Part shown: piece after piece, positions 1-64,000 of the stretch
Numbering within the stretch: the first letter of the stretch is position 1
Layout: every line of letters begins with the position of its first letter
From: Cycas panzhihuaensis
Lineage: Eukaryota; Plantae; Cycadophyta
DNA length: 64,000 nucleotides
Direction: 5' to 3'
NCBI GenBank assembly: GCA_023213395.1
Contig: CM041465.1
Coordinates: 125,309,741-125,373,740, forward strand
The notes under the pieces: model-generated
The model's database searches: none
The model's input: the letters and a program-made list of their open reading frames with translations, nothing else
What the model was told of the DNA's origin: nothing
Position numbers and translations under genes: made by a program

Positions 1-687
1 ATGCCCAGTGCGATGTTACTATTAAAACAGATTTCTCTGCTGCTTTCATCAACATAGAAATAGAAATATAAATTATATTAATGCCCTCAAGTCACCAAAA
101 ACAGGCAACAGGACTGACAAAGCAGAGTCAAGTTATGGCACAGCAAGGAATGACCAGAGTATCTCCAATCCAAAGCTAGCCAAAAACATAGGGATGTTGA
201 TAAGAAAGCAAATAACTATCTCATAACAAATGTATGAATCTCAACATAACTATCTCTGGGAGGTGTAGACAAGCAACAACTGTAAGTTACAAGCACAATG
301 TCCTGTCGATGAGCTCTCTGTGCCCTACTCCTCACCATCAATAATTAAAAAATCTCTAATTGCATGCTTAATAAAAGCATCAAGCGAGTTTGGTCTTGAG
401 ATAAAAGGGAATTGATGATGAGAGATGCACAATACCTCGGTGCTTAATCACTTGAGCTCCATATTGCACGAAATTTGGAATGGCAAGTATGGGAGTATGC
501 ACTTTAACCATCCTACAATTTGGGTTTGCAAGTTCCAATCAAGGGCAACTCCATCTTCCTGAATCCTCATGGAAAGCTCTTTCCATTGTTACTTGTAGCG
601 ATAATTATGGGTGGGTTGATAATTAGTACACAATTCTCCAGAAAATTACTTATGCTGAACCAATATATCAACCTTCTAAGCACAAAT

Positions 688-1058
688 TGCAACTGCAAAT
701 AAGTTAAAAACAGCAGTCCAGAACTAGATAATAATAAAGCTAAATATCATATAATTGACGAACAAAATATGTATACAATGATGCTCAAACTAATCAAGTG
801 TTGAAGCTGAAATAGGATCCCTCTTCAAGACAAGGTGCCCTCCAAAAAATGTAGCCCAAGAGCCAATAATTTACAGCAAGGAGAAAATCTTGGCCGGCTA
901 AAACACATAATAAAGTCGGCTAGAAAATAAGTACCAAGTTGGTCACAACAACTGTACTAGGTCGGCCACAACAGCTGGGAAGAACTATAACAAAATATAC
1001 TTTATTAAAGTCGGTTTGTCAGCCATGTCGGAAGTTGGCCAACTGAGGGCATGCTACA
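688..1058 (-). mobile_element. Degenerate chromovirus-type LTR remnant
   Basis: Right end GCATGCTACA reads TGTAGCATGC on minus, like the other TGTAGCATTCC LTR starts in the window. Carries the GGAGGGCACCTTGTCTTGAAGAGGG motif at 819-846 on minus. Left boundary uncertain and no TSD found. Confidence 0.5.
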
Positions 1059-1457
1059 TTGCTCCTAGAGCAAACAACCTCACACTGAGCCAATTCCCTT
1101 TGCATAGAGTGTGAATTGAGCATTTTAAAAAAATTAAAAAAGTAGAGTGCGGATTGAATATTTTAGAAGTTTTAAAAAGGAAAAAAAATCAAAAGGAAAA
1201 AAATTAACAGAAAAACACAAATCAAAGAAAGAAAAACACAAACAAAAATTAAATGAAACCGTGCTCACAACCTCAATTTGCATATTTTTTTCAATTACAT
1301 AATTTCATTTTCTAGTGCTCTGAAAATGTGTCAAACTTGCAGCTACAAACCCAGACTTTCAGAAAGTAGGCTGGGTGCAAACTGCCAAACACACTGCAGC
1401 TTAGCTTGAGCTTTTCTTTTTGTTGTTGTAAATAATGCAAGCGGGCAAAAAAGAGCT

Positions 1458-2664
1458 ACTTGCATTCTTAATTTATGAGAAGCCAATTTTTAGGAGAATA
1501 AGGAGGATTAAATCGGTTTCTTAAAAAATAAAAAAGATTCATTAATGTGAAATTCGTATTTTCGAGAAAGAATAAGAAGTCAATTTTTAGAGAGAAAGTA
1601 AAAGTAAGGCTATAACTAGGGAGCATTATTCATTTGGAAAGCATCTTTGGAGAATTGATATTTTTTTATTTAGACTAATGGACTAGAGCCATTAGGGCAC
1701 TGTTGTGCCATTTGGGAGGAAACCCTCGCCTCAAAGAGGCCAATCACTGTTGTAATCTCATTTGATATTATGGTTTAGTTTACTGTTATAATCTGATATT
1801 ACTTGCTGCAATTCTGATATTATTCTGCGAAGATCTATTATCTATTAATATTCTGATTTATTGTGAACATCTAAATGTATTGATGGTTGAGATGCTAAAT
1901 TCTCAATTATTTATGGTATAACCATTACATTTTCTATCAATTTTCTGTGGGCATTGCCTCAATGTTCCAGACACAATCATCTGCAGATTCAGGTTACACA
2001 CCAATTATCTCCAACATAAGGCACAAGATTGAACCAATTTCTATGACATACATGATGTAGCAAATGGTGAATTGAAGAATATGTCAAAGGAGTGGACTCA
2101 AACAACTCCACAAACGACTACCTATACTTTGAGGGCAAAGTGTTTCAAGGAGAGAGGAGTTGTTGCATTCCTAATTTATGAGAAGTCAATTCTTAGGAGG
2201 AGGAGGAGGATTGAAGTCAGCTTTTAGGAAAATAAAGAAGATTTATTAATGTGAAGTCGATATTTTTAGGAGAGAAAATAAAAAATCGGTTTTTAAAGAG
2301 AGTAAAAGTAGGGCTATAACAAGGAAGCATTATTCATTTGTAAAGCATCTTTAAAGAATTGATATTTTAATCTGGACTAATGGCCTAAATCCATTAGGGT
2401 GCTGCTGTGCCATTTGGGAGAAAACCCTTGCCTTGAAGAAGGCAATCACTGTTGTAATCTCATCTAATATTATGGTTTATTCTACTGTTATAATCTGATA
2501 TTACTTGCTGCAATTCTGATATTATTCTGTGAAGACCTATTATCTATTAATATTCCGATTTATTGTGAATATTAAATGCATTGATGGTTGAGATGCAATT
2601 CTGATATTATTCTGTGGAGATCTATTTCCTGCCAATTTTCTGTGGGCATCGTTTCAGAGCTACA
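1458..2664 (+). mobile_element. Internally deleted chromovirus-related LTR element (two ~500 bp LTRs, ~200 bp internal remnant)
   Basis: 1458-~1955 and 2161-2664 are direct repeats. The second reads TGTTGCATTC...GAGCTACA and is preceded by an AGGG hairpin and PPT (AAGGAGAGAGGAG). The first lacks its 3' end and PBS. No clean TSD. Confidence 0.75.
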
Positions 2665-5600
2665 AAAGGAAAACAGAGGCCTACAATGCAAAGCATAATC
2701 AGAACAAAGAAAATACATGATCAACAAATTTTACAAAGATAAATATTGTAACAAAGAGAAAATGCCCCTCACATAATGTTTGAAACACATCATAAATATA
2801 CAGCATTTAGCATAACATTAAATAGAGAGTCTGCTGATTTTCGAAATATTGGAACAGAAACTTACGCACTATTTCCCATGGAACAGCTAATACAAAGTAA
2901 TGCAGCAATGAGATCAGAACTCTTACTTGGATAAAAATTTGACTAACAATTCAAACTCCTCAACATTGACATTTGACACACAATGGTTGAGCTTTTTTTG
3001 AGAAACTAACTCTTCCATAACTGCTACTATGCACTGAAACAACAATGTCAATAAAACAACTTCAAATAAAAATCTTTAACAATAATTTAGTGGAATATGC
3101 TATATGTGTAACTGTAAATGATTAATCTGAAAAATAGAACTGCTGACAATAAAATGCATCCAAGAATCAATCAGATGATTTCATCTTCCAATAACTGGAA
3201 TTGTAGAAAAATCAAGCAGATAAATCAAACCTCACAACCACAAGTTGGTGTAGAAGATAAGAGAGAGAAAAAAAGACAATAATGACGAATTGAAAGATAG
3301 AATATGAAGGGCAGTGCACTCGCCCTTTCTTCCCATCAATAATAGAATATATGCGACAATGTCTCCATCCTAAAGAATACATGCAGGATAAGGTACAACC
3401 ATGGGGCATATTGTAGGAACTTTGCACATACAAATTTGAAAGCATTAATTAAAATTATCCAGACAATATTAAATTTTCAAAATAGGCATCCGTACAGTCC
3501 AAGATGTACACAAGTTCCATACACACCAATGCATTCCCATATGTACCCTAATTCCATACACATCCACACGTCCCAACATAAACCCTTCAGGCCTTCCATG
3601 CATTTCTGGAAATGTTTGCAAACCAGTGAGGAGTCCAGTCATGCATTCTACATTTTCAGCTCACGCTACATAGAATCACTGCCCCTGCTAGTATGTGCAA
3701 AGGAAAAGGGTAGAAAGGATCAAAAACATTTGAATGGCAAAAGCCTATAAGCAAAACTATTTGAGGGAAAAACCCTTACCCGCCCTTGTAGATAACTGGG
3801 AGCAGAAAAGAAAATAAGCTAGAAATATTCACACTCCCTCACATAATTGTTTGCTTCAACCATGGACATGTTTGGCTGCGCAAAGCCTTTGAGGAAGCCA
3901 TCATCATCAACAGAGGCACAGTCAAAACAGAACATTTATCCCATACACAAACACCTCTCGTGGCAAGGTCACCTCATTTATATTATAATACAAATAGCTT
4001 ATATTATATCACACTGCATTATGTTAATGTAGGTGTTGAACAATAGTGTATTAAGAGTCAAGAGTTTCATCAGTTTATTATGTTCAAAGACCAACAAAGC
4101 CTAGTTGTCACTGTGATGGCAGGTTTTAACTAAACCTTTGACAGCTAGGGGACCTTCTAATGCCACAAAAGAGGCCTTCAAATGTGGAAGAGCCACCAAA
4201 ATGAATTTTCTCTAAGGGATTGCAAGAATCAAGCAAACAAAGGGCTTTAAGATGATCAAAAGAAGCCAAATTAAGAAGAGCTAAGCGGTTAAGCCTCAAT
4301 AAGAGCCATGAGACTAAGGGACAGTCTATTGAGGGATCCAAGACAGGTGGAGCCCAAACACCCCAAGAGCAAGAACTTGTGAGATTTGGGGAACAAATGG
4401 TAATAACACCTGCCCCAATTGGATCTAATATCATTAACCCAAACAAGGGGAAATTTCTGAATGAAGAAAAATTGGAACAAAATAATATCTCGAGAAAAGA
4501 TGAAACCCTAGGGAAGGTGGAAGAAACAAGTGTGGACTATACTCTAAAGGACCTAAGTGATAACAAGGAGAAGGCAGAGGAAGGTCCCTCTGCATATTGC
4601 AAAAATATACTAACAAGGCAACTATTTGAACATTTGTCAAATAAGGGGCCTGAGCAACGATACTTAATAGTGACACCATTGGCTGTACAAGTACCAAGAG
4701 TGCATGAACCCATTCATTTGATAACACCTTTTAAGAGTCCTCTATTTGGAAGGGACAGTGCTAGGGGAAGCACATCGAGAACGCCACCCAAACCTAGAAT
4801 TGTGGGAAATGTGAAGATATCTCTAGAAGAAGCAACCACATCCTTAGAGGGAGGAATTTCACCATCACTAGGAGGCACAACATTAAACTCACAAAGGATG
4901 GACAACTCAAGGGAGTTTGGGAAGCTAATTTTCAAATGACACGTTTGATGTTGATGAGCACATGTATCTCTTTCAAAATTTGATAGATGTGAAGAAAATT
5001 AATGATGAGCAAGAAATTAAGGCAAGATTTGCTTGCACCCTAAGAGGGTATCATTGGCATGGTACAAGGAATTAGACAAAGTAGAAACATGAGAAATGTG
5101 AAAAATCTTTTTGATGAGAGATTTCAGAAGTTTCATAGTAATGAGGTTATCAAAATTGCATTAAAAGAAATCAAACGAATCAGTGTTAACCTACATCAGC
5201 CATATGAAAATGATTCCAACCCGTATGACAAACGAGACAGTGACAAACCACAATATGAAGAATTACTTTGTCAAAGGATTAAATGAAAAGTTAAGATCTA
5301 TGATGCACACGCATCCTCTTAAGTCCTTCAAGAATGCCCAAGAGTTAGATTTGGACTTTGAGACAGAGATGGATGCCCAAACGGGAGGTCATGACCCATT
5401 ATTACTTAGATTACAAGAGAAACTACAGGAATTGAAGCAAAACCATTGTAGTCAACTTGTTTATTAGGTGGAGAAGATAGAAGAAGAGTTAGAAATAAAA
5501 AATCTAAGAAGGGAAGTGGCACGATTGAAAATGAAAAACAAAAGGGAAGAGGAAGAAAACAAAAAAAAAAAAGAAAGGAAAAGGAATCAAATTGGAGAAA

Positions 5601-5811
5601 TGGTGCCACATTTGCGAAGAGGACTCACACTCTACAAAGGAATGTGAGCTAAATCCCAAGAATAGTGAAGTCAGAAAACAAGATAAGTGGTGTCACATTT
5701 GTGATGTGGACAACCACAATACGAAGGACTATTATTTTAACCCAAAGGGGAGAAGTTACAGAGGTCGAAGCACATGAAGAGGCATTGACTCAACAAGACA
5801 CCTTTTTGCAA

Positions 5812-6396
5812 TATAACATTCAAAAAAACTAGTCAAAACTATGCCATATAACCATTCAAATCGAAGGCCTCTGGATGAAGATTCCAACAATTCAGACAAA
5901 AGTCAATTCCGACATCTCTATCAAAAGTTATAACCGTTTCAAGTTAGCCTACCAGTTTTAGAGAAGCTCTGGCTGACTTCTATTTAAATAGTATTAAGGA
6001 TAATATCACCCAGTCTGGCCGACTTCTAATTGAAGTATTTTGATCATTATACATAGGAAGATTGGGCCGCATCCCAAACCATCATTCGGAGGTTCCTTTG
6101 GTTGCGCATTTTCGGTTCTAGGGCTGCAATTAGCTCGCCCATTTGGGGCTGCAGTTCAGAGGGTTCCTCGCCTCGAAGAGAGAAGCTCAATTCTTCAAGG
6201 AAGATTGGTATTTTGTTGTAATTTCGCTCTATTTTGATATTATTTGACAATAAAGATTATTATTTGCTTCTGTGGATTCTGTAATTCCTGTTCCTTATTC
6301 ATTTTCTTATTGAATAGCATCTAGTTATTGTTTTTTGTGGATTATTACCTGTATTTTTTAGGAAAATTGCCATAAAAGTATAACTAGATCGCTACA
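5812..6396 (+). repeat. 5' LTR of chromovirus
   Basis: TATAACATTC...GCTACA (TG mutated to TA). About 50 differences in 585 bp versus the 3' LTR by manual count, mostly transitions. Confidence 0.97.
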
Positions 6397-6398
6397 AG

Positions 6399-6410
6399 TG
6401 GTATCAGAGC
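6399..6410 (+). promoter_or_regulatory. Primer-binding site, tRNA-iMet
   Basis: TGGTATCAGAGC 2 nt after the LTR end. Confidence 0.95.
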
Positions 6411-6540
6411 TTCATTTCGAGGGGAAAGGGCAAAGGTAAAAACACAAAAAAGGTTGAAAATTCCCCTCCCCCCCCCCCCCCCCCCCCCAAGGGAAATAGG
6501 AACGAAATTGAGATCAAGGAAAAACCTCATTCCCAGGAAG

Positions 6541-9500
6541 ATGGCAGCCCAATCCAGAACCTCAACAGAAAAAATTGAAGGTGCATCAAAATTAAACCAA
6601 AGCATAAAGGCTTTAACAATCTTAATCCAGGAGTTACTAGCAAAAGCAAATCAAGCAACACAAAATGTGTCGGGTGGAGAAATGGATAATAGCAATGCAT
6701 TAGGAATAGATCAGATAGATACCTAGAACAATCAAGAAAACCAAGGGAATAGATTTGATGGACGAGTTTATGAAAGGAGAACTTGCAACATGGATAGTGG
6801 ATGGAAAGGAGCAAGATTATCCTTGGAAAAATTTGATCCCAAAGTATCCAAGAATATCACAAATTGAATCTTACAAATGGAGAACTATTTCAGGGTCTAT
6901 AACTCAATAGCTAAGGAAAAGATGGAAATAACATCCTTACACTTAAATAAAAGGATGTTAAGGTGGTACTATTGGTGGCAAAAGATGAACATACCAATAC
7001 AACAGACTTGGGAGAATCTAAAAGGAGGATTAGTAGAGCAATATAACAATTCTTGGAACACGGATTACTTTGTTCAATTAACACGATTACATCAACAAGG
7101 AACAGTCCAAGAATATACGGAACAATTTCAAACACTACAATGTATGGTCTTAGAAAAAATACCGCAGGAATGTTTACCGGAGACTTATATTAGTGGATTG
7201 AAAAATCAGATCAAATTTAGAGTTAAAGCAGCAGATCCACCACAACTCCAAGTAGCAATTCAAATAGCAAGAAATATGGAGGCAGAACTCAGAGACAGTA
7301 AACCAACGTATACAAGGAGATATGAGCCACCATCATATTAGACCCAAAATCCTAATTGGGCAAAATCAGAAACAAAGGCAGATCCTCTGTTAACTATAAG
7401 AAATATTGGAGAAAGCTCAGGAACAACAAAAGAGGAGCATATAAGGAAAGGGACGTGCTTCAAGTGTGGAGGAAAATAGAATAAGGAACACCAGTGCCCG
7501 CTAAAGAAAGTTTTCATGATCAATAATGAGGATGCAGAAATACGAGAAGAAGTAGAGCAATAAGTAGAACAAGACTAGAGCATAGAAAGGGAGGAAAATG
7601 AACTTCTGGAAGTAGATATAGGGAATGTCCAAATCTCATTGTAGGCCATTACGGGGCAACAGGTATCCCCACAAACCCTAAGATTCCAAGGACAAATCAA
7701 GGGAACACCAATATCAATTTTGGTTGTCAGCGGGGGTACACACAATTTTATAAACAAGGCAACAGCAGAAAAACTGGGATTACAAGTGAAACCCCTCAAC
7801 ACATTCCAGGTGTCAATAGCAAATGGGAGAACAACGCTATATAGAGGATACTGCAAAGATACAACTCTCCAGATCAACGATTACAAGGTCACAACTTGTA
7901 TGTTTGTCATGCCCATAGGCGAAGTGGACACAGTTCTGGGGATTCAATGGCTGCAGACGCTGGGAAACATCATTACCAACTATATGACAAGATTTATATG
8001 TTTTCGACAAAAATGACGCAAATATCGACTACAAGCCCTAGCCGCACCTCCAATTCAGCTTGTATCATCTCACAGGATGGAAAAAATTCTAAAGAATCCG
8101 CAAGCGTACATAATGTCATGTTACAAAGTAAAAATAGAAGACGTTCCCCTAGAGATTCAAGCAATCTTAGAAGAACATCAGAGCGTTTTTGAAGAACCCC
8201 AAGGACTACTACCGAAAAGGGAATTGGAACATGCAATAGACCTTATCCTCGGAGCAATACCAGTCAACATTCCTCTATATAGACATCCTTATCATCTCAA
8301 GAAGGAAATTGAAAAAATCACACAAGAACTGTCACTCCAAGGCATAGTGGTGAAAAGCACGAGTCCATTCACCTCTCCCGTGGTGGTCAATCGAAAGAAG
8401 GACGAATCTTACAGAATGTGTGTGGATTATCATGGCCTAAATAAATTGACCATAAAGAATTGGTATCCTATCCCAAGGATTGAAGATTTATTAGATGAGT
8501 TACATGGAGCCCAATACTTTTGAAAGATAGATTTGCACTAAAGATACTACCAAATAAGGGTCAAAGAAGAAGATGTCTACAAAACTACATTCAGAACGCA
8601 TGAAGGGTTATTTGAATTCAGGGTTATGCCTTTCGACTTAACAAATGCTCTAGCTACTTTCCAAAGCACTATGAATTCAATATTAAAACATATTCTAAGG
8701 AAATTTAGGCTGGTTTTCTCTGATGATATCTTGATCTACAACAAAACATGCGAAGAACATATGGAACATATGAAGGTAGTTCAGCTAATACTTGAGAAAG
8801 CGCAATTGTTTGCAAATAAGAAAAAGTATTCTTTCGCAAAAGAGGAATTAGAATATCTGGGCCACATTATCACAGTCGAAGGAATCAAAATCAATCCAAA
8901 AAAGATCCAGGCAATTGTAAACTGACCAACCCCGAAGAATGTCACAGGAGTAAGAAGTTTTTTAGGCGCAATGGGATTTCTAAGAAAGTTCATAAAAGGG
9001 TATGCACACATAGCATCGTCACTAACAGACCTAACCAAAAAGGATGCGTTCAAATAGAATTCAGGAGCAGAAGGAGCATTTCAAGAATTAAAACAAGCAA
9101 TGATTACAGCTCCAGTATTGGCCTTACCAGAGTTCACTCAACCATTCACATTGGAATGTGATGCTTCAGGTTTTGGAATAGGAGTAGTTCTGTCACAAGG
9201 AGGAAGGCCTATAGCTTATGAAAGCTGGAAGCTGAATAATAGGGAAAAAATGAAACCAATATATGACAAAGAGATGCTGGCCATTATGCATGCAATACAC
9301 CAATGGAAGTAGTATTTATTAGGGAGCAGATTTGTGGTCAGAACTGATCATGACAACCTCAAGTACTTTCTGAATCAAAAGGCATTATCCGATGAGCAAC
9401 AAAAGTGGATCAGTAAGTTGCAGACTTTCGACTTCACCATAGAATACAAAAAGGGGAAAGAAAACATAATAGTGGATGCTCTATCCAGACTGTCAGAGGA

Positions 9501-10965
9501 AGGAAAGATTGAAGCCTCATCCAATTCAATGACAATAGCAACTCCAAAATGGACAACAGAGTTGGCAAAGGAATACGAAGACGACAAGATATCACAAGAA
9601 ATAAGACAAAAGATTGCAGAAGGAAAAGTAGTGCAGTTCACGGAACAAGGAGAATTAATTCTAAGGAAAGGAAAAATATTTGTTCCAAAGACAAGTAATC
9701 TAAAAGAAGCGTTATTTCAAGAAGCTCACTCAACTCCAATTTTAGGATATTTAGGGATGGATAAGACTTACAGAAGGCTTCGAAGTTCATTTTACTGGAA
9801 AGGGTTGAAATCTGACGTCCTCTGGTTTGTATCAGAATGTGATACATGTCAAAGGAATAAGACTGAATCTGTGAAGACACCTGGGTTGCTCCAACCCCTT
9901 CCCATTCCCCATAAAAAATGGGAAGAAATTTCTATGGACTTTATTACGTATCTTCCGCATTCAGAACGAAGAGATGCAACTTTTGTAGTGGTAGATAGAT
10001 TAACCAAATATGCCCATTTCAGGGGAACTTAGACAAGAGCAAAAGCAAGCCAAATAACAGAATTATATATGAAAGAAATTCACAGACTACATGGCTTTCC
10101 AAAAGTTATAGTCAGCAACAGGGATCCCAAATTCACAAGTCACTTTTGGAAGGAGCTATTCAAATCAGCTGGCACTAGCCTACACATGAGCTCAGCATAC
10201 CACCCGCAGACAGATGGCCAGACAGAAATAGTTAACAAATGTGTGGAGGAATACTTAAGAAACCTTGCATCAGATAAACAGACGCAATGGCATCGATGGC
10301 TCCATCTGGCAGAATGGTGGTATAACACCACATACCACACAGCGGCTAAAATGTCACCATTTCAAGCCCTATATGAGTATGAACCTCCATCACTCTTGAA
10401 TTGGCTAAATACATCTAAAGTGCAAACAATCCAAGAAAACTTGCAAAAGATGCAAAAAACAATTTGAATACTAAAGAATAATTTGGAGATGGCAAAGAAT
10501 AGGATGAAACAACAAGCAGATATAAAGAGATCTGAACAGAGTTTTGAGATAAGAGAATGGGTATTCTTAAGACTCCAACCCTACAAACAGATGTTGATGA
10601 AACAAAATAATCGATATAAATTATCACCAAGATTCTTTGGACCATATCAAATCGAGGAGCGCATATGGGAAGTCGCATAACAGTTAAAACTGCCACCAGA
10701 AAGCAAAATCCACAATATCTTCCATGTGTCTTGTTTAAAGAAAAAGTTGGGCGGAAAGGAGGCTCCACAAACAAATTTACCAACACTAGATGAAGAAGGA
10801 ACGATGATAGTGGAACCTGAGGGGCTACTAAAGACCAAGCACAATAATTTGCAATCCAGAATAATAAAAGAATATGTCATCAAATGGAAGACATTAGAGC
10901 TTGAAGATGCAATGTGGGAGTCTGAAGAATGGATGCAAAAAAATGGGCCCTTAGCAATGCTTTGA
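6541..10965 (+). pseudogene. gag-pol polyprotein pseudogene with C-terminal chromodomain
   Basis: Gag MENYFRVY...QLTRLHQQGTVQEY; protease LVVSGGTHNFI; RT YRMCVDY...LVFSDDILIY; RH LECDASGFGIG; INT WEEISMDFI...HPQTDGQTE, GPY; chromodomain EYVIKWKTLELEDAMWE. Broken by in-frame stops. Confidence 0.95.
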
Positions 10966-10981
10966 GGGCAAAGCATGTTTT

Positions 10982-10993
10982 GAAGGGGAGGGA
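10982..10993 (+). promoter_or_regulatory. Polypurine tract
   Basis: GAAGGGGAGGGA just before the 3' LTR. Confidence 0.9.
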
Positions 10994-10995
10994 CT

Positions 10996-11580
10996 TGTAA
11001 CATTCCAAAAAACTAGTCAAAACTATTCCATGTAGCCATTCAAATCGAAGGCCTCTGAATGAGGATTCCAACAGTTCAGACGAAAACCAATTCCAACATC
11101 TCTATCAAAAGTTATGGTTGTTTAAAGTTAGCCTGCCAATTTTGGAGAAGTTCTAGCTGACTTCTATTTAAGCAGTATTAAGGATAATATTACCCAGTCT
11201 GGCCGACTTCTAAGTGAAGTATTTTGATCACTATATATAGGAAGTTTGGGCCGCATCCCAACCCATCATTCGGAGGTTCTTTTGGTTGCACATTTTCGGT
11301 TCTAGGGTTGCAATTAACTCGCCCATTTGGGGTTGTAGTTCAGAGGGTTCCTCACCTCGAAGAGGGAAGCTCACTTCTTCAGGGAAGACTGGTATTTTGT
11401 TGTAATTTCGCTCTATTTTGATATTATTTGACAATAAAGATTATTATTTACTTCTGTGGATTCTATAATTCCTATTCCTTGTTCATTTTCTTGTTGAATA
11501 GCATCTAGTTATTGTTTTTTGTGCATTATTACCTATATTTTTTAGGAAAATTGCTATAAAAGTAGAACTAGATCGCTACA
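10996..11580 (+). repeat. 3' LTR of chromovirus
   Basis: TGTAACATTC...GCTACA, followed by TSD TGCAA. Confidence 0.97.
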
Positions 11581-13699
11581 TGCAACTTGAAGCATGCTTG
11601 AATCATCCAAAAAGAAACAATCGATGGGGAGATGTTTAGTACGCTTGGAATTCAACCATTGGAAATCAAAGTGCCCAACAACCAGGGCCCTTGAACAATG
11701 TCCTTTTGTGTGCAAGGACTGTGGTCCTAAAGATCATACAAAAAACTACAAAGAAAAAGCGAAGGTTATTAATTTGATGACCATAGTCCCTGAGTCCAAC
11801 AAAAACGTAAAGTTACAAACAAGAAGCAAGCAAAAAGGGAAGGAAAAGATGACAGAAGATTACCCCAACCTAAAGGTGGAAATTGATTAAATGGAATTGA
11901 CCAAGAGAACTTTGGAAGAAGCTACTAGGAAGGAGGAAGAAAATTCATTACTCTGGGCAAACCCAAAACCAAATATATCTATGTGAAAAAGAACAAACCT
12001 AAGGAAAAGGGACCCATTATTTAAGAAACCCAATCATAGCCTCAATTGGTATAAGGTGGAAGAATTATTCAAAGGTTTATCGGTAGAGGATATACCCCAA
12101 ATACTACGTTTGATGGAAGATTTGGTGAAAGAGCCACAATTAACCATTCCACTACAACAAGTGATCGAATAGATTAAAACAGGGGTATTGCAACAAAAAG
12201 AAGTTGTTAGGAGTTCAAAGAAAATTATAACTTCCTTCGATCTCAATCCAACAGTATCAATCACGGTTTTGGGCAAGAAATTCGACAAGGTGATTGTTGA
12301 TGGTGGTGTAGCAATAAATGTGTTGCCTACCACCACCTAAAAAAAACTAGGAAGCCCTAAACTAGAAGCAACAATATATTCCTTGAAGTTGGCTAATAAA
12401 TTATAGGTTAAAATAGTTGGCAAATTATTGAATGTCAAAGTAGATGTGGTCGATATTGCAATAAGGATTGATTTTACTATCGTGGAAACAATAAAAGGGA
12501 TGATACCCTACCTAACATTGCTTGGATGCCCATGGTTATATAAAATAGAATGTCTCAAGGGTTGGAAGGATGTTACCTTCACATTGACGGATGGGGGAAA
12601 TGAAGTTGTCCTCCCCATGCATGGAAAATATTCCATTGAAATTATGCTTGATGACATGTCAAGTACAACAATTGCAAGTGATGACACTTCGTCGACTTTT
12701 GAAGAAACTAACTTATATCATACAGCAAAAGATTCAACTAAATTGATTAACTCCCAGGAGTATGAGCCCAATTATTTTAGGGAATTGTATAGTTCCTTAG
12801 ATGAAGAGGGAATCAAAAAATCCGTGGACTACTGGTTGCAAGATTCGTTCAAGGTCAACCCTTCATCTTTCTGATGCAACCTACTTTCTATATGCACTGT
12901 TGACGAGATAAATAAAAAATCTAATTCTTTAAAATATTTTGGTGATCATTGTAGTAATAGGATAGTAGATAGATTAGGAAATGAATGTATGAATGATGAA
13001 TTTGTCGTTAATATAAAAATGGTTCACATAAAACCCTTAGCCCTAGACCATAACCCTTGCCTTAACCCTAACCCTAACCCCCATCCAAATGTGAATTCCT
13101 TACCCGATCCCAATCCTAACCTTCCCTCTACCTCAAGTGTGAGTTCTAAGGTAGATAACCCTCCTCTATCCCCAACCCATCCTGAGGAAGGAATCAACAA
13201 CCCTTCCTCATCCTCTCTTCAGGTATAGCAACCCAGTAATAAATCCTCTTCCTTGGGAAATGATACACTCATGGGTAGCAAGTCATTAACAGAGGAGGAG
13301 AGATCTGCGAAAAGTGCCTCTCAAGACTCTAGTCTAGGAGATCGAGAAATTACGTAAGTCCATTTTTTAGGGAGCAACTATATGGCACTATTCACTTAAC
13401 CCAATATATGGAATATTGAATTGAGAAAAGAGTAGTAAACAAATCACAATGGGATCTAGATTTTGTATCAACTTTGAGAGCGCCTACATGGTACTGGTCT
13501 CTAGCCCATCAAACTTCCTTTCGAAAATGGGCAAATCTTCAAATGGCCTTTTGACTACAATTTGACCCCCTCAAGAAATTAATTATCCCATCATTTCTAG
13601 TGGGAGACTACCCTAAGAAATATGTGCAAAGATGTGAAAACTATTGGATATCATAATGTTTTCCTAAAACTAATTCGAGTCACTCATTTTTCCATATTT

Positions 13700-15595
13700 T
13701 AAGAAAATAGGGAAAAATGGATGCTAGGAAAAGGATTTTGGTAATGGCATGTCAAGATGATTTGTACAGTAATGCAAAGGGCTAAGAGGAAAGCATACAG
13801 GGTAGCAAGAAAGCTCATGATAGCTAGAGTGAGGATGCAAAGTGGGGACAAACAATTCTTTGCAGAGGGGGTGTATAATGATAGCATTGAGGGTTGAAAC
13901 TCGTTGAGAGGAGGTTAGAAGACAAGGAGCATGGGGGTGGTGATAAAGACACTTCCTAGGAAATGGGAAATGAAGGTGTATCTCAAGTGGCATAGGAATT
14001 TCACCTATCAGGAGTAGGGAATCTAGGGCTTTAGGGTTTAATTCGTTTATAGGATTTTATGGTAGAAGGGAGAAGGGGATTTTCAAGCCTATTGAACTTG
14101 AGAAATCAAGATGAACAAGGAAACTTCCAAAAGAGATAGGTAAATGCAAGATATGATTAGAATTTAAATCAAGTACCTTTTTAAAGTCATCCTGCCTCTC
14201 AGATTCTTCCTCAAGTTGCTTACCTGGTTCGAGTCTAGGCTACTCACTGGCGATGGTTTCCTCCCTTACCTTGTGTGTGTCATTTATCGATTCATCGTAT
14301 TGGGTATTTGTATGCTCCTTGCTAGATTGTTCTACCCACATCTCCTCAAGAGCATCAAGTTTGGCTAAGAGTCTCTACATTCTTTCTTGATAACGCCTTC
14401 CATTATCCTCCATTCCACATTTATCTCTAAAGCTTGCAAAATATTTATCCATGTAGTTTCTCTATCATTCATCGAACCACCTTGCAATTCTTTCATCAAA
14501 TGTCATAAAAAACACTTGCGAAAAAAATTCCCAATAAGGGCAATAATTTGAAAGCCTTTTAATGGCCCACTCCTAAGCTTGTGCCCCTATAAATTCCTAA
14601 ATAGGAGGAAAATAGCCCTTTCCATGTGGGGTTGAATATTAAAGCCATTTTCTACCTTCTCCAACCACTCTATAGGGGCATACTCCTCCATCTTAAGTAA
14701 AAATAAGAATATCTAGATCCATCTTCAAATATTAGTTTCAAATAATAATTACCATATTAAATCAACACCAACATACATCAATTAATATCTCAAAATGACG
14801 GTCTTTGAATCAAAATTCCAACACTTCAAACGAAATCAAATTCTAATACCTATAACAAAAGTTACGGCCCTTTTAAGATGGGTAGTGAGTAGGGTTTTCG
14901 GTGACCATAACAGTATCTCTTACTAAAATGCAATTAACTTTTTACTCTGATGTCCAATTCATCTGAAACCACTTACAACGAAAAATAGACATCAAGATGC
15001 ACAGATTTAAAAAACAAAAATTGAGGTCAATCAAATACTTGTAACTAAAGTCATAGGTGTTTAAAGTTGCAATAGCACATTTTAGGCCCTAAAGACAATA
15101 AGAGATAGTAGGCCAAAACTAAATCACTTGTAATTTTTACAATTTCGTTCTAAACCCTAGCTCAATTTTGTGGTTAATTTTCAAAAATTCCTCCATTCAT
15201 GCTTTTGAAAATGTAGATCCTTGATAGGCCAAAAACGAAGCTCCCTTACCACTTGAAGTGATCCTAAATCGGATCCTCTTCCTTAAAACACCAAAGAAGG
15301 TTCAAATGAATGTCGAATAGGCAAAATTGCCCCAAGCACCAAGTGCCAAATAAAATCTAGATTAATCCAAAAATAAAACTTATGTAATGAATTGTAGTTT
15401 TCTCTTATTTATAGGTGTCAATATGACTCCCTACTAAAAAACCAACTTCAATAATAATATTAATAATAAAATACCAACTTCGTAATATAAAACCCAACTT
15501 CATATTAACTTGAAAATACCAACTCCCTAATAGTAATAAAAAAATTGACTTCTAATAAAATACCAACTTCTCCTTAATAGATTAGGATCACTATA
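13700..15595 (-). mobile_element. Truncated pol-less LTR element related to 53073-57136
   Basis: LTR-like start TATAGTGATCC at 15595 with GAAGTTGGT sub-repeats and TATAAATA. Leader 14800-15110 is homologous to 53815-54090. Gag-NTD-like remnant PIEWLEKVENGF.../AQA*EWA...YWEFFSQVFFMTF (14490-14690), then a P/H/L-rich tail. Confidence 0.65.
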
Positions 15596-16189
15596 GTATG
15601 TCAGCTAAGTTCATCCTTAACACATTATACTTACACAAATCACTTAATCATCAACACCCAACCAAGCATGGTCACAAGCACAATATCATTTCAATACCAA
15701 TCCTCCTTTATTTATTGTTAGTACATTGCCTTCTAGTGCAACTACTCTCACCAGTCACATTGCCAATAGTCAATGCTTACAAAAGAAGGTCTGCAAGACC
15801 ATGGGGAGCATTGCCTATTACTAGTTCTTTAATATAATCTCTCTATTCTCTTTTACATCAATTCTCTAATGCTATATGTATTCTTGTTAAGGACCTAACC
15901 CTTATCATTCTTCTTCTCAAGTCTTATATTACTCTTCTTGTAATTATCCAACATTCATAAGTCCAAGAGATCGACGGCCTTAATAGCCCTATATATATGT
16001 ATGTAATGTATGAGTGGAATCATCATTTTTGGAGTGTTGTGATCTTATGTATTGGACGTTGCCCTGTCAAAGAGGCCCATCAATACATGTGATTATTGAT
16101 GCTATTATGTATAATTTTGGCTCTCGTGTTGTCATATGCATTTTAGATTGCTCTCTTTAATTCAGATTCATTACAATTGGTATCAGAGC
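15596..16189 (+). mobile_element. LTR (left end unresolved) plus tRNA-iMet PBS
   Basis: TATA run at ~15990, ends ATTACA at 16175, TGGTATCAGAGC at 16178-16189. Confidence 0.75.
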
Positions 16190-16799
16190 AACGATATAGG
16201 GCGTGCCATCTAGGTATTCATAATTCCATTTCAATAGTTTTGTCATTTCCTCTTTGGTAATTTGTAATAGTTTACTTTTTCTTCATAATCTGTTTAGTTG
16301 GTCTAGGCTAAAGACCCTATGCCAGGAGTCTATAAATATCACGAGAAACTATCATTTGGAGCTAAGTGCATTGTGACTTTTCTGCCCCATGTGTGAAGGA
16401 TAAGAGATCACACTCTTGAACCAAGCCTTAGACAAAACTCAGCTACGAAATTGTGCCTCCACATACCTGCGGGAATATAGGAGGACCCCTAAGTAGACAT
16501 TTCTAATATAGGTAACCATAAGAAACCTATTGGCCGTATGTAATTTGTAGTGCACTGGTAAGCGGTTAGCCCCAGGAAGTTACTCTCCACGTACCCTAGA
16601 GATGGGATAGTACGGTTGTTGAGTACCCTTGAGAGTTTTATCAATGGAGTGATCCCCATCCAAAAGAATCTCTGACACAACAATGTGTTGCATCCAACCA
16701 TGGTGGCAAAAACAATGGCATGTTGAGCTAATATCAATTTTCCACTAATTAAACCCTTGACTCTGTCTTGCATTGTGTTAGCATTCATGTAGTGGTTTA

Positions 16800-17345
16800 T
16801 CTACATGTCTTCTACTTGACTCTTCTTCATTCTCACTCAATTTTTAATATTGCAAGCATATTTCTCCAACCTACTTTTAGCGAGAATTATCTTCATAGCC
16901 TCTTCGTCCTTGCTTTGAATACCATTTTCCAACATTCCATCTACCTCCTCTTTGCTAAATCCAAGCAGTTTTTTCCTAGTTACCATCTGATTTTAAATTC
17001 TTGATGTTTCATACTCAACGGAAAGCTTTAGAATTCCATCTGCACCCACCTCAAAGCACAATGTAAATAGCAAGACTCCGGGTGAGGCCATTGGAATTCC
17101 ACACAAACTAAATTCTCCCATAAATTTATTGTGTGCAGTCAAAGGACTCTCACCTTGGTAGATTGAGAAAAGAGTTGTGGTTTGGTTGTCATGTGATGCA
17201 ATACGGAGCATCTCCTTTCAAGCAGGTATTTGGGTATTTTTAGGAATTATCACCTCCATGAGGCACCCTCTCCATCTTGTTGAAATTTGAAGACTCAAAG
17301 CTACAACATCCATCGGTACAACGTTGATGCTTTCACCATTCAACA
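16800..17345 (-). pseudogene. HSP70: Hsp70 C-terminal (substrate-binding domain and lid start) fragment
   Basis: One frame with stops: DVVALSLQIST...MEVIIPKNTQIPA*KEMLRIASHDNQTTTLFSIYQGESPLTAHNKFMGEFSLCGIPMASPGV...CFEVGADGILKLSVE...FSKEEVDGMLE...AKSRLEKYACNIKN. Matches the Hsp70 pattern DVTPLSLG...IPRNTTIP...DNQ...VYEGER...LGKFELSGIPPAPRGVPQI.V.FDIDANGIL.VSA...LSKEEIE.M...LENYAYN. Confidence 0.9.
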
Positions 17346-17779
17346 CTATAAACAAATAATATCTTCTGAATGAATGAATGAATAATAGATCCATTCTTAG
17401 CAATAATCGACACTTCCTCAAATGGCCCAGTCATGGGCACACAACAAGACACAAGAGTGGCATATAGAAGCCAATCCTCGCAACCCCATGTTCAAAGAGT
17501 TTAATCCCCTAATGTAAATAAACAAAGCGCTAATGAAGAAAAGAGATAAGAACCCCACAAAGGTACTGGCAAACTCAAACCAAAAAATAATCCGTAGAAG
17601 TTTCAGTTCTCCACCACAAATTCACCAAAGCCATTCTATTCACAGAGCCACCACTTCCAATGGCCACCGTTAATAAAAAACGAACAAGCCCCATTGTCAT
17701 TTCTAAGATTGAAGTTGCAAGCTTCTCTTCTAGAGATGTCACAATAAAGCGTTCGATAAACATAATTAGCAATGATATC

Positions 17780-18263
17780 TAAAAAAAGAGTAAGTACCTA
17801 AAGAAGCCCAAGAGTAAAGGCAATAAGCCCTTTGAGAAGGGCATCACCTTATCCAACGCTTCTTCGCATCATCCTTATCCCTAGGAATTGCCATGGGAGC
17901 CCTCAAATTTGTAGGTCAACCATATGAACAAAGAATATAATCAAAAGGACAAACCAAAAGTAAATGAAAGAGAAATAAAAGGGAATGTGCAGGTGGGAGT
18001 CTCTCACTTAATCCAAATCCAAGAAGTGCCACTAGCAAGGCAGCAGCTTCTTAGTCTAGCTATGATACCATGTAGGAAAAATGAATGTACACACGCAACA
18101 AAGAATTTGAGAAAAAACTCAACTATCTAACTCGTTTATCGAATTGTCAAATGTGTACATATATAACTCATGGTTCATGGTTGTTAATGGTTGTTATACA
18201 ACCACCTAACCATCTAACTACCTACTAATTACATGTTAATTAAAGTTCATAATGACTCTTACA
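17780..18263 (-). mobile_element. Short copia-like LTR (18071-18263) with PBS and gag scrap
   Basis: TGTAAG...CCTACA on minus, adjacent TGGTATCATAGC (18059-18070). Downstream KRWIR*DALLKGLIAFTL resembles copia gag. Confidence 0.65.
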
Positions 18264-20560
18264 TCAAATTAATCATCATCTTCTTGCTATATAGACATGC
18301 TTGGTTTCAGGTTTACACATTGGTACGATTTTTGCAGTGGCTTCTCTAGCAGCATCTTCTAATGCCTTCTTTGTTGTGCAAATCTATCGATTTCTATCTT
18401 CGGAATAGGGTATTCACCCTCCACAATTTTGCTTTCCCTTTATTTCCACTTCTAGTTTGTAAATTTGTGCTCTTTAGCGAACTGGGGATAATAGCCATTA
18501 AGTTTATTGCTTTGCCTTTGCCTTTACAATCCTTTGTAGGGTGGATATTAGGCCCACAATTCTTACATATAGATGGGCATCTTGCATGAGCTTTTGCTAC
18601 TATACAATCTGATTTCCAATGTCCAAACTCCTCCAAACACACCAAACAATGTCCCATTGGCAGCTTCTTACTAAAGCTCTCTGGTATTGTCCTAGTAGTG
18701 TAGATCATTCTAGTTGAATTGCCTCCTCTTCCTCGACCTCTACCCTATTGGTTCTTTCCATGAAAGTTAAGGTAACACTTCTTTATTGTGTGGGTGTTTA
18801 TAACACAAATATGGCAACATTTATCTTGTTTCCTTACTCATGACTTTTAGGGTTCATGTTGCATTCCATTGTGGAATACAAATCTTTGACACAAATGTGA
18901 CACCACTTCTCCACTTGAGGTTCATTACTCCTATATTTCTTATTCCTTTCTTCCTCAGTATTTTGAGGTTTCTACCCTTGCAAGTTTAGCCTTGCAACCT
19001 CTTTTATAAGAGCTTCCACTTCTAAGGTCTCTTCTATGTTCATTGCTCAGTAATAAGGTTTATTATGTTTTAGCTTTTTAATTCTTGGATTTCCTCTTGT
19101 ACTCCTAATAAGAAGGGGTCATGCCTTGCCTTTTGGATGTCCATTTCCTTTTCAAAGTCTAATGCTAACTTTTGCGCATGTTACAAGGATTTTAGGGGAT
19201 GGATTGCCATTGCGGCCCTTAGTTTTGAATTCAGTCCATTAATGAAATAACTCCTCATATCATAATTTGTAATCGTTTCTCTATTTCTCATATTTGCAGC
19301 TATGATATTCATTCAAGTTATACATGTCAACGATGATTCTTCCAATCTCTGTCTAATTTCCTTGAGGGATAATTCTATTGCTTCATTACTTCTAAACTTT
19401 TGAAATCTCTCCTCCAGTTTTCATGCCTTGGATGGATCCAATTGCCTATAATATGCTAAGGGTACACCCTATAATAAGTAGGCAAATCTAGAGATTTGAT
19501 CTCCTTTTCATCTATTATCTTTTTCATGTTCATCAAATTCTGAAATAAGTAGACATGTTCACTTGCATTTGATGTATCATTGAAGGATGAGTCTCCCAAA
19601 CTCCCTTGAACATGCCATCTTTAAACCACTTGGCAGTATACATTTCCCTTGAGAAAATGTTAGCGAGATAACTTGCCCTTTGGTGGTGCAACTTCTTCTA
19701 TTGATGCATTATGTTTAGGTACCCCTAATGGGCTTTTTTCTCTACTACTTTCTCTTTCAAACAATGGATTTTGGAAGGGTGACTTAGTTTACTTGGCTCT
19801 TAACACCATGGTAATTGTATGGCCAATGGTGTTGTAATTACAAATGATTGTCCCGATTGCTTCTCTCATGTGCCTCCAAACAATTTCCTTGTGAAATGAT
19901 TCTCCCAATATGCCAAGGGACCTTCCTCTACCTTTATTTTGTTATCACTCGTGATCTTCGAACTATATTCACCACTTGACTCTTTTGTTTCACCTAGGAA
20001 TTCTTCTTTTGTTTTCAAAGATTTGTCTTCCAATATCATTGCTTCTAATTCTGATTCTTCTTTTAAGATTTCTTCTTCATCTAATGTTTTATCTTTTCTA
20101 GAAGTCCCCACTTGTTCTTCCAAATTTTCTTCTTTCTTTTTTGCACCTTCTTTTTCTTCTTCCAATAATGTAAGCGCTATAAATGCAATTACAAGGCTAA
20201 TTAAATCAAATTTTATTGAGGCAAGGCTTAATACCATTGATCCCCTCCCATCCTCATTTTGTTCAATGGGAGTCTATGTTCCACTTGCCTTAGACTCCTC
20301 AATAGACCTCCCCCTCACTCTCTTCTCTATATCTTTCGCTCATTTTCCCATTTTATTTCCCTTTGTCTACTTAACTCTAGTATTCCCTTGGGTGAAAGAT
20401 TCTTAGATGGCTCGATAACCTTCCAAGGTTGTTTTGGTGGCATTGGAAGGTCCCTTAGCTATTGAAGGCTTAATTACAACCTACCATCACACTAACAGCC
20501 AAGGTGCCTTGGCCTTTAGGCATTAATTGATAAATGTTGGATATTTTATCCCCACTAGTG
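18264..20560 (-). mobile_element. Non-chromovirus gypsy family, copy 2, gag region
   Basis: MPPKQPW start colinear with 4160, EEGPLAYWENHFTRKLF, knuckles CLVCLEEFGHWKSDC and CKNCGPNIHPTKDC. Confidence 0.85.
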
Positions 20561-20859
20561 GGCTTTAGGCAACGGAACAAATGTTGACCTACTTCTTAGC
20601 CCCCTTGGTAATCATACTTGGCAAAGAATCACTTCCAGTAGTCTATCTAGGGCTGTGTTAACATACGAGTCTCCTAAAACATACACCACGTAAGTCCATA
20701 ATATATCACAATAACAATATTACAACATTCTCATAATATTCATTATAGAATTATACATCAATTAGAATCAACACATAATACATAGTTTCCACGTAACTCT
20801 AATTCTATTCAGCAATATCACTTTGTACAATGTCTTTCACATCACTAGAAAATGACCAT

Positions 20860-21061
20860 GTTGGTCTATGACGTTAGATCAAATAAGTCGACACTTACAC
20901 TTGAAACCATGACATAGTACTCACTAATTCGACTCCCACCCTTGACAATATGACATAAGATCAAGTAACTTGGCTCTCACACTTAAGAACATGCCATAGA
21001 ACTCATGAACTTGCCGCTCACACTTGAGAACATGCCATAGAACTCATTAACTCAACTCTCA
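20860..21061. repeat. 41-bp tandem repeat, about 5 degenerate units
   Basis: Units start at 20894, 20935, 20976 and 21017, e.g. CTCACACTTGAGAACATGCCATAGAACTCATTAACTCAACT. Confidence 0.85.
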
Positions 21062-21840
21062 TGCCAAAATGGTGGAGAAATGAGCAATAAATACCCAAAT
21101 ACATGCCTTATGTGGAATGGTTGTAACTTATGGTCACAACCATTCCATTACATAACAAAGTGTCTTTTACATTAATTACATGATTTGGATACCCTTTGGA
21201 ATTAGTGAGTGACCGAGGATCACACCTTTTGAATGAAGTGATGGAAGAATTGACGTTAACATTCATGATTAGCCATAGGAAACCGACAACATATTACCCT
21301 AGGGCCAATAGACAAGCCAAAAGCTCTAATAAGATCATCAAAATTTGTTTTAAGGAAAATATGTGACATGGGAGGTTATGGACCTTTCGCACAACCTGCA
21401 AAAGAATGACAAGGCAAACACCATTCAAACTAGTTTATGGAGCAAAACCCATTCTTTCAGTTGAGTTCAAAATTACAAGCTTGCATGTAACCTTGGCCGA
21501 TCAATTCAATGATCAAGATTCCTTCAAAGAATGATTGTGCTAGCTATTGGAATTAGAAGAAACCTGTCACAAAGTCGAGTGGTCACAAAATATTAAGAAA
21601 ATGAGACAAAAAGCATGGCACAAGTTCCACTTGCGGACATCCCAATTTTTCATAGGTGATCAAGTCTTACTATACAACAAGTTTTGAATACACCACGATA
21701 AATTAAAAATGAGATGGCCAGGGCCATATACAATGGAAACTATATTTGATAATGGTTCAATCCAATTAAGAGACATTAACGGACTACAATTGCCAACACT
21801 AGTGAATAGCAATAATTTGAAGCCCTATCACCATTAAATA
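21062..21840 (+). pseudogene. Gypsy integrase remnant (non-chromovirus family)
   Basis: FGYPLELVSDRGSHLLNEVMEELT...TTYYPRANRQAKSSNK...KLKMRWPGPY. Homologous to 26326-26943 and 39770-40650. Confidence 0.85.
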
Positions 21841-22559
21841 GGGCCATTCTAGCATGGATTGACTGTATGTATGCTATGTGTTGCTTGCATTGCGGATAAT
21901 CGTGATTGTCTTGGCATCAACCTTACAATCCCACCAATGTGTAAAAACAAGAAAATACAAAAAAAGAAAAAAGAAAAATCAAGAAACACAAAAATAACCA
22001 TAATTTGTATTGATTCCTAAGCAAAAGCACAAGTGAAAAATGGAAAACGCCACAAGAATATTAAGAAGCATCATAGGTGAATTGATAGAAAAAACATTGA
22101 CATTGGTAAAGAAGGCAAAACTGTGACAAATTGATAAAAAATAAGCATATGTTCCTCCAAAATATGCTACCCATTCCAAAAAGTAGTGCTAATAGGAATA
22201 CACGACCCAACTTTTATAAAAGGAGCCTTTTATGAGGTGTGTTCTGCTACGTGTTCCTTTTGGGAATGCAATCAAGAAGGCACACAGATAAAAGCTCATC
22301 TGAAGCTTGTTTTTTTCTCATTTCAAGCAAAAAGATTTCCAAAACCATAGGCAACAAACCAAGATGAGACCCAAGCATTCCAACATCTATAAAGCCCAAA
22401 TTCACAATTGTTCCAGTAAACGTTCCATCCAGGAATGTATCAGCACTCATAGCAGGGTAACACTTAAAAACTTAAATTTTTCTTGCATTTTTCTCTATTT
22501 GATTTAAACGTGATTAGCATTGTTTCCACTCAGTCCACGTAGCAGGAAAAAAGAAGACA

Positions 22560-24150
22560 ATAGAGTGCCAAGAAATCTATTTGTTGAAGTTGACAAAAGA
22601 ACTTGAAAGATTTCCTAATTCCTTCAAAAATTGGTTGAAGCAAGTTGGATGGGGGAATATATCCACACGACACCCTTATATCAGGATCCTAAGTTGATCA
22701 AAGAAATCTTGGTGGCAATAAAACAAAACATGGGCCAAGTGCAATTAACTGCCAAGGTGATATAGACATTAGCATGGTTATCAATTGAGGGAGAACTCCC
22801 AACTTCTACCAAACATTCCGAAGTGGAGAGGGAAACACAAGCCAAAGAGTTGTGTGTGTAGAACACACAAATATTTTTAGGTGGCAATCGTATGCCAAAT
22901 TCAAGGATGATTGATTACAATGGGTGGCAAAAGTTATTGTCACCAAACTTCTATGGAAAAAGAAACATACATACATTCCAAGTTGGACGATGCCAATGTT
23001 ACCATAAATCTAAGATGGAGAAAGACTAAATTGGTGTGAGTTCTTGGCGACCAACATGTAGTAGCAGTTTAAAGACATACAAACTCACCCCTTTGAACAA
23101 TCATCCCTTCTATTAGTAATATTATTGCATCAATGTCTAGAAGCAAAGCCACCCCAAGTGGCCATATGGCAAGGGGAGCCATTGGTCAAATAATGGGTGA
23201 AAGCATTTCCAACCAACACCCAAAACATGGAGACTAGAAGATTGGTAAAGAGGGAAATGTTTAGGATCATCACCTAGCTACAACAAACACCAGGTAGCCC
23301 AATCCATCTTAAAATCCAAACAAGTCATCGAGAAGAGAGTAAAACAACTACAAGATCGAATCGAAAGGGATGAAGTGAATCCCGAACCCTCACTAGAGGA
23401 ATAGGAACTAACAGAGGAAGAATTTCCCCCCACCAAGGAACCAAGTCAAGCATCTTCCCATCAACAAGCTCTAGTCGAAAAGAAAGGGAAACAAATCATT
23501 CAATTAGTGGAGGAATTCGAATAAGGATACAAACCAGAAATCGTTACTTTGCACAAGAAGTTGAGAGAAAAAAATGCCATCAGTGCCACCCTAACACAAA
23601 TAAACAAAGATTTACTCAAAGCCAATGAAACTAGTGGAGGATAGGATCCAGGACTATAAGGCCAACCCTAATAACAAAGCAAGAGAGGAGAAATACAAAA
23701 TTTTGAGGATGAGATAGCATCAAAATTTAGAATTTCTTCAAGCAAGGATGCCCGACCACTTTTTGTTGACCTGAAATAGATGTCAAGGTCAAATCATGAC
23801 TAGTCACACTTACAACAATGGAAAACATGCTAATTAGTGTTTAACAGGTTGAGATTCATGTAAAACAGGACCCAACATCTACCCAGTACAATCAAAGGTG
23901 TGAAAAAATCCTGAAAAAGGTTAGTGATATGCTCTTGGGGAATGCACAATAGTATGTGTTCCAGATGGAAATGGGAACAGGAACAAGACTGCATACAGGA
24001 ATGTATCTAGGAATGCAAAATTGTATGAGCCCAAATTCAAGAATTACATCCCAGACTAGAAGACATCAACCTTCTTAATGTTTCAATACGCTCATACAGC
24101 TGTTGTGATTACAATTGATTAATGATTTAAGTATAATCATAATGAAAAGG
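22560..24150 (+). pseudogene. Decayed extra ORF 3' of integrase (Athila-ORF2/plant-mobile-domain-like by resemblance)
   Basis: Mosaic translation FKNWLKQVGW...DPKLIKEILVAI...VQLTAKVI*TLAWLSIEG...QWVAKVIVTKLLWK...LNWCEFLATNM, then an E/Q/K-rich coiled-coil-like tail. Identity not verified. Confidence 0.45.
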
Positions 24151-24659
24151 TGCTTTGTTAAAAAAAGGAATGGTTCTGACCATAAGTCACAACCATTCCC
24201 CAAAAGGCATGGAAATTGGCATTTATCAGTCATTTTTCCACCATTTTGGTCAAGGGTCAAGTTCAATAACCAAGTGTCATCTTTCCTAGTGTCATGGACC
24301 GATATGGTCATTTTCCAATGATGTGAAGACATTGTACAAAGTGATGTTGCTTAATTAAATCAAAATTACATGTAAAACATTATGCAATCTTCTGATGTGT
24401 TTCTTTGATGAGTATGATGGTGATGATATGAGATCGTTAAGATGTCATAGTAATCATACATGGAATGGCTATGATAATAAGTGGATGTTATGATGTTATT
24501 ATGATTATGTGGATACATTTATGAGTATGTGTGCATGGTTCTAATTGTGAATGAATGATCATTATGTTGAGAACATTCCTAAGAAGACTGCACAGAAGGG
24601 GCTTTTGACTATAAGTAACTAGCGACCAAGAGTAAATCAGCAAAGGATCCACTCATTTA

Positions 24660-25277
24660 GAAGGCATTAACTATGAGGAGAGTGTTGCTCCCATGGAAAA
24701 TTTGATCACAATGCGTACCATGATTACCCTAGGTACTTTGTTCAGATGGAATATCTATCAGATGGATGTCAAAAGTGCCTTTTTGAATGGAGATTTTAAA
24801 AAAGAGATCTATATGGAACAACCCCTTAAATTCATCAATCATAAGAAAGCTTTGTATGGCTTAAAACAAGCCCCCAGAGCATGGTACAACAAGTTAGACC
24901 AATACCTAAAAAAATATAATTTCATAAAAGTGAATCTAATTCAAGCCTTTACATAAAGACTAGTAATATTGCTTTCCTCACCATCATAGTTGTTTATGTA
25001 AATGGTCTACTTGTTATAGGAAATAATAATATAGGCATCGAGCTTTTGGAAGAAAATCTAATGAAAACATTTAAGATGACAGATATGGGAATGCTACAAT
25101 ATTACTTGAAAGTGGAAGTAAAGCAAGAAAAAGGCAAAAATTTCTTAGCTCAAGCCAAGTATACAAAGGAACTATTGATCAAACTCAAAATGGCCAATTG
25201 CAAACCTGTTACAACTCCCATGGGAACCGAATGTAAGCTAACTATAGAAGATCGAAGCCATTTGGTTGATGAAACAT
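24660..25277 (+). pseudogene. Copia reverse transcriptase remnant
   Basis: YQMDVKSAFLNGD...KALYGLKQAPRAWY...FKMTDMGMLQYYL. Cut by the LTR at 25278. Confidence 0.92.
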
Positions 25278-26210
25278 TGTAGCATTCCCAAAAAAATAAA
25301 GGAGGAAGTCGGTTTTATAAGAGGGATTTATTATGGTGAAGTTGGTTTTTAGAATTAAAAGAAGAATCATTTATTTTGTTTTATTATGAAGTCAATTTTT
25401 TTGGAGGGAAAAATAATAGATTGGTTTTGAAGGCTATAAATAGAGCAACCTCCCTCATTTGTAAGTCAATGTTGGAGAATTTTTGTTATGGTTGGTATAA
25501 TGGCCTTGTGCCATTAGGGCCTCGTGATTGTTGAAGGATTGCACCCGCCTCAAAGAGGGTTGCTACTATTGAGTTTTTGTACCAGGTTCTATTATAAATT
25601 TATGATCATTTTCTACTATTATCTATCCATGCTTGGATGTTATACTGCATAGGCCCATTGAATAATATTTTATGAGCACATACTACTGTAAATATATGGT
25701 ATCTGTTGTGAACTTTTGTGAATATTGTCGTTATCTGTTGGAAATTTGTTTCTTGCTTGTTGTTCATCCAAAGGGCCTGCTACAATTGGTATTAGAGCCG
25801 GTGATTGATTCTGTTACCAACCATTGAGGCCACTGAGCGATAAAGAGTATTACCAGGCCTTAATGATTCATTGCCTTGTGAAGGTTTGTCCTACATCCTA
25901 GTCCATACGATTATGGATAGAGACAACATACTCTCCTTGCAGAGACCCATAGAGGCAAGCCATGTAGTGGTCAAGCACAGACCCTGATTTGAATCACTCG
26001 GGCAATTGAACGATATCGAGGTAGAGGCAACATATCCCTGGGAAGGGGCAACTTGACCATCGTGGGTGCAAGTATGTGCAAACGAACGAGGATACAACTC
26101 CGAAGGCGAGCGAGTGATTCGTAAAAATAATCTGAACGGCGACGGAAGTCAATTACCAATACAATACAAGAAAAACAACGAGCAAATTCCATCGTGAGCA
26201 CGTGATTCCA
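25278..26210 (+). mobile_element. 5' LTR (25278-25784), PBS (25787-25798) and leader of a chromovirus-related element, truncated
   Basis: TGTAGCATTCC...GCTACA, then TGGTATTAGAGC. LTR related to 2161-2664 and 53073-53648. Confidence 0.85.
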
Positions 26211-29200
26211 ATCGAAAACTACAAACCTAAAGAGCTAGAACAAACTATCGATCTTCATTGAGTTGGATCAACTGCAATTCTGGATCATCTAATCGACAAA
26301 CTAGAGTAATTCTCAAACTAGGTATCTAAAATTCAATTGGGAGTATAGCTTCAATACAATATACTAGCTTAAATGGGTTGTATCCTGTGGCGTGCTTGTA
26401 GGTAGTGCAAAATGGCCATAAAACTGATGGTAGCTTTTCTGCCCAATCGGATCTCCCGATGTTGCATACTTTTCGTAAGTAGTTCTCCAATATCTTATTT
26501 GAACTTTCTGCTTGTCCATTCACACGCGGATAATATGGCGTGGATTTATGATGTGTAATCATAAAAGTTTCCATAAGTTGTTTTATTACTTCATTGAGGA
26601 AATGAGCTCCTTGGTTGCTAATCAACTTAATGGGGCATCCAAATCTGGTAATAATTGCTTCATAAAGGAATCTGACTGTGCTAATTGAATCAACTTTCCT
26701 TAATGGCCAGGCCTCTACCCATTTTGTTGCATAGTTAGTTGCTACTAGGATGTGACGTGCTTGGGTTCGTCTGGCTGCTGGTTTGATAGGTCCGAGAAAA
26801 TCAAGGCCCCATTTTTCAAATGGTGCCAATGGAAGAATTGGATTTAGGGGATTGAAGTCTTTTTCATCGAGCTTTCCCACTCTTTGACAATAGTCACATC
26901 TTTTTATCCAGCTTTTACGTCCTCGAACATGGTTGGACACCAAAAACCTGCGGTTAAGAATTTTCGTTGTGTATTCTTTGTTCCTGCGTGTCCTCCAGCC
27001 ACACCCTCGTGAGCTTGAGATATTACTTGATTTATTTCATGCAGACAAATGCATCGTCATAGGATATCATCGAGTCCTAACTGATATAATTCTTCCCCGA
27101 TTAATTGGTAGGGTTCTGCTTTTCGTACCAAATTCCGTTTTTGTGTCTTGTCCATAGTTGGTGGACACTATCTCATAACCAAGAATTCTGTTATATCTTG
27201 ATACCATTCCACAGGGACGGATTCTATGCTAAAAAGTGTTGCATCTGGAAAATCGTCTAGAATTCCCACAGCTTTTTCACCATTATGAATTCTAGAGAGT
27301 TGATTGGGAATGTATGGGCTTTTCCAGGTTTCACCACAATCCGAAAGGTAAACTCTTGGAATAACATTAACCAACGACTGATTTGTCCTCTTAATATTGG
27401 TTTATTTACTAAATACATGAGCGCTTGATGGTCCACATAGAATATAAAAGGGTTTGCAAGCAAGTAATGGCGGAATTTTTGTAGTGTATAAACCATCCCG
27501 AGTCCTTCTCTTTCTGTTGTTGTATAATTTTGCTCGGCTTTAGTTAATTTTTTACTAGTAAAGTATATAGGTCAGTCTAGACCCTTATCTCCTGGTTATG
27601 CCAGAACACACCTAATGGCGTACTAAGAAGCATCTACGTCCACATGGAATATTTTATTCCAATCAAGAAAACGTAGTACTGGAGCTGATGCTATGCCGCG
27701 TTTTAGGGTTTCAAAGGACTTTGGTTGTTCTGGCCCCCATTGCCATTCTATTTCTTTCTTTAGAAGATCTTCCAATGGTCCTGCTATTTGTGCATATCCT
27801 TTTACAAATTTCTGATAATATCTTGTTAATCCCAGAAATCCTTTCAATTGTTTTTTATTCTGGGGTTGAGGAAAATGCAATATAGTTGCGACCTTAATAG
27901 GAACGATCATTAATCCTTGCTTGCTTACCACATGGCCGAGGAGGTTTCCAAAGGGTACCAAAAATGTACATTTTTCTGGATTTAAACATAATTGATTTTC
28001 TCTATAGGTTTGCAACATTGTTCTTAGATTCTCCATATGATTTTTCATCACTCCATATAAGGTCCAGTTGTCCAGAAAGACTGCTACTGTTTTCCCAAAT
28101 AACTTTTTGAATATATTTAATACAATGCATTGGAAAGTTGTTGGGGCATTTGTAAGGCCAAAGGGCATCATACGGTATGCATATGTTCCCCATTCAGTTA
28201 TGAACGTGGTTTTATGCTGATCTTCTGGGGTAATACTTACCTAGTTGTACCCGCTAAATCCATCCGTAAAAGAGTAAACCTCTTTCCCTTCTATAGTTTC
28301 TAAAATCTCTTCTGTAAAGGGAATGGGAAAAGGATCCTTTTTAGTAACTTTATTTAAGTGTCGGTAGTCTACACAAACTCGAATTTTTCCGTTCTTCTTC
28401 GGTACAACCACAACAAGGCTAACTCAATCACTGTATTCAATCTCGTATATGTACCCTACATCCAACATTTTGTCTAATTCTGCTTTTACTTTCTTTTTGT
28501 ATCACGGATTCATTCTATAAGGCCTTTGCTTCACCGGTTTTGCTCCTTCAATGAGATCTATGTGGTGCATCCCGATTTCAAGAGGGATTCCCTTCAAGTC
28601 TTTATAAGACCAAGCAAAAACATCTTGATATTCGTCAAATAATGCTTGGGCTTCTGCCACTGTCTTTTCATCCCAATAATTGCCAATCGTAATGTTTTTA
28701 GGGTTTGCATCAGTCCCAAGGTTATTTGAGTTGTTTTGAGTTTTGCTTGTTGCTTCTCTTCTTCTTCTGAATAAGCAGATGTATTCTCTATCTCTGTTTG
28801 TTCATATCTTAGTTCTGTATATTCGGTGGGTAAGTGTTTGGCTTCCTTCTCTTCATAATCGTTGTCCTTTGTGTCACTAATGTTTTCAATTGACATTAAA
28901 TTCTTCTCTACTTTCCCACCTATATCCCTTATGTTTTTTAATAGTTTATTGATGGTTTGGTTGACAGACAAGTAGGAAAAAGCCTGGACAAATGAATGCC
29001 CAATCTCCTCCCATGTTACTTGCCAGAGTTGTTCCTATTTTAGGAACCATTTTCTTGCTAGGGTTCCTAGGGTGTGGATAAAAAGATGGGCCCAATGTGA
29101 CTTGGGAATGCTCCATTGTTTCCATAATCTTTTACATCTTAGAAGGTGCTTATTTGAACATTCCTCTATTAAAAAACCTGAAATAATCAAGTGTTGAGGT

Positions 29201-32200
29201 ACATCAAACCTTAACCTAAAGGCTGATTGTAGGTTTTCCCAAGTCTATAGGTTATGATGATGAGCTATGTCCCACCACCAAGCGTTTTCCTTAAGGGATA
29301 TTACGAAATCAAGTACCCATTATTGTTTATTTATGATCTTGTGTTGTAACCAATGTTCCATACATTGGATTAAGTGTTTTGTACCTTCCATCCTCTTTCT
29401 TGAGAACGTAGGTATTTGGTTTTGCCCAACAGACTTATCTTCTGATATAAATTCTATGGGATGATCCTTATTTGTAATTTTTTGTAAGCTATTCTCTATG
29501 CTGGGAAGATTTGTTGGAAGAGAATTGGATGAGTTTAAGGGAAACTTCTGATTGGAAGTAGAATGTTCCATCTCGACCCATTGGGCTTCGGTGGAAGGTT
29601 TTGGAGGGATACCCCTAGAGTCGAAAGGAAAATTGGCCAGATCTCCCAATTCGCTTATGGGGCTGAAGAGTGGGGTTATGGGAGCAAGGGAGGAATGGAG
29701 GAATGGAGAGGAGAATGAGAGGTTGTGATTAGATGTACGTGGACTTTATGTTTTATTTGAAATTCAACTCTAACTATATTATGTTTTAATCATTTTTCAT
29801 AATTTTCAGCACATATATAATCCAAATTATTATTATTTAGTTTATTGTCAATTGAAGCATATTTGGACAAAAAATTACAACGAAAGGAATAGGGTTGCAT
29901 TTCATATGCATCGTCCATCCAATATTGAATCATATGGTTGGTTTCATTCTCATCAGATGATGCTTCGGATGGTAATTCCCCATATACATTTGGTTCATAC
30001 TCCTAGGCATTGTTCATGTGGCTAGTCTCCTCTGTCGTGTGGTATAGATTAGCTTCATCGAATGTAGAAGAAGTTTCTTGAGTGGCAATTGTTGTACTGG
30101 ATGTTATATCTGGAATGACTTCTACCGTATATTTCCCTTTTGCCAACATAGGGAGGACAACTTTGTTTCCCCCATCCGTGAGGGTAAATGTTACATCCTT
30201 CCAGCTTTGTAAGCACTCGGTTTGATATAACCACAGTCTCCCTAGTAGTGTTGGATAGGTAACCATGTCTTTCACAATGTCCATGATCGTAAAATCAATT
30301 GGAACGATGATACTGGCCACATTCACTTGGATATTTTCTAGTCGCCCTACTAGTTTGACTAATAGTTTGTTAGCCAATTTTAATGAATAGTTAGTTGATG
30401 CTAATCGAGGGCTCCCAAGTTTTTTCCATGTTTGGGTTGGTAGGACATTCACTGCTGCTCCTCCATCCATGATGACATTCTTGAGATTAATTCCAAAAAT
30501 GCCAATATCCACTGAGGGATCCAAATCACAAGATGGTTTGATTTTATTCAAACTTCTGTAAGCTTTCTTTGGGTGTATTTTCTCTTCTTTGATCCATTCG
30601 ATGACCTTCCCTAATGGGATGGTTAAATTTAGTTGATTCACCAGATCTTCCATTAGTAATAACTTTTGTAGGAATCCTTCCATTTTAGGGTTCCCTCTTG
30701 GGTTTTCTTGCATAGTTGGTTCCTGTATTTTCTTGTTCTTTCTTCTGTATACTTGTTTAACTTCTGGCCTCCCTAGGGGTAACGATTTGAGTCCTTCTTC
30801 CTGTGCGGCTTCTTCTAATGCTTTCTTCACAATGGCAAAGTGATCAATTTCTATCTTAGGGTTAGGATAATCATCTTCGTTTCTTCGATTCTGTAAGTTA
30901 ACATTTTTTGGAAATTCGGGTATGATTGTTACTCTATTTAAGGCCTTGCCCTTGCCCTTGCATTCTTCAATAGTATGAGTGCTTGGACCACAATTCTTGC
31001 ACAAGTATGGGCACTCTTTCTGAATCTTTGTTATTGGACAATCTGACTTCCAGTGTCCATACTCCAAACATATCAAACATCTGCCCAGTAGAGGTATTTT
31101 CCTTGGGTTTTTTGGTTGGGTTCGGGTTGTGTATATTGTACGAGTGTTCATATTGTTTCTTCCTTGCCCTCTCCCCCGGGTGTTGGAACCTCTAGTGTTA
31201 AAATAACAATCAGGTGTGTTGTGTGTTCCTTGGTCGCAGATATGGCACCAAGCGTTTTGTTTTCGATTCCTTGCATTACATTAACATTCCTTGGTGCTAT
31301 GGGTGCTTTCTTCACAAATACAGCACCATTTTTCTATCAGAGGTTCTTTTCCTCGATGTGTTTCGGAATATTCCCTAGAATTGTCTTACTGTAATTTTAG
31401 CTTGACTACTTCTTTCCTTAAGGCTTCTACCTCCGTGCTTTCTTCTGTTTTTGTCATTTGGAAGAGAGGTCTATTCAAATTCTAGGTTTTTAGCTCATTA
31501 ATCTCCTCTTGCAATCTCATCACAAAAGGGTCATATGCTATCCTCTTCGTGTCTATCTCTTTTTCGAAATCCAAAGCCAACTCCTGCGGATGCTTATATG
31601 ATTTCAATTAGTGGGATGCCATTGCATTCCTTAGCTTAATGTTTAATGAAAAAAGTGTGCATGCTTAAATCCGCAATTTTCTCATTGGTGGTCATAGCGG
31701 CAGCAATCATGTCTATTCTGTTGATATAGGTCAAAACTGACTCTCTGGGTTTCTATTGGATTTCTTTCAATGCTAATTCGATGATATCATTGTTTCTATA
31801 CTTTAGAAATCTTGTTTCAAACTCTTTTTTGATTTCACTCCATGATTTATTCTGGTCTAGTTGCTTGTACCATGCCAATGGTACGCCTCTTAGTGAGTAT
31901 GCGAATCTTTCTTTGATTTCATCCTCATTCGTAATCTTCTCAAGATTAATCAATCTTTGGAATAAATAGATATGTTCTGCAGCGTCGGTTGAGTCATCGA
32001 AGATGAGTTTCCCAAACTCCCCCCTATGATGCGCCATTGTAAACTTATCTTTCTCTTCTTTCTTAGGTGGAACTGTTATCTTTTCTTCGAAGAACTTCTT
32101 ATAGTCTCCTTGGTGGTGTTTCTTCCCTACTATTCTCCTTCCCGAACAAAGGATTGCGTATTAGTGATTTCAATTGAATTATCCCCGGTACTCCTGGTAT

Positions 32201-32455
32201 TTCTGCTGCTACCAAAGTTGTTATTATATATGACTGATCTCTATTTCCCTCTGGTGGATCTTCAAAAAGTTGTCTGATTAAGTGGTTTTCCCAATGTGCC
32301 TGGGGACCTTCCTCTGCCTTTTCCTCGTTACCACTCAGGTCCTTCGGAGTAGAGTTCAAGCTTTGTTCCGTTTCAGGATTATTAGTTTCTTCGTCCTCTT
32401 GTTTCATCTCCTTCCCTTCATTATAATATGTTCTTGGAGCAGGTGTGATTGACAT
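26210..32455 (-). mobile_element. Non-chromovirus gypsy family, copy 3, near-complete gag-PR-(extra capsid modules)-RT-RH-INT, no LTRs visible
   Basis: Gag EFGKLIFDDSTDAAEH...; protease IMDGGAAVNV; RT IRVCVDY...VFLDNW; RH VDVDAS...YVDHQAL...DDFPDATLF; INT FEKWGLDF...NGQAESSNK. No chromodomain or additional RNase H seen. Confidence 0.92.
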
Positions 32456-35400
32456 GGGCTAAAGTGACAAAAACATTAATACACAAGGTCAAGACTTAAT
32501 GCATAGGAATGAAGGTTCTAACACCCCCCTTGAATGGATACAACATTAAGTCAAATGCCGATGCCGTTTCTGAAATGTTCAAACTTCTCTTCCCAAGTGG
32601 TGAAGATGTTGGTGTTGATCGGTCGGTTGAAATATCCCAGGAGGTTGATCCATATGTACCTCCTTTGTCGAATCACTGTTGACGCCGTGGACATTCATAT
32701 GAAACGATGGCCACTTGCATTGTGCAACTATTTGAGAAGATGACCACTTGCATTGTGCAACTGTTCAAGAAGATGGCCACTTTTTGTCTGTACATGCCTC
32801 CTCAAAAGTGGAAGGCTCAGGAGCAGTAAGCACTTTAGCCATAAGTACGTAGTTAACAGTGGGCGATGGCCGCAATTTGGATGGTCATTTTCCTTCAACA
32901 ATTTGTGAATCTGCAATAGTTTGCATGTACCATTTGGGTATCTTCTTCGTCGATGTAGCTTCATTGTCCTGTGATGTAAGTGATTGCTGAACCTCAGAAG
33001 AAGAAGGACACAATGAAGGTACTAAGGAAGATGATGAGGAAGAAGAAGCGGCTGGTGCAGATGAAGTACAAGGTGTTGAGAAAGATGAAGGGACAAATTC
33101 TTCAAGAATGGCTTTGCCTTTATCAAGGGAGAGATAAGGAATCTTGACGTCGATCTCCCTATTGTCTTCTGCAAAGACAACGTCTCATGAAGTATGCATC
33201 TTTTTGGTAAGAGGATCAAACAAGCGATATGCCTTACTACTAGGAGCATATCCAACAAAGATGCATTTGAGACTTTTGTCGTCGAATTTCAAACGTTACT
33301 CATGAGGAATGTTCATATAGGCCGTGCATCCAAAAGTTCGTAAGTGATGTTGTTGGCTTCAGTCATCCAGCCTCCTCGTGTCATACCCGAAAGTGAGAAG
33401 TTGAGTGCGATTTGACTGTACGCAGTGTCACGCTTCTGCCCAATATGATAATGAGAGACCTTTGGCACGGATCATAGCTTTTGCTCTACTGACCAAGGTT
33501 TTGTTCATTCTTTCTGCTATACCATTCTACTGTGGTGTGTAAGGGGCAGAAAATTGGCATTGATGCCATTTTGAATACAGAATTGATTAAAGTCCTTGGA
33601 CGTATACTCACCTCCATTATCTGTTCGGAGTATTTTGATCTGCATGCCTGATTCATTTTTAACCGCAAGTTTAAATTCCTTAAACTTGTTCAAAGCTTCT
33701 GACTTATGCTTTAGAAAGTAGACCCACACCTTATGTGAGAAATCATCAATGAATGTCATGAAGAATGATGATCCTCCATGAGACTGAGTGGTCATGGGAC
33801 CACAAATGTCAGAATGTACAAGCTGAAGTCGGTGTTGTGCTCTCCAGGCCTTACCTTTTTCAAAAGGTTCTCGATGTTGCTTCCCCATAAGACATGATTC
33901 GCAAAGGCAATTACCCCCAAAAATTTTGGGTAAGCCATAAACCAAGTTGTGTTTGAACATCTCTCTGATGCTATCAAGATTAAGATGTCCAAGTCTTTCA
34001 TGCCACAGTTGAGTCTTATTGATAGAATGGGAGACATATGCATGAGAAGATCCAGATGTTGTGCCTAATTTGTAGAGGCCACGATCTTCATGACCAACTG
34101 CAACAATCTAGTCATCTTTGTTCATGATAATACACTTTCTGTCTTTGAATAGCACACTCATCTATTGCTTATCAAGTTGACTGACAGATGAATAAAAGCG
34201 AGTGCAACCTCATCTTTAGCTTTGAAACAAGCTAATGCAACAGGATCTGCTGGAATCAAATTTTGAGGATTAACAGGATCAAGAGTGGGCTCTGGTTTGG
34301 CGATTTCACCTGATACATAACCCCACAATTCATTCATAATCAAGAAATTTTTTGCTTGCTTCTTCCAAGTGAGATAATTTTCAGCACCTGTCAATTTAAC
34401 GGTGTTTGCATTTAGCATATGAGTCGCCATTTTGATTGCAATACCAAATGAAACTTGGAAACCGTTGAGTTGACGCCGCTTAAGTTCCACTCAATATCCA
34501 ACAAAAAAATCAGTACGAGACTGAAAAAATTTGTGGACGGAATGGAGGGCTTGGCTTGCAAGTTCGTCTAACCTGATAGTAAGATTAGTATTGACCAAGT
34601 TATCAACACTTTGAGGCAGAGTATGAACTCTTTTCGAGCCTCCCCACTTAAGTGTTTTAATGAATAAAAGTGGGTTGATTTTAGTGCTAAAAAACGTGTG
34701 CTTGAAGGCCTGTTTGTTGCTGATAAACTTTGTCAAAAAATGCTCCAAGTTACAATATAGTTGCGTTGATTATCAAGTGATGCAACTAAGTTCAAAATAG
34801 CAATCTCATAAAGAGATAAACAACAGCAAAAACACCACAATTTAATGCCTTCAATCAAGCCAATAATGAAGTAAGTCCACGAAGAACACCTGGGATCGAA
34901 AAAATGATCCCCACGCACTAAACATTTGCAGCTTTTTATTGATCTTTGTCCTCCTTTTTTTGATTCTCACTAAAAATGGGTCACCTCGCAGGGAGCCCAG
35001 TGAGAAGAAAGACCTTTAAATGGTACAAATTTGAGGGTTAAACAAGCCAAAGTGATGGTGTTTGAATCACCAAAAATACAACTTAAGAGATTTGTATAAA
35101 CTAGTGTGATTAACACACTTTAAAAATTTTGAAATTCATCCTTTATTGAAGTCAAGAATAATGACTTAAGTCACCAAAGGACTTGTTGTCATTAAAATGA
35201 GTAATTTTTCAAAAAAAGGTAATAAAATCACTTTAGAATAGTGATTTTATATTCAAAATGATAATTGCAAATTTTTTTATGTCTATTAGTGTGCTTTACA
35301 CACTAAACAAAGTGTTAAAGAGTGTTTACAACTTGAAATAAGATAAAGTTTAAATACTTAACACAAACTTTAGAAGACTAAAGTTTAAAAAAGAAAATTA

Positions 35401-37391
35401 AGAATAGAATATGCTTTAAGCATATTATATATATTATAATACAAAGTTTTGAATTTTTATATATTTCAAACTTGATTGTATCGAAACGGCAGCGACGAAC
35501 AAATGTTTACCAGGGCGTTTCCCGTGGGTGGAATCTACGGGTGCCGCCGGATAAAGAGCAGTCGGGCGCCACCCTTCGAGCCACGGCAATCAAGATCGGG
35601 TGCCGTCGTATTGCTGGTCGTCACGGAGTGAGACACCACCGATGGAGCCGTGTAGGTCGTAGCCATAAGAGAAGCGCAGGTAACACGAAGAGACGAAAGC
35701 CAGAAATTGTTGAACAGAGGACGGCCCATTGTTTGATAGAGACATGGAGCTGCCAATGGAAGCTGCAAGTACAGGCAATCCACGGAGAGACGAGTCAGGG
35801 GTGTTGAAGGCTGTGCACCACAAAGGCCTGATCATGAACGGAGCCACTAAACGAAGAAGCCACTAGGTGAGCCATGTGATGATACAAGAGCCACACAAGG
35901 TTGTATGGGACCTACAAATGAGCCACGAACATGCAAGAGAGAGCGCAGTGTTTCAAAGCCAAGGTGTGAGGCCCGTCAATTAACTCAAGAAAAATACTCA
36001 ATACAACCTCCACTAGATGTGTAATAACACAGAAGTTTGAGGGCAGACTGGATTTAACCCTTTTATAGCGCTTTTCAAGTTTGACAAACAAAACCACAGT
36101 GAATTGTTCAATAGCATGTGAATTCACTTACTAAAGACAGGTTGAGGAATGGCCATGAATCTGGTATTAACGAGAGCCATATGAAACAAATATTGTTTAT
36201 GAGATTAGATGCTAGAACTCCATATAGAAAACTATCATTAAAAGGCTCCAAGACAGATTTAATACAAATTCTCTTTTAATGAGAATAATTCAAGGTGAAT
36301 CACCTTTGTTAAGAATTTTTAACTCTGCAATAAAACCAAAAACAAACTTGGACAGCCACCACTTTTTCATTTGAACCTTCTCCTATTTTTTTAGGCAACA
36401 AGTGCAAATTTGAAACAAACTCTTGAAATAATTAATAATTTCAAGAATTATGTGTATATGACAGTTTTTTTACACATCAATGAGGCCCTTCTTCTTAAAA
36501 AAACTTCTTAAAACTGGTTGTGCACTTGACTTTGCCAACAAGTTGCAAAGATTGCAACACAACTTTGATCACAAAAAATTAGCTCCAAATTACCTGCAAA
36601 CTTAGTATCATTGTTCCTTTTCTGGCCACAAAATTAGTCCACCAAAAAGTGCAAATATCCAGCACTTTGCATCAAAGATTCTTAAAAAGAAATTGCAAGT
36701 CAAAAAATGTAAACAAAGTCCTTCAGGATTAAACTTCAAGAAATTACTCCTTGCTCCAACTAAATCACCTTCGTATGGCGAAGGCCATCACCAGATTTGG
36801 AGAAATTCGAAGCCACCAATCTGCTCCTCAATATGTCGTAGCTCTGATACCAAATTAAAAGACGAAATGGAGACAATACAGGAGCCAGAATCTATTGAGA
36901 AGCTAGAGGAGACATCGAAATATGAAGGACAATACACTTAGATTAAAGAAATGATGTAGTACAACATAAAAGATGATAGGGAGGAATATTGCACTTTAAC
37001 TCAACCTATCTCAATAACATGATTATGAAGGAGAATTCCTCTCAACACTTCACCTACAAGAAACACTTACAGCAGCATAACTCTTACTCAATACTAAATG
37101 CTAAAACATGAGAATAGGGCTCCTTATAAAGGAGTTTGGACGATCAGGATTTCTCCACATGTCATTGATCAACCCTAAGAGACAAATCTGATTAGGACTC
37201 TTCTATCTCCAAGGATAAGGATAGAGCCCACAAAAGTTGACTTCTCACAAGCACATGTGAGAAAAGTTACTACAAGACAAAAAATAATTTTATAATCCAA
37301 CAAATGAACACTTTAGGATAAAGGGCCTAAAGTGACAAAAATATTAATACACAAGGTCAAGACTTAATGCTTAGGAATGAAGGTTCTAACA
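32456..37391 (-). mobile_element. Multiply deleted Ty1/copia element
   Basis: 5' LTR ~36853-37391, PBS 36841-36852, ~2.4 kb leader, gag start 34430 (KLTGAENYLTW), integrase VHSDICGP...LRTDNGGEY. RT/RH reduced to scraps, PPT 32524-32531, 3' LTR cut to 32456-32523. Confidence 0.9.
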
Positions 37392-38234
37392 CTATCCCTT
37401 TCTATCTGTTGTGATTTTCTTGGTTGATGGGTTCATCCTAGGTGTCATATTCCCCTAGCTTCTCTGTGCCCGATGATTCTTGTTCTTCCATGGTTATCTC
37501 GGCTCTACGAAACTGAGGAGTCTCTCTAAAGGTTTTCATCCACCCTCTTATTTGTTATGCAAGACTCTTTATGTTGTTGTTCAATTTGTCTACTCTCTTG
37601 TTTGTCCCCTCAGTCTGATTTAGGGCCTAATTCACCATCTTTGGTGAGCCTTTTTTTCGATCTGGGTTCCGTCTTGGGGGAGGAGGGGGGATAATTTGAT
37701 TGTTGATTTTTGTTGCTTCCCTCTAAGTTCCCACTTCGAAACAAAGCTCCGATACCACTTATAGATTCACTTAAAACTGAATTATCTGCTGGAAAGGACT
37801 TTGAATACAAGTAATATGCAACAAAAATACAAAATATGATAATAATTGCAGAATAAATGAATGCGAAAGAGGGCTACCCAAATCACAAAATAAATAAGGG
37901 AATGAATGAGCAGAATATCACAAAAGGTAGGGTAATGAAATGTTAGCTAAGCACAGTGTTGGAGCCAAATTAATGCTCCCTCTTCAAGGCGAGGTAGCCT
38001 CCAATTACTACTGCCCAAGGGTTGAAGGACTACTGCATTGAAGGCCGAAAATGACTTGCCAAATCAATGCTAGGATGCTTCGGAATGAGGTCCTTGGGTC
38101 CCTTATATAGTTGGATTCTACCTCCAAATAGAAGTCGACCAAGACAGGGAGAAATACTAGCTTAAATATCACCTGTAAATCGACTAGAACAATGCTTCTA
38201 AGTCAGCCAAGACTAAATAATTTGGTTTACTACA
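37392..38234 (-). mobile_element. Chromovirus 5' end: LTR 37760-38234, PBS 37746-37757, leader and gag start
   Basis: TGTAG...CTATA, then TGGTATCGGAGC. Leader and KLNNNIKSLA are homologous to 6399-6620 (KLNQSIKALT). Confidence 0.8.
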
Positions 38235-40650
38235 CAAGTTATATTTATGACATTGATTATAGTGATTGGCTAAGCCCAGTGATTATAGTACCCAAAAAGA
38301 GTGGTAAAATTAGAGCTTGTGTGGATTATAGATAATTGAATAAGGTAACCAAGAAGGATTTGTTTCTGATTCCTTTTACGAAGGGTGTATCGAAGATGGT
38401 TGGAGGCAAAGATGTTTACTCCTTTGGATGGATTCAACAAGTATAACTAGGTTAGGATTGCTCTAGAGGGTCAACTAGAGACCACCTTTGTAACAAAATG
38501 GGGAACATATGCATATAGGATTATGCCCTTTGGGCTAACCAATGTGCCAGTCGCATTCCAACACATTGTGATTAATAGTTTTAAGAAAAATGATAGGAGA
38601 GAAGATAGTTGTATTCTTGGATGATCAAACTCTCTACGACATAATGAAAAATCATATGGAGAATTTGAGAGAGATATTAAAAACTTGCAAAGAAAACAAT
38701 CTCTGCTTAAATTTGAAGAAACGTGCTTTCTTGGTTACATTTGGGAACTTATTGGGCCACATCTTAAGTAAAGAATGGTTTCTGACAGATCCAGCCAAAG
38801 CATCCACAATTCTACATTTTTCAGTCCCACTTACATGAAAACAATTGAAACGATCTTTGGGACTAACTAGTTATTACAAAAGTTTATCAAGAGATAGACA
38901 TGCATATTGGGACCCCTGGAGGATTTGTTAAAAAAGGACATCAAATGGGAATTAGGGGAAGAATAGCAAGAAGCATCCAAGTCATTAAAAAGAGCAAAAG
39001 TATTAGCACCCATTCTTTAATTCCCTGATTGCAATAAAATCTTCCATACACATGTAGATGCATCGTAGTATGCCATTAGGTGTGTACTTGCCCAACCGAG
39101 GGAAACCAACATTGATGATCCTATCTACTTTGGCAACAAAAAGTTGACTAAGGCCGAACAAAGTTATAGGGCAATCAAGAGAGAAGGTATCTGAATGGTA
39201 CATGTGTTGCAAAAATTTTGATACTATCTTGCCAAGCACTTATGAATATTGCCAATAAGCCAATATTGAGAGGAAGAATTAGTAGCTGGCTTATGTTGTT
39301 TCAAGAGCTCACATTTAAAATAATGGTCAAACTTGGGAAAGCACATGTGATTCTTGACAATGGAAAGAGCCATAGTGATACCCAATAACTTCCCACGGAA
39401 TGATATGAGGGGTTTCCAAAACACCTAGGAGCAAGAGAACTACCCCCAAAATTGGACAAAATTGAAAGAAGACACTTGGTTCAAAAGGCAAAACCACATC
39501 AACTAATGCAAGGCAAGTTATATTACCTAGGGCCAAATGATGTGCTACAATGACATCTAAAGCCACACAAAATTGAACAAATAATAACCCAAGCCCATGA
39601 AGGTGTGGCAGGAGGACACATGGGCAAAAGAGCACCATGGATGAAAGTCTTGACAATAGGATTTTGGTGGCCTACCATGTTCAAGGATATCAAGAAATGG
39701 ATTAAGAAATGTAATTACTATCGAGAACTAAAAAGCCAAGTCGATAGGATTTTCAACCCCTCAACCTAATGCTACCTTTGGCACCATTCGAGAAGTGGGG
39801 CCTTAATTTAGTTGGGCCCATTAAACCAACAACTCGATGATCCTGAGCCCGCTACATCTTGGTGGCCACAAATTACATGACTAAATGGGTAACGGCGAGA
39901 TGACTAAGAAAAGTAAATGCAGACAACATAGTCAAATTCCTATACAAAATATTTATTACACGCTGTGGTTGCCCGTTGGAGATTGTAAGTGATCAAGGAT
40001 CGCATTTTCTAAACCATGTAATGGAGGAGTTGACGTTAAAATTTCTAATTAGTCATTGAAAATCAACACCCTATTACCCTAGAGCAAATAGGCAAGTAGA
40101 AACTTCAAATCAAATTATTGAGAATTGCCTTTAGAAAATCTATGATGTTGGTAGGTCCAATTAGGTAGAAGAGGTCCCATCAATATTATGGGATTTCTGC
40201 ATGACCTACAAACGAACAACTAGACAGACTCCATTCCAGTTGGTTTATGAGGTCAAGGCTATCATTCCAATCAAATTTGAGATCCTGAGTTTGTGAGCAG
40301 CCATGGCCTATTGACTTGAACATTTTGATTCATAACGGAAAAGATTATAGCAATCATTGCAACTATAAGAAAGAAGATATAAAGCAAAATGATCACAAAA
40401 TATTGAGAAGATGTGGCAGAACGCGTGGTATCACCACCATCTAAAAGCACTCCAATTCCAAGAATGTGACCAAGTATTGTTGTACGATAGCAAATTCCGT
40501 CTACATCCTAGGAAACTGAAGATATAGTGGCTTGGACCATACATCATTGACAAGATCTTCACCAATAATTCAGTACAATTGAGAGAGATAGAGAGGCTAC
40601 AATTGCCAACATTGGTCAACAGTAGTCAACTCAAAACCTATCACAACTAA
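38235..40650 (+). pseudogene. Non-chromovirus gypsy pol remnant (RT-RH-INT)
   Basis: IRACVDY, MPFGLTN, VFLDD, HVDAS, FEKWGLNL, GPY. Heavily disrupted. Confidence 0.9.
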
Positions 40651-41052
40651 GATGCAACAAGTCCACCAGAGGAATTAGCGAGTTGTACCATATAGTGTTG
40701 CTTGAAGTTGGAGACAATCAAGGTTGTCATGCTGCCAAAATATGATTCCAGCCTAGTACTTAACTAGAATTATCAAATCTTTTGGCACAGGGACATACGT
40801 CCCTATATAGATGGATACATCATGGATATATAGTGTGTATACAGATATATACATACATTGCATTTACTAACAAAGTGATAGGCCTTAGAGAAAAACAAAA
40901 TAATCAAAAAATGAAGAAAATTAACCATAACTCTAATCATACACCTAAGCAAAATCACAGTATGGCAAGTGGTGTTGGAAAAGAAAAAATCGAGGGAAGG
41001 GAATAATAATATATATGGAAAATAAGAATATGCAAAAAGAGATATTGCTAAA

Positions 41053-41078
41053 AGAGAGAGAGAGAGAGAGAGAGAGAG
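41053..41078. repeat. (AG)13 microsatellite
   Basis: Read directly. Confidence 0.95.
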
Positions 41079-41265
41079 CAATGAGAATATATTATTATGA
41101 AAAAAGGGGAGAATTTTAAGTATATGTTCCTCAAAAATACATTATGTGTTCCAAAATGGAACAGTATCGAAAATGCACCTAACAAGAAGACACAAAGTGT
41201 AATTTTACACTATGTGTTCTTGTGTGTGTTTCGGTGAGAATGCACAACAAAACGCAGGTAGATAA

Positions 41266-44200
41266 TGTTGAGATGTAATGTTCTATCTAGGAGCAAAAAG
41301 GGGTCATGTAGGGGCACCCTTAAATGTAACTTAAGTCTAAGGTAATGACACTTGGCTGTCAGGTATGGATCGGTTACAATTCAGTTTGTAACAGTCATCT
41401 TTGAAGATGTATATTTAAAGGAGACTAGATCTCCATGGAATACAAGTCTTTTCTTTGTTTCATCTATGTTGAGATTACTAACATGGTATCAGAGCACGTT
41501 ATCCTGCTTGTTTGAGAGAGGGTTTGGTGTTTGATAAAGGTAGTCCTAGTGCAAGACAGACAGAGAAGCCAGCAAACGCAGAAGCCAATAAAGGCCAAAC
41601 TGAGAGTCAAGATTGCTAGAAGGACAGATCTGGAGACAAATTAAAGGCATTATACGACCTGTGTATGGAACGTACAGTTGTACGGATAGAAAAATCAAGT
41701 ATCTCAGATTGAGACAAAATTTCACCAGCAAGTAGATCTCGACCTCCCCGTCACTTTTCTCTTTAGGGTCGAAGTCATCCGAGCAAGTTTGAAGGCAGTT
41801 TTGGCTACATTACCAGTCTGCACGGGTTTTGAGGTATTTTCACAGATTTCTCTCATATTTCCGTAGATTTTTGGATCAAATCTGTCATAAGTTCTGCATA
41901 TTAGTATTAAGAAGACTTTGTGACCGATATTGAGGAATTTGGCGGAGTTTTCTTAAAGATAAAAGCAAAATCGTGTTTTGCCCTAGTCGCGCCTCCTCGT
42001 CTTTTGAGCTTGTTTTCTCATAGTCTGAAAGTTGTTTTGCAAAACTAATACCAGATTCAAGATCCTCTCTTCGCCCTCTTTCTTTTGAGGTGCATTTTGT
42101 TCAAATCTGTACAGCTTCATTTTTGTACGAAAATCCATACAAGTGTACGGCCCAAACTCTGTTATCTCAGATTTTCTCAGGTTCAATGGCCTCTACACTC
42201 ATATCCTTGCCAAAACAAGAAAAGTTAATTGATTCTAATTACCATGTCTGGAAGATTAAGGTAGAAACCATTTTGAGAGTTAAAAATGCTTGGAACATTG
42301 CAAATGGAACTGAAATTCATCCAAATGACTTAGATCCAAAGCTGGCAAACTGGGAGGAAAGAGATAATATAGGAATGCTCACCCTGAAAATGTCAATTTC
42401 TAACTCAATCTTGGTATATGTTGAAAAACTAAATTCATCTTCCGCTATTTGGAAATGTCTTGAGAATTTGTATGGGCAAAAGAACAAAGCTAGGATAATT
42501 GCCCTTAAAGAAGAATTACATAGATTGCACATGAAAGAACGTGAGACTGTAACAGAGTTCATACACAAGGTTATTTCAATTCGAAATAATCTGTTGAGTG
42601 TAGAAGGTTTGATCTCAGAACAAGAATTGGTGGAATTGGTAGCAACCAAGTTGCCAAAATCTTTCGACATAACCATTAACACTATCACAAATAGTGATCA
42701 GATTGACAAAATGACTCTTGATGAATTAACAGGGCTGTTGTTGAGACAAGAATAGAGAAACAAGAGGTATAAGGATTCTTCAGAACTGGAGGATGCATTT
42801 GCGTCAAGATTGAATCTAAGCCCACGTGGGAGAAACCAAACTTGTGGACAAGGCTCAACACCAGACTTTAGAGGGCGTGGACATTGGCAAGAATCCAGAG
42901 GACGTGGACGAAGTAGAGATACTAGAATCTGTTTTAATTGTGGAAAAACCGAGCACATCTCCAGCAATTGTAGAATTTTTGACATGTGCTACCACTGCGG
43001 GCAGACCGGGCATTATCCATATCAATGCCCACAACAAACAAGTGAGATCCAAAAAGGGAAACGACCTGTCAGAGGATATAGCAAGGAAAAAACAGAAGAA
43101 GAGGAAGAAGAGACTGCATTCATTGTTGTCTTGGCTACCAGTTTGAAAGATGGCGACACATGGTATGTTGATTCAGGAGCCTCGCGACATATGACCAATC
43201 GAGAAGATTGGTTTGAGACTCTAAAGTCCTACGACTTCGACAAATCGGTTGAACTAGGAGATAAATACCCACTTGATATAAAAGGGGTTGGAATCATTGC
43301 CATCAATCTGCAAGGGAATATAAAGAAAATTGGAAATGTTTTGCTAGTCCCTGGACTAAAAATGAATCTTCTTTCTGTTTCACAACTTAGTAAAAAGGGA
43401 CTAAGAACAATTTTTGATGAAGAAGGATATTGTCACATTCTAGACATGAAGAATAATGGAGAAATCATTGCAAAAGGCATAAGATGTAATGATCTGTACA
43501 AACTCTTGTCAGATCCTGTACTTCCTAATGTGAAAGAAAAAGCTTGTACTGTTGTCAAAACTAGTAATAAAATTTGGCATTTGAAGTATGGACATCTTCC
43601 AATTGAGACACTAAAATCAATGGAAAAATCTGGAATGGTAAATGGGCTGCCTCTCGAATGGTAAATGGGCTGCCTCATATCTCTTCTGATAACTTTGTCT
43701 GCAAAGAATACCAACTTGGCAAACAACACCGACATCCATTTAAAGAAAGCACTTGGAGAGCGCAATCAAAGTTAGAATTAATTCATACAGACCTTTGTGG
43801 TCCCATCACACCACTTTCAATCAATGGTTGCAGGTATTTCCTAACCTTTATTGATGATTTTACTCGAAAAGTGTGCGTTTACTTTCTCCATAACAAATCA
43901 AAAGTTTTTGAAGTATTCAAAGAATTTAAAGCATAAGCAGAAATGGAGTCAGGAACAAAAATTAAATGCATCAGATCAGATGGAGGGGGTGAATACATGT
44001 CAAAGGAATTCTTAAACTATTACAAGTTCCAGGGAATTCGTAGACAGGTCACAACTCCTTACACACCACAGTCGAACAGAGTTGCAAAAAGAAAAAACAG
44101 GACTTTAATGGAGATGGCAAGAAGTATGGTTTACGAAAAGAATGTGCCAAAATCCTATTGCGCAGAGGCAATAAGTACCGCCTGCTACCTGATAAACTGA

Positions 44201-46531
44201 AGTCCAACAAAAGCTTTGAAGGACATCACCCAAGAAGAAGCCTGGACAGGTAGAAAACCTGATGTGAGTTCACTTAAAGTTTTTGGTAGCCAAGCTTTTG
44301 TTCACATACCTGATAAAAGAAGGTCTAAAATGGATGCAAAAAGCATAGAATGTATTATGATAGGCTATAGCAAAAACTCCAAGGCCTACAAATGCGTAGA
44401 TCCTAAGTCCAATAAAATCTATGTAAGTAGAGATGTGGTTTTCAATGAAGGAGACAGTTCAAATGAAACTGCACAAGTTAGAATAATTGAAGAAAATGAG
44501 AAAGAGACAGAACAAGAAGTTGTGTCCGAAATCACTTCAGAAGAAGTACCCTCTGCAGGATCATCCCCTTCCTCTTCATTAGTCTAAAATAAAATGACAA
44601 ATGAAGTAGAATCAGTCATAGAACAACCAATGGAAGAGACAGACATTGAAGAAGGCACACAAAAACAAAAGAAGTTACCTAGGTGGTTCATCAAAACAAT
44701 TGAGGAAGGACAAGGCAATGTGCTTGAACACAAAACAAGAAGTCGAAAGTCGAAGGCCCTGTTACGCAAAGTCGAACCTCAGCCTTTTCAAGAAGCCAAA
44801 GATCAATATGTGTGGAAGACAGCCATGGGCAATGAAATGGATTCAATTAAGAAGAATCAGACGTGGGAATTGGTAGAATTACCTGTCAACGAATCTGTTG
44901 TTAGCTGCAAATGGGTCTATAAAGTCCAAGAAGGAACCAATGGCAAAGTAGAGAAATACAAAGCACGATTGGTCACAAAGGGATACACTCAAACAACCGG
45001 AGTAGACTTTGAGGAAACCTTCTCCTCTGTGGCCAAGATGAATACTGTAAGGACAGTAATTGCACTAGTTGTTGCACAAAGTAAAAAAATCTCTCAACTA
45101 GATGTGAAAAGTGCCTTTTTAAATGGAAAATTGGAAGAAGAAGTTTACATGAAACAACTCGATGGATATGTCAAAGAAGGACAAGAGCATCTAGTATGCA
45201 AACTAAAAAAGGCATTGTATGGATTAAAGCAAGCTCCTCGAGCCTGGTACGCAAAATTAGATCATTGCCTATGCAAGAACAGCTTTAAACGATGTGATTC
45301 GAACCCCAACTTGTACATAAGGAAAAAGGATAACAAAATCACAACAATTGTTGTTGACGTCGATGATATGCTTCTTACCGGGAGTGATGAAGAAGCCGCT
45401 AAAGACATAAAAGAACAACTCAAGCAAGAATTTGAAATGACAAACTTGGGTCTCTTAAATTACTACCTGGGATTAGAAATAGATCAACAACAAGGTTATG
45501 TAACTCTGTCCTAGAGCAAATACATCAGAGATCTATTGACAAGGTTTCAGATGGAAAATTGCAATTCATGTCCCACACCCATGGAAACAAATTGTGAATT
45601 AATGGCAGATGATACGGAAGAGGCAGCAGACATCACCTTATACAGACAAATGATCGGAAGTCTGATCTATCTAACAACTACCAAGCCTGATATATCTCAC
45701 TCAATGGGATTAGTATCCAGATATATCCAGAATCCTAAAGTAAGGCACTGGAAGGCCGCAAAGAGAATTTTAAGATACCTAAAGGAAACAACAAACCTAA
45801 AACTGGTGTATCCCAAAAGAGGATCAACTAAATTGTCACGCTTTTGCGATTCTGACTGGGCTGGAGACAAGGAACAAAGGAAATCAACTAGTGGATACTA
45901 TTTCTTTCTAGGTTCCTCAGTAATCTCATGGTGCAACAAAAAACAAGCTACTGTTGCATTGTCTTCCACCGAGGCAGAATACGAAGCAGCCGCAACAGCA
46001 ACATGTGAAGCTATCTGGTTGAAACAACTCCTGACCGATCTAATACAACAACAGAATGAGGCAACTCCTCTAAAGTGTGATAATCAGAGCACCATCAAGC
46101 TGACCAAAAACCCAGTTCTTCATGCAAGAACCAAGCACATAGAAGTCCATCATCATTTCATAAGGGAAAAAGTCCACAACAGGGAGATTGACCTAGAATA
46201 CTATCCATCTTCTGAACAAGTTGCAGACCTTCTGACAAAATCCGTTGGAAAGGAGAGACTTTAATATCTAAGAAACAAATTAGGCTTGTTAGAGATAAAA
46301 CATTAAGAGAGGGTGTTGACATGTAATGTTCTATCTAGGAGCAAAAAGGGGTCATGTGGGGACACCCTTAAATGTAACTTAAGTCTAAGGTAATGACACT
46401 TGGTTGTCAAGTATGGATCGATTACAATTCAGTTTGTAACAATCATCTTTGAAGATGTATATTTAAAGGAGACTAGATCTCCATGGAATACAAGTCTTTT
46501 CTTTGCTTCATCTATGTTGAGATTACTAACA
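41266..46531 (+). mobile_element. Structurally complete Ty1/copia element
   Basis: 218 bp LTRs 41266-41483 and 46314-46531 (8 differences by manual count), TSD GATAA, PBS 41484-41495, PPT AAGAGAGGG 46305-46313. Confidence 0.98.
42186..46300 (+). pseudogene. Copia gag-PR-INT-RT-RH polyprotein pseudogene
   Basis: NYHVWKIKVE; two knuckles CFNCGKTEHISSNC and CYHCGQTGHYPYQC; WYVDSGASRHM; IHTDLCGP; IRSDGGGEY; LDVKSAFLNG; DVDDML; FCDSDWAG. Several stops and a 23-bp tandem duplication (43633-43676) that shifts the frame. Confidence 0.96.
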
Positions 46532-46835
46532 GATAAATTCACCAAGTCAACTCATTTTGTCTCATTTTCAACAAAAATGAGTTCTAGAGTGATAGAAGAC
46601 CCTTGGCAGCAAGCATTCCAAGAAGATTAGTGGCTAATCAAGCATCACATTCTCAATACATTCCGCGATCGAATGCACGGAATGTATCTCATGTTTTCTC
46701 CACATAAATACCCTAGTTTTGGTATTTTCTCCTGCTAGTGTTAGGCATTGCTTGCTATTTATCCATTCCATCCAAAAATGAAGGTTGCAAGTGTGATTTA
46801 TAGGATCGAAAATTGGAACCAATAAACACTCACAA

Positions 46836-49800
46836 CATTAGAAGACACATGGATAAAAACTAGGTAGAAAACATCTACCTACAAGTTGATTCCTCATTCA
46901 TTAAGAATGATCTCCAATCCATTGTTCACAAGCATATACTACACCCCTAATATACACACATGATTAGTAACGATCCAAACAAAGAATCTGTAACTACTAT
47001 GACACTTGTCACAAGTCCATTAGGACTTTAGTAGCTCCTATGACTCACCTATCCAAGTTTGTCCATATAGGAACATTAATCTAACACTCCCTCTTAATGT
47101 TCATATCATTGGTTTGAACATCAATACAAAATCTAAATTTATCAAACTTATCCTTGGATAGAGATTTGGTGAAAATATCAATTATCTGCTCCACTATTGG
47201 TCTGTATAAAAACTTGACCTCTCCATTTTGGATTTGTTCCCTAAAGAAATGATGATGCATCTCGATATGTTTGGTGCATGCAGGGAATACTAGATTCTTG
47301 GCAATCTTCAAGGTACTTTGATTGTCAAAGTACAATGTAGTTGCCTTCTCCTAATGAAGTCCCAAATCACCAAGCACCTGCCTCAACTAGATGGCCTCAC
47401 AAGTAGCTACAACAACAACAATATATTCTGCCTCAATAGATGATAAAGCAACATTACATTATTTCTTACTTCTCCAAGTGACAACAGTAAAACCCATACT
47501 GAAGCAATTACCTAAAGTGGACCTTCTGCTATCTTGACAGCCATCCCAATCAAAATCTGAATATCTAGCTAACCTGAAATTGTCATTCTAGCTAAACTTT
47601 AATCCAAACTGCAATGTCCCCTAAAAATATCTTAGGATCTTCTTTGCAACTTTCCAGTGGCTCTGCTTTGGTTCAACCATGAACCTCGACACCATACCAA
47701 CTGCGAAAGAGATATCAGGTCTAGTAGTTGTCAAGTAAATTAAACTACCAACTAGTTCTCTAAACATCATGCCATCAACTCACTCATCATCATCATCTAG
47801 AATTGTTAACTTTAAACCGCTTCCATGGGGGTATGAACAGGTTTACAATCCTCCATTCTAAATTTCTTCAAAATTTTCCATGCTTTCCAGGATTTTGCCA
47901 TACTTCCACTCCCAAAAAATAGTGGAGCAATCTAAGATCTATCATTTCAAATGTCTCCCTGAGATCATTCTTTAGGCTTTCAACATTTGAGGTGTTATTC
48001 CCTATGATCACCAAATCATCTACATACAGTACCACAAATATGACTGAATTTCCTTGAACTTTAATGTATAGGTTTGGATCTGCAAGTGATCTCTCAATCT
48101 CAAACCCATTGTTCAAGAAATATCGATCGATTTTGGAATACCATGTTCTTGGAACCTGTTTAAGACCATATAAGGCTTTGTTCGAGCGACATACTAAGTG
48201 CTCTTTGCCTTTGGCAACATATCTAGGTGGCTACCCCATACAAACCTCTTCTACAAAATCTCTGTTAAGGAAGGCATTTTTGCTAATATTAGTCTAATTG
48301 TCACCATGTTTGCTACTAGAGCAAATGTCTCCTAGTAATCAATACCTTCTATCTGCTTGAATCCTTTGGCTACCACGCTAGCCTTATGTTTGTCAATTGT
48401 GCCATTTGGTCTGAATTTGGTCTTGTAGATGCATTTATAACCAATTCCCTACTTACCTATTAGTAAATCAAGCGAATCCCAAGTGTTGTTCTACTCAACG
48501 ACACAGATTTCAACATCCGTAGCTATCTTCCAGTTTTGCTACCAGTTGGCCTCTTCAAAACTTGAAGGTTCATCAACATCTAATACATCAGCCATCAAGG
48601 AAAATTTGACCATATCTGGTCTCATCTTTGACTTTCATTTGACTTTTGTCTCCGGTAACTGAGCTTCATCCATGGTTTTCAAATACTATTTGGGAAATTA
48701 TTTAACAGGTGGAGCAACCTCAGATTCTGAATGTGTTTCATGAGCATCTTCTTCCTCCTTTCTTGGATAGGTTTTAGGCTCGACAATCTATTGTCTCAAA
48801 GAACTTGTTTTAGGTTGTTCCTCAATTTGTTTTCTTTTGTCTTGCCATATCTTTAAAGTGTCCAATTCCTAAATCTGATATGAAGCTTGTTCCTCTTCGA
48901 ATATAACATACCAAGTAGCATGCACCCTTTCAGATGTTAATTCATATACCTTGTATGCTTTACTTTCTTCGCCATAGCCAACAAGAATGCACTTGGAACT
49001 TTTATCATCAAATTTTTTACATCACTCTTTAGGAACATGCACCTATGCAATGCTTCCAAAGATTCTGAGATGACCAACTGTAGGATTATGTCCTATCCAT
49101 GCTTCTTCAAGTATTTTATCCCTTACAACTTTGGTTATACTCTTGTTTATTAAGTAAGCTATTGTACATATTGCTTCTATCCAAAATATCTCTGAAAGGC
49201 TATTGCCTTTCATCATTCACTTAGCCTTATCAACCAACGTTCTATTCATCCTCTCAACTACTCCATTCTGTTAAGGAGTATATGCAATCGTCAACTATTT
49301 TTTTATGCCATGATTCTTGCAAAATTGGACAAACACTTTGGAAGTGTGCTCTCCCACATTATCTGATCTCAGTATCTTGATTCTTTGTCCACTTTTGCTT
49401 TAAACTCCTTAAACATATCAAATGCCTGAGACTTTTCTTTCAACGGATAAACCCAAACTTTCCATGAAAAGCCATCAATGAATGTCAAAAAATAACTTGC
49501 TCCTCCAAGTGAAGTGGTTGGCATAGGACCACAGATATCAAAGTGGATCAGGCTCAATTTTTAGTTGCTCTCCAAGCCTTTCCTTTAGGAAATGTTTCCC
49601 TATGTTGCTTTCCAAATATACAGGTTTCACAAATACCCTTTTCTACCTTGAATTTTGGAAGACCGTGCACCATATTCAATTTATTCATTAACAGAAGGCC
49701 AAGAAAGTGTAGATGTCCCAATCTTTCATGCCATAGTTGAATCTTATTAGTCATATCAGCAGTCAAATTAGCCCTTTGGTTTACAAACTTACCAAAGAGC

Positions 49801-50170
49801 CTATAAATATAGTTATCCCTTACACATTCCGCGATCATCTTTCCTTCTAAATCATTGATGATAGCTTTCCCATCTTTAAAGAGAACACTCATCTCATTGC
49901 CCTTTATTTGACTAACAAAGATCGTATTCTTTTTCAAACCTGGCACATATAATACATTCTCCATATAGTAATCATTACAATCATGAGTAATTACTAGGAC
50001 TTCTCCTATACCTTTAACAGTGAGTACATTTTTATCACTTAAAACAACTGTATGGCCAATGGCTTTCCACATATGCCTGAACCATTCCAGTCTACCTGTC
50101 ATATGTCTCAAGACACCTGAGTCAATGCACCATACATCACTAGGTCTTTTTTCACGCTGTTGACCAATAT
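46836..50170 (-). mobile_element. 5'-truncated Ty1/copia remnant (PR-INT-RT-RH, PPT, 3' LTR)
   Basis: WCIDSGVLRHMTG, IHFDICGP, LYVDDL, KHIEMHHHF. PPT 47087-47096, LTR starting TGTTAG at 47086 on minus. Left end approximate. Confidence 0.88.
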
Positions 50171-50699
50171 GTAAAGATAGGAAGTTTGAGGCAATGGACT
50201 AGAGCCAAAAAACAAGCATCTTCCACCCATATTTAATGTTGAATATAACAAGATAGCTAAAAACACAAAAGAACAATGGGTGTTAAATAGCCCTTAGATA
50301 GCATACACTCATCATTATTAATAAGTCTTGATTGTAGGCATTTAGTAACTTCACAGAGTCTCAGAAGGCCATACTAAAATGTCAAACACCACACAAGGAG
50401 ATGGAATTTGTCCATATGACCAAGCTCAATGTAAAGATCATAAAAAATTACAATATCAAAGTGTTCTTTGTTTTGTCTAAGGACTCCACTATAATTCAAA
50501 AAAATGACTTAGCCCCTTTATGCCTTATGTGACCTTGGGCTAACATACTAGGGGCTAATGGAACTCAAAATAAAATTAAAAAAGATTTAATGTAAACAAA
50601 CTTTACAAATACAAAAAAAATAATAATAATAATCCTATGGTCATTTGGCGGTGGATTTCAATTGCATATGGCGCTTGATGACGAATTTGTGTGCTTAAT

Positions 50700-53600
50700 C
50701 GACCGAATCGATTCAATTGTGCAACAGGTCATCTCCTCTCTCCATCTAGTCGTTTCCTAAGCAATGTTGTTTCTTTTGTCTCAACACTGAAACGAAGAGT
50801 ACCACTGTCACACAGCAACTTTAGTGTTACGTAGCAGCTTAAATTCATCTACATTCAAAGATGTGATTATCCAAGCTACCATTAAACTTGTATTCGAGAA
50901 GTAAATCTCCTTGCTCAACGTAATTGCATCCTCATTGGCTTACTCTCTTGAGCTAATGTCCACCTCTGATTATCTCTTTTCTAAGCCTCCAACCTGTCAC
51001 AGCTTCAACTCTACCTTCTATAATCCATATCAAACCTTCAAAGTTTGCTTACCCATTTTTTTTATTCATCAGACAATTTCTTCTGACTGAGGAAATATTT
51101 GAGGCTGTCATGGTATGTTTTGACCACGAACTTATTCCCTAGCAAGTATTGGCACCATTGGTGTATGGCGTGCATGATTACAAGCATCTCTTTATCAAAG
51201 ATGAGCTTGAGTCCTCTCCCTACAATTTAACTTTTGGCTTTTGTATGCTAGAGGTTGATCTTCCTAGTGGAGGACTACTCCAAATCCTGTCCTTGATGTG
51301 ATGCAATATAAAGTGAATGGTTGAGAGAAATCTGGAATTGCAAGTACTAGCATTGTGATCATAACTTGCTTAAGTTCATGAAAGGCATTCTCTGCTATGG
51401 GGTTCCATGCAAATCCATCCTTCTACGTGAGGTATGTTAGAGGGCGATGCAATGTGAGTGTAACCCTTAATAAACTTTTGGAGAAATCTAGTTGCCCCTA
51501 AAAAACTCCTTACTCCTATTACATTCTAGGGAGTAGACCAACAGATGATGGCTTGAACCTTTTTGGGTTCTATCTTAATACCTTTCTGAGTAATAATATG
51601 CTCAGGTATTCTAGCTCAACTTTCCCAAAAATGCATTTGTTCTTGCTGGCAAAGAATATGTTGCTTCTCAGAACTTAAAGAACCGCTTTGATGTGCTCCA
51701 AATGTTGGCTTCGCTCTATGTTGAACTACAAATTAAATTATTATTAAAAAAACAACATTGTACTCTGAAAAGTTGCCAGTGCATTGGTTAATCCAAATGG
51801 CATAACTCAAAATTCAAATAACCCTTCATGTGTACAGAAAGCGAAAAAGTGGTTTTGTATACATCTTCTTCCTTGATGCGAATCTGTTAATATCTTAATA
51901 GCAGGTCAAATTTTTAAAATACTTTGCCCCATGTATTTCATCTAACAAGTCATCTATCCATGGAATGGGATGGTGATTCTTGGCAGTCAACTTGTTTAAT
52001 CCCAAATAAGAACCATCTGATAGAGTGCTCAACCTTTCACTTTAGATTGCAACACATTAAGGATAGAAGTAGGAGCAATCCTCCTCCAGGAAGATTGCCT
52101 CTAGCATACGAAAGCCAAAAGTTAAACAACAGGGAAAGACTCAAACCCGTCTATGATAAAGAGATGCTTGCAATCATGCACACCAAACACCAATGTTCCT
52201 TCAAGATTTTCTCCATTTGGTGGGACGTCACCAGTTAGGTTGGGGATGTGGGAGGAGCCTACATCGTATGTCTATGACCCTTTTGACAAAAATTCATGAA
52301 TTGAGTTTTGTAATTGGTGACTACATTTCCTAGGGTTTGTAACCATTGTATTCCTAATACAATGTCCACTCCTCCTATTAGCATTGTCAACATGCAAGAG
52401 GTCATCGAATAGTCTTCAATTTGGAGGCTCACTTTTTGGCAATACCCTCCACATGTCATAGTCTTTCCATTAGCAATGGTGACCTGAAAGGCATTAAGTG
52501 CTTCAATAGATAACCCTAGTTTCTCTGTAGTTGGTCTATTGATAAAGTTGTGGGTTCTTCCACTATCAACTAGAATGGCAACTGGTGCTCCCTTGATCAC
52601 CCCCTAAAAACATAAGGTTTAAAGGGTGATAATCTATCCCGTAATATCCTGTAGTGTTATCTACACATGTTTCATATCCATATCCAAGAGCTCTTCTACT
52701 TCAACTCCATCATTCTCTTTGGGAATTTTTCCTTCTTCATTTTCCTCCTTTGGGATGGTTGTGCTTTCATTATTGATCATGAATACTTTCTTCAACAGAC
52801 ATTGATGATCTTTGCTCCATTTACCCCCACATTTGAACATGTACACTGCCTTAAGTGCTCTTTTGATACTCTGTTTGCATCACTAGTGCCTTTCTCTGCG
52901 AGTGGTGGATTTGTCTTTGTCCAAGACTTAGTCCAATTGAGATGGAGATTAGGGTTTGGCTCACTATGACGATTGTAAGTGGGTCGGCCCTCTCTGTACT
53001 CTACTTCAATATTTCTTACGTGGCTAATGGCTATCCGTAAGTTTGTTGCCCCCATCATTTTTATATGGTATTTGTAGCATTCCAGAAAATAAAGAAGAAG
53101 TTGGTTTTCTATAGAGGGAATTATTATTATCAAGTCAATTTTTAAGAGGATTAAAGAAAGAATCATTTAATATATTTTATTATGAAGTCGGTGTTTTTTT
53201 AGAGAGAGAATTAGGAGTTGGTTTTCGAGATAGAAAAATAAAGGCTATAAATAGAAAAGCCTTTATCATTTGTAAAACAATCTTGGAGAATTTATTACAC
53301 TTGGGATAAGGGCCTCATGCCATTGAGGAACATCTATGCCAAATTAGAGGATTGCTCTCACCTCGAAGAGGGTTACAACTTCTAGATATTGTACCAAGTT
53401 TTGTTATTATGATATTATTATTACTTTGAATTATGTTGTTATTTATTAATGTATGGATGTTATATTGCATGGATGGATGAACTATAACTATTGAATTATA
53501 TTTTTTGAAGAATTGTGTACTGTAAATGTAAGTTATCTATTGGAAATATTATTTGTATAGAAAATTACTGTTGTTAAATGCATGAAATCTATTGTGAATA

Positions 53601-56600
53601 TCTATGATTATTACTGTTACCTATTGTTGGAGATTTGGGTCCGCTATAAGTCGTATCAAAGCTTCATTTTTAGGAATATAAATGAAAACATTTTGTAAAA
53701 TAGCCATAAATTTGAGTTGGCTAGGCCCATTCTACAAATTTTGAGTGGTTATACCATAGGTTTTGGAGCTCAATTGTGAAAATCGCAAGGAATTTAATTT
53801 CACCCTCCTATTTGTCATTGTTTTCAGAAGCCTAAAATCTACTATTGCAAATTCAAATGCCCATAACTTTTGCTACAGGTGTCTAATTGACCTCAAATGT
53901 TTTTGGAATTTGTGCATCTCTGCGTCTATTTTCTGTTGGAAATGGTTTCAAATCCATCAAATATTGGAGCAAAATGTTATCAACATTTTAGTAACAAGGA
54001 CTATTGCAATCCCTAGAAACCCTAATTGTGACCCACATTAAAAGGGCCATAACTATTGCTATAGGTATCCAAATGACCTAAATTTTTTTTTTTGAATTGT
54101 TGTGGCTTGAAGCATAGATTACTCAAAAAGAAGAAGAAAATTCAATTTGGATATCTAATTCAAAAGTTATTGCTATTTTAGTGGAGGGCATTGTTGTTGC
54201 ACTAAAATTCATATTTTTTATCCAACTTGCGGAGGCCATTACGGGAGCTAAAAAGCTCCAAATCACCTAAAACTAGGCACATTAGAGATGTTCTTAAGTC
54301 CTTCCACTCAGGAAAAGGAATCAATCAACTTGGGTCAATGAAGAAAAAATTATATCAATTTTGTTTTTAAAATGGGGGTACTAGACATTTCCTCTCTAAC
54401 TCAAGCTGCAAGTGCCAGATCACAGTGTTGTCTGAACCATTGGAATCTGGGTTCATAGACAGTCACTTTGAGTGGTCATATTTGATAGTTTTGATTAATG
54501 TATGATGTAGATTTTAATCGATGAAGTTGTAGCTATTGTTGACCAAAAACTCTTTTGAGTATCCACAGTTGCATGGAGAAATTTAATTGAGCCATTTGAG
54601 GTGGCTAACAAAGTGCAGATCTCATTAGAAAAATGGAACTCCAATGAAGAAATAGCGGCAATAGAATGGACAATGATGTTGCATGCCTACTTCGACATCC
54701 ACTCAATGCTCTTGAAGGAAAGAAGATTACTTTCGCATCCCAATATCTAAGTGGTAACAAAGTAAGGTGGTTCAGACAATTTTGCAGAACCTGCAAGGAC
54801 TTGGAGTACTTTAAGTGGTCATTCTTAAAAGGGGCGATACAGAAGGATTTTAAAGGAAGTTGGTTTTGGACTAGTTTCAAGTGCAACAATGAATAAAAAT
54901 TTGCAAAGAAAACTAGATAACTAAAGAGGGCACATTTACAGTCTAAAGTTTAGAGACTAAAAGGAAAAATAGCCTCAATTTTTTTAATCTAAATCACAAG
55001 AATAATGTGATGGATTGGGTAGAAACACTTGAGAACTATTATGAATACACGTGTGATACAAAAATTGAAGTGTATGGCCCATTGTTAACATGCTTCCTAG
55101 AAAGAAGAGCTCTTGATTGGTTCACATATTAGGGTAAAGAATCACCTATGCTCTCCAATTGGGGTTGGTTTTGATCTGCATGCATCCAAGCCCTTTGTGA
55201 GGACATTGAAGCATTAAAGATACTTGACGAATGTGCAAAAATAGAAGAAAAAGCAGCAAAGGAAGAACAACAAACTAGTAAAGAGGAGGCCTCAAAGACC
55301 TTACATGAATAGGAACAAGAACCAGTTCAGACAAAACAACATGATTGCACAAAATAGTTGAAGCAGGTGCACATGACTAAAGAGTCTCGCGAGAGGCAAA
55401 TCAAGATCAAAGAAGCGACCCAAGGAGAAGTTACACAAGAGCAGCACAAAAACGTGGAGGAACAAGCCAAAGAGCAACTAGTGAAGGAACAAACCAAAGA
55501 ATCTCAACAAACCTCATGCAAATCCAGCAAGGTAGTCATTGATCTTGTGTTGCACATGCAGATTTCATTTGGTAGTTTCATTTGTCCTCTCTCATTTCCA
55601 AGCACCATAGTTGTAGAAAATCCTTCTTTTCTTTTTTCCATAGCCAGTCAACAACCTAATCCCCTTAGCTCTTATTTTATCGTAGGGCAAATCCCAGTTC
55701 CCTTTTACAAACCAAGTATAATGTTGTCCTTACACAAATTTTCCCCCTCTAGGATTTTCCCTCATCAGGCTATTCTAAACCATTCATCCTCACTTCATCA
55801 GGATTCATCACATGGTATGATGATTACTCCCTACAAAACCCCATTCGGTCCATCCCAACCACCTTCTTCTCCGCACTACCAAAATTGTTTTTTTCAATAA
55901 ATCCTTCATTTTCTCTGAACTGCATTCCTAAAAACCTATTAAACTCTTTTTTTTATAAAGAACATTTATCGCTAATCCCTTATCCACTCTTCTCCCCAAA
56001 GAATTCTTGTGGTCAAACACTTCACAAATTCTCATTCAAGTCAAAGTCCAAACTTCATCCTTCCTTTTTACACCTTCAAAGTTGTGGCGGATCACCATTC
56101 AAAATTTCGCTTCTTCCATTTTCTTTTCCTCTAAGCAATCATCAATTCAAGACCCATATGATCGACTCTTTTACAAATCTCCCAAATTCCATTGTAACAT
56201 TCCCCACAAAATTCCTTAGTATTTCAAGCACCTCTCATTCCATAAGCCATTCCATTACAGGACAAAATGTGCAAACACAAAGAAAGACCAGGGCAAGGCA
56301 TCTAAGGCACCTCACAGGTCCTAGGATTCCTTCACTATAGAACAATTTACAACATCTACCTAGCCCCAAGAATGAGCATCAGCAAATTATGAACACTCCT
56401 CAGTAAAATCCAATAGAAGCTGCAAGATGGGACACAGTCTTCATGAAATACAAGACTCAGCATAGACAAACACTGGAAGAACCAGTCAAAGCTAAACAAA
56501 GCCAAGCAACAAGCAATTTCCAATACTGCGAGGGCGAAGTATTGTTTTAAGGGGAGAGGAATTGTAGCATTCCCAAAAATAAAGAAGTTGGTTTTCTATA

Positions 56601-58448
56601 GAAAGAATTATTATTATCAAGTCAGTTTTTAAGAGGATTAAAAAAAGAATCATTTAATCCTTTATTTATTATGAAGTTGGTTTTTTTTTAAAGAGAGAAT
56701 TAGGAGTTGATTATCGAGAGAGAAAAATAAAGGCTATAAATAGAAAAGCCTTAATCATTTGTAAAACAATCTTGGAGAATTTATTATACTTGGGATAATG
56801 GCCACACACCATTAAGGCACATTCATGCCAAGTTGGAGTGTTACTCTCGCTTCGAAGAGCATTCAATTGTTGGATATTGTACCAAGTTATGTTATTCTAA
56901 TATTATTACTACTTCAAATTCTGTCGTTATTTATTAATGTATGGATGTTATACTACATGGATGGATGAACTATAACTGTTGAATGATATTTTATGAAGAA
57001 ATGTGTCTTGTAAATGTATGTTATCTATTGGAAATATTATCTCTATGGAGAATTACTAATGTTAAATGCATGAAATCTACTGTCAATGTCTATGATTATT
57101 ACTATTACCTGTTGCTGGAGATTTGGGCTTACTATAGTATTTGATATGTCCCTTAAGCCCCCCGATGCATGTCTGGGTAATGAGCTCATCCAGTATTCTT
57201 TCAGTGACCAAACATTGGAGGGCTTGGAATTATTTTGTGTAAGCATGACCTAAGCCAATTTGTTGTAATCGTGTAAGCTGAGCAAAGTAATCCCTATTCC
57301 AAAAGTCTTCGTATTGATCGATCAGACCTGCTTTAAGGGAGGCCCGATTATCGTCTGGGGTATCCATATAGACATTTCTCCACCAATGGAACCATGAACC
57401 ATTGAAGTGCTCTTCCATATAAGTGGAGTGAAGCTACAAAAATTCATTCCTTGTTAGATAGGCCATATGCCTGGAGGTAAATCTCCATCTATAGTATCCA
57501 ACTATAGATATCCATAGATCTGTCAAGATCAAATTTTTTTAAAAGAAACTTTGTTCCCTTGAGACCGTTGTCTAGTTCAAAATTCCTTTGACTTCTTTGT
57601 TGAAAGTCCCTTTGATCTCTTCGTTCATGGAATTCTTTGCCAAACTTCCTTTGATCCTTTTGCTCTTGGAGTTTATCTTTACCTAAACTTTCCCCCTCTT
57701 CTTGTTGTTTATATAGTTTTCCACTGGTTGAGTCTACTAGAGTACCAATGGCCCTTACTTCGTCATCCATGACTAATACAACATCATGTAGCTCATAAAC
57801 CCTTTTTTTGAGGAAAAAGGAAACAAAAAGGGAAAATGTTTTGCCTTTTCCCAATTGGATTTTCTTTTTCTAAGACAGTAGATCCTTTCTCAAGATGGCT
57901 TCAAAATGAGGCTCTAATACCAATTGCAGCGAGCCCATAGGGATTTACATAAAAAAAATAGCTAGCTAATGTAGAATATTGCAAAGGTATGGAAAAATTG
58001 GATACAATTGTTTGAAAATAGCGCAATGCAATGTATTTTCGGCATATATCTATATATAATAGACTAAATATCAAGTAAAATATAGTGAAATATGATGTAC
58101 AAAACTTACATATAAGGCTCTTATTCCTAACTTCCTCTCCAAGGCGAGGTGCCCTCTAAATTGCAATCCATTAGGCCAAAAATGCAGCAGCCTAGATTCA
58201 CTCGATGATGCCCTAGGAAGAGGCCAAAGATCCTCTTATATAGGCAAATGAAGAGATGCATAAGGGACTCAGCCAAAAGCTATAGAGAAGTCAACTAAAA
58301 GGCTATTTATTGGATGACCAAAATACTGCATGAAGTTAGTTAGGAAAAATGGTAATTATATATTTACTAAGGTTGGCCAAAATATTCTTGAAGGGTCGGC
58401 CAGACAACCCTTCAGAAGTCAGCCAAAACAGGGAAAGGGAATGTTGCA
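50700..58448 (-). mobile_element. Decayed chromovirus related to 5812-11580, split by the 53073-57136 insertion
   Basis: LTR 57925-58448 (TGCAACATTCC...GCTGCA), PBS 57911-57922, gag DYFAQLTRLQQIG, protease ILVDSGRTHNFI, RT/RH scraps down to ~50900. Confidence 0.88.
53073..57136 (+). mobile_element. Complete non-autonomous (pol-less, TR-GAG-like) LTR element
   Basis: LTRs 53073-53648 and 56563-57136, TSD GTATT, degenerate PBS 53651-53662, PPT 56549-56561. The 2.9 kb interior has no PR/RT/RH/INT motifs, only two gag-NTD-like modules and low-complexity sequence. Confidence 0.93.
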
Positions 58449-58812
58449 TTTGGTCAGCGATCAAATCTATGGTTTGAGGTGATTCTCTCCATTTTTTTTG
58501 AAAGTTTTTAACTTGATTTTTCATGTGTTGAGGTTGTTGTTGTGTCAAGAAGGCAGATGTCTGGTTAAAATCTTAAGTGGATAGCGAATTCATGGAGAAA
58601 AATGCTTGTACATGCTTGGGCGTCACTCTATTTTGAGAAGCAAATTTCTCAATGTTTAGAGCGTTAAATCCGCTATTGTTTTGCATCTATGAGGCTGCCA
58701 GAGGATGCAGACGACTGTTGTGGTCTTAGATTTTTTATTGGGCATGTAGATCACTAAAAAAGTGCGGTCAAAGTTGTGTTTTTACGCAGCCTGTCTATAA
58801 CAGGACAACCCC

Positions 58813-60130
58813 TGTCACCATAGCAATATGAGAGCAAAGAGTAGGAATGCCATGGGGATGGAGGCAAATGGACTGGTAGGTGGAGATGGAGAGCACCAAA
58901 AGGGAACCAAAAGGACACTGAGGTGAACCCAATAAAATTATATCCATGAACATATCAACTTATCCTTACATGAAGTTGGGGTGTCATATTTAAAAGAGGA
59001 TCACCCTATTATTATATTATTCTACCTCTAAGCTAGCCAATCCTACATTTTCACTATTATTAAATATTCTTAAACTTAACCTCCTTAACCCTTATCCTAC
59101 TTAAACTTGCAATACATTAACCCTCTCTAACATGTGGTGAAGGCTCAACACATGCCCTCCCCCCTTAAGATGCTTTGCCCTCAAAGCATCCTAATACAAA
59201 AATATGTGTCCACCGCCTGCCAGTACAAGAATGTTTAAAGTGAATGAATCATTGTTGATACAAAGAGAAGAGGTTGTTGCTGCTACATCTGCTAGGTGAT
59301 GGAGTGGATGTATGTTATACAAATGTGTCATTCCTTGGAAGTGAGAAAAAAAGCATTGCCCTCCTGGTTGTTTCTCGTCATGGAAGAAGTGAGGGCCTAT
59401 GGAGTAATAATAAAGGTGCCCACAACAATAAGGTACCAAATATTCCTGCAACTTGAATGATGACAACCCATTTGAAGTAGACCTAGGTTGCTTCGTGATG
59501 CTTCCTACTTCATGCTGCATGAGGGAGCAATCATAGTCCTCCACTTTCTCCTCAGTTGAGTGGTCATTGATCTCCACTTCCTCTTTAGCTGCATCGTCCC
59601 ATACATGTTCATCTAAATTGGCCTCAATACTTGGGAGCTCATCATGTTCAGGTCCCATTTCTTGTTCTTCCTACAACACAATACTCTCTCCCAACTGGAT
59701 GGATGCCTGGTCCTTTACGTCCTCTTTTGTGGAAGCTTCAATAGTTAGGAAAGCTCCCATTTCTCTTTGAAGTTCCATCTTGAAGGATCCCCAATTTGGA
59801 TTTGAGTGTGAGTCACACCATACCCAAGCCTTTCTACGAAGACCCACTTGCAACAATAGCATAGCAAATATAATCTTGGCATAGTAATGCTTGAAGTAAT
59901 AGACATCAGAATAATCTTCAAAGAATTGTTCAAGAGTGACAACCAAATCATAAAGTTGAATGTGACCATCCATCCCAAATTAAGTGAGGTCAAGGTCATC
60001 ATTGTAATTGAAAAAGAATTGTTCAAAGTGAAAGTACTAATCACTAAGACCCTTTTTTTCATAGAGTATGAGTACCTTCCTGTAAGCCCTTGGATCCTTT
60101 TCTCCCCCCCCCCCCCCCCCAACACCTTTT
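58813..60130 (-). mobile_element. 3' part of a pol-less LTR element with a single gag-NTD-like module
   Basis: LYDLVVTLEQFFEDY...AKIIFAMLLL...KAWVWCDSHSNPNWGSFKMELQRE and an acidic tail run directly into an AGGG hairpin, PPT (59153-59168) and LTR ~58813-59150. Confidence 0.7.
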
Positions 60131-62109
60131 TTTACTTACATATAAGAGAATACTTATGGCCTCAAGAGCAATGGCATACAAGCTAAAGTCCGAACGACTG
60201 AAAACTGTAAAAAATTACATTCTAAAATGACATGCAACTAGAAGACTTGACTTCAAACATTAATATCTACTACAAGAAAAGCCCAAAATATGTCATATGA
60301 TAGTCCAAATTGAAGCCCTCGGAACAAGAAATCTCACAGATCTGACAATTTAGAAAATGGACTCCTAGTTGCAAAATTATGAGATAAAAAAAGCATGAGT
60401 ACCTAAAACATGGACCAAATTTTGAATTATAAGGCCTTTAGTCCCTTTTGCCCTTTAGCTCCTGGTCGCTTTATGAGTGCATACGACCTTTTGCTTATCC
60501 AAATGGAGCTCCACAGACTTAGACCAATATTCGAAATTAATTTAATATCCGAAAAAACTTTATAAAAAAATTTACACAAGGTCAAATATTTGTAATCTAA
60601 TCGACCTTTAACAATGAACTGGCTGGCACACTAATCTCTGCAAAAATGTTCAAATTTTTTATTGATTTGATTACACTTTGATCAAACTTCTCCATGCTCC
60701 TGAATATTGATGATAATGGCCTGAGCGACTTTGTGGACTTCGAACTCAATTGGTAATTTGTGCTTGTAGGCAACTTCATGCGATAGGTCATAGGGACATA
60801 CAAAGCGAGCATCGCTCAAGCCTCAGTGCAAGTATATAGAGTGTTCGACCACACAGAGTGTTCGTCGCATACCCTAAGCCATTTGTGGCCTACATCTCTC
60901 AGAAGTAATGTTCCCATATACAATAAAAATACCCAATGACTAACCAAAGCATCGATCTTCCATAATTGTTATGGATTCAACAATGGTGTTACCCATGGAG
61001 TCGCCTCTGCATCTGAAGTTTATAGAGTAACACCTACGAATAGGTCACCCATGGATATTTCTCTGGTTGTGGTGTTCTTCCACACCGGGGCAAATGGAAG
61101 GGCCGACTTTGAGATTCACACGAAGGCATTGGAGTTTGAATGAGAAGCAACCAACTATTTGATTTTGAAATCGATATATCTCTTCAGGTGCACTTGAAAT
61201 TGGCAATCGACAAAATTAGTCAATTCAAAGTTGCATTAGCCACTTAAAATATGTTTATTCAATATCAGAGTTGCAAATTTTGGAATTGAACTATTAAATC
61301 ATCAACTACCGAAGCCATTTTGCATACAAGATGAAAAGGGTTAATGACATAAGGTCATTACATTAGTTGATTATTTCGAAAAAGGGTCTTAAGTGAACTT
61401 TAAATTAGATCACTTAAGTGAAATGCACTTTCATGTGCATTATGTGTAATTTCATTTCACCTAACTCAAATGCTCCCTCTCTCAATATAAAAGTAAAGCT
61501 CAATGGAGGAGATTCATTCTTTACCTCCCCATTTTGTGAGAGCTACTTTCTTTCTCTCAAGTCTCTCTTGCTCCCATGTTTGCCTTTGTGTTTAGTGCAT
61601 GGAGATGAAGGATAGATCCACTCTTTTCATGTGGTATCGAGCTTGCTTCCTTCATATTCCCCACTTGCACTTGCAATGGAGCCATCACTTCCTTCTCCCC
61701 ACAATCCATGTGGTGAAGGAGATTGTGAAAGTGAATTTAGAAATATTTTCAAGTTATTATGATAGCATATTTTGTATTGTTTGCTTTTCCTTTCTCTTTT
61801 GCAGGTTTGGAAGCATAATACAAGGAGTTGTAAGGCCCAAGGATTCCAATCCTTTGCTGGCCATTCATGCTATCTCATTCTTCTTTTTCTTTTCCCTTTT
61901 TGTCCATTTAACAAGGGAAATCTTTGAAATTTTTCCAGCATTTAGAAGAATGATTGTAAGGGGAGTTTTTACCCATTTTTTTTTAGAATTTTGAGCCATT
62001 GAAAATATCTATCATTGTATGCTCTCACCTTGCCCATATTGGGATCCTGGTGATCAAAAAATGATGGAAATTTCATATGGTATCATGTGTTAATGAGATA
62101 TTAGCAAGC

Positions 62110-62480
62110 TGAAATTTCTGCAGAAATACAATTTGATTACTGAACTTCACAGGTCTGCAAAATCTTCTACAGAGATCCAATTGAAGTGATTCCAACTGTC
62201 AAAGATGGGGCTCTGAGTCTACTTTCCAGTGCAAAACCTGGCACCTAATTTGGATGTCGTATGAGGAAGTTATTGCTGTTTTAGTGAACAGCAGTTATTT
62301 TTAGTAAGAATTCTGGAAAAATATAATTTCCTAACTTTACGAGTCTGTCAAAAACTTTCGAACTCATTTGGACTGATTCCACTTCACGAAGATGAAGCTC
62401 TAAGTCTAGTTTGCGACAAAAATCGGCACTCCATTTCGACATCGTGGGAGAAAGTTATTGCAGATTTAGTGAAGAGTACT
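62110..62480. repeat. Two degenerate ~185-bp tandem units in the copia leader
   Basis: AAGTTATTGC at 62267 and 62452 with colinear flanks. Confidence 0.75.
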
Positions 62481-63361
62481 TTTTTGTATTAACAAAAAAA
62501 AAAAAAAAAAGTGAAGAAAATTTCTTCCTTTTATAAGGCTTAAAAGCCCATTGTAAAAGTGAGAAAAAAAACACACGGATCGATTAATATCCTGTCCTCA
62601 CTCACTTATTAGCATTGCATTTCACACTCTAAAATCACTCAAAGCAAGCACACAAAGACACTTCAAGCAAGCACTCCAAAAGCACTCCAAGCAAGCATTA
62701 TTTTCAGTTAAATGTACGTTTGATGCAATTTGATAATCTTTTCACTCTTCCTAAAAGGAACGCATCACGTACGCTATTTTCCGCCATCTTGTACCTGTTC
62801 ACACACTCGCCAAGGTTGAGATACCTTGGTTGGCAGAATGTAGTGCCATAAAGGAGGTGTGGGTTTCAAGTTGGGACTGGACTAAACCGGAATATTGGTG
62901 AGGTTTGGTTAGCCATACCATCGTGCCTCAATCAGGGATCATCCTGATAACCAACCGAGAAAATTGAAACTTTAATACAAGATTAAAATATACCCGATCC
63001 AATATCCGTCATAGCCATGGGTATGCATGTACCACTCTTTAGAGGAGGTATATAGCTACTCATTGGTGAACTGGGTGAGGATTGGGAGTACCTGGGCTCC
63101 GTTGTGACTTGGATTTCATCACCAAGCAAGATTGCGGGTATCGCAGGTGAAGGCCAAATTAATTCTACTAGAAGCCTAGGCATCCCTTCAACAACCTCAA
63201 CTACACGTTGGACACAAGTTAGAGGTTATTGGGTTGATTACGCATCCTACATTCGAGTTTCAAGTTGTGTAAACCCAATGATGTCAACTTCTACATTGGC
63301 CTATAATCTTGTATATTGATCACTTACTTATTTGTAAAAAGTGATCCATAGTGTAATCACA

Positions 63362-63490
63362 ATCATAGTGCTTCTCATATTCCTGCTGCGTCAGGTTAAT
63401 ATTTGCCACAAGTGTTAGTGGCCAATTTTTATCATAGTGCTTCTCATATTCCTGCTTGCGTTAGGTTAATATTTGTCACAAGTGTTGGTG
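63362..63490. repeat. Direct duplication, 69-bp period
   Basis: ATCATAGTGCTTCTCATATTCCTGC at 63362 and 63431. Confidence 0.9.
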
Positions 63491-64000
63491 ACTTTTCTCT
63501 AAGTTGCTCCCTTCATCTTTGAGCAACCATTCTCACTTCTTCTTCCTTCTTCTACACTACTTCATTACATTTCCCATTTGTAAATAGTGATCGGTCATTT
63601 ATTACCATCACTTTTATAGTCCCTTGTTCATTTCTTCCCTTCTAAAAGACATAATGTCTTCACAGTTCAAGCAAAATGTGAGCGCATTCTAAAAGGAAAG
63701 AAAATTGGGACATGTGGTTCACTGGTGTCAGAAATGCTGCAAAGTATGAAGGTCTATGGAGAGATCACTTACAACCTACACCACATTGCATACGGCTACC
63801 ACAATTGCTTGAGGAGGTGCTCCAGCCTCCCATCGTCGTAGCTAAACGCCAATGGGAACTTGATGATGATAAAATCCGTGCGGGGATCTCGCTTGTCACC
63901 GATTATTCCTGCATAATCTCATTGATGAAGTACATGATACTGACATGGAAAGTTCTTGAAGTTCTTACGAAGAACTTTGACACTAAATCGAGACTTAGAA

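Follow-up and report, generated by a model that had tools for sequence, protein, structure and literature searches.

A conserved structured motif in the LTRs of Reina-like plant chromoviruses is more likely a pseudoknot than a three-way junction

Reina-like Ty3/gypsy chromoviruses have, in their long terminal repeats (LTRs), a short motif for which a pseudoknot is a better reading than the three-way junction originally seen in it. The motif is general to part of this lineage. It lies between a TATA-like box and the PBS, it occurs in gymnosperm-like and angiosperm-like elements alike, and its second stem covaries. We regard it as a real, selected and deeply conserved RNA-like structure. The reading we favour, with a probability of roughly 0.58, is that the 5' leader RNA folds here into a compact pseudoknot of the H type, which acts as a cis-signal for template use, at the start of reverse transcription or in packaging.

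Motif copies in the window and the elements that carry them

The window, the whole stretch of 64,000 nucleotides analysed here, is a nest of decayed plant LTR retrotransposons with a GC content of 34-42%. The original prediction described a double hairpin (three-way junction) at 1712-1743 and at ten further sites. The sequence quoted for the first is exact on re-reading and all ten others are present where they had been placed; the strict consensus pattern proposed for them matches exactly at only one site. A 16-mer core with up to three mismatches gives 10 matches in the window, where 0.08 are expected by chance. When a covariance model is trained on the 11 copies, it returns the same 11 and nothing more at E < 0.1 in the window, a recovery that is circular and informative only for the absence of further copies.

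All 11 copies sit in LTRs of Reina-like chromoviruses (Table 1). Because three pairs each represent the 5' and 3' LTRs of a single element, the copies go back to 8 independent insertions: one full-length coding, one split coding, two non-coding, one solo LTR and three truncated. In LTRs with a visible TATA-like box the copy is 3' of that box, and in those followed by a PBS, which is of the tRNA-Met type, it is 5' of the PBS. The predicted spacing of about 60-110 nt from a TATA box holds for the copies with a visible box (~62-111 nt to GAGG), the box itself being TATA-like. Among the 8 independent LTRs, the motif is the best-conserved 20-nt window, with a mean pair identity of 0.57 vs 0.30 for the whole LTR. 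This bears out the idea of a conserved, structured LTR cis-element that stands out from its flanks and bridges LTRs that can otherwise barely be aligned. The outer closing stem is not common to the copies, as had been noticed before. Methylation decay is expected to appear as C>T or G>A, and 18/23 core differences among the window copies are of this kind. The copia LTR 41266-41483, which served as a negative control, does not contain the motif.

Table 1. Motif copies and carrier elements in the window
Feature	Position	Strand	Details
Solo LTR	594..1058	-	5-bp TSD with one mismatch; motif at 820-842
Small non-coding element	1458..2656	+	LTRs 1458-1954 and 2161-2656, 88% identical; TSD GAGCT; interior ~206 bp, its end like a chromovirus integrase 3' end; PPT 2147-2159
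Motif copy	1716..1739	+	a 1716-1719, loop 1720-1723, b 1724-1727, linker 1728, a' 1729-1732, L3 1733-1735 (AAA), b' 1736-1739; as pseudoknot, stem 1 a:a', stem 2 b:b'
Motif copy, 3' LTR of element 1458..2656	2418..2441	+	
Element A, full-length, degenerate Reina-like chromovirus	5812..11580	+	TSD TGCAA; total 5769 bp; LTRs 5812-6396 and 10996-11580, 91% identical; tRNA-Met PBS at 6399; PPT 10982-10993
Motif copy, 5' LTR of element A	6159..6183	+	
Motif copy, 3' LTR of element A	11343..11367	+	Window's best pseudoknot geometry: stem 1 4 bp, L1 1 nt, stem 2 6 bp, L2 1 nt, L3 GAA
Decayed short-type motif copy	16055..16076	+	One CCTC-like word only; LTR end 16175, PBS 16178
Decayed motif copy	25534..25558	+	LTR 25278-25784, PBS at 25787
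Motif copy, 5' LTR (about 37760-38236)	37979..38001	-	PBS at 37757; element interrupted downstream
Element C	53073..57136	+	LTRs 53073-53648 and 56563-57136, 88% identical; TSD GTATT; 2.9-kb interior without match to element A proteins; chromovirus-type 3' end
Motif copies of element C	53347-53372 and 56836-56860	+	
Motif copy, 5' LTR (57925-58448) of coding Reina-like element	58134..58156	-	gag, PR, RT and RH remnants ~57500 to 51030, split by element C

Element A is a chromovirus: it has the Ty3/gypsy domain order gag-PR-RT-RH-INT, interrupted by stops and frameshifts, and a C-terminal chromodomain (Chromo PF00385, E 8e-5, slightly below the curated cut-off). In an integrase tree computed in quick mode, it falls into a 93-row clade (98, a quick-mode value) apart from the Tekay-like clade, and also into a 23-row clade (99, likewise) with proteins of Taxus, Cryptomeria and Pinus. 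The named protein relatives of the best-kept gypsy element of the window include Taxus chinensis, Cryptomeria japonica and Pinus taeda, which makes a gymnosperm host probable. Since the tree contained no named Reina reference, we call the lineage Reina-like, a clade label that, like the others used here, we presume from structure and general knowledge. The size of element A, its tRNA-Met PBS and its 5-bp TSD fit Reina, and its LTR of 585 bp is somewhat longer than in beet Reina elements, for which the available part of PMC3605345 gives 5261-5811 bp with LTRs of 293-503. The three complete elements share one hairpin-plus-PPT ending, and the LTR groups therefore belong to one lineage. Coding elements carry the motif too, so that it is not special to non-autonomous elements as had been proposed.

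Several other features of the window were noted alongside. Immediately ahead of the motif, on its 5' side, one LTR group has one or two extra small hairpins (TAATGG..CCATTA; GGCAC..GTGCC) at 1674-1710, 2376-2412, 25505-25525 and 56800-56830. The LTR 15255-15600 on the minus strand has upstream repeats and a TATA in common with the 1458 and 53073 elements, no recognisable motif and an odd PBS, TGGTAAGGGAGC; the interior of its element (14846-15159) is shared with 53757-54068. The window also contains two copia elements with LTR pairs, 41266-46531 (+), with LTRs 96% identical and no motif, and 32456-37392 (-).

The letters of the motif follow the scheme a-loop-b-G-a'-GAA-b', with a = b' = GAGG and b = a' = CCTC. 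Counted over the 10 long-type copies, 72/80 cells pair in the double hairpin (a:b, a':b') and just as many in the H-type pseudoknot (a:a', b:b'), and the window alone cannot settle the fold. Nested minimum-energy folding returns the double hairpin at 1712 (1/11) and in part at 2414; the other 9/11 copies fold into stem a:a' or b:b' and not into two hairpins. Local folding z-scores are unremarkable in 10/11 copies. Two sites that had been counted as double hairpins do not hold up as such. At 16047, a weak instance in the original prediction, there is a single CCTC-like word and both hairpins are impossible; this copy resembles the form found in the relatives L072, L016 and L014. At 56831, the supposed stem variant GAGT-GTT-ACTC differs from its own 5' LTR partner and therefore most likely arose after insertion, and G>T stays below 8% among contigs of family C.

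Contigs of three public DNA runs on family C reach 3- to 10-fold depth at the motif over the flanks, a contrast to be read with the constant loss of depth at the ends of a reference stretch. In these contigs the loop bases vary, and C53355 and G53372, which are paired only in the pseudoknot, are without variant at 8%. Contigs of one presumed-RNA run cover the LTR but do not mark start, end or strand.

Distribution and covariation among relatives

Relatives were sampled as metagenome loci fetched by integrase alignment and not by the motif; the 80 used are the best 80 of 582 confirmed and form a small sample whose members are partly related. The Reina-like clade of the integrase tree comprises a gymnosperm group, several groups of angiosperm type, one of which includes Trifolium, and a further group, rich in GC, that we take for grasses. 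Distribution was counted over loci with enough LTR sequence, those with less than 330 nt after the integrase being dropped. L027 (a match in coding DNA), L089 (no credible stem 2) and the variant-pattern matches L091, L016 and L072 (no stem 2 by inspection) were removed before counting. The core GAG..CTCGAA is present in 6/6 gymnosperm-like LTRs and in 10/31 non-grass angiosperm-like LTRs, 8 of which have a full stem 2. A variant with GGT/ACC and CGAA or CTAA occurs in a further 5/31, and the tally for this group stands at 13/31. The motif is missing from the other 18/31, some of them truncated, and absent from all 19 grass-like loci; none of the nine Tekay-like loci has a credible copy. Its absence from many Reina-like LTRs means that some lineages can do without the motif. 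When 9 LTRs lacking it were searched for pseudoknots of any kind, 2 of them gave matches, all AT-rich and due to chance.

The variant core GTGGT..ACC-CGAA/CTAA has the same stem-2 geometry (L044:1479, L048:6486, L055:3150, L036, L059), and the C ahead of GAA/TAA stays despite the loss of its stem-1 partner. In one Reina-like subclade, the PBS TTGGTGCTTTCAT replaces the tRNA-Met PBS (L025:1000-1017, L032:6547-6564).

Across the relatives GGAG and CTCGAA are fixed, and the stem that the loop forms with the bases 3' of GAA differs completely in sequence from element to element yet stays paired. Stem 2 reaches at least 5 bp in 13/16 non-redundant elements, a set that leaves out the near-duplicates L013, L015, L016, L020, L036 and L059. 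It reads, for example, GGATT/AATCC, CACTC/GAGTG, TTGGC/GCCAA, TGCCTAGC/GCTAGGTA and TTCTCAGT/ACTGAGAG, and elsewhere AGGGGTC/GACCTTT, TGGAAC/GTTCTG, CTGGC/GCCAG, TTGCC/GGCAA and TTTCTC/GAGAAA. Each 5' strand pairs with its own partner at a score of 5.25 vs 3.14 for cross pairs (permutation p about 5e-6, the lowest value that 200,000 permutations allow); for the 10 canonical cases of angiosperm type, two failures among them, p = 2.5e-5. L021 and L057 keep the core and have a weak stem 2 (2 and 4 bp), and the conifer-like family L013/L014/L015/L020, scored through L014, has just 3 contiguous stem-2 pairs. G-U exceeds A-C in stem 2 (score 84 vs 75), which mildly favours the sense strand.

MAFFT left 14 relatives out of register, and pair counts were therefore made on a subset of six in-register sequences and with an anchored script. 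In these six, stem 2 is paired in 30/30 cells (100%) with double-sided change at all 5 pairs; its score is reached by 0/500 shuffles, and controls slid along the sequence are 37-53% paired. The second hairpin of the three-way junction is paired in 12/24 cells (50%), shows no covariation and is equalled by 89/500 shuffles. Both hairpins are possible in only 2/16 elements. The pairing in these relatives thus probably decides against the double hairpin and for the pseudoknot, and the three-way junction of the original prediction, which is also the minimum-energy fold of only one window copy, is not upheld. As a fold of RNA or of single-stranded cDNA with a C-GAA-G mini-hairpin, perhaps a switch state of the pseudoknot in gymnosperms, it is highly unlikely, given also that the copies share no closing stem. 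On its side are the tie within the window, the same symmetry in L025 (with GAGT/ACTC) and the word CCTC-GAA-GAGG, which is present in all gymnosperm-like copies, so that this hairpin may matter there. The related suggestion of a C-GNA-G DNA mini-hairpin fails in 6/16 elements, which have no G after GAA.

A reading without any selected structure, in which the motif is simply inherited from a common ancestor or is a DNA box close to the promoter, is barely credible. All carriers belong to one lineage and the variation in the window is mostly of the methylation-decay type, as this reading would have it; it is largely refuted by the element-specific stem-2 complementarity that runs across clades, from those with Taxus, Cryptomeria and Pinus proteins to that with Trifolium.

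Stem 1 of the pseudoknot varies far less. Its inner pair is standard in 15/16 elements, with four pair types (G-C, A-U, U-A, G-U), and in one subclade a second pair is changed from A-U to G-C. Three of the four pairs are nearly invariant, and covariation of stem 1 is therefore that of one pair and one subclade; the register was set by hand for L025, L028 and L070. This leaves room for a fold in which stem 2 forms alone, as a hairpin with a 7-12 nt loop containing CUCGAA, and GGAG and CUCGAA are read by a protein or joined by sheared G-A pairs. Covariation is indeed strongest for stem 2, and the base before GAG, a G in 14/16, has no Watson-Crick partner in the pseudoknot. GGA/GAA is also like the sheared-pair stem of kink-turns. 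Against this stand the covarying inner pair of stem 1 and, for the kink-turn version, a bulge of 2 nt and the lack of a linker to stem 2 in 7/16 elements, where stem 2 begins directly after the three L3 bases. We consider a lone stem 2 unlikely.

In its typical geometry the pseudoknot has a stem 1 of 4 bp, an L1 of 1-3 nt, a stem 2 of 5-8 bp, an L2 of 0-1 nt and an L3 that begins with GAA. H-type pseudoknots have loop ranges of L1 0-4, L2 0-2 and L3 3-8, and 15/16 elements lie within them. A strict descriptor, composed after the sequences were seen, finds 12 matches in 1.58 Mb (both strands), all on the sense strand of Reina-like LTRs, and 0 in 8 Markov replicates; it matches none of the window copies, which are decayed. 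The covariance model trained on the window finds the gymnosperm-like copies and misses the angiosperm-like ones, a result to be expected of a stem 2 that changes in sequence.

Other databases added little. Pattern scans of IMG/VR gave 0 matches, a single-protein scan found no relative, and an alignment scan found 12 distant elements. The GTDB scan for relatives returned mostly short contaminant contigs; a pattern search in 5 such genomes gave mainly chance bacterial matches, with conifer-like LTRs in 2/5 fetched stretches. Several GTDB representative genomes contain plant chromovirus contigs as apparent contamination (L093, L094, L098, L157, L158 and others).

A candidate cis-signal in the leader RNA

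In the model we favour, the leader RNA would fold into a pseudoknot between the transcription start and the PBS. Over all LTRs, the motif lies ~53-146 nt after the TATA-like box, where one was found, and ~5-250 nt before the LTR end, 5' of the PBS, which places it probably in the 5' leader. Stem 1 would pair GAG-N with N'-CUC over 4 bp, stem 2 would have 5-8 bp without a set sequence, and the minor groove of stem 1 would be crossed by the invariant GAA. This groove is where an A-rich L3 packs in H-type pseudoknots, and contacts of this kind would account for a stem 1 and a GAA that stay fixed next to a drifting stem 2. We infer that the two stems form together, and in RNA rather than in DNA. 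The double-hairpin look of the copies in this genome would then be a coincidence, the letters CCUC/GAGG being found here in stem 2 as well as in stem 1. The pseudoknot probably serves as the cis-signal that turns the RNA into a replication template, through priming or packaging. That it is kept in two non-coding elements fits a signal needed in cis. Long-range pairing of CCTCGAAG with the hairpin ahead of the PPT was rejected (own duplex -7.06 vs cross -7.05 kcal/mol, n = 14, two partners misidentified), and self-priming in L025 and L032, where the longest complement is 6 nt, is not supported.

The same pseudoknot could have another role: at the 3' LTR it might act in 3'-end formation or transcription termination, or at the 5' LTR it might dampen translation or premature polyadenylation. 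The motif keeps a steadier distance from the TATA-like box than from the LTR end, and several angiosperm-like LTRs contain AATGAA/AATAAT-like words 33-73 nt upstream. However, the tested gymnosperm-like copies have no such word upstream, and in L030 and L032 stem 2 stops 5-6 nt from the LTR end, adjoining the PBS. Such a role appears improbable.

More boldly, the motif could be a tertiary RNA module of ~30 nt, retained since the split of gymnosperms and angiosperms and active by itself, which would cleave or shield the leader or flip between pseudoknot and double hairpin and thereby sort RNA into translated and packaged pools. Its invariant C-G/U-A-A junction on a pseudoknot would be the counterpart of that in HDV-like ribozymes, pseudoknots with a C-G-A-A or C-U-A-A junction ahead of the last strand. 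With only 0-2 nt between b and a', the HDV-like P3/L3, P1.1 and P4 do not fit. Hammerhead ribozymes have the core CUGANGA, which was not seen upstream of the motif. Both ribozyme types were rejected, as their core elements are absent by inspection and neither has an Rfam match. We hold a self-active module to be distinctly unlikely; if true, one of the commonest repeats of plants would contain small functional RNAs of a new class. Retrozymes, as far as the accessible part of PMC4918200 describes them, likewise place a structured RNA motif, a hammerhead ribozyme, in non-autonomous plant retrotransposons, whereas the motif here is also found in coding elements and has no Rfam hammerhead match.

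For the role of the favoured pseudoknot we draw on an analogy with Ty1. According to the available part of PMC3681743, mutants of the Ty1 5' pseudoknot have normal RNA and Gag, are defective in reverse transcription and impaired in transposition. Like the motif, that pseudoknot is close to the 5' terminus of the RNA of an LTR retrotransposon; unlike the motif, which is local, ~25-30 nt long and wholly within a gypsy LTR, it is long-range and belongs to a copia element. Pseudoknots predicted for Ty3 and known from the HIV-1 leader are likewise found in the genomic RNA of gypsy-related retroelements, but in the portion of PMC11381356 at hand those of Ty3 lie in GAG and POL and that of HIV-1 is long-range, between the 5' UTR and the matrix region, and neither is a compact LTR motif. 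The accessible text of PMC3601003 ties the residual conservation of the retroviral R region to stem-loops; it also reports that no models could be built for LTRs of plant Metaviridae, and the only motifs it names are end repeats, TATA, AATAAA and GT-rich stretches. Apart from their ends and TATA box, plant gypsy LTRs thus count as too variable for modelling (PMC3601003).

The motif is apparently undescribed so far. The Rfam search that had been suggested covered the window and 8 loci with E up to 5, and nothing in Rfam matched the motif in either. A weak match to MIR169_5 elsewhere in the window (14095-14216 (+), E 0.033, below the gathering score) is probably a repeat-derived hairpin. A full-text literature search found no title or abstract on such a motif, and supplements and subscription papers on IFG7, LORE1 and Reina may bear on it. 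The available portions of PMC6317226, PMC2832683, PMC3605345, PMC12786077, PMC3601003, PMC3681743 and PMC11381356 contain no such motif, and the alignments in Additional file 1 of PMC3605345 may be relevant. Gymnosperms and angiosperms separated about 300 million years ago (PMC6935586, in the part available). A covarying fold common to Reina elements of gymnosperm and angiosperm type would give plant chromoviruses a defined RNA structure acting in cis, of which the literature search found none described. The motif is short enough for direct probing, the grass-like elements that have lost it can serve for a natural comparison, and solo LTRs and non-coding derivatives of the Reina-like lineage may be recognised by it.

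A second structure lies at the other end of these elements. Inside the end of the integrase frame, ahead of the PPT, Reina-like and Tekay-like elements alike have a hairpin with an RGGR-type 4-nt loop, for which a literature search found no description in plant chromoviruses. In the window it is located at 2124-2143, 10957-10976, 56521-56544 and 59148-59189 (-), and it recurs in loci L013-L093. Its stem is at least 4 bp long in 44/74 loci and is compensated as CTTG/CAAG, GTTG/CAAC, CTCG/CGAG, CATG/CATG, ATTG/CAAT and TTTG/CAAA.

What the first reader, a model, noticed from the sequence alone, without database searches (positions are those of the whole stretch)
53073..57136. Pol-less element encoding tandem capsid-NTD-like modules: candidate satellite of the chromoviruses
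Seen: a complete element with TSD and no pol. Its interior has module 1 (~54615-54870, ISLEKWNSNEEIAAIEWTMMLHAYFDIH/KKITFASQYLSGNKVRWFRQF...KWSFLKGAIQKDF) and module 2 (~54973-55205, NVMDWVETLENYYEY...FLERRALDWFTY...NWGWF*SACIQAL). An E/Q-rich and then an S/P/H/F-rich tail follow, with no zinc knuckle seen. It shares LTR termini, PBS type, the post-TATA double hairpin and the pre-PPT hairpin with the autonomous chromoviruses, and it is inserted in the gag of one. Established: TR-GAG elements carry gag without pol. Inference: a mobilised satellite whose truncated, duplicated capsid modules could co-assemble with or interfere with helper particles, analogous to Ty1 p22 or Fv1 restriction.
Basis: partly seen in the sequence, partly recalled or inferred. 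Interest (0 to 1): 0.8.

Follow-up and report, generated by a model that had tools for sequence, protein, structure and literature searches.

The report
Pol-less retrotransposon with twin capsid lobes
This is a decayed copy of a many-copy jumping element that has no enzymes of its own and encodes two capsid front-half-like domains in a row plus a long tail, and it likely spread by docking onto the particles of a related complete element.

Summary
53073-57136 is a complete, old LTR element (LTRs 87.6% identical, 5-bp TSD) with no pol, inserted in the gag of a Ty3/gypsy element. Both modules match the capsid N-terminal half of the window's chromodomain-bearing gypsy Gag, not its C-terminal half; no CTD or zinc knuckle was found. 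It is not a one-off deletion: thousands of divergent contigs from four coded organisms cover the interior. Most contigs that span this copy's two frame breaks keep module 1 and module 2 in one frame (8 of 9; 5 of 6). The tail is strongly depleted of stops, and a second, divergent pol-less copy in the window shares a tail motif. Not supported: that the modules are a duplication of each other (16 of 78 identical), a double hairpin shared as structure, or likeness to p22/Fv1 (p22 is the CTD). Structure prediction was uninformative. Verdict: a TR-GAG-like non-autonomous family with a remodelled Gag that my searches did not find described. The protein most likely docks on helper capsids; this is untested.

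The parts
53068..53072 (.). Left target-site duplication GTATT
53073..53648 (+). 5' LTR, TG...TA, TATA near 53247
53357..53370 (+). 14-nt LTR motif shared with autonomous and host LTRs (also at 56846-56859)
   Evidence: 8 matches with up to 2 mismatches in the window, all in LTR-like sequence; alignment; no covariation
53651..53662 (+). Decayed PBS (initiator-Met type is a recalled label); LTR-end/PBS junction 85% identical over 33 nt to the autonomous element
53663..54500 (+). 5' leader with imperfect ~186-nt repeats, an inverted repeat (54029-54190) and a stretch (54428-54497) like the reverse complement of the autonomous LTR start
54502..54609 (+). Likely start and N-terminal leader of the ORF (2 stops in this copy)
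   Evidence: sequence; start is inferred
54610..54881 (+). Module 1, capsid-NTD-like; frame break near 54710 in this copy
   Evidence: (Ty3_capsid profile 45-79 of 198, E 0.015, below cut-off)
54882..54970 (+). Basic ~30-codon linker; second frame break lies near its end
54971..55210 (+). Module 2, capsid-NTD-like, 2 stops in this copy
   Evidence: profile of autonomous and host Gag only: iE 3.3e-4, positions 3-66
55211..55519 (+). E/Q/K-rich segment, likely coiled, length-variable among relatives
   Evidence: table 5
55520..55630 (+). Conserved hydrophobic motif around ISFGSF, shared with the divergent copy at 14030-14221 (-)
   Evidence: score 74, 0 of 2000 shuffles; differences by codon position 16/9/25, pN/pS 0.38 over 39 codons
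55631..56547 (+). S/P/F/H-rich, stop-depleted tail running to the PPT; frame change near 55750-55900 in this copy
56521..56544 (+). Pre-PPT hairpin shared with the autonomous element
   Evidence: 2 of the 6 stem pairs change on both sides among 3 sequences; stability alone not significant here (z -0.83)
56549..56561 (+). Polypurine tract
56563..57136 (+). 3' LTR
57137..57141 (.). Right target-site duplication GTATT
57137..57560 (-). Host gypsy gag, NTD and most of CTD, upstream of the insertion
51000..53072 (-). Host gypsy: rest of gag, protease, RT/RNase H remains; no integrase seen
13735..15640 (-). Divergent pol-less relative: LTR part, PBS, homologous leader (67% over 443 nt), one NTD-like stretch, acidic segment, same motif, S/P/H/F tail; 3' end not found
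5813..11580 (+). Autonomous gypsy element with gag (zinc knuckle), PR, RT, RH, IN and chromodomain: candidate helper type
   Evidence: Chromo E 7.1e-5, 23.1 bits, below cut-off 25.1

Best explanation
This is a decayed copy of a multi-copy, pol-less Ty3/gypsy LTR family whose coding region carries two capsid-NTD-like lobes in tandem with no detectable CTD or zinc knuckle, followed by a charged segment and a long low-complexity tail; it was likely copied and inserted by the enzymes of chromodomain-bearing helper elements, and its protein would likely dock onto helper Gag shells through the two lobes and bring its own RNA along. Shown: boundaries, lack of pol, NTD likeness, many divergent relatives, shared frame of the two modules in relatives, stop depletion, shared PBS junction, LTR motif, pre-PPT hairpin and PPT. 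Inferred: mobilisation in trans (no enzymes, clean TSD insertion). Predicted and untested: that the lobes fold as capsid NTDs, bind helper capsomers, and that the basic linker or tail binds RNA in place of a nucleocapsid.
For: Family: 16,266, 19,823, 17,936 and 6,323 contigs from 4 runs of 4 coded organisms lay on 52400-57800, most under 95% alike (13,413 of 16,266 in X1); on 54540-55940 alone 3,465 and 3,597 contigs, 2,924 and 3,119 under 95%. Listed pieces overlap in a chain over 54397-55265 and 55573-56527. Frame: 8 of 9 listed contigs across the module-1 break and 5 of 6 across the linker have lengths that keep one frame. Constraint: 4 stops in 298 codons (other five frames 14-20; shuffle mean 18.4, 0 of 2000) and 2 in 215 (others 8-16; mean 11.8, 0 of 2000); third-position excess in the tail motif. 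NTD likeness. Helper link; LTR divergence 0.137 lies between an older host and a younger autonomous copy at 0.093. [quoted passage not shown]
Against: No structural support: the module 2 model has pLDDT 61 and no capsid match, though the real Gag control also failed (pLDDT 44). Identities to autonomous NTD are only 18-24%; Pfam sees only half of module 1, below cut-off, and nothing for module 2. No listed contig spans the element, none bridges 55266-55572, and copies in runs of one organism may be the same locus. One contig (depth 5.9) skips module 1, and the window's second copy shows one clear lobe, so two lobes are not universal. Two contigs across 55573-55939 do not explain this copy's tail frame change, so one ORF to the PPT is unresolved. 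The 37 coding-region variants I tallied by hand from the 40 rows shown (124 hidden) fall 12/10/15 on codon positions, no enrichment. LTR bodies of element and autonomous copy are barely alike (4 of 200 shuffles as high), so the exact helper is unidentified.
Confidence: 0.45

Rival explanations
1. The two NTD-like lobes act as a complete two-lobed capsid: the second lobe has taken the CTD's place, so the family builds its own shell and borrows only Pol.
For: Ty3 NTD and CTD share one four-helix fold (PMC6525542 passage) and tandem CA domains are thought to have arisen by duplication (PMC8458377 passage). The lobes are adjacent and in one frame in most relatives.
Against: Module 2 has no similarity to the CTD (672 of 1000 shuffles as high); the linker is ~30 codons; a relative with one clear lobe exists; Pol would still need a way into the shell.
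Confidence: 0.15
2. The ORF was kept for translation-linked or condensate-forming reasons carried by the tail; the capsid lobes are drifting passengers and helper Gag packages the RNA through the shared cis signals.
For: The best conserved coding stretch between divergent copies is the tail motif, not the lobes, and far more contigs lie on it. Lobes are highly diverged and variable in number. A Ty1 Gag prion-like domain is needed for transposition (PMC10372613, listing only).
Against: Both lobes keep the aromatic NTD pattern although they are only 16 of 78 identical to each other, which suggests long retention; both are widespread among relatives.
Confidence: 0.22
3. The protein is a p22-like dominant-negative that poisons helper particles and so limits helper copy number.
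For: A CTD-less capsid fragment would make dead-end lattice contacts, as proposed for p18 (PMC8458377 passage).
Against: The element depends on helper particles and amplified to many copies; p22 is the CTD, not the NTD; it is not a single domesticated locus.
Confidence: 0.13
4. A single copy produced by post-insertion deletion of an autonomous element.
For: No listed contig spans the element or bridges 55266-55572.
Against: Divergent contigs bridge module 1 to module 2 and tail to PPT; a second diverged copy has the same lobe-segment-motif-tail order without pol; the tail is not pol-like.
Confidence: 0.03

Closest known systems
TR-GAG elements (Chaparro et al. 2015, PMC4350172; seen: passages and the whole Discussion)
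   Same: LTRs, PBS, PPT, 5-bp TSD, about 4 kb, gag-derived coding region, no pol, multi-copy, helper not identical in sequence.
   Different: TR-GAGs are described as carrying a Gag precursor (TR-GAG1 has a zinc finger and no internal duplication). Here there are two NTD-like lobes, no detectable CTD or knuckle, and some 450 codons of non-Gag tail.
GAG/PROT-retaining non-autonomous families of sugar beet (PMC13570524; seen: passages)
   Same: Non-autonomous families with Gag remnants, often with no traceable autonomous partner.
   Different: The passages treat domains as patchy remnants and do not mention capsid lobes (0 occurrences of 'capsid'); here the frame is kept and no protease remains.
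Chromodomain-bearing Ty3/gypsy elements (chromoviruses; 'Reina-like' is a recalled label, not tested by RT phylogeny)
   Same: NTD sequence pattern, LTR-end/PBS junction, 14-nt LTR motif, pre-PPT hairpin, PPT.
   Different: No PR, RT, RH, IN or chromodomain; LTR bodies unrelated apart from these signals.
Ty1 p22/p18 and Fv1 (PMC8458377; seen: passages)
   Same: Partial Gag/capsid proteins that could meet a capsid lattice.
   Different: p22/p18 is the CA-CTD made from the element's own sub-genomic RNA; Fv1 is an exapted host gene. This is NTD-like and encoded by a mobile, helper-dependent family.

Membership tests
TR-GAG | Two LTRs, PBS, PPT, 5-bp TSD | tested here: met
   both LTRs end TA rather than CA
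TR-GAG | Short (<4 kb as described; 1-6 kb in the paper's filter) | tested here: inconclusive
   4,064 nt against PMC4350172
TR-GAG | No reverse transcriptase or other pol domain | tested here: met
TR-GAG | One ORF | tested here: inconclusive
   modules share a frame in relatives (8 of 9; 5 of 6), tail junction unresolved
TR-GAG | ORF is a Gag precursor with full capsid and nucleocapsid | tested here: not met
   two NTD-like stretches, no CTD match, no zinc knuckle; a very diverged CTD could be missed
TR-GAG | Many copies | tested here: met
TR-GAG | Copies with different TSDs; transcription | not testable with these tools
   no genome held; contigs too short
Chromovirus (autonomous) | Integrase with chromodomain; RT in the chromovirus clade | tested here: not met
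   element has no pol; the copy at 5813-11580 has a weak Chromo hit; host 3' part not found
Ty3/Arc-type capsid NTD | Sequence similarity to the NTD half of a gypsy Gag | tested here: met
Ty3/Arc-type capsid NTD | Four-helix CA fold | tested here: inconclusive
   model all-helical, pLDDT 61; control Gag also failed to fold
p22/p18-type restriction factor | Protein corresponds to the CA-CTD | tested here: not met
p22/p18-type restriction factor | Inhibits retrotransposition in trans | not testable with these tools
   needs an experiment
Fv1-type domesticated gag | Fixed host locus rather than a mobile family | tested here: not met
   LTRs, TSD, many divergent copies

The most novel reading that the evidence does not exclude
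The family has rebuilt a two-lobed capsid from two N-terminal lobes: a self-assembling NTD-NTD shell with a low-complexity tail in place of the nucleocapsid, a recent replay of the domain duplication that created the retroviral capsid.
Probability: 0.15. Interest if true: 0.85.

Novelty: new variant of a known kind. Interest (0 to 1): 0.52.

Why it matters
What the Gag of gag-only retrotransposons does is stated as open in the TR-GAG paper (PMC4350172 Discussion). A successful family that kept capsid N-lobes but lost the C-lobe and zinc knuckle separates the possible roles: it cannot be a plain spare Gag. If the lobes dock on helper shells, this is a protein-mediated satellite strategy among LTR retrotransposons. 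If they assemble alone, it shows that the two capsid lobes are interchangeable. Such families also escape domain-based annotation: Pfam found nothing in six full frames.

Tried and rejected
Whole genome: none held. Protein relatives: none in three word-indexed searches (module 2, the autonomous Gag, the tail); the full HMMER scan gave 2 hits, both summed matches to unrelated repeat proteins, rejected. Even the ordinary Gag had no hit, so these collections seem to lack this lineage and the blanks show nothing. Atlas: no result (sequence not held). Metagenome scans: 0 motif matches; 237 pattern matches, 0 confirmed. PDB sequence searches: best E 0.11 and 0.59, unrelated. Folds: Foldseek 0 matches; VIA best Z 7.0 to generic helical hairpins, no capsid listed; control model too poor to search. 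No complex model was obtained. Rfam 0; tandem repeats: one 14-nt doublet; tRNA genes 0. No RNA holder listed. Antisense ORF for the tail rejected: 12-16 stops in each minus frame. A chromodomain remnant near 56400 rejected: no match to the autonomous integrase end. One search used a mis-registered structure (my error) and is disregarded; the 'hostCTD' control was out of frame and is disregarded; the profile contains the modules and is circular. A CTD-like stretch in the 14-kb relative scored iE 0.56, not claimed. Contig depth was not used as copy number. Earlier scan findings: none returned. Paper searches for tandem or duplicated gag in non-autonomous elements gave nothing relevant in the listings; no supplements were read, and family tables in those of PMC4350172 and PMC13570524 may bear on novelty.
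Full report
1. The element. Window 53073-57136 (+) has a 576-nt 5' LTR and a 574-nt 3' LTR, 87.6% identical over 572 aligned columns (46 transitions, 25 transversions, K2P 0.137), flanked by GTATT on both sides. A decayed PBS follows the 5' LTR after two bases, and a PPT precedes the 3' LTR. It interrupts the C-terminal capsid half of a minus-strand gypsy gag, whose flanks continue in register and lead on to protease and RT/RNase H remains. The window is a nest of old gypsy and copia elements at 34-42% GC; a large plant genome is my inference. No assembly is held.

2. No pol. Six X-read frames of 54400-56562 hit no Pfam family at E<=1. tblastx against the autonomous element at 5813-11580 and the host gave 5 rows at E<=1, the best a 19-residue match at the pre-PPT end (E 0.028). 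A suspected chromodomain remnant did not hold.

3. The modules. Both align to the N-terminal half of the window's autonomous Gag. Against 1000 shuffles, module 1 second half scores z 6.1 and module 2 z 5.8 on that NTD (0 of 1000 each), module 2 z 7.8 on the host NTD, module 1 first half only z 1.5 and 2.2; none matches the CTD. A profile built only from autonomous and host Gag finds module 2 at iE 3.3e-4 (positions 3-66), module 1 second half at 0.053, first half at 0.93, and nothing on CTD positions in this element. Pfam Ty3_capsid positions 45-79 of 198 match module 1 weakly (E 0.015). Identities are low: 19 of 78 for module 2 and 18 of 88 for module 1 against the autonomous NTD, 16 of 78 between the modules, with no DNA similarity. 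So 'tandem NTD-like' is supported and 'duplicated' is not shown. Folding was uninformative: module 2 pLDDT 61 with no capsid match, and the genuine Gag control pLDDT 44.

4. It is a family. Twelve of 24 listed runs, from six coded organisms, hold part of the stretch at small word shares; I laid 7 of the 24. At 80% likeness 6,323-19,823 contigs per run lay on 52400-57800, mostly under 95% alike, with cover in all 30 bins. On the coding stretch 54540-55940, 3,465 and 3,597 contigs lay in two runs, 490 raw capture reads in a third and 1 RAD read in a fourth. The listed longest pieces, with about 12-20% differences, overlap over 54397-55265 and 55573-56527 (one overlap of only 16 nt), and include six that cross from module 1 or the linker into module 2. 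None spans the element and none listed bridges 55266-55572. A second copy in the window (minus strand, about 15640-13735) has a 67%-identical leader, one clear NTD-like stretch, an acidic segment, the same motif and the same kind of tail, with only some 400 nt between lobe and motif. One contig of depth 5.9 skips module 1. Lobe number thus varies, but two lobes are common among this copy's closer relatives.

5. The frame was kept. By piece length against window length, 8 of 9 listed contigs across the module-1 break and 5 of 6 across the linker keep one frame (one of the six overhangs the likely place by under 31 nt; contigs from runs of one organism may be the same locus). One linker stop lies where at least 98% of laid depth in both contig runs reads otherwise; the other stops have no row among the 40 of 164 shown. 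Stops are depleted in the sense frame: 4 in 298 codons over 54995-55890 (14-20 in the other frames; shuffle mean 18.4; 0 of 2000) and 2 in 215 over 55900-56545 (8-16; mean 11.8; 0 of 2000). The motif differs from the second copy 16/9/25 by codon position, pN/pS 0.38 over 39 protein-aligned codons; the tail end against the short element at 1955-2162 gives 22/24/28 and 0.58, weaker. Against this: two contigs over 55573-55939 do not account for this copy's tail frame change, so a single ORF of about 680 codons is likely but unresolved; and my hand tally of 37 copy-specific variants gives 12/10/15, as expected for decay after insertion and uninformative on constraint.

6. Cis signals. Shared with the chromodomain-bearing element: the LTR-end/PBS junction (85% over 33 nt) and the pre-PPT/PPT/LTR-start stretch (80% over 59 nt); a 14-nt LTR motif found at 8 places, in autonomous, host and non-autonomous LTRs; a pre-PPT hairpin in which 2 of 6 stem pairs change on both sides among 3 sequences (small n). 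The post-TATA double hairpin is predicted for this element's 5' LTR (z -2.6) but is not above shuffles in autonomous or host LTRs, with no covariation. Whole LTRs are otherwise barely alike. LTR divergences: element 0.137, autonomous 0.093, short element 0.153, copia 0.038; the host must predate the insertion, so helper-type elements were active before and after it.

7. Mechanism. Shown: no enzymes, clean TSD insertion, many copies, kept frame, shared priming signals. Inferred: reverse transcription and integration by a gypsy helper in trans. [quoted passage not shown] Rivals: tail-driven retention with passenger lobes (0.22); a self-built NTD-NTD shell, allowed by the shared fold of the two Ty3 lobes (PMC6525542 passages) (0.15); p22-like interference (0.13); single-copy deletion (0.03). 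Binding is untested.

8. Comparison and novelty. It works like a TR-GAG (PMC4350172, passages and Discussion) but fails the full-Gag feature, so I call it TR-GAG-like and not a member. Gag-retaining non-autonomous families are common (PMC13570524 passages). Seven searches, judged from listings, showed no report of tandem capsid lobes in such an element; the library lacks most subscription papers and I read no supplements. PMC5379526 and PMC10372613 were seen as listings only. 'Reina-like' and 'initiator-Met PBS' are recalled labels.

9. Verdict. Real, a family, an unusual Gag architecture under past coding constraint; function open. New variant of a known kind, interest 0.52.

Noticed in passing
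window 54428-54497 (+) and 14790-14877 (-): Both pol-less copies carry, just before the ORF, a stretch resembling the reverse complement of the autonomous element's LTR start (scores 64 and 88 against shuffle maxima 43 and 40 of 200). It could pair with helper RNA, or be one more copy of a widespread leader motif that occurs in both orientations.
   Followed up: partly
window 1460-2690 (+): Two related LTRs (86.5% identical) about 700 nt apart; the interior is only a tail-end-like stretch, pre-PPT hairpin and PPT, with no PBS: likely a deletion derivative of a sister family.
   Followed up: partly
window 25277-25800 (+): LTR about 68% like the element's, followed by a PBS; the interior is not recognisably homologous in the part read.
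   Followed up: partly
window 55527-55620: The tail motif draws about ten times more contig depth than its flanks, with many loose ends on both sides, so it seems shared by a much larger set of diverged families.
   Followed up: partly
window 54029-54209: Inverted repeat in the leader with the highest contig depth of the whole stretch in all four runs; a similar unit occurs at 62116-62495 with a ~195-nt period.
   Followed up: no
window 37400-38200 (-): Another gypsy 5' end with the same LTR motif, PBS and a proline-run gag start like the autonomous element's, cut by a copia insertion.
   Followed up: no
window 30003-31280 (-): A 425-codon open frame without a Pfam match between gag and pol remains of another gypsy element, with diverged relatives at 11625-13735 and 18276-18669.
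   Followed up: no
window 51156-51325 and 52028-52195: Inverted 170-nt pair (83% identical) inside the host's pol region: a local rearrangement.
   Followed up: no
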